DNA of 64,000 nucleotides, taken from positions 15,438,001 through 15,502,000 of the forward strand of contig CATNEN010000038.1 of assembly GCA_950097015.1 (NCBI GenBank). The letters are read 5' to 3'. Of this stretch, positions 1 to 64,000 are shown in pieces. Source of the stretch: Macrostomum hystrix (lineage: Eukaryota; Animalia; Platyhelminthes). The notes under the pieces are model-generated. The model was not told the origin of the DNA. It saw nothing but the letters and a program-made list of their open reading frames with translations, and ran no database searches. Made by a program: the position numbers and the translations under genes. Each line of letters opens with the position of its first letter. Position 1 is the first letter of the stretch.

Positions 1-2
1 CA

Positions 3-614
3 CACTGGAATCAAAGCCGATGTTTCTCCAAACCTCCGTTGAAGTACAAAGTAGCGGAGACCAACCGTACAGGATTTTTGGACGTAAGAACTATGGAAAT
101 TGAGACAGAGCACCCCACCTTTCAGGACTGCTCGAACCGAACTGGATACCTGTTACCCAAAGAGGACAAAGTGTACAAGGTCGACTCAAATTTCACCAGC
201 TTCGAACTTATACAGGTAAAGAAATTGAAGAACGAAGATTGGGGAATAGAGGCTATGAAATTACCTAACATCAAACGGATTATCTTTACACCAGAAACAG
301 ATATTAAAATAGAAGAAATCCGAAGGCCAATTACATTGCACGATCTGTACACGCAGATGAAGGACCAGAGAGAATTTCTGAGAACGGTATTTAAACTACC
401 AAAGCAGAAGACTTCACAGACGCTCGACCTCCCACCATTGGAAGCAAACATAGCCCTCAAAACTTATGACTTCGCATCTTGGATGCCGTGGATAGGCATA
501 AAACTCAATATTTTCAACATAGCCGTTGGAGCTGCCGCTCTCTGTGTATACTTCTACATCATACTTAAAACCATAATAGTTTGTCACAGGCTCTATCGGA
601 AAAAGTACGAGTGA
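3..614 (+). CDS. C-terminal part of a retroelement envelope glycoprotein, herpes gB-like (class III fusion) with TM anchor; 5'-truncated by the window edge
   Basis: Frame is open from base 3 (HWNQSRCFSKPPLKY...GFLD...EI...QDC...Y), resembling the gB motif CYSRPLVSF..GQLG..NEL....EPC; sequons NQS, NRT, NRT, NFT; hydrophobic helix IFNIAVGAAALCVYFYIILKTIIVC followed by a basic stop-transfer segment RLYRKK. Confidence 0.7.
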   Translation, partial: HWNQSRCFSKPPLKYKVAETNRTGFLDVRTMEIETEHPTFQDCSNRTGYLLPKEDKVYKVDSNFTSFELIQVKKLKNEDWGIEAMKLPNIKRIIFTPETDIKIEEIRRPITLHDLYTQMKDQREFLRTVFKLPKQKTSQTLDLPPLEANIALKTYDFASWMPWIGIKLNIFNIAVGAAALCVYFYIILKTIIVCHRLYRKKYE

Positions 615-1973
615 CCAGGAATTCGGGCAATTCAAAGACGGATAAAGGCGACGCGAGAACAACACGAATTGTTAGTACAGCCAAGCACGGACACTAGCTA
701 CAGACACACGGGCCCACGCCGCCCAGCACCAGAGGCACCAACCACAAATAAGGAACAGCATCACCCGATGATTCCGTCTGCTCCACTGGCTTCATCAATC
801 TATCCGACGATCAGCTCATGGCCACCGCCGATAGTGGCAGCAATTACGAACGGCCAGAAATACACGGTGACACGACTGAAGATAGGCACGCGAGTCTGCA
901 GAGCGCTGATAGACAGCGGAGCTGAGAGGTCGCTGATAGACGAAGCGACGGCGCGCCGATACAGTGACAGCTTCGAGAAGCCGACGACAGAGCTACAAGG
1001 AGTACACGGAGGAAATCTCACGCAATCCGGAATGATCACGTTACCAGTCGAAGCAGGAAACGCAATCGTCAACGTTAAGTTTCATGTCATTCCTAACTTG
1101 AGCTCTGGGAGATACCATGCACTCCTGGGAATTGATTACTTAAGTCAGTTGCAGGAGGGTATGTCTATCAATTACCAACAGCAACAGATGCAGTTAAATG
1201 GCAGATCGTATGAAATCATGACAGTCGCCGCCCAAGAAGCCCCAAATAAGATCAGACTAGTTTCCGTGGTAAACCTGAATCCATGGGAAACAGCTCAAAT
1301 TACAGCTAGAACCGACTCAAAGGAGGAATTGCCTGACACGGTACTTTTCGAGCCAGACAGGGGTATCGTCGAGAATAAGGCGATAGGTCTGACTCAGGAG
1401 ATAGTTCATCCGGACGAGAAGGGAGAGATACACGTTCTCATATCTAACGAATCAGCCAGACCGATCACTCTGTACCCGGATACAGCCATAGGTTCGTATG
1501 AGGCAGATATAAAGACATATGAAATAGCTGTGAATCAGGAACAGGCACCGGCAATGACAGAGACAGAATTCAGAGATGCGATTAATCTGCAGGGAGCCGA
1601 GATAACAGCAGAGCAGAAAGAACAACTAAGAGAAATCCTCTGGGAGAACAAGGAAGCATTTCGTCTCTCAGATGATGAGATAGGCTTTACAGAAGTAGCG
1701 AAACACGAACTCCACATAAAACCGATTGTGGAGGTGAAGCTGATTTCAAATCAAGAGTCTTTCCAAGTGCACACCGACAGGCTGAAGCCAATGGCCACGT
1801 CAACACCACATGTGATGCTTCCTGACCTCAGACCGAGCGACCCACAGCGCCACCAGCGACAGCCAAGGCAGCGATTCACCAAGGAAGTGAGTGTGCAGGC
1901 AGAGGAGCTGGACGCACAGGCCGATACAGCTCGGAAGAAATACAATCTGAGGAGTAAAGTGAAACTTCTTTGA
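615..1973 (+). CDS. Truncated pol: PSAP-containing linker, retropepsin protease, pre-RT region fused to integrase C-terminus
   Basis: Same frame as env, open from 615; RALIDSGAERSLI and ALLGIDYL protease motifs; EQKEQLREILWENKEAF...IGFTEVAKHEL is the typical start of the gypsy RT region; ends with an integrase-type tail; no YxDD, RNase H or DDE motifs. Confidence 0.8.
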   Translation, partial: PGIRAIQRRIKATREQHELLVQPSTDTSYRHTGPRRPAPEAPTTNKEQHHPMIPSAPLASSIYPTISSWPPPIVAAITNGQKYTVTRLKIGTRVCRALIDSGAERSLIDEATARRYSDSFEKPTTELQGVHGGNLTQSGMITLPVEAGNAIVNVKFHVIPNLSSGRYHALLGIDYLSQLQEGMSINYQQQQMQLNGRSYEIMTVAAQEAPNKIRLVSVVNLNPWETAQITARTDSKEELPDTVLFEPDRGIVENKAIGLTQEIVHPDEKGEIHVLISNESARPITLYPDTAIGSYEADIKTYEIAVNQEQAPAMTETEFRDAINLQGAEITAEQKEQLREILWENKEAFRLSDDEIGFTEVAKHELHIKPIVEVKLISNQESFQVHTDRLKPMATSTPHVMLPDLRPSDPQRHQRQPRQRFTKEVSVQAEELDAQADTARKKYNLRSKVKLL

Positions 1974-2147
1974 CAACTGATGTCAAGGTAGCGAGGAAGC
2001 AGACGGACAATTTTACCTTTTAAACCAATATTTATTACTCTGTTGGTGTGCGCTCTGATATTTAGAATTATATATTTTATATTACTCTGCATCACTAGTC
2101 ACTATTTATTCACTCACAAATATTCAACCCACCCTTCGGATAATCAG

Positions 2148-2912
2148 ATGTATTCGACGGAGCTAGACACAGTGGATGATTGCACCATCGATGAGCCGCT
2201 TACGACCTACACATTGGTCAAGCCATTGTTTGCATCGGCAGAACCAAGCACAGCAGTCGGGAAGGAGATGAACTTTAGGAACAGCGCCGCCACTGAACAG
2301 CAACGGCGACATCTCCAAACCCAATGGGAGATCAGAAGATCTAGACACGGACGATCGCCGTGCCCAACAGTAATGAGAGAGAGCTACAGACGGGAAGAAA
2401 AAGATCTGTCCTTCATGATGCTACACAACCTTATGGACAGACAGTCCATCCAGAGCAAGCCTAATCGGCATGGTGAGATGAAACTATTTGACATTCACCT
2501 GGACATGCTGGATGCGCCACGAATCCCAGCCAATGTAGTGACGCACCTAACAACAGCGCGCATCCTGGCCGACGAAAATAACCCACTCTGGCTCCGCTCG
2601 GACTATAACATCCTCCGTAACCGAACAACAATTTTCTTTCACTACGGGGAACAAGACGCTTTTACCTGTGTCATAGTCAAGGTTCTCTGCCATAATCTAG
2701 CTGTCAATCTGATCCATCCGTGGGGCCCACGACCCAATGCGATATGCACCACGTTATCCAAGCATCTGTGTAAAGCGTTGGATTATCATGGAATTCGTAT
2801 CAGCAACCAGGAAGCGGAGAAGCGAGTAATCCACACTTACTCACCGGCGCTGCTCCAGTGGCCGCAACTAAAAATGGCACTGGAAGCCTCGCAAGCCACC
2901 GCTTCTCAGTAA
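2148..2912 (+). CDS. Retroelement accessory ORF A (254 aa, unknown function)
   Basis: Long ORF with coding-like composition between pol and the PPT; ATG directly after taatcag; a further open stretch in another frame (~2962-3201) may be a frameshifted continuation. Confidence 0.5.
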   Translation: MYSTELDTVDDCTIDEPLTTYTLVKPLFASAEPSTAVGKEMNFRNSAATEQQRRHLQTQWEIRRSRHGRSPCPTVMRESYRREEKDLSFMMLHNLMDRQSIQSKPNRHGEMKLFDIHLDMLDAPRIPANVVTHLTTARILADENNPLWLRSDYNILRNRTTIFFHYGEQDAFTCVIVKVLCHNLAVNLIHPWGPRPNAICTTLSKHLCKALDYHGIRISNQEAEKRVIHTYSPALLQWPQLKMALEASQATASQ

Positions 2913-3677
2913 GAGCTTAGGGACCGGAAGCGTTAGGGGCATAAGGAGACACGAGAGCTGAGACACTGACGCAACGATAGGACAGAAAAGACGATTCGAT
3001 TGGACGTCCTATCCACGTGGCACTCTCACTCAATGTGCAATCCTTAAGGCAGTACCCAGTTCTCTAAAAGAAATTCGGGAGGTGATTCACATCTCGAATA
3101 ATCGGACCAGTGAACTAGGGGAAGCCAGGCCCGTCACTCAAATTGAATTTAAGTTTAGAATAGCAAAGAATACAAAGACAAGGCTTCACCGAATTCCATG
3201 ATGAGGCACACCTTATTTATTATATGCAAAACCATTATTAATTCCGACACGTTTATTCACTCCGACACGTACTAGCACTAGCAAATCACAACTTACAAAA
3301 AAAAAACACGACTGATACGAAAGAGACACAACATGATCAAAACACACAAGGGACACAACACAATAGCAATACACCACAAGGTTGCACCCAACGCGATAAA
3401 ATAATCTAAAACATATCATCACCCTGAGATTCCCTGAACTATTATTAATCAACTGGGATCTCAAGGAACGTATATTCGCTATCAATACATCGCATTTTGG
3501 TTCCGGTTTTTGGAAAATCTCATAACTTATCTCTGTTTAACTTCATTTCAATTGAACTTAAAACATCAATTACAATAGATAGGTAGTAGCAACAAGTATG
3601 CCACAGAGAACGTAGGATTAAAAGACAAAAATATAACATTCAAACCGGAATCCGAAACATTATCCAAATTTCTAGCA

Positions 3678-4001
3678 ATGAACACAGTCAACATCCCACT
3701 CATCGGGACCATGCGAACTCAACAGTCCGTCATCCACCAGACGGAGATGAACAATCGCAGGTGGGTCCGGCTGGTGGGAATATTAACGGAGCTGGAGAGG
3801 TTCGTGGAGGAAAGTTGGCCCGACGACACACCATCGGCCACAAGGCGTCGGGGCTATTGGATGAAATGCGTCATCCGTAGCGCCGCTCGCCAAGCCAAGG
3901 CTTGGGCGTCGGGGCGACTGGCCTGGTGGCGCAACCGACTCCAATATCAAGTTGAAGCCTGGCGCAGCATACAGGACGCTTTAATAATGAAAAAAAACTA
4001 A
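3678..4001 (+). CDS. Retroelement accessory ORF B (107 aa, Trp/Arg-rich, probably helical)
   Basis: GC-richer ORF bounded by AT-rich spacers; ATG preceded by tttctag|ca. Confidence 0.45.
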   Translation: MNTVNIPLIGTMRTQQSVIHQTEMNNRRWVRLVGILTELERFVEESWPDDTPSATRRRGYWMKCVIRSAARQAKAWASGRLAWWRNRLQYQVEAWRSIQDALIMKKN

Positions 4002-4207
4002 CTGGCCATATTTATTAATTACTCTAATATATCATATCCAGTAGGGATTAAATAAAGGGATCAATCTCAGATTTCACCGTTTTATATATTCACAGACTCA
4101 CTAACAGTAGACAGTTCAGCAATTCGAGGAAGACCTGGAGAATAACCTAAGGAATAAAAGAAAAACGCCTAGGAAAGCCACCTATATTGGACAACCTTTC
4201 CAGCGCG

Positions 4208-4549
4208 ATGGCCAACCGAGACTACGACCGCCGCCCCGGCCAGAAGTTTGTTGACGTGGACATCCGGGGGCGGCCGGTCCTGAAGGCCGACGCGAGCACT
4301 CAGGTGGCCGAGGAGGAGATTGATGGCGGCCTGACGGTCGCCACGTCGACAACCGACCTGAGAGAATGCTACCTAGAGGATTTTTACCCCACAAGACAAG
4401 TGCAAGGCACGTGGCCACCAGAGACCACGTATCGGCCCGAGCCCACCACCAGGCAGTGGCCCACCATTGATTGTTTCCGGCGTCATTTCCGGGACAAATA
4501 CCAAGTGCCACTACTGGATGGTTACTACACGCACTTCTATAATTTATAA
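4208..4549 (+). CDS. Retroelement accessory ORF C (113 aa)
   Basis: GC-rich ORF bounded by AT-rich spacers; ATG preceded by ctttccag|cgcg. Confidence 0.45.
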   Translation: MANRDYDRRPGQKFVDVDIRGRPVLKADASTQVAEEEIDGGLTVATSTTDLRECYLEDFYPTRQVQGTWPPETTYRPEPTTRQWPTIDCFRRHFRDKYQVPLLDGYYTHFYNL

Positions 4550-4720
4550 GTAAAACTATATTTATCTACGGTGCAGGTCAAATACATTTATTGATTTCGT
4601 TTTCATCAAGTATCAGATTTCAAACGTCTTATATGTTCACAGATCTACTAGTAGTAAGCCGATTAGCAGCTCGATTAAGACGATAGGCTACATCTCCCTT
4701 GACCAGTCAAGGATTTCTTC

Positions 4721-4730
4721 AAAAGGGGGA
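4721..4730 (+). other. Polypurine tract (plus-strand primer)
   Basis: aaaaggggga immediately 5' of the LTR start TG. Confidence 0.8.
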
Positions 4731-5662
4731 TGATATAAGACTTAGAAATCTGAATGGAATTTAAGTGGGCGTTAGTAGGAAGCAAAAGCCAAAAATAGCA
4801 ACAGCAGAAAGTACGAGCAACCGAAAGGAGAATGATTAGACAAAATCCGCCCCCAGAGATCAACTATTCATTTCAGCGCAGGCCCGGTTCGGCATGACAG
4901 CAGCTGTGCCGACGTGGAGCTGGCTGAGACCGGATCCGCAGAGGCGCTGACGTGGAGCTGCCGGAGACCGGATCCGCAGCTGTGCTGACGTGGAATGGCC
5001 CGAGACCGGAACGCAGCTGTGCTGACGTGGAGCTCCCGGAATCAACCCGGCCTACCCCGACCTGCAGCTGCCTGCATCGACCCAACCCAGCAGAAACTGG
5101 AGCCGCCCGGACCCGATCGGGAACGAGATCGAGAGGAGGCCGAGTCCGCACAAGAAGGCGGGATCGATGAAAGAAAAGGGGTTGGCGTGCCTGCCAACCA
5201 ACTAGTTTAATGACAATAACTGTACTAGACTCGAGGCTGCGACCTCACTCACCCCAAATTCCCATGCGTACTGTCGCTATGGTATTATCTCCCCCTCGGA
5301 TCGAGGGGTTTTAAAGACACTATATATATCGGTGCGGAGCGCGGAAAAAGATCCGCCGCGCGAGTTAGTTAGAGACTCGCTTTGAGCTCCGTTTAGATAA
5401 ACTTACTAGAAAATCATTGTGTTTGCGTTCTTTCTTAAGTAGAATCCATGACAACGGTCTAGAGAGATCACTACGACCAGCCGAAATACTGAGCATCGAT
5501 AGTCGTTAGGAGTTATAGCCTTCAAGACTTTTAGACTGCAATAAACCGCTAGACAAACTATAGGAAAATACAAGTGAAGAAGAAGAAACATTAAAACTTG
5601 AAGCGCTATAGACTTATTGAAATCATTGAAGACTGAAGATCGGACAGGTCAGTCACTTAACA
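4731..5662 (+). repeat. 3' LTR (~930 bp)
   Basis: Starts TGATATAAG after the PPT; TATA-like tatatatat 5321-5329; AATAAA 5540-5545; ends ...cacttaaCA, after which a SINE fragment follows; U3 has about four tandem units containing TGACGT/CGACGT (4900-5035). The 3' boundary is less certain than the 5' boundary. Confidence 0.7.
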
Positions 5663-5821
5663 GCCGCACTTTTTGCACTGCTTTTTCAAAGGCTGTATAA
5701 AACTGTTCAGTCCGTGGACTGGGGGCCGCCACGCCCACTCAGATAGGCCTAGCAACATAGCAACTAAAGCAACGTAGTTTATTGTCTATCTAAAGTATAC
5801 TTTCTAAAGTTTCTTTCTAAA

Positions 5822-5972
5822 GAGAGGATTGTAGCCTAGTGTTTAGAGCGTCGGACTCATGACTTGAAGGTCGTGGGTTCGATTCCGGCTCCACTGTAAC
5901 AATTCATGTCCTTTAGCAAGACACTTAACTATGCATTGCTTCAGTTCACTCTGCTGTTAGATGGGTACCAGC
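5822..5972 (+). mobile_element. tRNA-derived SINE family A (5' part)
   Basis: A box (tagcctagtgt) and B box (ggttcgattcc) head followed by gcaagacacttaac...cagttcac..gctgt..atgggtacc; same family at 25.4 kb, 26.4 kb and 6.5 kb. Confidence 0.8.
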
Positions 5973-6043
5973 ATCAGCTTTTGTGATCAGCAAAGTAATA
6001 ATGCCTAGTAAAAGCACAAATAGCTCGTAATATCGCAGCCCAC

Positions 6044-7064
6044 CTGTGCTCCTCGTGCGTGTGTTTGCATCGACACTTGGCGCGCCACGTGGCCGGATCG
6101 AAATCGCGCCGACGCTTCAACCAGAACTCGCCAGCCTCCTCCGGCCTGGTGGGCACCCATTCGAATCCTGAGCACTTGCAGTGCTGACAGGGCAGCTGCA
6201 GAGCACGGCCGCCTGGCTGTTTGTGCTCGGCCAGACTGTGACCGCAGAAGCAGCGAGAGCCAGAGTGTACTCGCTGACAGTCCTGCTTGTCGTAGGGCGG
6301 CTCGCGCGGTCTCCAGGCAAAGTACCAGCCGGTCGCCTGCGGCACAGATGCGGTTCAATGACGATTCGTTGACAACATAAAAAACTTTAAATTTTTCCCA
6401 AATCTTTTATAAGATTTACACTCCAATTTTAACAACAAACTGACGACCGTCAAAGAAGATGTTGTCCGGGCACGAGTAGTTGAATTTAATAAATAAATAA
6501 TCATATTAATAATTGAAGTAAATGTATAATTAAGTGTCTGTCTAAAGGAAGCAAATTTTTTCAGTGGAGTCAAGAATCGAACCCCGACCATCAAGTCGTA
6601 AGTCCGGCGCTCTAACCACAAGGCTAAAACCCTTGCCTTTAAATTACTCTATCATTAAAAAATTAAACTGACGCCAAATTCCCGAATTTATGACCAAGTA
6701 GGTGCAATAGTTTGAATCCAAGATCCTAAACCTAAATCACCTTGGCCTCTTCGACAGCCCGCATCTCCGGCTCGAACAGCTGCTTCACCCGCGGTGCCAG
6801 ATCCGCTCCGTTCATCGCCTTGGCAACCGCCAGCACATTGTACTGCTCGGCGCGTTGAATTTTGTTAATTCTCAGCTCCCCGCCAGGCAGTTGATAGCGA
6901 CCTGGCAGCAGGTTGCCCTGGGCGTCCGTTGGCAGGCCGCGACCACGGCCCGCAGCTGCTGGCGGCTGGCTTCCGGTGCCTCGCCTAGCAACCGTTTTTG
7001 TTGTTGTCTTTGACGACGACGATGTCGGCGTCTTGCCAGGCTGATTCTGTCTGTTGTTACTCAT
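6044..7064 (-). CDS. FAM221B: FAM221B-like protein, exons 1-2 (7064-6741, 6336-6044); the remaining exons must lie beyond the window start
   Basis: RCFCGHSLAEH...PC..CKC..FEWVPTRPEEAGEFWLKRRRDFDPATWRAKCRCKHTHEEH matches the FAM221B family; phase-compatible GT-AG junctions. Confidence 0.8.
6500..6630 (-). mobile_element. SINE family A fragment (degenerate) in FAM221B intron 1
   Basis: Reverse complement of the tRNA-like head (tggttagagcg...ggttcgattc...ccactgaaa). Confidence 0.6.
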
Positions 7065-8789
7065 GTCCGCTGTAATGTTTTGTTAGGATGATACGAAAGA
7101 CTGTTATAGAAAGAAGGTGAACCAGCTAAATTTTAATCGATAGTTTTGCAAGTTTTTAGCATTTGCATTTTTTGCACGTGATGCAAACAGAACTATGTTT
7201 TTTAAAGAGTTATTTTTTATATCCTTTTTGTAGCACACTTTTCAGCCAAGAAATTTGTGCAAAAAGTATTATGTTAAAGTAAGAATTTTAAAGTAAGAAG
7301 GACTACGTAATGACTTTAGTTTATAAATAAAACAATTATATACAATATTATTGTCAGCAAGTCTTTTTAAAGTATTTTCAAATGTCAGCATGTAAATTAG
7401 GAAATATTTGTTTGGGTATGTTTTGTTAGATAACTTATAACCAAATATTTTAAAAATGAAAAAAAAACGCAAAGCAGACTGTGTTGCAAAAATATTATAA
7501 TAATTCCCACTGAACTTATCCCTTTACATATTTTCTTGTTAGAGATTATTCTACTTTTACTTTAAAAAGTACTTGCGTAGTTAATTTAGCTTTTATATTT
7601 AGTAAACTTACGAAATAATATGTTGCATGTGTTTTCCTGACTTAATAGTTTAAGATATGTCCTAATTAAACGTAAAGGTAAAGTGAAGTTTTTATTTTTT
7701 ATTTTAATGGTAAAATATATCTAGCTATAACCTAAAGGCTATAAAATAACATTGATATCCATGTAAATAAAGTGTGAAATTTCTAGCCGCATGTATTTGA
7801 AAATAAGTCGGAATCAATAAACTTCAGTTACATTTTGTTACCGTCCTAAAATACTAAGACGATGCAAAGACAGTGAAACAATTGTCGTGCTGTCTATGAA
7901 AAATCGATATCTCAGTAACAAGTTAAAAGTGTGCCAAAAAACGCTCACTAATGAGTCTTAGTTCTGAGTTAACATAGAAACTGAAAAAAAATTATATACG
8001 ATACTATTCTTTATCGAAAGAAATTTAAAGCACTATTAAATAAGCGCAATAGCAACAATTTGTTTTACTTACTCGCTTAGTTACTAGTTTCCAAAGGAAC
8101 GCCGAACCAATTTTTTTCTCAAGCTAAATATACTTCAAATTTTCTCTAAAAATAGACTGAATTCCCTGAACGCAGTAAACAACTCTCCACCCTTATTTCT
8201 AAAAACACTTAAGTTCGACATTTTTACTGCACGCTATTGTGCTGCCCTTTCGAGAACTTATAAACATCACTATCTTCTAATTAACTAAAATCCTAAAAAT
8301 TGTGGCTCGACTTGAATTCACAGCAGTATTTTGCGTTGTGAACAGCTTCCAGGCAGGCACTAAGGCTTCCTGCGGGGATTTTCGTTTCGGAATATCCCTC
8401 TTAACTTCTGCATATATTAGAGCCTAATTAGCACTCTAGAACAGCAAGACAAAATCTATGAAAACGATAGAATAATGTAATTTTTGTATCGTATTATTCT
8501 CAGAAGTGACGGATTATAAAGTTCAGGATTTTGATTCATAATTGCATCGTAAGGCTTCGGGTCTAGAAGAATTTTGTGTTCTTTAACTTTGTGACACTTA
8601 AATCTGCATTGCTTCAGTTCACCCAGCGGACGACAATCGGATAGTTGGATTTTGTCAAGCATGGCGGTAGGGAAGACTAGGACATATGCGAAACAATAAT
8701 TTTGAGCGATCGAGAAGACATTACTAAAATATATAGTTTCAAAACGCTCGAATTGAATGGTATGAAGCAAATAGGACTCAAGCGATACT

Positions 8790-8900
8790 CGACAAGAATT
8801 CCTCGACCAGTAATCCTCGACAAGCAACCCTCGACAAGCAACCCTCGACAAGCAACCCTTGACAAACAACCCTTGACAAGCAACCATCGCAATCCTCGAC
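8790..8900. repeat. Short 14-bp tandem repeat (ctcgacaagcaacc)
   Basis: About 6-7 direct copies visible. Confidence 0.75.
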
Positions 8901-9070
8901 CTGGCTGGAGGGCAAGATCCCATCAGGCTGGCAGAAGGACATTGCCAAGAAGGGTGAGCCCAAGAGCGAACTTCTAAAAGTTCAAATGCGCTCGTGATAT
9001 GCGAATTCATTTGTTCGACCAGCAGAAACAACAAAAAACAACAAAAACAACAATATACGCTGTGATAGGC

Positions 9071-9120
<50 letters not shown>

Positions 9121-9121
9121 G

Positions 9122-9168
<47 letters not shown>

Positions 9169-9169
9169 G

Positions 9170-9200
<31 letters not shown>

Positions 9201-9218
9201 GTCTTTCTGTCTGTCTGT
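9071..9218. repeat. (TCTG)n microsatellite
   Basis: Direct inspection. Confidence 0.95.
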
Positions 9219-9769
9219 TGATACGCAGTCATGGATGTGAGAGTGGATGTGGCTCTCTTGTAGGAATTAGAAGCGATTAGAAGCGATGATTGATTAGTTT
9301 TGAATCATTCAAGCTAATCACAAAATTTAGGAAATCATTCTTTTCATGACAACTTTTGAAGTCATACTGCATGTGTTTACATCAAAACATTCCTTAAATT
9401 AACAATGCGAAGTAGCTGATGCGCTATAGCAATTTTGAGAAAAATTGACTAAAAAATTGTTTGTGCTCAGCTGAGTTATTTCTGCAGCTGTTTGAACCGC
9501 TAACAATTTTTGTCAGCTCCCCTGAGCGACTCTGCGAAGCAACCCGTTACGCATGGTCAGATATAGCTGAGGAGCTTGAAGGACTTTCAGCGTCAATCGA
9601 CCCGATGCGCAAGTTCACGCGTACTCCTGCGCACGCTGCGTACTTTGGTGCTGCGAAAATTCATATGGGAATCAAGGAATTGACAAATCAACACACAAAC
9701 CATCAAACACACACGATCTCACAGACGGATCACTCAAAGACGGCCTAGCTGGCTGAACGATCTTCTGAT

Positions 9770-10835
9770 CGCCACCTACTCTCAAACCCACTGGTAGACT
9801 GTCTAGCGTCTTCCAGAACGAGATCCTTGACTTCAGCTCCTGCGTCGCGGAGAATTAGTGGCAGACCTATCCTCATCCACTCGGACAGTCAGACCTGTGG
9901 CTCTCAAAGCCTTCTGCAATACCAACACCAAGTCGCGGACAGTCTCTGAAAACACCGTCAGCCTAATTTGGATCCCCGGGGTCGGTGGCAGAGCGGTTAA
10001 CGCGTTTGCCTCTCGCACCAAGGTCCCTAAGTTCGATTCCACGGCGAGGCCACATTTATTTGGGGCGCAGCCGCAGAGAGAATGCTTGGTGGCTTGTCGA
10101 GCAAATTTTCGCCCTTGAGGGCCAACCTCCAAGGTACAGTGGAAATGTACACTGCCTGACGATGAGAAAGTCAGAGCAGATGTACACACTCTGTGTGAGC
10201 GTGTGCCTGTATGTGCCTGTACAGTATCTGTGCGCGTGTGCGTGTGTGCGTGCGTCACTAAATTATGTGCCATTGCCCGCAGCCCTACTGCAATTATAAT
10301 AATTATTATTATTAACTTGAACCCCCGGTCACATGGGCTTCTGTGGAAACGAGCTCGCTGACAGCCTTGCCAAACAAGGAAGCAAGCGACCCTCCTTGCG
10401 ACCCTCGCCGGCTGTTCCCGTCCCAACCATTGTCATCAATATACTTGCATGCATAGGGACCGTTGGGCCAACTCCCCAAACTGGCGCCAATCCACAGCGG
10501 CTGTTCCGCGCCCCTCCAGGAGGCTCTCAATTAACATCCTCCTGAACCAAAACAGGAAGGATTCGACCTTCACCGGTCACGGCTGCTTTGCTCTGCTTTG
10601 TGGCGTTGAGAACAAGGATGCCCAGCTCTTCGTCTGCCATTGCCCGGCCCTCAACCGAGACCGGATCTGCTACCTCGGTCCAAACCCATCCATCGATGAT
10701 GTTTGCAGACCCGAGAATATCCCACGGCTCATCCGATTCCTGCGGGCAACCAGACGAAATGGTTGGGGTTAGCGAAATGGGCGACTCCCGCCTCCTCGCT
10801 GTGTCTTCGGACCGCCCTGTGGCTAATTAATTTAA
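9770..10835 (+). mobile_element. Non-LTR retrotransposon 3' fragment (RNase H plus C-terminal Cys motif; I/LOA/R1-like), interrupted by a SINE
   Basis: VSLIWIPG | PGHMGFCGNELADSLAKQG is the RNase H C-terminus; downstream LCGVENKDAQLFVCHCPAL is a degenerate zinc knuckle; frameshifted. Confidence 0.7.
9977..10312 (+). mobile_element. tRNA-derived SINE family B, near full length
   Basis: tggcagagcgg A box, gttcgattc B box, conserved body, (ATT)-rich tail; degenerate TSD taatttggatccccgg / taacttgaacccccgg. Confidence 0.8.
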
Positions 10836-11126
10836 GTCAAGTCACACTATCAAGCACACACACGAAATCACACACATACACACACAAAACCCAGAAACAC
10901 ATAGTGAAACACATTAAGACTGCTAGGAGTCCAGAATATTTAAAGGGCTAATTAGCAACACTGTATCGCCAGGATGGATTTCATTGGATGGCAACAATTG
11001 AGAGAATTTCAATCCGAGGTATTATATAATATTCAGATCCCAAAACACTTTAATTGGCACAGCATTCACTCCACCACCTTCAAGTTATTGAACTTTCCAG
11101 TTTAATCTAATTAATCCTAATTAGTC

Positions 11127-13103
11127 ATGCAATTTTCAGCACTTCTCGCATTACTATTCATTCGCACGGCAGGTGAGTAGCTGCTACTTCTGAAGTATTA
11201 TTAAGCGGTCAGTGCAAAGACTGTCTGTGCACTATCTTGTAACTGCAACAATACCTACACACCTACATACCTACATACAATTCGATTGACTGCTTTAGAT
11301 GCAGCCTTAAGAAGCCAAGTGTTCCTTCGAGAGGCCAGCGGCTCCATAGCACTGAACGATTCGGTGAGCAGCAGTTTGAGCAGTGAGTATGGTACCGAAT
11401 CCAGCACCAAGTGTCTGAGCAGGTGCGGAGGCGGAGGCTGCGCTGCCGCATTGCTGAATAAGACAAGCCGCGTCTGCCTGATGCTCTTCATCAATGATGA
11501 GTCTTCTGGCACGACTGGCCCGAACGGCAGTCACGTGACGAGGCAGCTGGACTCGCCAGCCGACGGAGCCGTGAGGTTGTGGAAGTCGGCGGACTTCGAG
11601 CAGCAGCTTCGGTCTAAAAGCTTTCGAAAACATTTTAAACGTGAGCTTAAATGCATGGGCGCAATAAAATCTCATTTCCAGAGTCAATCGCAAAAAAATG
11701 TTGGCGCTGTCAGTTTCGTGATTTTGCCAATCTGCACTCCCACCCTTCCCAGGGGGATGAGTTGCTGAGCAGTCTAACGCGTTTGCCTCTGCCTCTCGCA
11801 CCAAGGTCCCTGAGCTCGATTCCGCGGCGAGGCCACATTTACATTGGGCTTAAGGGCTTGTCGTGCAATTTAAACCATCGGGGGCCAACCTCCAAGGCAC
11901 AGTGAGAGTGTACACTTCTTGACCATGAGAAAGTCAGGGCAGATGTACACACCTGTGTGAGCATGTGTCTGAGCATGTTATCTGTGTAATTGTGCTCAGG
12001 AGTCAGCGAAATGAGTCAGTGCCATTGTCCACAGCCGTGCTGCAATCCATTTCTAATTTTACTCTCTCCCTTCCCAGCACCTACTTCTGTTATTGAATGG
12101 TTACGTCTCCAATCAGAGGGTCTGTGGATATTTTACAGGGCCGCATTCCGCACCGACTCACCCAACAGATAGCGGTTCTGGCCGGAACGGATCGGTTCAG
12201 CTCTTCTACGTGCCGTTCGCTGCCTGCTTCCGCATCGAGGCCTTCGGAGCTGCTGGTGGCAACGCGTCTTCGAATTGGCGAGGCGGCAGGGGTGCCTCAG
12301 CAGCTGGGAGCTTCTGGCTCGCCACCGGCACCCGACTGGACATTGTGATCGGCCAGGCCGGTGGCAACACTGGATGCCAATACGGCGCAGGGGGTGGCGG
12401 CGGCAGCTTCGTGTACGTCAGCAACAGCACCGGCGGTCCTCGGCTGCTCCTTGCTGCTGGAGGAGGCGGCGGGGCATCATGGAATTTTCGTAAGACAGAT
12501 AAAAATGGGGTTAAATTTTCATGGGTCATGTTGCTTCATTTTCATGCACAAAACGACGATCAGGAACGAGCTGAATAAGAAATCAACTTGAAGTTTATTC
12601 AAATCGCAGATGGTGTGAGTGGCGACGGCGGCATTAACGGCACTGACAGCTGGCCGAAGGACAACTGCTCTGGGCTAGGAGGGGCTGCCGGTCAGCCGGG
12701 TCTGGTGGCAACGATTCGAAGCACCGCTAAATCCTGCGGTGGTGCTGGCGCCGGTTGGCTCGGCTCGGCGCAGCTCAGCAGCCTTTCTTTTTCTGAACCT
12801 GGAGGTCCCGGTCTGAGCCGCATCGACGGCTGGTTCGGCGGAGCTCGTCACAGCTCCTCCTGCAGCAATGGCGACGGCGGCTTCGGCGGTGGCGGCGCCA
12901 GCGGCGGCTGCTGCGCCGGCGGTCGTCTGGGTGCTGCTGGCGGAGGCGGCGGATTCAGCGGCGGAGGCGTCAGCACAGCCCTAGAGCAAGGCGGAGGCGG
13001 CGGCGGCTCCTTCTGCAGCGGCTTCGGCTGCTTCACCGCCACCGGCGCCAACTCGGAGTCGCAGGGCCGAGTACTGCTGAGCATATCTGCGGCCTGCGGC
13101 TGA
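11127..13103 (+). CDS. Secreted PAN/apple-like + ALK/LTK-type glycine-rich domain protein; exons 11127-11172, 11299-11640, 12139(or 12169)-12489, 12610-13103
   Basis: Signal peptide MQFSALLALLFIRTA; PAN-like KCLSRC..GCAAALLNKTSRVCLML; glycine-rich signatures RIEAFGAAGG, LDIVIGQAGG, GGGGGSFVY, LLLAAGGGGGA, GGFGGGG, GGGGGFSGG; all junctions are phase-1 compatible. Confidence 0.75.
11753..12050 (+). mobile_element. SINE family B copy in an intron
   Basis: Homologous to 9977-10312. Confidence 0.75.
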
Positions 13104-13740
13104 CGCTCAGCCTGATGGGAGCCGCCAACAGATCATGCATGACAGAAAATGGCAGGTCTTAACTAGACAGTTTTGACGGCGTCACACGCGTATCAGTTAA
13201 AAAGAGAAAAAGGAATGAAATCCTTTGAAGGCTGCTAACGCCAGTAAGCGATGTTAGCGTAACTGGCTTAGTTCACTGTATCATTTTTATGCTGTCTGTA
13301 TTCTGTTTATGCTCTCTGTATTCTAAAAGACGAATAATATAGATAAGTATAATATAAAATTTAAACTTCTCTGTATTCTTATTTGCTTATAGCAAGCAAA
13401 CGAAAATATTGTTTTTGAGCTTTCAGAAGTTAGCCGTGCAGTTGCATGTAACAGGGTGGTATTCTCATGTGTCGTTTCGTTTTACAGACAGGCGGCCGCC
13501 GCTAAACTCATCATGGCGGCCGCCAAGCTTGGCATCATATTCCAGCCTGACTTTCACCAAGGATCGAAGTTCGCGCGAGCTCTGCGATTCAGAATTGTTC
13601 GTCTCCGATTATTTATTTTAGCATTAGAATTGCTTTCGTGTTTATTTGAATAGCGAATTCCCGTTTAGATTTTACTGATTATTTTTCAATCTTTCCGGTG
13701 CGAATTAGCGTTCTAAAATAGTTTTCTGGTGATAAACCTC

Positions 13741-13754
13741 GTTACGAGGGCGAC
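13741..13754. promoter_or_regulatory. Candidate RFX X-box upstream of ANKEF1
   Basis: GTTACGAGGGCGAC, two mismatches to GTTRCCATGGYRAC, about 1.3 kb upstream of a ciliary gene. Confidence 0.3.
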
Positions 13755-15079
13755 TAGGAGTGGTGGTCCACTAGAGATTTCATATAGTGGTCATTGCCTC
13801 GTCATATAACATAAAATTATCTGGTAGAAGAATAATATAGCTAGCAGAAAAGCAAAATGATCAAGTTTATCAGTTAGATATGTAGCTATTTTATATTTTT
13901 AACGGCAAAATGAACCCATTATTGCTTTAGACATAAAGGTAAAAATAATGATTTGTCGTTAAAATTGACAATGAAGCATGGTACAGGTAATTTATTATGA
14001 AATGAAAGTTCATTAAAAACTATTTAAGATGTAAATACTCTTGTTCTAACTGAATTTTAAGAAAGTGTCTAAATTATAGCGAAATGCTTTTGAAACGTGA
14101 AAATCCAAAGGTTTACGACTTTTTTATTTTATTTTATATTATTTTTGTCATTTCTTTAGCATAAGTAGCACAAATGCTCGGAATAAATGTAAAAGATTTT
14201 TTTAAACGAAAATATGAAATAATAGTTACAATTTTGTTTTACTTTCAATAATTTTACTTTCAGTAACTATGACGCTCTCGCGCGTTAGTTTAACACAACA
14301 TTAAGTTATCCGTTTTTCATTTTCTTTGTATTGAGAAACTGAAATACACATATGTGACTCTGTGAGCCTCAATTAGGACCTAAATTTTTACTTCGATGAT
14401 TTCTAAGCAATGCAACAAATAAAATTAGGCGAATATTCCAAATTTAAAAACATTTTCTAACTTGTATTCTATTTACGGAACAGGGGTTTGTTTCATTTTA
14501 TCCAACAATGGAACCAAACTAGTTTTTTTCTGAGTATTATTAACAAAAAAATACTTTAAAGGCGACATTTTGTTTCAATTCTTAAAAGAGAATACATATT
14601 GCATACAGAACACTAATAGTATGTTGCATCGATCCGCAACATTATTCATAAATGTTTAATTATTCATAAAGTTTATGAACATTCTATTTTTATGCAATTC
14701 ACCGTGAATTGCATTTACTTTTACTTACACCACGCTTACTTAAAACCATTAGGTGTTTCATCGTTTTATCGTAATAAGGCTTTCAAGACAAATCGCAAAG
14801 AGTAAAAATTGAATCTAATAAATTAAGAAAACAGGTCTAGATTTAAACCAAGTATTAGTTTTAGAAACTTTTTATTCACTAAGTCACACTTTTTAAGTCA
14901 AAGCATTTTCTAATATAGAATTATATGTCTTCCAATAAAAAATATAAAAAATACAATATGCTTATAGAGCTATAATAAATCTGCATCGTATTAGACTAAC
15001 AGGCAATATTTTTCATGTTAAAAACTTTTTCCAAACGAAAATTGCAGGTCCAGGTGACCAGCTATTGTTAAACAGAGTC

Positions 15080-18000
15080 ATGCCGGTGGCCACAGACAGG
15101 CTTGGCGCACTGCAGGTTTGCAAGCTGATTCAGTGTGTGCGCGAGAGGAACAAGTCTCAGATTGACAAGCTAGTGCAGTGCGGAATACCTTATTTGGTTA
15201 ACTATGGCGAGCCCTACGAAGGGGAGACAGCGCTAATCATTGCGGCGAAAGAGAATGACGTTGACATGATTCGGGTGAGCTGAAATTTTGGTAGAAGAAG
15301 TATAATTTGTGGGAAGATTTTTAACAGTTCTTTTAGAGGTCAACCCCATGCAACTGCCACAAACCGCAGTTCCTTACCAAATCGATGGGCGCTCTGCCGG
15401 ACTTCGCCGATTTGACCGGCGTCACCCCGGCGATGCGCGCAGCCGAGCTGGGCCTTGATGGCGCGCTGGCAGCGCTGGCTGAAGCCGGAGCCAGCATGCG
15501 TGCCAGCGACAGAGACGGAAAAAGTAAGCACGCGAGAAACTATCTTTTATTTCATTCTGTCTACTGTATAAGTAGCGTAGTTCGAAAAGTGTTTGATAAA
15601 AAAAAGTGAAAATGTCGCGTACTTAAATTACAATTTTCAGAGCCAACATTCTAGAGTAGTCCGGTACTTTTCTATTGAATAATTGTCACTCTGTACAATA
15701 TTATCACGCTAGTTATATGCACTTGATTTCCTATAATTTTTCTATATCACGCGGTGTATCAGAATGCTGCGTACGGCTGTTCAGTCCATGGACTGGAGTG
15801 GAGGCGTGCTTGTTCACAAATGGTTCGCGTGGAGTCTGGTCGCTCTAATTCTAACAAATAGCTAAAACTCCTAACATATTTGTATACAATACTTCTTGGC
15901 ACAACAATGTTTAACGATTGAACTACTGACACAGTTAAATGAATAGCATATTCACTGAAATTTCTGAAATTTATCTGCGATACATCACTTGAAAATGATA
16001 AAATTGACGATAATTAAGTTCCTATGTTTATATATAGCTCGGATTATTCACTTATTTCACGATTATATAATTAATAAAAATCTATCTTTAAAAACAATCC
16101 AGTGACCTTGTGTCCCTCGATTGGACCCTCGATTTCAACCTATACCAACTATATTGAAACAGAGCGATAAATTTAATTACATATTCAGTAGATAAGATAA
16201 GCTGGACTGTCCCACTAATTTTGAGCTTAATTTTTCTGTATTCAAGTTTGCGGCACTTAACTTAAAGCGGCTAATTTTTACTGTAGCTACTATTTAATTG
16301 GGTTTCTTTTGTGAATAGCGCGACATTCTTGTTTGCCAAAGGAAGTCTCTATTTTTGTCTATGGTCTGGTCTCATACCGTGACTCCAAAAAGGTGCCAAT
16401 TTTATGATATAGCGGGCCTGAAACGAGACCAATCATACGAAACCTTTTCTATGGCTTTCTTAGAGAAAATTTTAGCTCTACATGTAGTTACGCCTAAAGT
16501 GTTTCCAGAGGTTAAATTTAATAATATCCGCCAAATTCCGGTTCCATGGTCGAAAGTCTTTCTTTTTGCGAGAACCGTTATTCAGCGGGTTAATGGCAAT
16601 TAACTGCCCGCAAGAAAATTACCGATCATTAATTCATCTATGGCCATTAATGGGCAAGACTTTTTGCCCGCCTGGCAAAAAGGTCATGGTACAATACACT
16701 TTAGCAAAGACTTTATACACTAAGACTATAGCTTTTTGCGTTCAATTTTGGACAGCGGGCTTTCAATTTCGGCAAGGGTCTATGTGTCAGTCTCCCATCC
16801 CCTCCCATTGGTGTCTATGGCCAGAAAATGCACAGACGGGCTTTCAAATTCGACAGCGGGCAATCAATTTCGGCATGCAACCGGATTGACTGGAACTTCT
16901 TTCTTACTGGAAATCCTCAGCTCGTGGCAGCTGTCTATGGTAGAAGCAGCTTCTGCTTCTACCATTTGTTGGCTTGACTGCTCGCTAATTTGACAGAGAT
17001 CACAGAGGGAGAAAGTTTAGCAACACTGAGTCTTCTCTGTTAAAATCTAACAGTTTAACATGGAGCATCGGCAGTATGCAACGATATCCAGAGACAAAAG
17101 AGATCTTGTCATCCAGGCTTGGCAGCGCGGAGAACCGCTGGAATACTTCGAGTGCGAGGAAAGGCAGTTCTCAGATTGGTGCACACTCAGAAGAGCCCTG
17201 GACTCATCCTCATTCTGGCAACTTCTCCTACTATCGGCTTGGTGGAGTATAGCCTTGAGATCGGTTCTGTGAACCGTGAGCGCGTGCAGATTTTGGTCCC
17301 TCGAATCTGCCAGAGCGTTGCTGCTCATCTGCCAGAGGCCATCAGTGTGTGATTCTGCTGGATGGGGCTCGGTTTCACCAGGGGCTGGAATTTGAAGGTC
17401 GCATCAGCTTCCGCACCTTGCCGCCATACTCACCATTCCTGAACCCAGTGGAGCTGGCACACAGTGCGTTCAAGGCTGCAGTGAAGCGCCAACTGAGTCA
17501 GCCAGTTGTTCTGCAGGAATTTGCTCTTATTCCGGAGGACATGAGCGCTAGGGACTGGAGGATAATGGTGTTGCAGCGCTGTGGTGTTGAGGCAATCGAT
17601 GCCATCACCCAGCAGAAGTGCGGTGCTTGGTTTCAGCACACCTGCGATTCATCCCTCCATACTTGGCTAGAGAAAACATTTTGGTATAAATGTTGACTAT
17701 CTTCGTCTTTGTGGTCCGACTTGTTTCACACGTTCGCGACTCTATCGTAGTGTCCCAGTTGGCATTGAATTCATTCAACAAAATGTTCGCGTTTAGTTCA
17801 AATGTTTGCTCAAGTGGACTAATGCCGAAATTGATTGCCCGCTGTCGAATTTGAAAGCCCGTCTGTGCATTTTCTGGCCATAGACACCAATGGGAGGGGA
17901 AGGGAGACTGACACATAGACCCTTGCCGAAATTGAAAGCCCGCTGTCCAAAATTGAACGCAAAAAGCTATAATACACTTTACTTAAACGATATATTTGAA

Positions 18001-21000
18001 ACAGCGAAGGAAGCAGATTAGGTGACGAACATGTTTGAAACGTTTAACTGAGTCATAATTCAACTATTCCTAGATCAGTAGTCAGTCCACGACTCTTCAA
18101 CAACTCCAGAAAGTTGCGTCCCTTGTTCTTCCATCTGTCTCCGCGAGCTCACAGGCAGATCGGAAATTTCAATAGCGAGTTCCATTAGCTCATCTTGGAA
18201 TTTAGGTGGCAGTGGACTCTTTACACAGGTTGTCCTCAATGAATAGCTGTCTAACTTTAATAGCTCTTGTTTTACAGTGCACGACAATGAATGATGTTTT
18301 AACCATAGACAAAAATGTGATCTCGCTCACGCCCCACAACCTCTTAACCACCTTTTAACGGTAATAAAGTGAGATACTTTTATGTCTATGGTTAAAATGC
18401 GATTAAAGGAACCGCTGATGATTTATACATTGTATTTCCGCATTTTTTCTAGTGGGATTATTTGTCTATGGCCTAATCGTATTCACAAAATGTACTGTTG
18501 CTTTTACATTAGCGTTGAGAAAATTCTGGAAGGAATTCCCATAAACATTCCCATATTACGACAAGGTGCAAGAAAATATAAAACACTTTCTACATGTAGG
18601 ACTTCGAGATACGAGTATTTAATGGTTGGGACCCTGAATATCCCATTAGCGCTAATGCACCCTACCCTATACACCTGCACTCTCCAGGCATTCTGTTCTA
18701 CTGTCTGCAGTCCAGTGAGGAGCACATGAAATGCTTGGCCATCGCTCTAGCCAACGAGGCCGACGTCAATTGGCCAGCCAAAGATGGTCGGACCGCATTC
18801 TTTGCTGCCTGCGAAATGGCCGCCGACAATCCGGAGGCCTGCAGGCGGCTGCTCGAGGCCGGAGCCCTGGCAGAAGTTGCTCAGGTACGTTTATAGTCGA
18901 TTTAATGGAGAGAGACATTGAACGTATAACAACGTGTGGTCTTAAATGTTAAACAAGGCATTCCCTCGTTAGATAGGCTTTTACCTGTTAGATAAGATAT
19001 CACCTGTCAGATAGGCTTCTACCTTTTAGAAAAAGTTTCTGCTGTCACATAAGGTTTCAGCTGTTAGATAGATATAAGGTCTCACTTGTCAGATAGATAA
19101 GGTTTCAGCTGTTAGATAGATAAGGTTTCACTTGTCAGATAGATAAGGTTTCAGCTGTTAGATAGATAAGGTTTCACTTGTCAGATAGATAAGGTTTCAG
19201 CTGTTAGATAGATAAGGTTTCACTTGTCAGATAGATAAGGTTTCACTTGTCAGATAGATAAGGTTTCAGCTGTTAGATAGATAAGGTTTCACTTGTCAGA
19301 TAGATAAGGTTTCAGCTGTTAGATAGATAAGGTTTCACTTGTCAGATAATTAAGGTTTCAGCTGTTAGATAGATAAGGTTTCACTTGTCAGATAATTAAG
19401 GTTTCAGCTGTTAGATAGATAAGGTTTCACTTGTCAGATAGATAAGGTTTCACTTGTCAGATAGATAAGGTTTCAGCTGTTAGATAGATAAGGTTTCACT
19501 TGTCAGATAATTAAGGTTTCAGCTGTTAGATAGATAAGGTTTCACTTGTCAGATAATTAAGGTTTCAGCTGCTAGATAGATACGGTTTCAGCTGTAAGAT
19601 AAGGTTTCACCTGTTCAATTCTATCAACCCCAACCAGGTTGGCACCCGTCGCACCGCCCTAATGGCGGCGTGCGCCAGCGGCTCCGACGAGGTGGTCCTC
19701 GAGGCGCTTCTCCGTGGCGCCGATCCAAACAGCTCCGACCGTCAGGGCTGCACGCCGGCGCACTACGCGGCTAGGGCCGGCCACCTCGGCTGCCTGTTCC
19801 GCTTGTCGGCCTTCGGCGCTGATTTCGATCGTCAGGACGCCCGGCAGAACGGCGCTATTCATCTGGCAGCAGCTGGCGGCCACGCGATGTGCGTGAAGTT
19901 CCTCGGCCAGCGAGGTGCCAACGCCAAGGCAAAGAACGCTGACGGCAAAACGCCTCGATTGCTGGCTAAGGATAATAAGGTGGGATTCATTGGAGATTTT
20001 GGGACGCAGTTTTCAGATCATGAAGCATTGTCTCAATTTTTTCTTAAATTCAATGAAGACCTGAGGAAACTGTTAGATTACAAAATTGCAACAAACAGGT
20101 ATCACAGTTAAGTGGTGAGATAATCAAACAGGTTTCACGGGATCTAGAATCAAACAGGTAACACAGGATCTACAATAAAGCAGGTATCACAGTAAAATGG
20201 TCGAGTCAAACAGGCATCAGAGGATTAACAAGCAAACAGGTATCACAGGATCAACAATCAAACAGGTATCACAGGATCAACAATCAAACAGGTATCACAG
20301 GATCAAAAAGCGAACAGGTATCACAGGATCAAACAAGCAAACAGGTATCACAGTATCAGCAATCAAACAGGTATCACAGGATCAAACAAGCAAACAGGTA
20401 TCGCACCAAGGTGGTCTAATTAAGCAAGCACAGAGCTAGCACTAAGTCATAGAGCGAGGCACCAACTCCTACATCAAGGCCTCCAAAGTCTGCATGCGGG
20501 AGGTGCGCCGAGCCGAACGGATGTCCGGCAAGCCGCGCGTCAAGAACAATGAGCCTTGGGCGCTGGCACTCTATGATTGGACTCTGGCCAGAGGCGACGA
20601 GTTGCAGTCACGCCTAGTGACAGATTACGATCCCGAAGCAACGGGCCAGGTGGCGCGGGAAGATTTTGTCCAGCTTGTCGGCCTCATGGGCGCTCCGTGG
20701 AGCCTGGAATGCGACAAGAAATTAGGCCCGCTCTACGACAAGGCCAAGAACGGCTCGTTTGATTACAAAGACTTTTTAACCGGCCGAAAGTACATTAGCA
20801 AGCTCTACCTGGCCACAGCGTTCGAACCGAAAAAGAAGCGCTCAAGAAAGGGCAAAGGCGGCGGACGGCGGAAGAAGAAGACTAGGTATCCGTTTGAGAT
20901 CTGCGTGCTGCCTGACGAACAGGTGAGAAGCTTGGATGAAAGAAAAAAAATTTGATTTATTTTTTTCAGAGACTGTCTATGGCAAAATGTGTCGATGGAG

Positions 21001-23474
21001 TTTTGATGCAAACTTTTCCCCCGCTGTCGCAACATGCAGTTAGGTCGTGGAGTAACTTTTGCAACTAACCATTGAAGACTTTTAATGGTTGGAAACATGA
21101 CTATGAATCCTGCAGTTTTCATGCGGAAAATTAATGTGTTTTGAATGATTTGTTATATAGAAGATTCAGACAAAAATGCCATAGAGAAAAATGTCTAAGT
21201 TGAAAAATGGCATAATTTCCACATAAAAATGTCTGTGAAAAATAATCGACTTAGGATTTTTACAAGCTTTATCGTTTTTCTATAGACCTCTAAAATCGTT
21301 TTTTATTGCGTTAATAACGGATATTTTAAATAGTCCGATGTCATTTTACAGCTGGGTGGAGGAACCAAGGGTATTAGAATGGACAACTATAAATAGCATC
21401 TATATAATTTAATTTATGGTCTAAGGCTCAAGGCAACAAGTTGCTTCCGTTGGGATAAGATTTTGTTTAATTCAGCGTTAAAAATGTTTGAGCGTCTATG
21501 CGTGGCTTTTTTGACTGAAGCTTCAAAAATGTTCGCCCTTGTGCGCTAAACTCCAAGGCACAGTGAAAAGTATACACTGCCTAGGATATGAAAAAGTCAG
21601 GGCAGATGTACACACCTGTGTGAGCGTGTGTCTGCGGTCTGCGTACGGTATCTGTGTGCGTGTGTGCTCAGGAGTCAGCGAAATGGGCAGAATTGCCTCC
21701 TCGCTGGCTGCGGGTCTAGTGTGTCATCAAATGATGTGCCATTGCCCGCAGCCCTCCTGCAATTTTAATTCTTTGCATCCTAGTTGTTCTTATTACACAT
21801 TTATTCGACCCATTTGATTTTAATTGTCACAGGTGATGAGACCAGCCAACGGTGCGCCGCCAGTTATGTATGTGCCTCGCGCTGTCAGCCTGACAGACAC
21901 CCATGCCCATCAGTGCTACCTGGAGCAGCAGCAGCTAAAGCAGAATCCTCAGCAGCCGGCGTTCGATGACCCTCCCAGATCCGAGGCCAGCCGAAGGCTG
22001 CAAGACGACTCAGCCTGGTACTCGACTAGGCTGGCTAGGAGTTTCGTCAACCTGAACGACTGTGCCAAACACGGCGACTTGGAGTCCATTAGGCTGGCAC
22101 TGCAGAAAGGCTACAGCACGGAGACAGCGGACAAGCTTAGCAAGACACCGCTTATGGTGGCTGCGCACTACGGCAATATAGATGTGGCCAAATTCCTGCT
22201 GGAGGCAGGGTGAGCGATGAGGCTGGGGTGGAGTAGGGATCAGCGAGACGTGGAGAAGGGATCATTTAGAGGGCTAGTAGGGAAAGAAAAATCAAGGAAA
22301 GGTGAAGTAGGGATCTTTGAGAAGTGGAGTAGGGATCATTGAGAAGTGGAGAAGGGATCATTGAGAAGTGGAGAAGGGACCAGTGAGAAGTGGAGTAAGG
22401 ATCAGTGAGAAGTGGAGAAGGGATCAGTGAGAAGTGGAGTAGGGATCAGTAAGAAGTGGAGTATGTAGAGAAGTAGAGAAGGATTAGGATCATTGATAGG
22501 TGGATTAGGGATCATTGAGAGGTGATTAGGATCATCCAGAGGCGGAGAAGTGACAGACAAATAAAGGCTGTTAGTAAGAGTGAAAGCGGTATGCAAGCAG
22601 GTAATAGAAGGCTCATTAATTAAATAAATGTGCACATTCAAATCCTCAAGTGCCGACGTGAACGCAAGAGACAATTTCAAATGGACGCCGTTGCATCACG
22701 CCTGTCACTCCGGCCACCTGGAGATGGCTGAACTGCTGCTGAAGCACGGCGCACCGACCGAGGCCGTAGCTCTGAACGGGTCGACGCCGCTGCTAAGAGC
22801 GATTGAGACAGGCAACCTGCAGCTGGTTGATCTGCTGTTGAAGTACGGCGCCAAGGCTTCGGTGGAGAACAAGATGGGTGAGATAAATTCGAACTAAGAA
22901 GAAATCAATTTACATCAATAGCTGGAAACCGCGTTCGCCTCTCGCATCAAGGTCCCTGAGCTCGATTTCGCGGCGAGGCCACATTCATTTCATTAGACGA
23001 GACAAGGCATGGGGCTTGTAGTGCAATTTACCCCCTTAAGGGCCAGTCTCCAAGGCACAGCGAGTGTGTCTGACGATGAGAAAGTCAGGGCAGATGTACA
23101 ACACACCTGTGTGAGCGTGTGCCTGTGTACAGTATCTGTGTGCGTGTGTGCTCAGGATTCAGCGAAATGGGCAGAATTGCCTCCTCGCTGGCTGCGGGTC
23201 TAGTGTAACCAAATGATGTGCCATTGCCCGCTGCCCTTCTACTAATATTTTTATTAATATTGTAATATTTTTATATTGTATTTTTAGCTAGACAATACAA
23301 ATTTATCATCCTGCGCTAATCAATTCAGGCCAGATGATTCACGAGGTCGCTCAGAACTGGGGCGCGCCAAAGGTGGCCGACTTCATCAAGGCCAAATTTC
23401 CCAAGATGACGGCCATCGATCCCAAGAAGAAGAAGAACAAGGCCGGGGGAGGCAAGAGAAAGGTGAGAAAATGA
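15080..23474 (+). CDS. ANKEF1: Ankyrin repeat and EF-hand domain-containing protein 1; exons 15080-15274, 15370-15523, 18688-18884, 19638-19979, 20479-20922, 21833-22209, 22651-22877, 23329-23474
   Basis: N-terminus MPVATDRLGALQVCKLIQCVR, multiple ankyrin repeats, central EF-hand-like region (LYDW...DPEATGQV...YKDFLTGRKYISKLYL), Lys-rich segment and DNFKWTPLHHACHSG; all GT-AG junctions in phase. Confidence 0.88.
16729..17969 (+). mobile_element. IS630/Tc1/mariner-superfamily DNA transposon, internally deleted, in ANKEF1 intron 2
   Basis: ~150-bp near-perfect TIRs (tagctttttgcgttcaatttt... / ...aaaattgaacgcaaaaagcta), TA target duplication, frameshifted transposase remnants (LLDGARFH...LPPYSPFLNPVE). 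Confidence 0.9.
17060..17696 (+). pseudogene. Disrupted DDE transposase
   Basis: HTH start (MEHRQYATISRDKRDLVIQAW) jumps to the catalytic domain in another frame; second frameshift near 17350. Confidence 0.8.
18303..18390. mobile_element. Possible mini-MITE (ccatagaca...tgtctatgg, flanked by TTAA)
   Basis: Short terminal inverted repeat; the same motif recurs at 16.36 kb, 18.47 kb and 20.98 kb. Confidence 0.3.
18965..19615. repeat. 23-bp minisatellite (agatagataaggtttca[gctgtt/cttgtc]) in ANKEF1 intron 3
   Basis: Direct inspection; two alternating variants. Confidence 0.95.
20090..20402. repeat. ~23-bp minisatellite (caaacaggtatcacaggatc...) in ANKEF1 intron 4
   Basis: Direct inspection. 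Confidence 0.9.
21530..21770 (+). mobile_element. SINE family B copy (5' truncated)
   Basis: Homologous body and 3' end. Confidence 0.75.
22225..22535. repeat. ~21-22-bp purine-rich minisatellite (gatcagtgagaagtggagtagg) in ANKEF1 intron 6
   Basis: Direct inspection. Confidence 0.85.
22925..23250 (+). mobile_element. SINE family B copy
   Basis: Homologous to 9977-10312. Confidence 0.8.
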
Positions 23475-25417
23475 ATAAATTAAGCAGTGAGCAATAATAT
23501 ATGACACAAATTGTTCACGTGTATACAGAACTCACATAGGCTCACATAGAGGACTACAAAAGTCTCCAGAGCTACTAGATGTCCTTAACGTAATGTCCTT
23601 ATAACGTATATATATAACGCATAATATATAACGTATGTCTCCTAATGTCCTTAACTCGATGAGTTTATTGTATGTGAATTTAAACTGGTGCTAAAACGCA
23701 TGAGTGGTCAGATAAACTTTTTACTTGGTTCACTGAACAGCATAAAAATGACTGTATTTAAGAGTATATAACACTCGTGTATATCCATTTTGCAAAACTC
23801 GTGTTTGATTATCTTTGAATTTGTAACAACTTTAAACATGTAACTCACAATAAAACATTTTCTACAATCATGCACCTTTCAGGCTCGTTAAATACCCAAT
23901 CATGCCAAGGTAGATAAACAGGTGAACTAAAATATCAGTATCGTCAGCTGCCATAACTAAAGAACTATAAAATATCGTCAAGTAACCATTACTACATACA
24001 AGATTACTAACAGCTAGGAGTGATCAATTAACCTGGCCATGCAGTTTAACAAACAGTTAATATGGTACTGTATATTGTATTGTCTTTTTGTCTAACCATT
24101 TTCTACAAAACGTTTCCTTACTAAAGTGATCAGATTGTATTATAAAAATTAGATAAGGATTGGTTGTTGCTATTTTTAGAAGATTATAAGGCAAATGGAA
24201 TTCAAGGTCATATCTTTGTTTCCTTCAACCGCTAACAGTCAGGCTGAGTGAGGACGACCTTGTGGAATTACCCGCATTTTTGATTGGCTACACAGACAAA
24301 GCCGCTGTTATCTGCTCAATTTTCGTCATACTCGTACGCATGTGTACTGATCCTAGCCAATGCCCAATGGGGAACAAAAGTATTGCTAGCAATGAAAACT
24401 TTGGACACACTGCATATTAAATAGTTCTTTATCGCATAATAAACCAATACATACATTCAAAATAACCTTTAACTATTGTAGACAAGCGGCGGTCATTCTA
24501 CAAGGCAGTCGGCTAAATTGTCAACGGCATGAAACCGCGGTTAAAAGGAAGGACTGACTAAAATGACAATTGTGTAACCTATATATACAGTACATATTAT
24601 TATATTCTCATTATGAACAGAAATCTACGAGTATTTATCCAAAGCGCGCGTGACTTTAGCTTCGTGAGACTTAATTGCATCCTCCGCATTTAATCTAATT
24701 AATATGTAATTTGATTATTAACTAATTTAATGAATGCGATTTTATTTAACAAAATTAAGTTATCCGAGCGAAGCAATTTTGACTGTTAGTAGAGAAATAT
24801 GTGTGCCTGATTTAGAGTAACAACAGAGTATCAACTGTATACCCATCATATCGAAATTTACTAAATGACTAAAAACTCAAAACAGTTTTTTTCTATGTTT
24901 TTAATTCAATAAAATTGTTCTGCAAACGGTTTTTCTATTAGAATGAGCTATATAGATATGATGCCATAATTTTATTATACATTTTCTTTCAATATAACAA
25001 GATCATTTAATACAATTTTATTCGATTTTTTCAGAAGTTAAGCTAAAAGATGGCGTTTATAAAATTATCAGCGATTAAACGGGATATATACCATTGTACG
25101 AGTGATTCGAAATAGAGAATGTGGAATTAATGTGCATTCGGGTTACGTTAACTGCAGGCAATACAATATAGCAATTTAAACACCCGAATGAACACATTTA
25201 CTGGTGTGACTATGCTATAAAATTCGTAGTTATAGACAGAAATCGTTTATCATTATTTATAGGTTGTTTTATACAATACTGAAAGTCGTTTGACAATAAT
25301 AGAACGCCTTCATGCTTGGGATGACGAAAATATTTACCTTAACTAGCACAGTAGGTAGAATAATTATAGATTATGTGCTTATTATTACACAAAAAGAAAT
25401 GGAAATATAAAGACAGA

Positions 25418-25730
25418 AAGAGGCTGTGGCCTAGTGGTTAGGGCGTCGGATTCCAGACTTGAAGGTCGCGGGTTCGATTCCCGACTCCACTGAAACAATT
25501 TGTATTCTTTAGCAAGACAAATAACTCTGCATTGCTTCAGTTCACCCAGCTGTTAAATGGGTACCTGCATCAGCTGGCATAATTGAAGGTGGGTGTGGCA
25601 TCCCCCCAGTCCATGGACTGAAAAGCTGTACGCAGTCTTCAGATGCGCCGCGCAACAGCTGCGACTGTGCTGTCGGCTGCACATATGGCCCGATTGGGGC
25701 AGGTGTAATAAATTATTAATTATTAACTAT
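25418..25730 (+). mobile_element. SINE family A, full length
   Basis: tRNA head (tggcctagtgg / ggttcgattcc), central cagttcacccagctgttaaatgggtacc, palindrome cagtccatggactg, AT-rich tail. Confidence 0.85.
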
Positions 25731-25899
25731 TACTACGCAACCAAATTTAGAACAGCACAAGTACGTTCACAATCGGTTCAATCTTTGCTGAAATCGAATC
25801 GGATATAGCAATCAGACAGGTAAATATTTTCGTATAAAAAAGACAACAGAGGACGAATATTTTAGAAATTAATAAATTCTGTCAGCAAATATTTGACAA

Positions 25900-27215
25900 T
25901 TACTGCACCAATTTCTGATGAAGAGCGTTAAGACCGCGAAAATATTTGACAGTTTTCACTTTCAACTCGGCTGTGGCATCCTCGTCAACAATAAAGAAAG
26001 CCCTGGGGTGATTCTGAAATGCCGACACTGTCCACATGTGATTAACGCCGCACTCTATGGCTTTGTGCAGGGCAAGGGCCTTAGATAGGCCGGTGACGAG
26101 AATCATGACGTTATCAGCGTCCATCACCGTGCCAACGCCCACAGTCAGGGCCTGGGTTGGCACCAACGATTTGTCGTTGTCAAAGAACCGAGAATTTGCA
26201 TCGATGGTGTCCTGTTGAAATAGATTGAAGAATCATTTTCTAATTTTAGTGCTGTTAGTTCGGGAAGGTGGCTAGTCTCACAGATACACGGGGCAGAAAG
26301 GCCAAGTTTTGTTCAATAAACCTGTGTTGTTTATTGATATTTGATCAACAACACACTCATTCACTGAGGAGCTTTAGTCAGGATCAATTGTTACGATTTC
26401 AATTGTGAGCCTAGGAGGTTGCAATAAGATTAGCCTAGAAACTAAAGCGTCAGACTCACGAATTGAAGGTCGGGTGTTCGATTCCTGAATCCAATTTAAC
26501 TATCGGTATCAGTTTACTTAACTTTTAAATGGGTACCAGCTAAGGTAATTGAGGGTGGGTGTGGCGTCCCTTCCCCCAGTCCATGGACTAAACAGCCGTA
26601 CGCAGACTTCAGATATGCCGCGCAATAGCTGCGGCTGTGCTGTCGGCTGCACATCTGACCCAGTGAGGCTAGATATAATCAATTATACTACATAGAATAC
26701 AGAACCGAATTCTTATAACTAACCTGCGCCAGTGTCTTGACGCGAGTGCGCGAAGCCAACGAGCTCCCCGGCTCATTGAAAGCAATGTGGCCGTCTGGCC
26801 CGATGCCGCCAATGAACAGTCGAATACCGCCGGCCTCTTTAATGCTGCGCTCGAACGCCTCGCATTCGGCATCTAAATCTGGCGCGTTGCCGTCCAACAG
26901 GTGGGCGTTGACCGGGTCGATGTCAATTTGAGAGAAGAAATTGTGAAACATGTAATAGTGATAAGATTCTTGATGACTACGCGGCAGGTTGACATACTCG
27001 TCCATGTTGAAGGTCTTCACATATTTGAAGCTCAGTTCTCCATTCTGATAGAACTGAATCAGCCGTTTGTACATGCCCAGAGGCGTACTGCCAGTCGGCA
27101 GGCCCAGAGTGAAGTATTTGTCCGGGCCCGGGGCAAAGTCTAGGATGCTCTTTTTAACAAATCCGGCGGCCCATTCGGCCACGTCTTTGCTGGTGTCGCA
27201 AATTACTAGGCGCAT
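25900..27215 (-). CDS. GNPDA: Glucosamine-6-phosphate deaminase; exons 27215-26724 and 26211-25900 (267 aa)
   Basis: [54 protein letters not shown] motifs; phase-0 GT-AG intron. Confidence 0.96.
26430..26668 (+). mobile_element. SINE family A copy in the GNPDA intron
   Basis: Homologous to 25418-25730. Confidence 0.75.
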
Positions 27216-27344
27216 CTCACTGGCGTTGCTGGGATAAATTTGTCAGTAGGGATAAGCGATGAATTTTAATTTTTTTTTTAAATTTAGTAGATCTGCTAAA
27301 ACTCGACTAATATTCTTGAGACCAAAATTGTCTTAGCTCTTTTA

Positions 27345-27875
27345 TTCTCCGGGATTCCCCAGTGTGTTAATTAATTCTCAGGGATTCCCCAGTGTATTAA
27401 TTCATTCTCAGGGATTCATCAGTGCGCTATTTCTTTCACATTTCATTTACAAGGATTCCCCAGTGTGTTAATTTATACTAAGGGATTCCCTAATATGTTA
27501 ATTCATTCTCAGGGATTCCCCGGTGCACTATTTCTTTCACATCTCATTTACAGGGATTCCCCTGTGTGTTAAATTATTCTCAGGGATTCCCCAGTGCGTT
27601 AACTTATTTTCAGGGATTCCCCAGTGCGTTAACTCATTCTCAGGGATTCCCCAGTGTGCTAATTCATTACAGGATTCCCCAATATGTTAATTCATTCTCA
27701 GGGATTCCCCAGTGTGCTAATTCATTACAGGATTCCCCAATATGTTAATTCATTCTCAGGGATTCCCCGGTGCGCTATTTTGTTCACATTTCATTCACAG
27801 GGATTCCCTTGTGTGTTTTATGTCATTCTCAGGGATTCCGTCGTGAATGAACACAATCCTTGGGATTCCCGTGTT
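27345..27875. repeat. ~28-30-bp minisatellite (ttcattctcagggattccccagtgtgttaa) between SmE and GNPDA
   Basis: Direct inspection. Confidence 0.9.
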
Positions 27876-28204
27876 ATAACTCGTTGATTAAAGGAATAAT
27901 CACAGTGTGAACTGATTTTCAGAGACTCCCGATTGTGTTGTCTGCTAAAAGCTCATTTTAGTTTTTGGGGTTGTTAGATAATGCTTAAAAACTAAAAAGT
28001 AATGAAAAAAGTCAATAAGTTCAAGCATTTTATTAATAAATGTTTATTTGTTTAGAAAAGTTAGGATACAAAACGTGAACAGGACTAAATTAAGTTTAAA
28101 TATTAAAAGCTTTAAAAAGAAACAAAGTGCAAATTGCAGATCATATCTCCAGACACAGCAGCTGCACTGAATGAATAATAAAGCTAGGAATTGATTTTAA
28201 CTGG

Positions 28205-28477
28205 TCACTGCAAGGCCTCCTGTATAAGCGTGATTGTGTCGCCTTTCAGCAGGATCCGGCCAATCTTCTTACGCCCGCGACTCTTCAGATGCAACTCCTC
28301 AGCCTCGTCCATGACAATGTTCATGAATTCGTCGAAGCCGAGGATGCGACCCTCGATGCGCACATTCACCTGCTCGTAGAGCCACACCTGGACGCGGCAT
28401 TGGCTTTGTAAGAAGCGAAAGATCAGCGATATTGGAAGCACCTGCGTCTTCTGGACACGCTGCTGACGATAGGCCAT
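28205..28477 (-). CDS. SNRPE: Small nuclear ribonucleoprotein Sm E (single coding exon)
   Basis: LIFRFLQ...[33 protein letters not shown]...[13 protein letters not shown] (Sm1/Sm2 motifs). Confidence 0.96.
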
Positions 28478-31321
28478 GATGGCTGCAAGAAAATTCAGAC
28501 TAATTCGTTTTCAGATTCACCACAGTAATACTATAAAAATGATTATACAATGGATTGTGCAAAAAGCTAAGCATTTTTTTTCAATTGTCAGCTCACGGTT
28601 AATGTTTTTTTTAACAGTAGGACTACCAAGCCATTTCGCTGGAAGCACTTGTTTTTATACTAAGGGTGGATTTCTCCCAAGGCAGCGCCCGAATGCTAAC
28701 AGCGTTGGTTGGTGTCTGATTGGTTGACAGACTAGGCGAGGGTGTCCTGTGGTTGAGCTGCGCCTAATATTTAGGCTTGATCAGTGAAATTGGAGAAATT
28801 CGCGTCAGGGTGTCCATAGTGGCCTAGTTCCATCTGTTGTAGCCCTTGAAGGTCCAGCAGTCCGTCTAGATAAAGGTAGGTGACCACTGAAGACGGGGAT
28901 GAAGCAGGTACTTTCGGGTGACATAAATCTTGAAGGCCTGGCAAGGCTGCACTGAGGCGTAGAGCAAATTCGTGTAAAGGGGTGTATGAAGTAGCGCTTT
29001 AGGGAAAAATCTGACCTTCGGTCAGAACCATTGAATATTTCGACTGTCTGAAGAGCTCGCGACCCGATTCTTGTTTCAGAAGATGCGCAACAAAAGTTGG
29101 CCTGTGTTCTTGACTTTCGTGTGCTTGCATTACCCCCATTTGCGTGCAGCAAAAAAATTGTCAGGTGGAATTCCCCCCATGGTAGAACTCTTAATATACC
29201 ATCTGCATCAACTACACACTATTTTATGTCATACTATGTTATGGTAAAAATTGCAATGGTATACCATGACATATAGATAGGCCTAGCTACTAGAAAATTT
29301 TATAATAGACCTGATGGTCTGGTATACTGATACCTAAGGCCCAAAAGTTTCTACATGGTATCTCGTAGTATGCTACATAGTATGCTAATTTCTTGTAGTG
29401 TGGACCCAGGCCTATACTTTGGTAATCACTAGGTCCTAGAATACCATGCTGACATAACAATGTGAATGAAAGCTAATAAAGTCCTAAGATCTTAGTTTTA
29501 ACCATAGGACGATTGATGTCAAAATTAGAATAATAAAAAATGATTTCAAATTTGACTTTAATTCACCACTGCAATTAATTTCTAAAAACAGGAACAAAGG
29601 TAATGGTCTGCAAAGTCAAAGACACAACTCACATTTTGTTCAATTTAGAAATAAAGTTTGATGTGTCATTTTATGGCTTAGAGCTCATACATGGCTTATA
29701 ATTTTTTGTGCTTATTTCAGAGAATAGCCAAGCAATGACACATCTAACATAATAATCTAAACTTAATTTAAAACAACCCAAGAAGACAGTTTTTTAAATC
29801 AGGAATCACAGCAAGTTGAATGACACTTAAAATGAAAGTACTTAACTTGCTAATCCCTGTAGCAATATGTAATAACAGAACTAGCTATCAACATAGCATG
29901 GGGCAATCAAAGCAATATTTTGTACCCAAATTAACCATGAAAGTTCTTGTAAGTCTGTTTGTTATACCTGCTTGTTAATAACTTTAAATCCAATTTGTCA
30001 ACTGCTTTTAAAATCACAATTAGCCCATATTTTGTTCTTTTATCTTGTAGCCTGTAGGTAAAAATATATTTTTACTTTTAATTACAAAAACTAGTCATTA
30101 AGCCAAATGTTTATAAAAAACACTGTTGCTAAATTTCAGTTTATAAAATAAAAACAAGTGGTCCTATTGTAGCTAAAAATATAATAATTAGAAGCTGAGT
30201 AAGTTAAAACTTAACTTTATCAGAATCTCTATTAAGATTATTTATTTTCATAGTGAATAACTAGGTCTCTAAAAAAAAGCAGGCTAAACATAAGCATATG
30301 TATTAGGGCCTAAAGCAATTTGGTGCCAACTGACAAGCAATGACCCAGACCCAGTAAGATTTAATATCATATGGAATCAAAAATGACATAAAAATAAAGT
30401 ACAAATATAGCAGCATATATAGCAACAAGCTTTGAGATTCAGCACTACTGTACAATAGAATGCTAGGCTTTAAGTATGCAAGGCATACATTTAAGTAGTT
30501 AAGCGATTATATAAGCATTAAGCCCTACACATATAGGCCTAGCTAGATTGCATTTGAGGACCTTTTGAGGTTTTAAAGAACTAGCAGGCTGCATAGGAAC
30601 ATTTGCAAAATACAATCTAATTTAAAACAAACTTAGGCCTAGGCCTACTTTTATTGTTTCTAGACACTTTGTTTCTATATGATAACAAAACCCTGATGAC
30701 AAACCAAACATTATTAAAAAAAGTAAGTAATTTTATAAACTTGTTATGCCTACATCTTAATTTTCTCCCGAACGGCTCAACCGATTTTCACCATTTCTTC
30801 ACCAAAAGATGTCAAATATGGGGACACATATACACGTATTTTTATTAAGCTTAACTTTATTGCTAAGGGGATTAAATATTCGAAAAACATGCTTTTTGAC
30901 CATATTCAAAGGTCAAACTATCTTGGCCTATTAAGAATTTCACTCACTGCCACTGAATTGAAATTGCATCGTCAAATTGCGCAACAACCCCTAGCTGATT
31001 GAATTTAAAGCCTGCACTCTGGAGACAAATTGGAAATAATTGTACACAACCAACCAAGAGACTGAGTGTACTCTATTTTCTTACTTCATTGTACAAAGCC
31101 AGAACTTTGAGAATTCATTTTATAAGGCTGATTTTTGCACCCACTAACCAACAGTCGGAATAGCCTATGTGTAGTCATCTAGGAATAGTTTAGGCTAGGC
31201 TAGGGTTCGATTCTGCACTGCGTCAAATCATTTAGACTAATTTTCAGCCAGTAGTGATGGATGCGAAGCGATAAATTTTTTTGATTTTGAAAAAAGGGGA
31301 AACTTTTAATTCACTTTTGCA

Positions 31322-32675
31322 ACCAGAGCTTGAATCATGGCTAAACTAGAGTTTGAATCATGGCTAAACTAGAGCTTGAATCATGGCTAAACTAGAGTCT
31401 GAATCATAGCTAAACCAGAGTCTGAATCATGGCTAAACCAGAGTTTGAATCATGGCAAAATTCGAGTTTGAATCATAGCCAACCAGAGTTTGAATCATGG
31501 CAAAACCAGAGTTTGAATCATGGCTAAACCAGCGTTTGAATCATAGCTAAACGAGAGTTTGAATCATGGCTAAACCAGAGTTTGAATCATGGCTAACCCA
31601 GCGTTCGAATCATGGCTAAAACAGAGCTTGAATCATGGTTTACCCATCGTTTGAATTATGGCTAAACCAGAGTTTGAATCATGGCTAAACCAGAGTTTGA
31701 ACCATGGCTTACCCATCGTTTGAATCATGGCTAAACCAGAGTTTGAATCATGGCTATACCAGAGTTTGAATCATGGCTAAACCAGAGTTTGAATCATGGC
31801 AAAACTCGAGTTTGAATCATAGCCAACCAGAGCTTCAATCATGGCAAAACCAGAGTTTGAATCATGGCTAAACCAAAGTTTGAATCATGGCTAAACCAGA
31901 ATTTTTATCATGGCTAAACCAGAGTTTGAATCATGGCTAAACAAAAGTTTGAATCATGGCTAAACCAGAGTCTGAATCATGGCTAAACCAGAGTTTGAAT
32001 CATGGCTAAACCAGAGTTTGAATCATGGCAAAATTCGAGTTTGAATCATAGCCAACCAGAGTTTGAATCATGGCAAAACCAGAGTTTGAATCATGGCTAA
32101 ACCAGCGTTTGAATCATAGCTAAACGAGAGTTTGAATCATGGCTAAACCAGAGTTTGAATCATGGCTAACCCAGCGTTCGAATCATGGCTAAAACAGAGC
32201 TTGAATCATGGTTTACCCATTGTTTGAATTATGGCTAAACCAGAGTTTGAATCATGGCTAAACCAGAGTTTGAATCATGGCTAAACCAGCGTTTGAATCA
32301 TGGCTAACCCAGCATTTGAATCATGGCTAAACCAGCGTTTGAATCACAACTGAACCAGAATTTTTATCATGGCTAAACCAGAGTTTGAATCATGGCTAAA
32401 CTAGAGTTTGAATCATGGCTAAACTTGAGTTTGAATCATGGCTAACCCAGCGTTTGAATCATGGCTAAAACAGAGCTTGAATCATGGCTTACCCATCGTT
32501 TGAATCATGGCTAAACCAGAGCTTGAATCATAGCAAACCAGAGTTCAAGCTAAACCAGAGCTTGAATCATGGCTAAACCAGAGCTTGAATCATGGCTAAA
32601 CAAGAGTTAGAATCGTGGCTAAACCAGCGTTTGAATCATGGCTAACCCAGCGTTTGAATCATGGCTAAACCAGAA
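31322..32675. repeat. 23-bp satellite (tgaatcatggctaaaccagagtt) inside the Helitron
   Basis: Direct inspection. Confidence 0.95.
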
Positions 32676-33220
32676 CTAGGGGATAATCGTCAACTGAGGG
32701 ATCATGGTAAACTGGGGGATAATTGTCAACTGGGGTATCATTGTCAACTGGAGGATCATTGTCAACTGGGGGATAATTGTCAACTGGGGAATCATCATCA
32801 AATGGGGGATCAATGTCAACTGGGGATCATTGTCAAATGGGGATCATCATCAACTGGGGGATCATTGTCAACTGGGTGATCATCATCAACTGGGGGATCA
32901 TTGTCAACTAGGGGGTAATGGTCAACTGGGGGAACATTGTCAACTGGGGATCATCATCAATGGGGGATCATAGGGCCTAGTCAACTGGGAGATAATTGTC
33001 AACTGGGTGATCAATGTCAACTGGGGATCATCATCAATGGGGGATCATAGGGCCTAGTCAACTGGGAGATAATTGTCAACTGGGTGATCATTGTCAACTG
33101 GGGGTTCATTGTCAACTGGGGAATTATTGTCAACTGGGGGATCATTGTCAACTGGGGGATCATTGTCAACTGGGGGGAAATTGTCGACTGGGGGATCATT
33201 GTCAACTGGAGGATCATTGT
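32676..33220. repeat. 18-bp satellite (ggggatcattgtcaactg) inside the Helitron
   Basis: Direct inspection; same unit in reverse at 61.4-64 kb. Confidence 0.95.
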
Positions 33221-36200
33221 AGTTTTAAAAAGCTGTAAATTCAGCTGCTAAAAAGAATAAACTAGACGATTTAAAAATATTTCTGCTCCCCGAAGGGGGG
33301 CAAAACTTGCTAGTTCTTTACTTAAATGTACACAACTCAGGCTTGCCAAGTCAATAAGATAATAAAGTGACAAAAATTGTGGACACTTGATCATCCTTGA
33401 TTTTTTTATTTAGGATGTACATTAATAAATTCTGGTCCATACAAAAATGTGACTGAAAATAAACTAGTTTATAGTAAATTATTAAGTATTTAAACTTGTG
33501 TATTGCTGCACAAATACACAAAGCAGAAAGCAAACATTTCAATTTCCAAACATTTTCAATGTTTCCGATTTCAGTCACAATGAAGGGCCTAATGCCTAGC
33601 TGGAACAACAGCTTTATAATAATATGTTATTAATAGTTATTTGTTCTTAAAGTTTTATCCTTTTTCAAAATAGTCGTTTTGTCCGTCGGCAGACAAAAGG
33701 CGGCAGACGAAATCACCACGCACATATGGGCTATGGCCTAGTGGTTAAAAATAAGTCGAAAATTTCACGACTAGCCAATAAGAGTTTAGTTGACGGTTTG
33801 AGATTTGAGCGCATATCAATGCGGTTTAACATGCACAATAACATGCGGTTTAACATCAGGAATATAATGCATTAAAAATGGCGAAAGTCACTTACGTCTC
33901 TCTAGTGGGCAGTTTTTATCTACACCATTTTCTTTTTCTTTTAAATTGCGCATGCTGTTTCCAGGAACAAAGGAGAGCCTAACATCTATAAAGTTTATTG
34001 AAGAGAAGCATTCTTGTTTAAAAAGATGACTTGAAATAGTTTTTTGAACAAATTAATGCATTTTAGAAATTTTAGATGCAGATGTATTTAGTTAGCTTAA
34101 TGCTGACGTTTTTTCTGCTGAATTTACCGGGTTTTTCCAAACGCAACATAACGCAACACATGCTTTTGATATGCAAGTCAGTTTGAAATTGTTGAATAAT
34201 TCGAGTGCTCTTTCTTGCTGATATATTTTACTCGAATGGCAACAAAAGAATTAGTAACTAAAAAACAAATAAACTACAACTACTTTCTATAGACTGACAT
34301 TGGCTTTACTCTCAGTCTCACAGGATGACCACTTCTTGTAGCACATAAGGAATTATAAATTCTAGACATTTTTGTTTAATATTTTTGTGGGAGATTCTGA
34401 GAGAGAATGGCAAATAAATAGGATTAAACCTCAATTGAGTCAAGGGGACCTATTAAATATTGCTCAAATCTATTATTAGTTAGCCTTAAGTCTAAAGGCT
34501 TGTTTAGGGATCCAAATATATATAGGAATACTAGGCCTACTCTAAGTGGGACATAGTGATTTAAGTTTTTTAATGTCAGATAAATTCTGTGTGAATAATA
34601 AATTGTATTTACTTCTTTATATAGACATAGGGAGGTATTGATAATTACTACTATTTATAATATGATGGACCTTTTTGTCTTTAAAGGACTTTTGTAGGCA
34701 AACAAATATATCTAAATCAGACAACATGAAAATGATGACAAATAACAGCAACATCTAAATAGTTTTTAATAAAACTCATGGTTTTGTTAATTTGTTCATT
34801 AATAATTGTTCTTCAGAAAATTAGTTAAATCAAGACTAGTAATAATTTATTTTATAAAAACTATAAACAAACTTAGCTAAGTTGTCACTAAGTACTTGTA
34901 CTTTAAATAAATCTTTTATAAGATTTATATGTAAGTGACAATAGACAGGCCTAGTCACTCAATAAACAACATGTACTGTGGGTGAAGTATTAAGTAAATT
35001 GGAAAACCCAAAGAATTTTATTTTAGGATTAATGGTCAAGTAGCCTATCTTACTTTGCCTTTTTATTTATCCTACTACTTTTTGTAAGACTAGGCTAGGC
35101 CTAGAAAAGACTAGGCCTACAAGCAGATAAGGGCCTAGTCAGGTCAGGAGGTTGCCACATAGCCTACCGAACTCTTAGTCTGGCAGGGTGTTGCTAATTA
35201 GGGCCCTGTCCCTAAGTATCAAGCCATACCTTTCAAAAAGCAATAGTTTTTATTGGCTTAGCAAATTAAACCTACATACTCCAAGATGCTACTTTTAATC
35301 CAATTAAAAAACGAAACATGATTATCTAATTAAAACTAAATAAACAAGACAGTGACTGAGTTTAGTCTAGACAAAGAGCTTGTGCTTGTATCAATCAATT
35401 ACAAGCATTTGAAGCATAATGGTTCCAATAGCAAAGCCAATGAGGCACAAAAGGTGACAATCATTTTCTTTATAAAAAAGACAATCCAGGCCTTCTAATC
35501 CCTAAGGCAGGGCCTTTTGCATATCCTATTTCAAGTTATTCTAAAAAATGTAGCATTGAATCAGTGCAATTTCTCAACAGGCCATGATGGTTAATTAATT
35601 ATAGTGCAGTTGATATTGCACTAAATCTTAGCTGCCATGGAAATTTTATTACAGTTTCCTGTCACAACTATGAAAACCATACTAGCTTGTGTAGGAGGCC
35701 CCTTTGTATTTTTTATTAAGATGAGATTCTGGATATTCTCACAATTGGCACACATTACTTAAGACCCAGTTTTGACAGAGTCAGAATGTTCTCCTTAGGT
35801 GGCATTGACTTAGGTGCAGAGTGCCAATATTTTAACCATTGAAATAGAATTTAGGTGACTTCTTATGTTGGTCATACATGGCTCCATTCAAAAAACAACA
35901 AATATCAAAAATGAGATTATGATGCAATTGTTTTAGAATAATCTGTGAAAATCTGTCATTTACAACTATTCTAGATCTGTGTTTCTATTTTCTAAATCTG
36001 TGCTGTTTTTTTATTTTTTAGCCTGTCTGTGCCTTGGAGTTAAGGCCTTGCTTAAAGATAAAGGAAATTATTAGTGCTAATTTCTGGTGATATAAGTGCT
36101 CTGCTACATTGCTCAGGAACAAAATGTAAATTATGTAAATGTTTAAATGTAAATTCGTAATTTCCTACACTAGAAATTAACAGTTGGCCTACTCAATGCA

Positions 36201-36309
36201 CTTATCAAATAAAAACAAACTAAAATATTATCTTTACAGCTGGAAGTTATACAGGGTTTATTAATAAGCCAAGCCAAGCAAGCAAACACACTCGGATTAG
36301 AATTGCATA

Positions 36310-37868
36310 ATGGATAGGCAAGCCAAGATTGAGAAGCTCAAGGCCCAGGTAGACTCAGTCCGCATTGGAGGCAAAGGCTCCGCTCGACGCAAGAAGAAGG
36401 TTGTCCACAAGAACACTGGCAGCGATGAGCGCAAGATCACTGGCACTCTAAAAAAGCTGGCTGTCAGCTCCATTCCTGGCATTGAAGAGGTGAACATGTT
36501 TCGGGACAATGGCGAAGTCATCCACTTTAACAATCCGAAGGTACAGGCCTCGTTGCAGTCAAACACCTTCGCCATCAGTGGCCAATCGGAGGTTAAGAGC
36601 ATCACAGAAATGCTGCCAACCGTCTGGAACCAGATGGGGCCGGAGAGCTTTGCTAGTCTGAAGCGAATGGCCGCGGCTATGGGTGAGTCATGGCTGTGTA
36701 CCTGTGAACACAAGCTTATGCTAATGATAATAATAATAATTGCAAGAGGGCTGCAGTCAATGGCGCATCATTTGATGCTGTCACTAGACCCGCCGCCAGC
36801 GAGGAGGCACCTCTGTTCATTCCGCTGACTGCTGAGCACTCACGCACACGGATACTCTACTCGTACGCAGGTACACGCTCACACAGGCGTGTACATCTGC
36901 CCAGACTTTTTTTTATTGTCAGACACTGTACACTTTCACTGTACCTTGGAGGTTGGCCCTCGAGGGTGTAAATTGCACGACAACCCCCTAAGCCTTCTCT
37001 TCGCTGCTACGCCCCAAATAAATGTGGCCTCGCCGTGGAATCGAACTTAGGGACCGTGGGCGAGTGGCGAACGCGTTTACCGCTCTGCCACTGGCCCCCT
37101 CAAAGTTTATGCTTTGTAAAGATTTACCTTTCAAAATCATATTAAATGAATGAGTCGTTTGTTGATAAGGAATTGGGTCTTAGAAAGATAGGCATGAGTA
37201 TTTGATTTATATATACGAGGGGTGTGTCAAAAGTACCGAGAATCTAAGCATTTATTCGTAGTTTATTCGCAGATATTTTTATTCGAATCTAGAATTTTAT
37301 CCTTAATTTTGATTAGATAAGTCGTTGATTGATTAGGGAGTCGTATATTGATGTTGTAAATCGTAGCTTATAAAAGTATGAGTTATGAGTGAGTGATTGA
37401 GGTACTCACACGTAAGTGCCTAAGCAACATTTTAATTTTGTTTTAGTAGGGTAAACTAAAATTTGCAATTTACAATAAATCTTTTTGAAATGATTCTTCT
37501 TGTATGTTTTGACTAAGAGGCAATTGTAAACAAAGTTTTGTCGAGTCGTTATCATTGTTTCAATTTTAGATTCTTATTTCAAAAGTTGCATTTGCTTGAC
37601 CGTTTTTTCGTATCAATCATACAGCCTTCAACCCGGCAAAAGTAGAAATCATGGATGTTGTTTTTGTTGTTGTTAAAGTTGCACTGTAACCTCATATTTC
37701 TATTTCTTTTCTTCTATACCGCACCCATTTAAAGGCGCAGCGGCCGGTGCAAAGTCTGACGTAGCCGGCAAATCGGATGCCACCGGTCCTGGAGCTGCCG
37801 CGGCTGCCGACGATGAAGATGTTCCCGAGCTGACTGGCAATTTTGACGAGCAGTCCAAGACGGAGTAA
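36310..37868 (+). CDS. BTF3: Nascent polypeptide-associated complex beta / BTF3; exons 36310-36682 and 37735-37868
   Basis: [40 protein letters not shown]; C-terminal [19 protein letters not shown]. Confidence 0.96.
36725..37098 (-). mobile_element. SINE family B, full length, antisense in the BTF3 intron
   Basis: Reverse complement of the family B head, body and (ATT)n tail. Confidence 0.8.
37214..37430 (+). mobile_element. Possible mariner-like TIR remnant
   Basis: TA|cgaggggtgtgtcaaaagtaccgagaat resembles mariner termini; no partner TIR found. Confidence 0.35.
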
Positions 37869-39654
37869 AAATTATGCGTAGGATTAGGGATTTATAGTCG
37901 CCTTAAATAGGGAATTAAATTCTGGGATAATAATAATAATTCCAGTTGAAGTTTTATGAGCTAAAACTACAGGATAATGTTTCATTTTCTTGTCTGTTCC
38001 GTGTCTTGAAATATGCCTCAACTAAATGTAATTTTAGTCCTACTTCATTTGAGGTGGTGTTGTAACTCGCGTCTCTTTCGGAAAATGTGGAATAAATTTA
38101 TTTAAGGGCCTTCATTTGTTATTGTTAAAAACTAGCCTAGGATTTTTATGTGCATTAGCTGAAGAAGTACTAATCTCTTCTATGCCACTGGAATAACCAT
38201 TTAACCCATAAAAATTTCGTCCATCCGTTATTAAGCTGGGTTATTCTCTTGCTTTATGTCTGATGCGTTTTTCCTATTATTTATAATAGCTAATTTTTAT
38301 CAGTACTTTTTCTTTTCGCTTTGCTGCTGCTTTCGTGCGCTTAGTAGTTTCAGTTAAAATGAACCTTATCTTATTCAATTCTTTGGAAAAAATAATATTT
38401 TTAAATACATTTTCTATCATTTCATATACGTGGTGTCAATAACACAATACTTGACTCGACGTAAAAAATAGAATTATCTGTACTTCTGCCGTACTGCTTG
38501 GCGTTTCTCATTGGCAAATAGCAGTTTCAATAACTCTCATTAAACATCTATTTGTTCCTCGTGTATTGAAGACAGGAAATGAATAAATTTATTAAGACTC
38601 GCACTGTTCTTTTATCCCGTGTGGCGATTTGAGCTTGCAGTTATCTAAACCGGATTTAGAAATTCGTACCTTGAACCTTGGAATCATGAATTCGACTTTT
38701 CTCGTTTCTCATTTTCCAATTAAAAAAGTAACATCTTCCTGCTTCCTGAAATGCATATTAAAGGAGGACATTGTGCATTTTGATTTTTTAGCATAGGCAG
38801 GAAAGTAGCGTTTTATAAATGTGTGAATTACATAAGTTTCGTAAGTATTACATATATTACATACGTCCTTCTGCATTAAAGTTAGGTTTTAACTTAATCT
38901 TATAGGTTGCACTCAGATGCACTGTAAAAGTAGAATAACAACAATCGTCTCAGAATGCCATACGCACTTAGCTATTTTAATTGTTGACTAATTCATGCGA
39001 CTTGAAGCACTTAGAGGTTTCAAAATAACAGTAAAATAGCATACTTTACTGCTAGTTACGTAGACTTCATTGGCTACTTAGGATTTGCCGCGTTTTAAGA
39101 ATTTAAAGAAACGTAATCTGATAAATAATAAAAAGCAATTTAACTATTTTAGTTGTGCAATTTTTCTAACGATTAATGCTTTAAAAAATAAATTAAAATG
39201 TTCCTATGAATGCATATAAATTGTGCGAATTCGTAAAATTCATGCGCGAATCCGTAAGGAAAAAGTTAGCTTTCCTAGAAACGATTAAGTTAACTAGCAG
39301 CATCCTTCGACCTTCTGAATAAAATGTAATCATGTACTCATGATTCTCATGTACCTTCATTTTTGGAATATTAAAACCACAAAAAGCTTACCATTCTTTT
39401 GAAATTCTTTTCTCGGTCTAAGGTTAGGCCTATTGTGAGTAAAAATATTTAAATTAAAAATAAAAGTTCGTGTTGGTTAGAACTAGAAGTTACATGTCGA
39501 ATTGGCTTATGCATTGATGCATTTGCTGCCTAAAAGTCTAAAACCTAAGCCAACTTGGATTTGTTTACTAGACAAAAGGCTTGAGCTTCTTAGTTGTAAT
39601 GGGTACATTTTTTTGCTAACCCAGTAAAAATATAGCAAATTGATTAGGCCCTAA

Positions 39655-39935
39655 CATACATGCGCAACCTCCCATGTCTTAGACGGCCGTGCGACTTAGT
39701 TTTTGCTCTCATTTGCGACTTAGTTCGTTTCATTGCTCTATTTACGACTTAGTTTGCTCTCATTTGCTCTCTTTTTCTCTCCCCTTTTTCCTTTTCTTCA
39801 CGCCTTCCTTTTTGTCCCTTGGTCCCCCCTTTGATTTTTTTGCACTTGGTTGATTGGTTTTTGCGACTTACCTTGCTTGACCCTCGTTTCACCCGGCCAG
39901 TTCGGCCGGGTTGGCCAGGTGTTGAGCCAGGTATT
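39655..39935 (-). mobile_element. hAT-type MITE copy 1 (one TIR degenerate)
   Basis: Reverse complement of 40335-40614. Confidence 0.8.
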
Positions 39936-40334
39936 CTTAATGTTGATTAAGAATAGCTGGTTACATTTGTAGCATCAAATTAAATTTTTTTTTTGTTAGT
40001 CATATTTATAGAACTACCTTTGACTTGAGGTGGGATGGGCTTAACAATTTAAATACATAATTTTGTTATCATGTCATCCAAAATTTCAAAAAACAGATTA
40101 TATATTATTGGACATGCAGAGCAACAATAGTCATTCTAACCTTTTTAACTTTCCCTGATCTTACTTCTCTTGGCAATAAAAATCCTGCTGTAGCTTGGCC
40201 TACTTAAACTCCTAAACTCCAAAAGTAAAAAAATCATAATATAGGCCCCTACAGTTATTTTTTTCTTTTAATTGTTAACAACTACACCTTTTTTTAAGAT
40301 GTTTAGGCTAACAAAATAACTACAAAATCATTCA

Positions 40335-40614
40335 CATACATGCGCAACACCCGGCCGACCCGGCTGAACCGGCCGGGTGAAACGAGGGCCTAGCAAGGTA
40401 AGTCGCAAAAACCAATAGACCAAGCACAAAAAATCAAAGGGGGGACCATGGGACAAAAAAGGAAGGCGTGAAGAAAAGGAAAAAGGGGAGAGAAAAAGAG
40501 AGCAAATGAGAGCAAACTAAGTCGTAAATAGAGCAATGAAATGAACTAAGTCGCAAATGAGAGCAAAAACTAAGTCGCACGGCCGGCTAAGATTTGGGAG
40601 GTTGCGCATGTATG
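40335..40614 (+). mobile_element. hAT-type MITE copy 2 (280 bp)
   Basis: TIR catacatgcgcaac / gttgcgcatgtatg; perfect 8-bp TSD atcattca on both sides. Confidence 0.9.
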
Positions 40615-41766
40615 ATCATTCATTTAGTAAGTAATGCTTTGTTTATATTTGGTAGAAAAGATAACTAAACACTCTCATAAAATAGTAAAAAAAATTACTA
40701 TTTACAAGGCGTTGTGATTGCTACGTGAAAATTCTTGTAATTTGAAATGTTTGACTCAGGTAGGCCTAAAAAACTTCTTCTAAACCTAATATACAAAAAT
40801 GTTTTAATAGGCCTAGCTAAAAACTTATTGTAAGTTATTTTATTTGCAAAATGTTTAGCTGAATGTTTAAAATAGTAAAAATGTTGAGTTTGTTACTTTT
40901 TTATACACCTATTTTTTTTAATTTACCTGATAGCAATAACTTAATATTATGATATTGATAGTGCTTTGTACCAACTCATTTTGGCTTTCAAAAAGTTTTT
41001 AGTATAAACTGCATAATTTATACTATGGTCTGCATAGTGAGTATATATCAATGTATGTAAAATTGTGTAGCATGTAATATAATGCTAAACATTGACATCT
41101 AAACATACAAACCTAATGGCTCTGAGTAAAGAAAAAGTGCAAGTGAACATAAAGTCAGCCAAGCCTGTACTTCATGATTTATAATTGAGGAGATAGATTC
41201 ACAATGCATTGCTAAGCAAAAGTTTCAGGGCTACTTTGTCTATAGCATATATATCTACTTTATGTTTTGTATTTTGTATATATGAAGACAAGCTTTTTAG
41301 ATATTTATAGATTTATATATTATATATTTTTTATATAAATATATAATTATAGAAATTATATCATATTACTTTATATTAATATATCATAATATCATTAATA
41401 TATCATATTAATATATATGTGTATAAAGCATTAGGCCTATGAAGAAAATGTTTGAATAAATAAAAAATCTGTTTAACCAAAGAGTGAATTTAATAGAATG
41501 ACTAATCAAAGATAGCAAATAAATAATACATAAAAGTTAGTGAGTTTTCATTTGTAAAGTTTAAGGCCTTCCTTACCAGATATTTTTTGCTTCTTTTATT
41601 AATTTAAAAAAATTGTAGTTTTTATCCTGAAGGAGTTCAAGTTGTAAAATTCAAACTATAAATTACAGAAAAATTTTTAACCACTGTCATTCAAACAACT
41701 CATAGCCAGCTACTCTGGCAACTGTATTGATCGATTCTCATAAAAAACTGCTGCAGAAACTAAAGA

Positions 41767-43351
41767 ATGGATATAACTAGCATTGTGCAGGACAACGTCC
41801 TAACTAAAGCCAGCAAAAAATTCCTGCCTAAACTGCCGAATGGTCCTAGCGGAGACGCAGCCGATTTGATAATTGAGAATCAGACTGAGCAAGAAGACTT
41901 CCTGAGCAGCAGTGGCAGCGGCAGCATTCTGGAGCCAGTTGGCGGCGGTGGCAAGATTCGCGTCCTGCGTGCCACCAGCCAGCTGCGTGAGTTGCACACC
42001 CTGCTGCGCGATCGCGAGACCACCCGGTCTGATTTTGTGTTTTACGCCGATCGCCTCATCAGATTAGTTGTTGAGGAGGCGTTGAATTGTCTGCCTTACG
42101 AGCCGCTGTCTGTTGTAACTCCAGGCGGCCACCGGTATGACGGCCTGCGGTACACTCGCGGCAACTGCGGCGTCAGCGTAATGCGCTCCGGCGAGGCTAT
42201 GGAGAAAGGATTGCGCGATTGTTGCAGAGCGATTCGGATTGGCAAGGTGTGCCACATTATGAGCGACGGCATTTAATTAGTCGGCCTTCCATGTGCTTTA
42301 TCGCTTCTTGTAATTAGAGACAGGTCTCGCAGCCTAACTCTAATCTGAAGGATGCTCTTATTCAAAAGTAGTCCTTTGAGGCCCTAGATGCAGGAAACAC
42401 TTATCCAAACGTAACCAGAAGATCTCGCTTAGCCCAACACAAGCGCTTCTCCAAGCGTAACAACTTGTTCTCGTAGTCCCGTAGGAAACTCTTCTACTCT
42501 TGGAGAATAGCATCGTCCCGGTAGATTTCGTCCTGGTGAAGCTTCTCCAAGCTCAAGCTCGTGTCCTGTGCGTGGGGCCTTGTCCGTCGCGCGGTGGCTC
42601 TTGGGTGTCTCGTATTTATAGACAGCTCGGACCCCTTCCTGACCTGCCATTGGCTGGAGCTTTTCACGGGCTCTCATTGGCTGGAAAGATTATGCAGGCG
42701 GAAAATCCGTGGGCGTGCCAAGACTGCCATGGAAAAAACGGCCACAGCTTTCCTATACAGACACCCTAAAGACACTAACTAAATATTTACTAAGATGATA
42801 GATACTAAAAGCTATTCCATACAGCGGCGATGGCTAACATGTCGAAAGAGTGGAAACAAGTTACTAAGCCTATTAACTAGTGAGTCACTTACATAATCTA
42901 TTGCTAGAAATCCCAATCCAGTTTATCCCCTGCTAGAAATTCCTAATCCGCGTGGTTTATCTCTTGAAATCCCAGGTGATTTATTGCTAGAAATCGTTAC
43001 ACACACTAGGTTCTAATTCAACTAGACGACGAGCAAGGCGATGTGTCCGCTCAGACTTCAACAGCGGAGCCGGAGCCAGTGTACGTGAAGCTGCCACCAG
43101 GCATCCAGCAGCGCCGAGTCCTGCTGATGTACCCTGTGCTTGGCGATGGTCGAGTAGCGGCGAAAGCTCTCCAACTGCTGGTGCAGGACTACGCCATACC
43201 AGAGGACAGCATCTTCCTGCTCAATCTGTTCTCAACTAGGCGCGGCGTAGATGCTATATTGTCGGCTTTCCCCAAAGTCACCGTGCTAACCTCAGAGCTG
43301 CACGATCTGGTACCGTATCACTTCTGTGCCAAGTATTTTGGCACGGATTAG
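41767..43351 (+). CDS. UPRT: Uracil phosphoribosyltransferase homolog; exons 41767-42246 and 43010-43351
   Basis: [74 protein letters not shown]. Confidence 0.95.
42346..42893 (-). mobile_element. Solo LTR (548 bp) in the UPRT intron
   Basis: TG...CA termini with a perfect 5-bp TSD TAATC (42341-42345, 42894-42898); TATAAATA on the minus strand near 42615-42620. Confidence 0.8.
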
Positions 43352-44009
43352 ATTGTTTTGGTAAAGCTGAAGTGTTTGTTTTAGTTGATTCTGTCATTCA
43401 TTGTTACGTGTCCGCTGCCAAATTGAAGGTTAAAATGTCTGATATATTTCTATAGGTCTACTTATAGTAGCATGTTGCGCACAGGCGCTTTTTACGCGAA
43501 TATTTTTAGAGAATCGCGTCTTCTAAGTTAATTTAACTATGCATTGGCAATAAATCATTTAATTTGTTGTCTTCAATGCACATTACTCAACTCAACAAGC
43601 TGTTGTGTTTGAGTTTGTTGGATCTGTTTCGGTAAAATGACCCTAACGACGTTGACGACCACTTGTTTATTTTGTATTACTTCAATGTGAATTTTAGTTT
43701 TTTTAATCACGCATAAAAAGTTTTTCTATTTTGGGGCCGATTTACGTTTTTTCTTAACATTTCCTAAAGTACTTTTGTTCATTATTTCTATTTTTATCCA
43801 GCTGCTTAGTGTCAATGCCTTGTAATTATTAAAATTAAAATTATTAATTTTTAGTTTGGCATGTAACTTTTCTATATGCCAGCTTTATTTAGCACCAGTT
43901 TCTAAATATTTATTTTTTTTAAACTAGTTTTGTAAAGGTCTATAAAAAAATCAGAAGTTTTTTTACAAGCAATAGCTTTGAAAGGTTTGAAAGGTCCTAA
44001 GACTTCAAT

Positions 44010-47000
44010 ATACTCAGGCCTGGCTGCCCCACCACCTCAGATCCTCAGGCTTGGCTGCCACACCACCTTAGATCCTCAGGCTTGGCTGCCACACCACCTC
44101 AGATCCTCGGCTGCCCCACTACCTCAGATCCTCAGGCTTGGCTCCCACACCACCTCAGATCCTCAGGCTTTGCTGCCCCACCCACCACCTCAGATCCTCA
44201 GGCTTGGCTGCCACACCACCTCAGATCCTCAGGCTTTGCTGCCCCACCACCTCAGATCCTCAGGCTTGGCTGCCACACCACCTCAGATCCTCAGGCTTTG
44301 CTGCCCCACCCACCACCTCAGATCCTCAGGCTTGGCTGCCCCACCACCTCAGATCCTCAGGCTTGGCTGCCCCACCCACGACCTCAGATCCTCAGGCTTT
44401 GCTGCCCCACCCACCACCTCAGATCCTCAGGCTTTGCTGCCCCACCACCTTAGATCCTCAGGCTTGGCTGCCACACCACCTCAGATCCTCAGGCTTGGCT
44501 GCCCCACCACCTCAGATCCTCAGGCTTGGCTGCCACACCACCTCAGATCCTCAGGCTTTGCTGCCCCACCCACCACCTCAGATCCTCAGGCTTTGCTGCC
44601 ACACCACCTCAGATCCTCAGGCTTGGCTGCCACACCACCTCAGATCCTCAGGCTTTGCTGCCCCACCCACCACCTCAGATCCTCAGGCTTTGCTGCCCCA
44701 CCCACCACCTCAGATCCTCAGGCTTGGCTGCCACACCACCTCAGATCCTCAGGCTTGGCTGCCCCACCCACCACCTCAGATCCTCAGGCTTGGCTGCCAC
44801 ACCACCTCAGATCCTCAGGCTTGGCTCCCACACCACCTCAGATCCTCAGGCTTGGCTGCCACACCACCTCAGATCCTCAGGCTTGGCTGCCACACCACCT
44901 CAGATCCTCAGGCTTGGCTGCCCCACTACCTCAGATCCTCGGCTGCCCCACTACCTCAGATCCTCAGGCTTGGCTGCAACACCACCTTAGATCCTCAGGC
45001 TTGGCTGCCACACCACCTCAGATCCTCGGCTGCCCCACTACCTCAGATCCTCAGGCTTGGCTCCCACACCACCTCAGATCCTCAGGCTTTGCTGCCCCAC
45101 CCACCACCTCAGATCCTCAGGCTTTGCTGCCCCACCACCTCAGATCCTCAGGCTTGGCTGCCACACCACCTCAGATCCTCAGGCTTTGCTGCCCCACCCA
45201 CCACCTCAGATCCTCAGGATTGGCTGCCCCACCACCTCAGATCCTCAGGCTTTGCTGCCACACCACCTCAGATCCTCAGGCTTTGCTGCCCCACCCACCA
45301 CCTCAGATCCTCAGGCTTGGCTGCCCCACCACCTCAGATCCTCAGGCTTGGCTGCCCCACCCACGACCTCAGATCCTCAGGCTTTGCTGCCCCACCCACC
45401 ACCTCAGATCCTCAGGCTTGGCTGCCACACCACCTCAGATCCTCAGGCTTGGCTGCCCCACCACCTCAGATCCTCAGGCTTGGCTGCCACACCACCTCAG
45501 ATCCTCAGGCTTTGCTGCCCCACCCACCACCTCAGATCCTCAGGCTTTGCTGCCACACCACCTCAGATCCTCAGGCTTGGCTGCCACACCACCTCAGATC
45601 CTCAGGCTTTGCTGCCCCACCCACCACCTCAGATCCTCAGGCTTTGCTGCCCCACCCACCACCTCAGATCCTCAGGCTTGGCTGCCACACCACCTCAGAT
45701 CCTCAGGCTTGGCTGCCCCACCCACCACCTCAGATCCTCAGGCTTGGCTGCCACACCACCTCAGATCCTCAGGCTTGGCTCCCACACCACCTCAGATCCT
45801 CAGGCTTGGCTGCCACACCACCTCAGATCCTCAGGCTTGGCTGCCACACCACCTCAGATCCTCAGGCTTGGCTGCCCCACTACCTCAGATCCTCGGCTGC
45901 CCCACTACCTCAGATCCTCAGGCTTGGCTGCCACACCACCTTAGATCCTCAGGCTTGGCTGCCACACCACCTCAGATCCTCGGCTGCCCCACTACCTCAG
46001 ATCCTCAGGCTTGGCTCCCACACCACCTCAGATCCTCAGGTTTTGCTGCCCCACCCACCACCTCAGATCCTCAGGCTTGGCTGCCACACCACCTCAGATC
46101 CTCAGGCTTTGCTGCCCCACCACCTCAGATCCTCAGGCTTGGCTGCCACACCACCTCAGATCCTCAGGCTTTGCTGCCCCACCCACCACCTCAGATCCTC
46201 AGGCTTGGCTGCCCCACCACCTCAGATCCTCAGGCTTGGCTGCCCCACCCACGACCTCAGATCCTCAGGCTTTGCTGCCCCACCCACCACCTCAGATCCT
46301 CAGGCTTGGCTGCCACACCACCTCAGATCCTCAGGCTTGGCTGCCCCACCACCTCAGATCCTCAGGCTTGGCTGCCACACCACCTCAGATCCTCAGGCTT
46401 TGCTGCCCCACCCACCACCTCAGATCCTCAGGCTTTGCTGCCCCACCACCTCAGATCCTCAGGCTTGGCTGCCACACCACCTCAGATCCTCAGGCTTTGC
46501 TGCCCCACCCACCACCTCAGATCCTCAGGCTTTGCTGCCCCACCCACCACCTCAGATCCTCAGGCTTGGCTGCCACACCACCTCAGATCCTCAGGCTTTG
46601 CTGCCCCACCCACCACCTCAGATCCTCAGGCTTTGCTGCCACACCACCTCAGATCCTCAGGCTTGGCTGCCCCACTACATCAGATCCTCGGCTGCCCCAC
46701 TACCTCAGATCCTCAGGCTTGGCTGCCACACCACCTCAGATCCTCAGGCTTTGCTGCCCCACCCACCACCTCAGATCCTCAGGCTTGGCTGCCACACCAC
46801 CTCAGATCCTCAGGCTTTGCTGCCCCACCACCTCAGATCCTCAGGCTTGGCTGCCACACCACCTCAGATCCTCAGGCTTTGCTGCCCCACCACCTCAGAT
46901 CCTCAGGCTTGGCTCCCACACCACCTCAGATCCTCAGGCTTGGCTGCCACACCACCTCAGATCCTCAGGCTTTGCTGCCCAACCCACCACCTCAGATCCT

Positions 47001-47427
47001 CAGGCTTTGCTGCCCTACCCACCACCTCAGATCCTCAGGCTTGGCTGCCACACCACCTCAGATCCTCAGGCTTGGCTGCCCCACCCACCACCTCAGATCC
47101 TCAGGCTTGGCTCCCACACCACCTCAGATCCTCAGGCTTGGCTGCCACACCACCTCAGATCCTCAGGCTTTGCTGCCCCACCCACCACCTCAGATCCTCA
47201 GGCTTTGCTGCCCCACCACCTCAGATCCTCAGGCTTGGCTGCCACACCACCTCAGATCCTCAGGCTTGGCTCCCACACCACCTCAGATCCTCAGGCTTGG
47301 CTCCCACACCACCTCAGATCCTCAGGCTTGGCTCCCACACCACCTCAGATCCTCAGGCTTGGCTGCCACACCACCTCAGATCCTCAGGCTTTGCTGCCCC
47401 ACCACCTCAGATCCTCAGGCTTGGCTG
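44010..47427. repeat. 31-bp minisatellite (atcctcaggcttggctgccacaccacctcag) with 25- and 35-bp variants
   Basis: Direct inspection; 3.4 kb. Confidence 0.97.
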
Positions 47428-48359
47428 ATTATACTAAAAGTTAAATTTAGTATAATATCTAAAGCAGGCCTTTTCCGTTTTCATAGTTTCTTAAATTATC
47501 TAAGATCCTCGCAATAGCTTGTCTGTTGTATTTAATTTATTTGATATGAATCTGTAACAAAAAAATTTAGTTCGCATTTTTGTCGTTTGTCTCTAGAAGC
47601 TGTCGTTTTTCATTGAAGGCTTTTTTTAAGTTAAGTACGAGCAAAGTAGTAGCTGAGCTTTTTATCTGTCGATTGAGCATTAAGGAACTAAAAATGATTT
47701 GCGTTTTATGTTAAAAATTGAATTCTATTATTTACAAAATAAGCTAGGTGCCCACCGCTGTTACTTGACTCTCTAGTTCAGTACCGTAATTGACACACAT
47801 TTTGGCTTGAAATTTCAATACTTTTTCCCCCATTTTTTCGCATTATTGGCATAACCAACTAATCCAAAAACTATTTTTTGTTTTGCTAACGACAAATGTT
47901 ACAAATTTCTACAAACGTTACAATGATCAAAGCAGAAATAATGCAACTTTTTAAAACTAGCCTGTTTATTTTTTATTTGGTCTTTGCCAATGTAGATTTT
48001 AAAAAACGAAGTTTGCCGATAATCCGTGTTGTCAATGTTAACAGCCTTAGGCTCTGATCAATTCTCAGTCCTTTTGTAGGAAAATATGTTTCAATATTAC
48101 AATTTGCTGTGCTCCGAATTTAGGAATTCGTTCGTGCTGTTAACACATTTTCAAAACCGATATTTCTGATAATTAATGCACTATTTTGAATAAAGAAATG
48201 AAAAAAAGTAAAAACATGTTGCTGCTTTTATCGTTAAAGTTTTTTCTTCTTTTTTGTTTCGTTATTCGAGTAGTTGATTTAAGAGCTTATTTAGCTTACT
48301 TTCATTGTCAGTTCATAAGTACCCGAAGCAGTTAGTTTGCAATACGAGCTACCAGGCCC

Positions 48360-50355
48360 TCTACTTCATACTCTACATATCATTTCCGGTCTACTTTTAA
48401 CTCTACTCTATCATTCCCAGTCTACTTCTAACTCTACCCTATCATTCCCAGTCTACTTTTAACTCTATTCTATCATTCCCAGTCTACTTTTAACTCTACT
48501 CTATCATTCCCAGTCTACTTCTAACTCTAACCCATCATTCCCAGTCTACTTCTAACTCTACCCTATCATTCCCAGTCTACTTTTAACTCTACCCTATCAT
48601 TCCCAGTCTACTTCTAACTCTACCTATCATTCCTACTCTACTTCTAACTCTACCCTATCATTCCTTCTCTACTTAAACTCTACTCTATAATTCCCAGTCT
48701 ACTTCTAACTCTACCTATCATTCCTTCTCTACTTCTAACTCTACCTATCATTCCTACTCTACTTCTAACTCTACCTATCATTCCTACTCTACTTCTAACT
48801 CTACTCTATTATTCCCAGTCTACTTCTAACTCTACCTATCATTCCTTCTCTACTTCTAACTCTACCTATCATTCCTACTCTACTTCTAACTCTACCTATC
48901 ATTCCTTCTCTACTTATAACTCTACTCTATTATTCCCAGTCTACTTCTAACTCTACCTATCATTCCTTCTCTACTTATAACTCTACCTATCATTCCTTCT
49001 CTACTTATAACTCTACTCTATAATTCCCAGTCTACTTCTAACTCTACCTATCATTCCTTCTCTACTTCTAACTCTACCTATCATTCCTACTCTACTTCTA
49101 ACTCTACCTATCATTCCTACTCTACTTCTAACTCTACCTATCATTCCTTCTCTACTTATAACTCTACTCTATTATTCCCAGTCTACTTCTAACTCTACCT
49201 ATCATTCCTACTCTACTTCTAACTCTACTCTATTATTCCCAGTCTACTTCTAACTCTACCTATCATTCCTTCTCTACTTCTAACTCTACCTATCATTCCT
49301 ACTCTACTTCTAACTCTACCTATCATTCCTACTCTACTTCTAACTCTACTCTATTATTCCCAGTCTACTTCTAACTCTACCTATCATTCCTTCTCTACTT
49401 CTAACTCTACCTATCATTCCTACTCTACTTCTAACTCTACCTATCATTCCTTCTCTACTTATAACTCTACTCTATTATTCCCAGTCTACTTCTAACTCTA
49501 CCTATCATTCCTTCTCTACTTATAACTCTACCTATCATTCCTTCTCTACTTATAACTCTACTCTATAATTCCCAGTCTACTTCTAACTCTACCTATCATT
49601 CCTTCTCTACTTCTAACTCTACCTATCATTCCTACTCTACTTCTAACTCTACCTATCATTCCTACTCTACTTCTAACTCTACCTATCATTCCTTCTCTAC
49701 TTATAACTCTACTCTATTATTCCCAGTCTACTTCTAACTCTACCTATCATTCCTACTCTACTTCTAACTCTACTCTATTATTCCCAGTCTACTTCTAACT
49801 CTACCTATCATTCCTTCTCTACTTCTAACTCTACCTATCATTCCTACTCTACTTCTAACTCTACCTATCATTCCTACTCTACTTCTAACTCTACCTATCA
49901 TTCCTTCTCTACTTATAACTCTACTCTATTATTCCCAGTCTACTTCTAACTCTACCTATCATTCCTTCTCTACTTATAACTCTACCTATCATTCCTTCTC
50001 TACTTATAACTCTACTCTATAATTCCCAGTCTACTTCTAACTCTACCTATCATTCCTTCTCTACTTCTAACTCTACCTATCATTCCTACTCTACTTCTAA
50101 CTCTACCTATCATTCCTACTCTACTTTTAACTCTACCTATCATTCCTTCTCTACTTATAACTCTACTCTATTATTCCCAGTCTACTTCTAACTCTACCTA
50201 TCATTCCTACTCTACTTCAAACTCTACCCTCTCATTCCAAGTCTACTTTTAACTCTACCCTATCATTTCCAGTCTACTTCTAACTCTACCCTCTCATTCC
50301 AAGTCTACTTTTAACTCTACCCTATCATTTCCAGTCTACTTCTAACTCTACCCTC
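48360..50355. repeat. 30/31-bp G-poor minisatellite (ctacttctaactctacctatcattccttct)
   Basis: Direct inspection; ends just before the STX5 acceptor. Confidence 0.97.
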
Positions 50356-50522
50356 GCATACCCACTCCACTTCTCATTTCGCCCTCTCATTACCACTGTG
50401 TTTCTCAGTCTACCCTCTAATTTAGTCTTTTCTATCATTTCAGACTGACTGCAGAGACCACACGACAAATCAATATAAGCAAATCGACAATAGCTAGACT
50501 ACAGCACAGTCTAAATAAAGTC

Positions 50523-53134
50523 ATGACGGCCTGTAGAGATCGAACCAACGAGTTCCAATCTGTGGTACAGTTGATGCGCGGTCGCCTAGGCAACGGTGCC
50601 GCAGCTCCGGCGTCGGCTTCGGCAGATTCATCGTCGGCCCGAGCCAGGCTGCACCAGCGCAGCCAGTTCAACCAGCTGGCCAGGCGGGTTGGCGCCGATT
50701 TGAAAAACACCTGCGCCAAAGTTGAAAAACTGGCTTTGCTGGCTAAAAGACAGAGTCTATTTGATGATAGGGTGCCGGAAATACAAGAGCTAACCTATAT
50801 TGTGCGCCAGGATTTGAATGCTCTCAATCAGGCCATCGGCTCATTGCAGGTGAGATTAACGGCGTCTTTCAAGCAGCGTCAAGATATTCAAGGATTCTCG
50901 TCGGGGTGTCAGGTGGCAAAACCACCAATATAGGCATAAATTTTCTGCTCACAAAATTCCATCATGGAACCATGTCGGCTCCACAAACTATGTCCATCAG
51001 TCGCAGAGACTTGTTCTCAAAATCCCAGTCACCAGGGTACCCTTCATTGCCACCCGATCGGCATCTCAAAGATGACTGCTTGTGTTGAAGGTCCCGACGG
51101 TCGCGGCCGATGCTCCAGACGCCGATTAAAATGTTTATAAAGCTATCAATGTTATTTGTCCTTGTCACCAGGGTCTTCGACGAGAATCGCTGAATATCTC
51201 GACGATGCTGACGTCGGACAGCTTTGAAAGTCAAAAATTTTATCGTAAAGGGCGGAAAATTTTTATCCACATCCATACTGTGGACTTTTACGAAAATCGG
51301 TCATTCGGTTTGGGAGCTGTCGAGTTTGTAGTGGGTATTTGAAATACCCCAACGTGGTTTTTCCCCAGAAAGTTTGTTGCACCTTTCACTCAAACGTCAA
51401 CTGACTAAACTTGTAATAGAAATTCGTTATGCTTTTAATTTGTTTTAATCAAGATCGTCAGAATTTGAAAATTTGAAAACGTAAATAAATGAAATATATT
51501 TCCCGACAGGAGGTCTCAAGGCGAGGTCAGAGCCACTTCCAGCAGCAGCAGCAGCAGCAGTCGCGCACCCACAGTAACTCCGTGGTGCTGGCACTTCAGA
51601 CCCAGCTAGCCAACATGTCTGACAGATTTCGTGACGTCCTGGAAGCACGGACTGAGACTTTGAAGCAGAACGCCGCGCGCAGAGAACAGTTCTCGGCTTC
51701 CTCCAGCACTGTTGATCTGCTGGCTAAGCCGTCCCTGCTGGCTCAGGATGATCAGCTGCACCGGACTAACTCCGAAGTAGCCATAGACATGTCCGGGGCT
51801 GAGGCCAGCTGGCGCAGGTGAGGGCCATGTGCATTGTACGCATTCGTCAGCTTGCACCCAATGTACACTCACGCACTCTGTCTACCCCAAAGTACGCTCA
51901 CCCACTCTGTCTACCCCAAAGTACACTCACCCACTCTGTCTACCCCAAAGTACGCTCACCCACTCTGTCTACCCCAAAGTACACTCACCCACTCTGTCTA
52001 CCCTAAAGCACACTCACCCACTCTGTCTACCCCAAAGTACACTCACCCACTCTGTCTACCCCAAAGTACACTCACCCACTCTGTCTACCCCAAAGTACAC
52101 TCACCCACTCTGTCTACCCCAAAGTACACTCACCCACTCTGTCTACCCCAACGTACACTCACCCACTCTGTCTACCCCAAAGTACGCTCACCCACTCTGT
52201 CTACCCCAAAGTACACTCACCCACTCTGTCTACCCCAAAGTACACTCACCCACTCTGTCTACCCCAAAGTACACTCACCCACTCTGTCTACCCCAAAGTA
52301 CACTCACCCACTCTGTCTACCCCAAAGTACACTCACCCACTCTGTCTACCCCAACGTACACTCACCCACTCTGTCTACCCCAAAGTACGCTCACCCACTC
52401 TGTCTACCCCAAAGTACACTCACCCACTCTGTCTACCCCAAAGTACACTCACCCACTCTGTCTACCCCAACGTACACTCACCCACTCTGTCTACCCCAAA
52501 GTACACTCACCCACTCTGTCTACCCCAAAGTACACTCACCCACTCTGTCTACCCCAGCGTACACTCACCCACTCTGTCTAGCCCAACGTACACTCACCCA
52601 CTCAATGCCTGCTCAAATGTAAACTCACCCACTATGCCTGCTCCAATGTACACTCACTCACTCTACTGTATGCTGTACTGTATGCTGTACTGTATGCCTG
52701 TGCCAAGGTGCACACTATGTTCAGCCCTGTGTACATCCGTTGTGATCCAAATGTACACTGGCATTCGGGCAAGTCACAATATATATTGTTATTGCTATAT
52801 AGCCACACCCGGCCTTCACTGCAGGCAACAGCAAGCGCTGCTAGACCAGAACGAAGAATATTTGACCAGTCGAGCGGACACAATGCGCAACATTGAGCAG
52901 ACAATGGTGGATCTGGGCCAGATATTTCAGCAATTGGCCACCATTGTCAAGGAGCAAGATGAAATGGTTCAACGCATCGACGCCAGCGTGGAACAGACTG
53001 CCATCAATGTGGAAGGCGCCCACACTGAGCTATTGAAATTCTTTAAGACTGTCTCTTCAAATAGGCGACTAATGTTTAAAGTGTTTGGCATTCTCATTGT
53101 GTTCTTTGTACTATTTGTGGTGTTCCTGTCCTAA
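50523..53134 (+). CDS. STX5: Syntaxin-5; exons 50523-50849, 51510-51817, 52825-53134
   Basis: RDRTNEF N-peptide, KVEKLALLAKRQSLFDDR.PEIQELTYIV, SNARE motif RADTMRNIEQTMVDLGQIFQQLA, C-terminal TM segment. Confidence 0.96.
50865..51215. mobile_element. Degenerate MITE-like element in STX5 intron 1
   Basis: Imperfect ~33-bp inverted repeat: cagcgtcaagatattcaaggattctcgtcg (50874-50903) vs cgacgagaatcgctgaatatctcgacgatgctg (51178-51210). Confidence 0.45.
51855..52660. repeat. 29-bp minisatellite (gtacactcacccactctgtctaccccaaa) in STX5 intron 2
   Basis: Direct inspection. Confidence 0.95.
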
Positions 53135-53387
53135 AGACTGGCCTAGCCGGTGTTTTCTTGTGTTTATCAATATTTATTTGGGTTGCTTTTGTCTGTCTCT
53201 GTCCTTTCAATTGTGTCAACTCTCTGGTGGTGCTCACTGGGTGTTTTGAGTAGCGATTCGACTGCGTACAGTGGACACTAATGCTAATAGGCTACTAAAA
53301 AACATTAAAAAATATTTTTAATATAACTTTAAATATAACCAAACATTAACTAAATACTCGTAAACCAACTTACACTCACTTTCTGCA

Positions 53388-54427
53388 AGCCCCAATGTAC
53401 ACTCACTCTGATCCAGCCCCAGTGTACACTCACTCTGAGCCAGCCCCAATGTACACTCACTCTGAGCCAGCCCCAATGTACACTCAATCTGAGCCAACCC
53501 TAATGTACACTTACTCTGAGCCAGCCCCAATGTACACTCACTCTGAGCCAACCCTAATGTACACTCAATCTGAGCCAGCCCCAATGTACACTCAATCTGA
53601 GCCAACCCTAATGTACACTCACTCTGAGCCAACCCTAATGTACACTCACTCTGAGCCAGCCCCAATGTACACTCAATCTGAGCCAACCCTAATGTACACT
53701 TACTCTGAGCCAGCCCCAATGTACACTCACTCTGAGCCAACCCTAATGTACACTCAATCTGAGCCAGCCCCAATGTACACTCAATCTGAGCCAACCCTAA
53801 TGTACACTCACTCTGAGCCAACCCTAATGTACACTCACTCTGAGCCAGCCCCAATGTACACTCAATCTGAGCCAACCCTAATGTACACTTACTCTGAGCC
53901 AGCCCCAATGTACACTCACTCTGAGCCAGCCCCAATGTACACTCACTCTGAGCCAGCCCCAATGTACACTCAATCTGAGCCAACCCTAATGTACACTTAC
54001 TCTGAGCCAGCCCCAATGTACACTCAATCTGAGCCAACCCTAATGTACACTCACTCTGAGCCAGCCCCAATGTACACTCAATATGAGCCAACCCTAATGT
54101 ACACTCAATCTGAGCCAACCCTAATGTACACTTACTCTGAGCCAGCCCCAATGTACACTCACTCTGAGCCAACCCTAATGTACACTCAATCTGAGCCAAC
54201 CCTAATGTACACTCACTCTGAGCCAGCCCCAATGTACACTCACTCTGATCCAGTCCCAATGTACACTCAATCTGAGCCAACCCTAATGTACACTCAATCT
54301 GAGCCAACCCTAATGTACACTCAATCTGAGCCAACCCCAATGTACACTCAATCTGAGCCAACCCCAATGTACACTCAATCTGAGCCAACCCCAATGTACA
54401 CTCAATCTGAGCCAACCCTTATGTACT
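53388..54427. repeat. 27-bp minisatellite (aatgtacactcactctgagccagcccc)
   Basis: Direct inspection. Confidence 0.95.
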
Positions 54428-55199
54428 GGCATCTGTGCCAGACCAATAAAGACATTGAAAAAAAATTATGCAATAATACTAACAGTAGTATTGCCAAGCT
54501 TTTTCTGTGTTTCTCGATAATTTTTTGCTTTTTGCTTTTGCTTTGTCTTGCTTTTCTTCAGTAGAAAAAACTGTCTGCTTAGTCAATAATATTTTTTGTT
54601 AACTAACCAATGAGTGCCTGGTGACGGAATTTTACGCAGAAACCATTAGTTTAAGGTATTCAAGCCCTCATTTTGGGTTCTTACAAAATCAGTTCTGCAT
54701 CCCTGGGTTTATGTAATTATTATGTTTATGTATCGAGTTATGAAAATATGACGATTTTACTCTAACCATCTTATTGTGGCTATTTTTCAATTGCTTTCAT
54801 ATTTTGTTTCGTTATTAAAAATGTTTTTCAAGTGTCTATCGCCGAACTAAAAACTAATACTCTATTGGCGAGGTTTGTACAGAAAAGTTTAACTTCTAAA
54901 AAATGAAACAATCTGCAAGTTTGGCACTGTTTGTTAATTTGTCATGATAGTTTTTAGATTTGCTTTTTTACGTAACTTATGCAATGGTAGTTGATGCTTA
55001 CTTGTGCCGTTTTAATGAAGCTAATATTTTCGCACATCACCTGTGGTACAAAGAATTTCATAGCAGTATGACTAGCAAAATTTTTGTGTTATTTGCTTAC
55101 ATGTGCTTATGATACTTATACAGAGAGACACTAGATTTTATTTCAATTTCGGCGTCACGCTTTGTCCTTTCATTGTTTTACGTGTCACTCAACACCATC

Positions 55200-55952
55200 T
55201 CAAGCCTGACCAAATGTACACGCACTCAAAAACATTCTCCGGTCGGCCCCGATGTACACTTAAAACCATTCTTCGGAATGTACACTCATTCAAAACCATT
55301 TCCCGATCTGCCCGAATGTACACAGACTTAAGACCATTTCCCGGTCTGCGCCAATGTGCACTCACTCTCCGGCCTGCCCTAATGTACATTTACTCAAGAT
55401 GATTCTCCGACCTGCCCCAATGTACTCGTACACTCATTCAAAACCATTTCCCGGCCTGCCCCAATGTACACAGACTGCAGACCATTTCCCGGCCCGCCCC
55501 AATGTACACAGACTGCAGACCATTTCCCGGCCTGCCCCAATGTACACAGACTGCAGACCATTTCCCGGCCTGCCCCAATGTACACAGACTGCAGACCATT
55601 TCCCGGCCCGCCCCAATGTACACAGACTGCAGACCATTTCCCGGCCTGCCCCAATGTACACAGACTGCAGACCATTTCCCGGCCTGCCCCAATGTACACA
55701 GACTGCAGACCATTTCCCGGTCTGCCCCACTATACACTCAGTCTCCGGCCTGCCCTAATGTACATTTACTCAAGACGATTCTCCGGCCTGCCCTAATGTA
55801 CATTTACTCAAGGCCACTCTCCGGCCTGCCCCAATGTACACTCATTCGAGACCATGTCCCGGCCTGCCCCTATGTAAACTCACCTATGATTTCCCCGCCT
55901 GCTCCGATGTACGCTCACACAAAACCACTCTCCGGTCTGCCCAATGTACATT
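55200..55952. repeat. 38-bp minisatellite (aatgtacacagactgcagaccatttcccggcctgcccc) with degenerate flanks
   Basis: Direct inspection. Confidence 0.92.
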
Positions 55953-56057
55953 CATTAAAGCTACAGTGTATTCTTTCTGTTATTTATAGACACAAGATAA
56001 TAACGGCCGTATTAACTACTATTAATTGCATTAATTGCAGCTCCCACTAGCAGCGCA

Positions 56058-59000
56058 ATGTCGGCCTCAGCAATCTATATCCTGGACAGCAAGGGCAAGG
56101 TGCTAATTAGTCGCAATTATCGCGGCGACATCTGCATGTCGGTAATCGAGAAGTTCATGCCGCTGCTGATGGATCGCGAGGAGGAGGGCTCCGTCCAGCC
56201 TGTCGTTCCGTGCGAAGACGTCTTCTTCATGTACATCAAGCACAGCAACGTGTACATTGTGGCCACCACTAAGAAAAACGCCAATGCGGGTTTGGTGTTC
56301 TCATTTCTGTACAAGGTTGCTGACATCTTTGTCGAGTACTTCAAGGTGAAATCATTACATATCTTATAATTTAATTTGAAGAAAATCTTAATCTTAGTGA
56401 CTTTTTAGTCACTATACTTATACCTATACTTAATCTCTAGTAATAAATAAAACTAATTCCAAGAATCACTGAAATCCCATTCCCTATACGAGAATGTACA
56501 TTCTCGTCTGTCTCGTATTCTAGGTTCACTGAAAATTCTTGCTATCCATGTGTTCTAAAAAATCCTAATTCCTAGATCGAATAATCACCTAATTCCTCAT
56601 CTCTAGAATCTTAGAATCATGGAAATCTTAAGCCCTAAATCCTAGAGCCATGGAAATCCTAATCCTAAAATCCTAGAATCATAAAAATCCCAATTCCTAA
56701 ATCCTTTAATCATGGGAATCCAAATCCCTAAATCCTTTAATCATGGGAATCCAAATCCCTAAATCCTTTAATCATGGGAATCCAAATCCCTAAATCCTTG
56801 AATCATGGGAATCCCAATCCCTAAATCCTTCTATTAATGAAATTCCAATCCCTAAATCCTTCTATTAATAAAATTCCAATCCCTAAATCCTTCTATTAAT
56901 GAAATTCTAATCTCTAAATCCTTCGATTAATGGAATTCCAATCCCTAAATCCTTCAATCATAGAAGTCCCAATCCTTAAATCCTTTAATCATGAAAATCC
57001 CAATTCCTAAATCCTTCAGTCATGGATATCCCAATCCCTAAATCCCTCGATTAATGAAATTCCAATCCCTAAATCCTTTAATCATGGGAATCCCGATCCC
57101 TAAATCCTTTAATCATGGGAATCCCGATCCCTAAATCCTTCAGTCATGGAAATCCCAATCCCTAAATCCTTCAATCATGGAAATCCCAATCCCTAAATCC
57201 TTCAGTCATGGAAATCCCAATCCCTAAATCCTTCGATTAATGAAATTCCAATCCCTAAATCCTTCAGTCATGGAAATCCCAATCCCTAAATCCTTCGATT
57301 AATGAAATTCCAATCCCTAAATCCTTCAATCATAAAAATCCCAATCCCAAAATCCTTCAATCATGAAAATCCCAATTCCTAAATCCTTCAATCATGGAAA
57401 TCCCAATCCCTAAATCCTTTAATCATAAAAATCCCAATCCCTAAATCCTTTAATCATGGGAATCCAAATCCCTATATCCTTTAATCATGGGAATCCCGAT
57501 CCCTAAATCCTTTAATCATGGGAATCCCGATCCCTAAATCCTTCAGTCATGGAAATCCCAATCCCTAAATCCTTCAATCATGGAAATCCCAATCCCTAAA
57601 TCCTTCAGTCATGGAAATCCCAATCCCTAAATCCTTCGATTAATGAAATTCCAATCCCTAAATCCTTCAATCATGGAAATCCCAATCCCAAAATCCTTCA
57701 ATCATGAAAATCCCAATTCCTAAATCCTTCAATCATGGAAATCCCAATCCCTAAATCCTTTAATCATAAAAATCCCAATCCCTAAATCCTTTAATCATGG
57801 GAATCCAAATCCCTATATCCTTTAATCATGGGAATCCCGATCCCTAAATCCTTTAATCATGGGAATCCCGATCCCTAAATCATTCAATCATGGGAATCCC
57901 GATCCCTAAATCCTTCAGTCATGGAAATCCCAATCCCTAAATCCTTCAATCATGGAAATCCCAATCCCTAAATCCTTCAATCATGGAAATCCCAATCCCT
58001 AAATCCTTCAATCATGGAAATCCCAATCCCTAAATCCTTCAATCATGGAAATCCCAATCCCTAAATCCCTCAATCATGGAAATCCCAATCCCTAAATCCT
58101 TCAATCATGGAAATCCCAATCCCTCCCCGCGCAACAGGACCTGGAGGAGGAGAGCATTCGAGACAACTTCGTCATCATCTACGAACTGCTGGACGAAGTG
58201 ATGGACTTCGGCTTCCCCCAGACCACCGACACCCGCATCCTGCAGGAGTTCATCACCCAGGAGAGTCACAAGCTGGAGGTGGCGCCAAAGCTGCCCCCGG
58301 CTGTCACCAACGCCGTTTCCTGGCGGTCCGAGGGCATCAAATATCGCAAGAACGAAGTCTTCCTAGATGTCATCGAGAGCGTCAACCTCATGGTTAGCGC
58401 CACCGGCAATGTTCTGCGCAGCGAAATTGTCGGCTGCATCAAAATGAGAGATTATCTCAGCGGCATGCCTGAACTCAGGCTAGGACTCAACGATCGGGTG
58501 CTGTTTGAGTCGACTGGAAGTGAGTGTCTCATTGCTGATTGCAGTTTCTGTTGGACTTCCCATGGTCTGTTAGATTTCCCATGGTCTGTTAGATTTCCCA
58601 TAGTCTGTTAGATTTCCCATGGTCTGTTAGATTTCCCAAAGTCTGTTAGATTTCCCATAGTCTGTTAGATTTCCCATGGTCTGTTAGATTTCCCATGGTC
58701 TGTTAGATTTCCCATAGTCCGTTAGATTTCCCATAGTCCGTTAGATTTCCCATAGTCTGTTAGATTTCCCATGGTCTGTTAGATTTCCCATAGTCTGTTA
58801 GATTTCCCATGGTCTGTTAGATTTCCCATAGTCTGTTAGATTTCCCATAGTCCGTTAGATTTCCCATAGTCCGTTAGATTTCCCATAGTCTGTTAGTTTT
58901 CCCATGGTCTGTTAGATTTCCCATAGTCTGTTAGATTTCCCATAGTCTGTTAGATCTCCCATAGTCTGTTAGATTTCCCATAGTCTGTTAGATTTCCCAT

Positions 59001-60841
59001 AGTCTGTTAGATTTACCATTGTCTGTTAGATTTCCCATAGTCTGTTATATTTCCCATTGTCTATTACATTTCCCATAGTCTGTTAGATCTCCCATAGTCT
59101 GTTAGATTTCCCATAGTCTGTTAGATCTCCCATAGTCTGTTAGATTTCCCATAGTCTGTTAGATCTCCCATAGTCTGTTAGATTTCCCATAGTCTGTTAG
59201 ATCTCCCATAGTCTGTTAGATTTCCCATAGTCTGTTAGATTTCCCATAGTTTGCTGTATGTCACATATTATGTTTCGTTTTTATGTACTTTTACTTATTG
59301 CCTACTTAAAGTAACAATGTGACAAAGGAACCTAAATGATTTTCCATCGTCTCGCAGGAGGCAAGAGCAAGTCCGTCGAGTTAGAGGACGTCAAATTTCA
59401 CCAATGCGTCAGACTGTCTCGCTTTGAGAACGATAGGACAATCTCTTTCATACCGCCAGACGGAGAGTTCGAGCTCATGTCCTATCGACTCAATACTCTC
59501 GTGAGTTGTTCTCAAATAGTCTGCTAAGTTTAGCTTTTTTGTAATTTTCAGATTAACGTTTCATCTAATCTTCTCTTAATCCACTAGGTTAAGCCGCTAA
59601 TCTGGGTTGAATCAGTTATCGAGCGGCACGCTCACAGTCGCGTTGAGTACATGATCAAGGTGACATTGAATAACAAATTTATGTGTGAATTTTCATATTC
59701 TGTATAGTCTATGCAAGTGTATTAACAGTAGACAGAGCACGCTATTGTGTGATAAATATTTTAGGCCAAAAGCCAGTTTAAGCAGCGCAGTACGGCCAAC
59801 AATGTCGACATCATCATTCCGGTGCCGCAGGATGTCGATTCGCCCAAGTTTAAGGTTTGTTCGTTTTACATGATATTTATATTTTATCTTAATCTTTCTT
59901 TGTTTATCTTGCGCAACGTGGGACAATGCTACAAGCGGAGACGGCCTGGCTAATTATCTTAGTCACTTCTATCGTCCCAATGCAGTGTATATTGTACACA
60001 CTCTTCACTGTATCTCGTCTCTCCAGTGGCCACGTAATTGGCCCCTCTCTCACTCAAATGTACATTAGCTAGTTTCCAGACTGATCCCTATCACGTTGAT
60101 GTACATTCGCATGCTGGCTAGCCCCTCACACCTCAATGTTCATTTAGCCCCCAGACTAAACTTTCTCACCCCGATGTACATTTAGCCTCCAGATTTAACC
60201 CTTTCACAATAATGTACGTAAGACCCCAGACACCCAAATGTACATTTAGCCCCCAGCTAAAATTTCTCACCCTAACGAACATTCACCCCCAGACTAAACC
60301 CTCCCATCTCAATGTACATTCAGCCCCAGAATAACCTTTCTCAGCCAATATACGCGCTCGTACATTACCCACAGACTATAACTTCTGACCCCAATGTACA
60401 TTATCCCACAGACTATACCTTCTAACCCCAATGTACATTACCACACAGACAATGCCTTCCTACCCCAGTGAATATTATTCCCCAGAAGCCCATTCAACCC
60501 AATGTACGCGTGCCACTTGACCAGCTCATTGACTATCATCAATTCAGACCACAGTTGGCAGCTGTCACTACCAGCCGGAGAGCAACACGGTGGTGTGGAG
60601 CATCAAATCCTTCCCAGGCGGCAAGGAGTACCTGATGCGCGCCCATTTCGGATTGCCCACAGTTGAAACAGAAGAATCAGAGGGCCGGCCTCCCATAGCT
60701 GTGAAGTTTGAGATACCCTACTTCACTGTGTCCGGCATTCAGGTTCGCTACTTGAAGATTATCGAGCGCAGCGGCTACCAGGCCCTGCCCTGGGTTCGCT
60801 ACATCACCCAGAATGGCGACTATCAGTTAAGAACGCAGTGA
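56058..60841 (+). CDS. AP1M1: AP-1 complex subunit mu-1; exons 56058-56345, 58138-58519, 59358-59500, 59588-59659, 59765-59854, 60548-60841
   Basis: [114 protein letters not shown]; all junctions GT-AG and in phase. Confidence 0.97.
56610..58123. repeat. 31-bp minisatellite (aatcccaatccctaaatccttcaatcatgga) in AP1M1 intron 1
   Basis: Direct inspection; runs to within about 15 nt of the acceptor. Confidence 0.95.
58548..59250. repeat. 19-bp minisatellite (gttagatttcccatagtct) in AP1M1 intron 2
   Basis: Direct inspection. Confidence 0.95.
60045..60510. repeat. Degenerate ~35-40-bp repeat with an aatgtacatt...cccagac core in AP1M1 intron 5
   Basis: Recurring aatgtaca and cccagact motifs. Confidence 0.65.
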
Positions 60842-61274
60842 TCAGTTCTACTCTCCCCCGACAACCCCTACCAGTGCTGGGATTGGACAGAATTTTGATG
60901 CCTATGTTTTTTCTTTAATACGATTTAGCTAGTAGTACTACTACTACTAGTAGTTTGTACGAGCCGAGTTGTTTTCTTAGAAATTATTTTTACGGCAGAT
61001 TGTACGTTCTGTTTACGGGATCACTTACTTTGGGATAGCGTTTTTTGGTTCAAACTGACTTTTTAAAAATGACTGCAAATCGCAAAATATTGCAAATTCC
61101 ACTGGGATCTATTTAAACATGCCTAATTGTTTTTTTATTCAAAATTTAGCGACCAAGTCTAGACATAATCTACCATTAATAGCACAAATAGTGTATCCTA
61201 ACTATCAATTGCATACTATTATATCCTATTATTAATAGCATAGTTATTATATCCTACTATCAATAGCATAGTTA

Positions 61275-64000
61275 CTAGCAAGTTTTGCCCCCCTTCGGGG
61301 AGCAGAAATACTTTTAATTCGGCTAGTATATACTTTTTAGCAGCTGAATTTACAGCTTTTTAAAGCTACAATGAACCCCCAGTTGACAATGATCCCCCAG
61401 TTGACAATGATCCCCAAGTTGACAATGAACCCCCAGTTGACAATGAACCCCCAGTTGACAACGATCCCACAGTTGACAATGATCCCCCATTTGACAATGA
61501 TCCCCCAGTTGACAATGATCCCACAGTTAACAATGATCCCCCAGTTGACAAAGATCCCCCAGTTCACAATGATCACCCAGTTGACAATGAACCCCCAGTT
61601 GACAACGATCCCACAGTTGACAATGATCCCCCATTTGACAATGATCCCCCAGTTGACAATGATCCCACAGTTGACAATGATCCCCCAGTTGACAAAGATC
61701 CCCCAGTTCACAATGATCACCCAGTTGATGATGATCCCCCAGTTGATGATGATCCCCCAGTTGAAAATGATCCCCCAGTTGACAATGATCCCCCAGTTGA
61801 CAATGATCCCCCAGTTAACAAAGATCCCCCAGTTCACAATGATCCCCCAGTTGATGAAGTCTCCCCATTGATGATGATCCCCAGTTAACAATGTTCCTCC
61901 ATTTGACAATGTTCCCCCAGTTGACAATGATCCCCCAGTTGATGATGATCACCCAGTTGACAATGATCCCCCCGTTGATGATGATCCCCCAGTTGACAAT
62001 GAACCCCCAGTTGACAATGAACCCCCAGTTGACAACGATCCCACAGTTGACAATGATCCCCCATTTGACAATGATCCCCCAGTTGACAATGATCCCACAG
62101 TTGACAATGATCCCCCAGTTGACAAAGATCCCCCAGTTCACAATGATCACCCAGTTGATGATGATCCCCCAGTTGATGATGATCCCCCAGTTGAAAATGA
62201 TCGCCCAGTTGACAATGATCCCCCATTTGACAATGATCCCCCAGTTGACAATGATCCCCCAGTTAACAAAGATCCCCCAGTTCACAATGATCCCCCAGTT
62301 GATGAAGTCTCCCCATTGATGATGATCCCCAGTTAACAATGTTCCTCCATTTGACAATGTTCCCCCAGTTAACAATGATCCCCCAGTTGATGATGATCAC
62401 CCAGTTGACAATGATCCCCCAGTTGACAATGATCCCCCAGTTGACAATGATCCCCCAGTTAATGATGATCCCCCAGTTGAAAATGATCCCCCAGTTGACA
62501 ATGATCCCCCAGTTGAGAATGATCCCCCAGTTGACAATGATCCCCCAGTTAACAAAGATCCCCCAGTTCACAATGATCCCCCAGTTGATGAAGTCTCCCC
62601 ATTGATGATGATCCCTAGTTAACAATGTTCCTCCAGTTGACAATGATCCCCCAGTTGACAATGATCCCGCCGGTTGACAATGATCCCACAGTTGACAATG
62701 AACCCCCAGTTGACAATGATCCCCCAGTTGATGATGATCCCCCAGTTGACAATGATCCCCCAGTTGACAATGATCCCCCAGTTGACAATGATCCCCCAGT
62801 TGATGATGATCCCCCAGTTGAAAATGATCCGCCAGTTGACAATGATCCCCCGGTTGAGAATGATCCCCCAGTTGACAATGATCCCCCAGTTAACAAAGAT
62901 CCCCCAGTTCACAATGATCCCCCAGTTGATGAAGTCTCCCCATTGATGATGATCCCCAGTTAACAATGTTCCTGCAGTTGACAATGTTCCCCTAGTTGAT
63001 GATGATCACCCAGTTGACAATGATCCCACAGTTGACAATGATCCCCCAGTTGACAATGATCCCCCAGTTGACAATGATCCCGCCGGTTGACAATGATCCC
63101 ACAGTTGACAATGAACCCCCAGTTGACAATGATCCCCCAGTTGATGATGATCCCCCAGTTGACAATGATCCCCCAGTTGACAATGATCCCCCAGTTGACA
63201 ATGATCCCCCAGTTGATGATGATCCCCCAGTTGAAAATGATCCGCCAGTTGACAATGATCCCCCGGTTGAGAATGATCCCCCAGTTGACAATGATCCCCC
63301 AGTTAACAAAGATCCCCCAGTTCACAATGATCCCCCAGTTGATGAAGTCTCCCCATTGATGATGATCCCCAGTTAACAATGTTCCTCCAGTTGACAATGT
63401 TCCCCTAGTTGATGATGATCACCCAGTTGACAATGATCCCACAGTTGACAATGATCCCCCAGTTGACAATGATCCCCCAGTTGACAATGATCCCGCCGGT
63501 TGACAATGATCCCACAGTTGACAATGATCCCCCAGTTCACAATGATCCCCCGGTTGATGATGATCCCCCAGTTGATGATGATACCCCATTTGAAAATGAT
63601 CCCCCAGTTGACAATGATCCCCCAGTTGAGAATGATCCACCAGTTGAGAATGATCCCCCAGTTAACAAAGATCCCCCAGTTCACAATGATCCCCCAGTTG
63701 ATGAAGTCTCCCCATTGATGATGATCCCCAGTTAACATTGTTCCTCCAGCTGACAATGTTCCTCCAGTTGACAATGATCCCCCAGTTGATGATGATCACC
63801 CAGTTGACAATGATCCCCTAGTTGACAATGATCCCCCAGTTGACAATGATCCCCCAGTTGACAATGATCCCCCAGTTGATGATGATCCCCCAGTTGAAAA
63901 TGATCCGCCAGTTGACAATGATCCCCCGGTTGAGAATGATCCCCCAGTTGACAATGATCCCCCAGTTAACAAAGATCCCCCAGTTCACAATGATCCCCCA
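61275..64000 (-). mobile_element. Second copy of the non-autonomous Helitron (3' end plus expanded 18-bp satellite; continues past the window)
   Basis: 61275-61370 is the reverse complement of 33220-33313 (CTAG|T end, hairpin), followed by more than 2.6 kb of cagttgacaatgatcccc repeats. Confidence 0.85.

What the first reader, a model, noticed from the sequence alone, without database searches (positions are those of the whole stretch)
3..1973. Gypsy-type element with a gB-like envelope upstream of, and in frame with, protease/pol, separated by one TGA
Seen: the env ORF (glycosylated ectodomain, TM helix, basic tail) stops at TGA 612-614. The same frame continues without any further stop (PGIRAIQRR...MIPSAPLASSIYPTI...) directly into the retropepsin and the rest of pol. 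Known: env normally lies 3' of pol; PSAP and YPx(L/I) are ESCRT-recruiting late-domain motifs; UGA followed by C is a leaky stop context. Inference: the element makes an Env-Pol fusion, either by programmed readthrough (UGA CCA) or as one polyprotein with the TGA a later nonsense change such as TGG>TGA. Either way Pol would be tethered to the cytosolic tail of a membrane fusion glycoprotein, so it could be packaged via Env rather than Gag. I cannot confirm whether this architecture has been described before.
Basis: partly seen in the sequence, partly recalled or inferred. Interest (0 to 1): 0.85.

Follow-up and report, generated by a model that had tools for sequence, protein, structure and literature searches.

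The report
Broken copy of envelope-before-polymerase retroelement
This is a damaged copy of a virus-like jumping gene whose relatives read a membrane-anchored, likely herpes-gB-type envelope protein and the enzymes in one unbroken frame, a layout already in print; the stop codon between them is absent from every relative examined and so is likely damage to this copy, not a read-through signal.

Summary
The anatomy is real: glycosylated ectodomain end, one TM helix, TGA 612-614, then in frame a linker with PSAP and YPTI and a retropepsin. The readthrough idea fails. In 7 of 7 sequencing runs laid (7 study codes), 9 of 9 contigs covering the site have a sense codon, and no RNA structure follows the stop. 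'The rest of pol' is also wrong: RT, RNase H and integrase are deleted at 1744-1746. Of 3 distant relatives (32-38% identical), two run from envelope into protease without a stop; one is a 2852-aa Macrostomum lignano Gag-Env-Pol polyprotein. gB identity has only weak, concordant support. In-frame env between gag and pol is published (PMC6431247, 2019), as is the GAG-ENV-POL order (PMC13524379), and this scan noted it before on other DNA. What stays interesting: P(S/T)AP lies behind the envelope anchor in 4 of 4 sequences and YPx(L/I/V) in 3 of 4, so these elements likely recruit ESCRT from the Env-Pol linker. Verdict: defective copy, new family of a known kind.

The parts
3..509 (+). C-terminal part of the envelope ectodomain (open at the window edge); two cysteines (residues 7 and 43), four sequons; likely gB domain IV and following region
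   Evidence: homologues P0002-P0004; both cysteines invariant in alignment A1 and aligned to a herpesvirus gB at E=0.42
510..590 (+). Predicted transmembrane anchor (about residues 170-196)
   Evidence: hydropathy; only confident helix of the model; same place in relatives
612..614 (+). TGA seen only in this copy (premature stop)
   Evidence: sense codon in 9 of 9 covering contigs, 7 of 7 runs
615..866 (+). Pro-rich cytosolic Env-protease linker
   Evidence: no indel listed in 4 runs over 420-1900 (table 4)
774..785 (+). PSAP, late-domain-like motif (TSG101 type; label recalled)
   Evidence: P(S/T)AP in the linker of 4 of 4 sequences
801..812 (+). YPTI, late-domain-like motif (ALIX type; label recalled), followed by a Trp
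   Evidence: YPx(L/I/V) in 3 of 4 sequences
867..1157 (+). Retropepsin, catalytic DSG at 912-920
   Evidence: Pfam PF00077 E=3.2e-7, above cut-off
1158..1743 (+). Region between protease and RT, and the first residues of RT
   Evidence: collinear with P0004 up to its residue 1912, where similarity to Ty3 RT begins at 1906; no Pfam hit
1744..1746 (+). In-frame deletion junction; at least 2249 bases of RT/RNase H/integrase missing
   Evidence: loose ends behind 1743 in 5 runs and before 1747 in 5 runs; X17 record 10
1747..1973 (+). C-terminal tail of pol (likely integrase end) and stop
   Evidence: similarity to the P0004 tail not significant
1992..2912 (+). Accessory ORF 1 (first Met 2148, 254 aa), unknown
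   Evidence: no useful Pfam hit; fold failed
3579..4001 (+). Accessory ORF 2 (first Met 3678), unknown
4151..4549 (+). Accessory ORF 3 (first Met 4208), unknown
4721..4730 (+). Polypurine tract
4731..5625 (+). 3' LTR (starts TG; TATA-like 5321, AATAAA 5540; right end not fixed, about 5610-5625)
   Evidence: contig depth in X1 rises about tenfold from the 4676 bin on (not a copy number)

Best explanation
This is a defective copy of a Ty3/gypsy-type element whose relatives read the envelope end, its membrane anchor, a Pro-rich linker and the protease in one open frame, likely as part of a single Gag-Env-Pol polyprotein with a gB-type envelope; the TGA and the deletion of RT/RNase H/integrase are likely later damage to this copy. 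Shown: the family frame is open across the site; this copy lacks most of pol; a relative has Gag, Env, PR, RT, RNase H and integrase in one 2852-aa chain. Inferred (from topology and from how alphavirus and flavivirus polyproteins behave, recalled): an internal signal after Gag threads the ectodomain into the ER, signal peptidase frees Gag, the anchor stops transfer, and linker plus Pol return to the cytosol; the protease then cuts Pol from the envelope tail; P(S/T)AP and YPx(L/I/V) in the linker recruit TSG101 and ALIX for budding. Gag, Env and Pol would be made 1:1:1 with no recoding step. This copy could make at most an anchored envelope with a short basic tail and cannot move by itself.
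For: Sense codon in 9 of 9 covering contigs, 7 of 7 runs, two organism codes, including a contig about 88% identical (X1 record 1, 73 differences in 625). Three single contigs span the stop site and the catalytic DSG with 0 gaps (X4 record 20; X3 record 25 and X13 record 10). 0 of 45 classified differences create a stop; 23 of 36 polymorphic ones are synonymous against 22% expected, while 7 of 9 differences private to this copy are non-synonymous. P0002 (38% identical) runs envelope-anchor-linker-DTG without a stop; P0004 (M. lignano, 2852 aa, CCHC knuckle, PR, RT, RNase H, integrase) aligns collinearly over residues 2-574, E=8e-46. gB pointers: P0003 hits PF00606 at E=9.3e-4, a P0004 stretch at E=0.061, the only PDB hit of the profile is a herpesvirus gB (E=0.42), the top Foldseek hit is a Chuviridae glycoprotein (E=0.61). 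Layout in print.
Against: Contigs drop rare variants, so other copies with the same stop are not excluded; X1 may be the window's own sample. 765 and 147 differences were not listed, so a second stop in the bridging contigs is not formally excluded. No gB hit reaches a curated cut-off (43 bits), P0003 also hits Baculo_F at E=2.8e-4 over the anchor region, and the window's own envelope has no Pfam hit. Gag and the signal segment of this family lie outside the window and were not seen; in P0004 no signal-like segment passed my hydropathy threshold. P0003 ends before any protease motif. Processing and budding steps are untested.
Confidence: 0.88

Rival explanations
1. Programmed UGA readthrough makes a minority Env-Pol fusion and a majority Env-only product.
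For: UGA followed by C, a leaky context (recalled; PMC3159437 search listing); the stop sits where a down-regulating signal for Pol would make sense.
Against: Stop absent in 9 of 9 contigs of 7 runs and in P0002 and P0004; no downstream structure, z=+0.64, 142 of 200 shuffles fold as well; this copy has no RT or integrase to read through to.
Confidence: 0.03
2. The upstream membrane protein is not a gB-type fusogen but another glycoprotein carried in the polyprotein.
For: All gB hits are below significance or cut-off; model confidence low; only about 170 ectodomain residues are in the window.
Against: Four weak pointers agree on the gB/chuvirus class, with two cysteines aligned; published flatworm GAG-ENV-POL elements carry only gB-type Env.
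Confidence: 0.08
3. The stop (not the deletion) is a sequencing or assembly error in the window rather than a mutation in the genome.
For: No listed contig carries the stop, not even in the best-matching run.
Against: The copy has other private differences with a neutral pattern and a large deletion; collapsed repeat contigs would hide a single-copy variant. The family reading is the same either way.
Confidence: 0.07
4. The host keeps this copy as an Env-only gene: the stop just behind the anchor and the loss of pol leave a surface glycoprotein that could block related elements.
For: The stop leaves anchor and basic tail whole; 3-611 has no stop or shift.
Against: No sign of selection on this copy (7 of 9 private differences non-synonymous, mostly outside env); 5' part unseen; no expression data.
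Confidence: 0.04

Closest known systems
GAG-ENV-POL, HSV/gB-type Ty3/gypsy errantiviruses of Platyhelminthes, Bryozoa and Nematoda (Chary and Hayashi, eLife 2026, PMC13524379), including Mlig_errantivirus_2
   Same: Env upstream of pol, likely gB-type, LTR element; nearest named protein relative is from Macrostomum lignano, a genome for which the paper lists ENV-POL hits.
   Different: This copy is broken. Only 25-32% identical to the M. lignano polyprotein P0004; 2757 bases with three ORFs lie between pol and the LTR. The paper's main text has no occurrence of 'polyprotein', 'same reading frame', 'late domain' or 'ESCRT'. Whether P0004 is Mlig_errantivirus_2 was not tested.
Burro/GYPSM1 giant gypsy elements of planarians (Arkhipova and Yushenova 2019, PMC6431247, section 7 read whole; authors recalled)
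   Same: Env in frame between gag and protease in one polyprotein, hits to mononegavirus fusion glycoproteins, accessory ORFs.
   Different: Burro ORF1 is about 4900-5100 aa with many extra domains and the element exceeds 30 kb; nothing of that size or content is seen here.
Nematode endogenous retroviruses of Sacco et al. 2022 (J Gen Virol, doi 10.1099/jgv.0.001739)
   Same: Flipped env-pol order (as cited in PMC13524379); a continuous gag-env-pro-pol ORF is my recall of the abstract.
   Different: Paper not held, so no feature was compared; nematode hosts.
Stop-codon readthrough in alphaviruses and gammaretroviruses (recalled)
   Same: In-frame stop before a polymerase, UGA-C context.
   Different: There the stop is conserved and followed by a stimulatory structure; here neither holds.

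Membership tests
GAG-ENV-POL gB-type Ty3/gypsy errantivirus | Env lies upstream of pol | tested here: met
   anchor at 510-590 precedes retropepsin at 867-1157; bridged by single contigs
GAG-ENV-POL gB-type Ty3/gypsy errantivirus | Pol of Ty3/gypsy type, order PR-RT-RNase H-integrase | tested here: inconclusive
   deleted in this copy; met in relative P0004 (Pfam order; best PDB hit Ty3 Gag-Pol E=1.9e-91), which is collinear with the window up to the RT start
GAG-ENV-POL gB-type Ty3/gypsy errantivirus | gB-type (class III) ectodomain | tested here: inconclusive
   four concordant but sub-threshold hits; none on the window's sequence alone by Pfam
GAG-ENV-POL gB-type Ty3/gypsy errantivirus | Gag upstream of Env | not testable with these tools
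   outside the window, no genome held; P0004 has a CCHC knuckle at 396 upstream of Env
GAG-ENV-POL gB-type Ty3/gypsy errantivirus | LTRs with polypurine tract and primer-binding site | tested here: inconclusive
   3' LTR start and polypurine tract found; 5' LTR and primer site outside the window
Catalogue of intact errantiviruses (PMC13524379 inclusion rule) | Full-length RT and integrase in continuous ORFs | tested here: not met
   premature stop and pol deletion; this copy would not enter the catalogue, which does not bear on its family
Programmed stop-codon readthrough element | Stop conserved among functional copies | tested here: not met
   0 of 9 covering contigs in 7 runs carry it
Programmed stop-codon readthrough element | Stimulatory RNA structure 3' of the stop | tested here: not met
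   612-720 folds no better than shuffles, z=+0.64; longer-range structure not tested
Programmed stop-codon readthrough element | Leaky context (UGA followed by C) | tested here: met
   TGA-CCA

The most novel reading that the evidence does not exclude
These envelope-first retroelements bud from the envelope side: ESCRT late domains sit in the cytosolic Env-Pol linker of a membrane-threaded polyprotein and are kept across families only 32-38% alike, so Env with Pol still attached, not Gag alone, would drive release and bring the enzymes into the particle at one Pol per Env with no recoding.
Probability: 0.45. Interest if true: 0.65.

Novelty: new member of a known kind. Interest (0 to 1): 0.3.

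Why it matters
The headline claim (Env-Pol readthrough) does not hold, and the gene order is published, so the locus itself is an ordinary dead copy. It does add a distant family with a long, variable 3' accessory region, and comparative evidence that late-domain-like motifs are kept behind the envelope anchor. If those motifs work, they answer how GAG-ENV-POL elements leave the cell and package Pol, which PMC13524379 leaves open, and they can be tested with short natural peptides.

Tried and rejected
No genome held. No second copy in the window. Three word-index protein searches found nothing; four locus scans of viral and metagenome contigs found nothing. The ESM Atlas gave no answer. PDB searches with the window's own proteins gave nothing significant. 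No RNA holder was listed on record, so expression is open. The match of the pol tail to the P0004 tail is not significant (189 of 2000 shuffles as good); the deletion rests on the contigs and Pfam. A dUTPase-like domain between PR and RT was suspected from recall and from PMC6431247 but Pfam gave no hit. Accessory ORFs match none of the stored relatives. Rfam found nothing credible in 1-8000; ARAGORN no tRNA; no heat-shock element pattern in the LTR. Scan look-ups by sequence and place found no look-alike. Tor elements of Oikopleura (PMC4402516, passages) have the normal order and were set aside. PMC12801592 (part 1 of 6) gave nothing on env.

Full report
Observation. Frame +3 is open from the window edge to TGA 612-614 and again from 615 to the stop at 1971-1973. 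Before the TGA lie four sequons, two ectodomain cysteines, one hydrophobic segment (about 510-590) and a basic tail; after it a Pro-rich linker with PSAP (774-785) and YPTI (801-812) and a retropepsin (Pfam RVP E=3.2e-7; DSG at 912-920). But 615-1970 is only 452 aa and has no RT, RNase H or integrase domain.

Is the stop a signal? No genome is held, so I used sequencing runs: 24 were listed and 7 were laid, from 7 study codes and two organism codes (X1 twice). At 612-614 every covering contig has a sense codon: 9 of 9 contigs in 7 of 7 runs, with the whole depth at the site on the other letter, including a contig about 88% identical to the window. No indel was listed over 420-1900 in 4 of 4 runs at a 30% share. 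Three single contigs span both the stop site and the catalytic DSG with no gap (X4 record 20; X3 record 25; X13 record 10). Of the listed differences in 3-1973 I classified 45, leaving out the stop site and four adjacent rows at 671-674: none creates a stop; 23 of 36 polymorphic ones are synonymous against 22% expected, whereas 7 of 9 shown by all runs against the window are non-synonymous (labels set by hand, best-supported rows only, 765 and 147 rows unlisted). The family frame is thus under purifying selection while this copy looks as if it drifts. The 109 bases from the stop fold no better than shuffles (z=+0.64). Limits: contigs drop rare variants, and X1 may be the window's own sample.

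The deletion. Contigs leave the window's sequence behind 1743 in 5 runs (X17, X1, X14, X13, X3) and join it before 1747 in 5 runs (X2, X17, X1, X14, X13); X17 record 10 carries 2249 further bases beyond 1743. No listed piece bridges the junction. The copy is an in-frame fusion of the RT start to the pol tail and cannot be autonomous.

Relatives. A search of 1.84 billion representatives with 3-611 gave 3 hits. P0002 (38%, 313 aa) runs envelope-anchor-linker-DTG without a stop. P0004 (32%) is a 2852-aa Macrostomum lignano protein (PAA86625.1; cluster of 5, three full-length sequences) with a CCHC knuckle, the envelope, one anchor, then PR, RT, RNase H and integrase; it aligns collinearly with the window's X-read protein over residues 2-574 (25% identity, E=8e-46) and its best PDB hit is Ty3 Gag-Pol. 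P0003 (32%) ends before any protease motif. The host of the window is not determined; a FAM221 exon nearby and the M. lignano relative fit an animal, possibly a flatworm (inference).

Envelope type. The window's fragment alone has no Pfam hit and folds poorly. Through relatives four weak pointers agree: PF00606 at E=9.3e-4 in P0003 over a stretch that overlaps the window's first 65 residues, PF00606 at E=0.061 in the matching P0004 stretch, a herpesvirus gB as the only PDB hit of the three-sequence profile with both cysteines aligned (E=0.42), and a Chuviridae glycoprotein as top Foldseek hit of the poor model (E=0.61). None reaches a cut-off, and P0003 also hits Baculo_F over the anchor region. 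gB type is likely, not shown.

Late-domain-like motifs. The linker is poorly conserved, yet P(S/T)AP occurs behind the anchor in 4 of 4 sequences (shuffle chance 0.5-2% each) and YPx(L/I/V) followed by Trp shortly before the protease in 3 of 4 (2.5-11% each); P0002 also has PPxY. The sequences are related, so these are not independent draws, and P0004 has a second PSAP on the Gag side. That the motifs bind TSG101 and ALIX is recalled from retroviruses and untested here.

Mechanism. Most likely the family makes one membrane-threaded Gag-Env-Pol chain: internal signal, luminal ectodomain, stop-transfer anchor, cytosolic linker and Pol, released by signal peptidase and the element's protease, with ESCRT recruited from the linker. 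The open frame and domain order are shown; Gag in this family, topology, cleavage and budding are inferred.

3' region. Between the pol stop and the LTR lie 2757 bases with three unannotated ORFs; a polypurine tract (4721-4730) precedes an LTR starting at 4731. One contig replaces 3143-4622 by 1104 other bases (X17 record 13), so the accessory region differs between subfamilies.

What is known. PMC6431247 (section 7 read whole) reports env in frame between gag and pol in planarian Burro elements. PMC13524379 (abstract, first parts of sections 5 and 6, sections 14 and 22, passages, searched supplement rows; preprint passages) reports GAG-ENV-POL, gB-type elements in Nematoda, Bryozoa and Platyhelminthes, one from M. 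lignano. Sacco et al. 2022 was not held; its continuous ORF is recalled. I did not find late domains in these elements in print: no occurrence of 'late domain' or 'ESCRT' in the main text of PMC13524379, and a six-term search listed 3 retrovirus reviews only (listing seen); searches bear on the layout. Subscription papers, figures and the paper's sequence repository were not visible. This scan noted the same layout, and the budding motifs, on other genomes; those notes are unchecked and had no sequence look-alike to this window.

Verdict. Real element, wrong mechanism in its most striking form, known layout: a defective copy from a new family of GAG-ENV-POL gypsy elements. Interest 0.3, carried mainly by the conserved linker motifs.

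Noticed in passing
window 1992-4549: Three ORFs without known domains between pol and the LTR, separated by AT-rich spacers; part of the region is replaced by unrelated sequence in another subfamily (X17 record 13).
   Followed up: partly
window 4900-5040: Imperfect direct repeats inside the LTR whose number differs between copies (37-91 base skips, table 5).
   Followed up: no
window 5977-6354 (-): FAM221A/B exon (Pfam E=4.2e-8) about 350 bases beyond the LTR; the element sits in or next to this host gene.
   Followed up: partly
window about 5820-5900 (+) and 6560-6630 (-): Two short tRNA-like, SINE-like stretches seen by eye; ARAGORN calls no tRNA and Rfam gives only chance-level hits.
   Followed up: partly
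window 31321-33220 and 44013-64000: Many long minisatellite arrays (periods 17-31, up to 3.4 kb) with strong strand skew; they explain the long repetitive ORFs there.
   Followed up: no
P0004 residues about 1000-1190: The M. lignano relative has a long Thr/Ser/Pro-rich, mucin-like insert in its envelope ectodomain just before an RIRR furin-type site at 1192.
   Followed up: no

What the first reader, a model, noticed from the sequence alone, without database searches (positions are those of the whole stretch)
1974..4720. Operon-like cassette of three orphan ORFs inside the retroelement, each with its own 3' splice acceptor
Seen: between pol and the PPT lie ORFs of 254, 107 and 113 aa, plus degenerate open stretches near 2960-3200 and 3400-3520, separated by AT-rich spacers. 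Each ATG is 0-4 nt after a YAG acceptor: taatcag|ATG 2148, tttctag|caATG 3678, ctttccag|cgcgATG 4208. A spacer motif recurs: tttattcac 2105 and 3252, tttatatattcacag 4081, ttatatgttcacag 4629. AATAAA occurs at 4051. Most host genes in this window have the same acceptor-before-ATG design. Inference: the element expresses several accessory genes, like a complex retrovirus, either by alternative cis-splicing from a 5' donor or by using the host SL trans-splicing machinery to resolve a polycistron.
Basis: partly seen in the sequence, partly recalled or inferred. Interest (0 to 1): 0.78.

Follow-up and report, generated by a model that had tools for sequence, protein, structure and literature searches.

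The report
Spliced-leader gene cassette in flatworm retrotransposon
A virus-like jumping gene in a flatworm genome carries three extra genes of unknown kind near its end; in a related copy the third gene is found joined to the host's spliced-leader sequence, so the element likely borrows the host's operon-cutting machinery to make separate messages, although this is not yet shown for the other two genes.

Summary
Real and partly confirmed. The window begins inside an env-before-pol Ty3/gypsy element of a Macrostomum-like flatworm; a named relative encodes gag-env-pol as one ORF. This copy is broken: an in-frame stop after env, and about 853 pol codons missing. Three orphan ORFs (254, 107, 113 aa) lie between pol and the 3' LTR, and diverged family copies mostly keep their frames. 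One contig of an RNA-like public run has the last 22 nt of the published Macrostomum spliced leader (SL) joined exactly at ORF C's acceptor, in an 83%-identical copy. A sister run holds the unspliced form. No SL join was seen at ORF A or B (half of the loose-end rows were visible); near ORF A an abundant unlaid input enters at 2111, not 2148. Best reading (0.6): a host-SL-resolved accessory cassette. Rivals are internal promoters, cis-splicing from the LTR leader, or stray SL use. SL on a retrotransposon RNA is known (Cer1); I found no paper on a 3' SL-fed cassette. This scan noted similar acceptor arrays in giant planarian-type elements on other DNA, without RNA confirmation in those notes.

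The parts
3..614 (+). 3' end of env (end of ectodomain and transmembrane segment near residues 170-188), closed in this copy by an in-frame stop at 612-614
   Evidence: 54% identical to residues 885-1086 of P0151, whose residues 729-931 match Pfam Monjiviricetes_fusion at 29 bits against a cut-off of 27; hydropathy; contigs of 4 of 4 runs read a sense codon at this stop
615..1973 (+). pol remnant: aspartic protease and linker up to the start of RT, joined in frame to the integrase C-terminus; about 853 codons missing between 1742 and 1752
   Evidence: Pfam RVP; tblastn of P0151 885-1466 to window 6-1742 and 2320-2391 to 1752-1970
2111..2111 (+). inferred merge point where an abundant sequence that did not lay on the window joins the ORF A leader in runs X14 and X16 (splice junction or diverged spacer; undetermined)
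   Evidence: contig ends and depths 69.3 to 164.5 and 58.7 to 196.2; bin arithmetic
2145..2147 (+). CAG acceptor-like site before ORF A; does not fit YTNCAG; use not seen
2148..2912 (+). ORF A, 254 aa, orphan; residues 132-222 weakly resemble an EVH1 (PH-like) domain (unproven)
   Evidence: no hits; phmmer to Mena EVH1 E 0.25-0.6; best-covered ORF in the RNA-like runs, frame kept at about 16% divergence
3673..3675 (+). TAG acceptor-like site before ORF B; use not seen
3678..4001 (+). ORF B, 107 aa (copies in three runs end six codons earlier), basic, predicted three-helix protein with an N-terminal helical hairpin
   Evidence: AlphaFold2 pLDDT 76.8, pTM 0.50; fold search inconclusive
4051..4056 (+). 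AATAAA after ORF B, candidate poly(A) signal
   Evidence: use not tested
4060..4134 (+). first copy of a ~75-nt spacer block (contains the 4081 motif)
4198..4203 (+). TTCCAG acceptor of ORF C, the only YTNCAG among the spacer AGs; SL joined here in a related copy
   Evidence: (X16 spliced, X14 unspliced, a third copy with TTACAG); motif from PMC8629364
4208..4549 (+). ORF C, 113 aa, orphan
   Evidence: no hits; diverged copies align from or near the ATG without gaps
4605..4681 (+). second copy of the spacer block, upstream of the PPT; most diverged family contigs rejoin the window at 4623-4626
   Evidence: 5 of 9 joints land at 4623-4626
4721..4730 (+). polypurine tract
   Evidence: sequence
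4731..5741 (+). 3' LTR (TGA...TCA), TATA-like at 5321, AATAAA at 5540
   Evidence: depth in X1 rises about tenfold over it; end estimated at 5741

Best explanation
This is the 3' part of a broken gag-env-pol Ty3/gypsy (errantivirus-like) element of a flatworm whose three extra genes likely form a small operon-like cassette: in a related copy the host spliced leader is joined at ORF C's acceptor, and ORFs A and B are likely released from the long LTR transcript in the same way. Shown: the element type, three frames mostly kept across diverged copies, ORF C's acceptor conserved in three copies, and one SL join at that acceptor. Inferred: transcription starts in the 5' LTR; most RNA stays unspliced for the polyprotein and packaging; a fraction is trans-spliced at internal acceptors that have no paired donor, giving capped one-gene messages; cleavage at AATAAA 4051 may free the downstream piece for SL addition, as in operons. 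Also inferred: modules were added or swapped next to the PPT, leaving the 75-nt duplication. Protein functions are not established; the leads are an EVH1-like binding domain in A and a basic helical hairpin in B.
For:: X16 record 15 (603 nt, depth 24.9) has 31 loose letters before 4208. The 30 shown are the last 22 nt of the published SL (PMC5173321; PMC8629364) plus 8 nt. X14 record 8 has the same 8 nt preceded by genomic ...CTTTCCAG, so the join is at the acceptor. A third copy (X16, 4222) has ...CTTTACAG, 8 nt, then ATG. All three fit YTNCAG, the top SL-acceptor motif in M. lignano, and 4203 is the only such site in the four spacers. The AG-to-ATG distance differs between copies (4, 8, 8 nt), which fits a non-coding leader rather than a coding upstream exon. 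Frame conservation: of 23 listed contig pieces wholly inside the ORFs (6,144 nt, 593 differences) 2 have gaps, against 3 of 3 pieces wholly inside spacers. ORF A: 11 of 26 changed codons are silent against 23-28% expected, with no stops. Spacers of 174, 765 and 206 nt are under the 1-kb operon threshold used for M. lignano. About 30% of genes in that host are SL-spliced and 15% lie in operons.
Against: The SL evidence is one contig in one of four runs, from an 83%-identical copy; 24 of 48 loose-end rows were visible. Contigs near-identical to the window run unbroken across 4204 (X14 record 6, X16 record 14, X17 record 23, X5 record 26). Contigs also cross 3676 (X16 record 13, X18 record 29, X5 record 25) and 2148 (X17 record 17) unbroken. 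In X14 and X16 the abundant ORF A input merges at 2111, not 2148, and its source is unseen. The acceptors of A and B do not fit YTNCAG (44% of host SL sites do). ORF C has 1 silent among 4 listed changes, and ORF B has too few to test. Minor copies carry frameshifts in ORF A. The runs are not on record as RNA. Contigs cannot show that one precursor spans several ORFs, or where transcription starts.
Confidence: 0.6

Rival explanations
1. Each accessory gene, or the cassette as a whole, is transcribed from an internal promoter after pol, as env is in Oikopleura Tor3b/4b. SL addition then only trims a monocistronic 5' end, and there is no polycistron to resolve.
For: Internal env promoters are documented (PMC4402516, passages). 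Most SL-spliced genes in the host are not in operons. AT-rich spacers could hold promoters, and ORF A is covered much more deeply than B (contig depth is a poor expression measure).
Against: Contigs bridge pol-spacer-ORF A and ORF B-ORF C without break, compatible with read-through. Spacer 3 is only 206 nt, and a third of it is a copy of the pre-PPT block.
Confidence: 0.17
2. ORFs A and B (and perhaps C in part) are made by cis-splicing from a donor in the 5' LTR or gag leader, as for errantivirus env, with SL taking only the acceptor left unpaired.
For: The abundant input merging at 2111 could be an LTR-leader exon. A cis donor outcompetes SL for a shared acceptor (PMC4558846, passages). Earlier AI notes favoured a common leader for giant planarian-type elements (unchecked).
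Against: The one junction actually read is SL. No joint from an upstream donor appears among 9 joints or 15 of 31 joints shown; the stretch laid held no LTR and the 5' LTR is outside the window, so this test is weak. A donor-like site at 2909 would fuse A to C in frame only in this copy, not in copies with 8 nt spacing.
Confidence: 0.13
3. The SL join is stray use of a cryptic acceptor on element RNA, or a genomic copy derived from an SL-bearing RNA. ORFs B and C are passengers with no regulated expression.
For: SL pieces attached to LTR and LINE loci are reported in flatworm genomes (PMC12582326; PMC5832876; passages). It rests on a single contig. ORF B coverage is low.
Against: The acceptor is kept in three diverged copies whose flanks otherwise diverge. 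The join is at the gene start, and in X16 the SL form is the only laid form of that copy at its 5' end. Frames of B and C show no gaps at 13-17% divergence in the listed pieces. Three such ORFs arose in 1 of 2000 shuffles.
Confidence: 0.1

Closest known systems
GAG-ENV-POL Ty3/gypsy errantiviruses of Platyhelminthes, including Mlig_errantivirus_2 (PMC13524379; passages; supplement rows)
   Same: env between gag and pol, viral fusion-type env, LTRs; nearest protein relatives are M. lignano gag-env-pol polyproteins (P0151, P0002)
   Different: That paper's main text has 0 hits for 'splic' and 0 for 'accessory'. The listed M. lignano element is 10.6 kb LTR to LTR; whether it is P0151's family or has a 3' cassette was not determined. 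Here 2.76 kb with three ORFs separate pol from the 3' LTR.
C. elegans Cer1 (PMC3315495; passages)
   Same: A gypsy-type element whose subgenomic RNA receives the host SL while the long RNA skips the site
   Different: Cer1's SL site is at the 5' end, on a cis-spliced 2.4-kb RNA built partly from gag. Here the SL lands downstream of pol, in front of a separate orphan ORF that is the last of three.
Burro/GYPSM1 giant elements of planarians (PMC6431247; passages)
   Same: env in frame between gag and pol in one polyprotein; accessory ORFs present; flatworm host
   Different: Burro exceeds 30 kb with a 4,873-aa polyprotein bearing BIR, ankyrin and other domains; P0151 is 2,393 aa without them. The review has no 'trans-splic' passage.
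Host operons of Macrostomum lignano (PMC8629364, parts 1-2 of 4 read; PMC5730564, passages)
   Same: Same SL, same YTNCAG acceptor at ORF C, same-strand genes less than 1 kb apart
   Different: Host operons are cellular genes. Here the array sits inside a retroelement RNA that must also stay unspliced, and SL is shown for one of three genes only.
Oikopleura Tor elements (PMC4402516; passages)
   Same: Retroelement in an SL-using host with a gene downstream of pol needing its own message
   Different: Tor env is cis-spliced from the LTR (Tor3a) or made from an internal promoter (Tor3b/4b); the paper has 0 hits for 'spliced leader'.

Membership tests
GAG-ENV-POL Ty3/gypsy errantivirus | LTR with upstream polypurine tract | tested here: met
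   PPT 4721-4730, LTR 4731-5741; only the 3' LTR is in the window
GAG-ENV-POL Ty3/gypsy errantivirus | pol order protease-RT-RNase H-integrase | tested here: met
   Met in the relative P0151; the window copy keeps the protease and the integrase C-terminus and lacks the middle
GAG-ENV-POL Ty3/gypsy errantivirus | env located between gag and pol | tested here: met
   Window 3-611 is 54% identical to P0151 885-1086, which lies between the zinc knuckle (197-212) and the protease (1175+) and overlaps the fusion-protein match
GAG-ENV-POL Ty3/gypsy errantivirus | env of HSV/gB (class III) type | tested here: inconclusive
   Pfam Monjiviricetes_fusion 29 bits against cut-off 27 in P0151; not folded, cysteine pattern not checked
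GAG-ENV-POL Ty3/gypsy errantivirus | 5' LTR, primer-binding site and several intact genomic copies | not testable with these tools
   No genome held; contigs show many related copies but no whole element
SL-resolved operon (M. lignano criteria) | downstream gene carries the SL at its 5' end | tested here: met
   ORF C in a related copy, one contig. Not seen for ORF B or ORF A; 24 of 48 loose-end rows visible
SL-resolved operon (M. lignano criteria) | adjacent same-strand genes less than 1 kb apart | tested here: met
   Spacers of 174, 765 and 206 nt
SL-resolved operon (M. lignano criteria) | YTNCAG-type acceptor before each trans-spliced gene | tested here: inconclusive
   Fits for C in three copies; does not fit for A or B; the motif covers 9,551 of 21,754 host sites
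SL-resolved operon (M. lignano criteria) | one precursor RNA spans the genes | not testable with these tools
   Only contigs were available; they bridge spacers but cannot show a single transcript
SL-resolved operon (M. lignano criteria) | poly(A) site after each upstream gene | tested here: inconclusive
   AATAAA after B; only AATACA after A and C; a 13-A loose end at 3306 follows a genomic A-run
Burro/GYPSM1 | giant polyprotein (about 4,900-5,100 aa) with BIR, ankyrin, MATH and similar domains | tested here: not met
   Nearest whole relative P0151 is 2,393 aa with none of these Pfam matches
EVH1/WH1 domain (ORF A) | significant profile match and PH-like fold | tested here: inconclusive
   phmmer E 0.25-0.6 to Mena EVH1 with one gap over about 70 residues and the Trp of the DDANKKW motif kept; no Pfam match; model pLDDT 31 and fold searches uninformative
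ESCRT-III-like protein (ORF B) | helical hairpin core clearly above generic hairpins | tested here: inconclusive
   Best Z 9.1 (rmsd 2.9, 74 aligned) to Asgard ESCRT-IIIB; 9 of 50 rows are ESCRT-III or Vipp1 entries, but all Z are below the ~13 needed for helical bundles

The most novel reading that the evidence does not exclude
Flatworm gag-env-pol retroelements run a true retroviral operon: a swappable array of accessory genes between pol and the 3' LTR, each cut out of the genomic RNA by the host's spliced-leader machinery instead of by cis-splicing, with new modules added by duplication next to the PPT. In this family the cargo would include mimics of host cell machinery (an EVH1-like domain and an ESCRT-III-like hairpin).
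Probability: 0.35. Interest if true: 0.82.

Novelty: new variant of a known kind. Interest (0 to 1): 0.65.

Why it matters
Retroviruses and errantiviruses reach genes downstream of pol by cis-splicing or internal promoters. Using the host SL is a third route: it needs only an acceptor, gives a capped message, and would let an element gain or swap 3' genes cheaply. It would explain the acceptor-before-every-ATG arrays that this scan noted in giant planarian-type elements, and it offers a testable case of a selfish element exploiting trans-splicing in a host group with transgenesis and many RNA data sets. It also warns that some 'host operon' orphan genes in flatworm annotations may be retroelement accessory genes.

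Tried and rejected
No genome was held, so copies could not be aligned whole and no proper dN/dS was possible. Homologue searches found nothing for ORF A (101 candidates, none at E 0.001), ORF C (6 candidates) or the env fragment among longer proteins; ORF B was not searched in that library. Pfam gave no match for A, B or C. PHROGs gave nothing below E 0.17. PDB sequence searches gave nothing significant. Metagenome scans with ORF A and the pol end found no locus. The ESM Atlas was unavailable. The ORF A model was unusable (pLDDT 31), and ORF C was not folded. One search included a high-copy repeat at 5826-5979 that filled the loose-end table (24 of 544 rows shown, all there), so it could not test SL joins or whether the SL join exists in DNA. 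No spacer segment folds better than shuffles, and Rfam had no match near a gathering score. The 2105/3252 motif pair and the two 'degenerate ORFs' were rejected as unsupported. Programmed read-through of the stop at 612-614 was considered and rejected because other copies have no stop there. A conserved A-C fusion by cis-splicing from 2909 was rejected because the frame is not kept between copies and no such joint was listed. Low or absent cover over 3300-3650 is not used as evidence. PMC6880638 (passages) had nothing relevant. No complex prediction was sent, as no binding is claimed.
Full report
Setting. No genome is held for the window. The first 5.7 kb are the 3' part of an LTR retroelement. 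An ORF open at the window start (3-614) ends in a hydrophobic segment and is followed in frame by a protease ORF (615-1973; Pfam RVP; frames). A search of 1.84 billion representatives with the pol remnant gave 189 hits. The best two belong to clusters named as Macrostomum lignano proteins. One member, P0151 (2,393 aa), has a zinc knuckle, a viral fusion glycoprotein match, protease, RT, RNase H and integrase in one ORF. It aligns to window 6-1742 (56%) and 1752-1970 (71%), so this copy lacks about 853 codons of pol. The in-frame stop at 612-614 is not present in contigs of 4 of 4 runs laid. This is therefore a defective copy of a gag-env-pol Ty3/gypsy element, an arrangement described for Platyhelminthes (PMC13524379, passages; a supplement row lists an M. 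lignano element) and for Burro (PMC6431247, passages). The PPT is at 4721-4730 and the LTR at 4731-5741. The host is inferred to be a Macrostomum-like flatworm.

Observation. The three ORFs, their YAG-ATG spacing (0, 2, 4 nt) and the listed motifs are as described. They exceed chance: 1 of 2000 shuffles for the ORF set, and about 0.1-0.7% for three YAGs. The motif at 4081/4629 belongs to a 75-nt duplication, 4060-4134 and 4605-4681 (0 of 500 shuffles). The 2105/3252 pair is not significant (120 of 500). The 'degenerate ORFs' and the claim about host genes are not supported.

Family evidence. Twenty of 24 listed runs, from 8 studies, hold part of the cassette; I laid 8 of them. (X1, X5, X3, X2) covers the whole element with copies up to 98-99% identical. 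(X14, X16, X17, X18; stretch 2050-4700) behaves like RNA, although none is on record as RNA: uneven cover, an SL join, a 13-A end, and a 19-nt end that I recall as a template-switch adapter (recalled, from no call). Of the listed pieces (32 of 117 rows, 32 of 6,516), 23 lie wholly in ORFs and 2 of these have gaps, while 3 lie wholly in spacers and all 3 have gaps. Pieces spanning both were left out, and the same copy recurs in several runs, so these are not independent counts. From the 40 of 404 differences shown, 26 ORF A codons change: 11 silent, 15 replacement, no stop, against 23-28% silent expected (p 0.02-0.09). ORF C has 1 silent of 4 sites over both calls. Other copies end ORF B six codons earlier. 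Minor copies have frameshifts in ORF A (X14 record 1, X16 record 10, a 4-nt loss in X18). Five of 9 joints run from 3170-3303 or 4359 to 4623-4626 with unknown sequence between; 1,865-nt contigs match only about 170 nt after ORF A and then the pre-PPT block. Related elements thus keep ORF A's flank and the 3' block but have a middle that is diverged or different.

The key result. In one search, X16 record 15 (603 nt, depth 24.9; 26 differences over 4208-4359) has 31 loose letters before the ORF C ATG. Of the 30 shown, 22 are the 3' end of the Macrostomum SL (found by full-text search; PMC5173321 passage; PMC8629364), followed by 8 nt. X14 record 8 shows the same 8 nt preceded by genomic sequence ending CTTTCCAG, matching window 4196-4203. 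A third copy has CTTTACAG, 8 nt, then ATG. The SL's terminal AUG is out of frame with ORF C at both 4 and 8 nt, so ORF C would start at its own ATG.

Results against. This is one contig among 24 of 48 loose-end rows shown. Contigs near-identical to the window cross 4204 unspliced in X14, X16, X17 and X5, and others cross 3676 and 2148 unspliced. For ORF A, contig ends and depths imply a contig 2111-2185 fed by the upstream spacer (depth 59-69) and by a second input (about 95-138) that did not lay. Predicted bin depths 120.4, 224.1 and 147.3 match the observed 118.5, 223.9 and 146.8 in X16. So there is no break at 2148 in those runs; the junction, if it is one, lies about 37 nt upstream and its partner is unseen. 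Contigs drop rare forms, so none of this shows absence.

Proteins. No homologue or family was found for A, B or C. ORF A residues 132-222 align with one gap over about 70 residues to the Mena EVH1 domain (E 0.25-0.6), and the low-confidence model has strands followed by a helix there. Two of the three ligand-binding aromatics, as I recall them, are not kept; this is a lead only. ORF B folds as three helices (pLDDT 76.8), with ESCRT-III entries frequent among the top matches but with Z at most 9.1, in the range of generic hairpins. None of the three has a strong hydrophobic segment like env's.

Mechanism. Most likely (0.6) the LTR transcript is partly trans-spliced at unpaired internal acceptors to release one-gene messages, while unspliced RNA serves the polyprotein and packaging. 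Shown: the SL join at ORF C in a related copy. Inferred: the same for A and B, origin from one precursor, coupling to poly(A) at 4051, and growth of the cassette by duplication beside the PPT. Rivals: internal promoters (0.17; PMC4402516, passages), cis-splicing from the LTR leader (0.13; PMC4558846, passages), and stray SL use or an SL-bearing genomic copy (0.10; PMC12582326, and PMC5832876, passages).

Novelty. SL addition to a retrotransposon RNA is known for Cer1, at a 5' site (PMC3315495, passages), and gag-env-pol elements with accessory ORFs are known in flatworms. Eight paper searches (listings only, apart from the papers cited) showed no report of an SL-fed accessory cassette downstream of pol. 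The library lacks most subscription papers, and bioRxiv supplements were not available. Earlier AI notes of this scan describe acceptor arrays in giant planarian-type elements of other genomes, without RNA confirmation (unchecked); look-ups by sequence and by place gave nothing. Verdict: a real feature, a new variant of a known kind, interest 0.65.

Noticed in passing
window 3786 and 4941-4969: In runs X14 and X16 (depth about 26) a contig 99% identical to 3786-4700 begins with 33 letters like the U3 repeat of the LTR, at a short shared motif and with no AG before 3786. It suggests a rearranged or internally deleted copy that keeps ORF C but not the start of ORF B. Unexplained.
   Followed up: partly
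window 1742-1752: The pol deletion of about 853 codons is in frame, fusing the start of RT to the integrase C-terminus; whether other copies share it was not determined.
   Followed up: partly
window 807-833 (pol-frame residues 65-73, before the protease): A 'YP..(S/E/H)WP' motif at the env-tail/protease junction recurs in the window, P0151, P0035 and P0002; possibly a cleavage or binding site.
   Followed up: no
window 3101-3210: A non-coding segment after ORF A is kept by copies in which 2987-3100 is replaced, and has high cover in three of four RNA-like runs; no significant fold.
   Followed up: partly
window 4900-5040: Tandem ~37-nt repeats in U3 vary in number between copies (joints 4974-5012 and 4920-5012).
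   Followed up: no
window 5826-5979; copies at 6511-6633 (-), 25425-25575, 26431-26503: Very high-copy short repeat next to the LTR, SINE-like by its look; ARAGORN finds no tRNA in the window.
   Followed up: partly
window 5974-64000: Host genes seen: FAM221, ALK/LTK glycine-rich, ankyrin repeat protein, glucosamine-6-phosphate isomerase, NAC-domain protein, UPRTase, syntaxin-5 and an adaptor medium chain, plus a DDE_3 transposase remnant at 17280-17696; several lie close together on +, separated by long tandem repeats.
   Followed up: no
proteins P0143, P0010, P0020: Unnamed proteins from other assemblies also have a fusion-glycoprotein match upstream of a protease-like region in one ORF, so env-pol in one frame is not limited to this family.
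   Followed up: no
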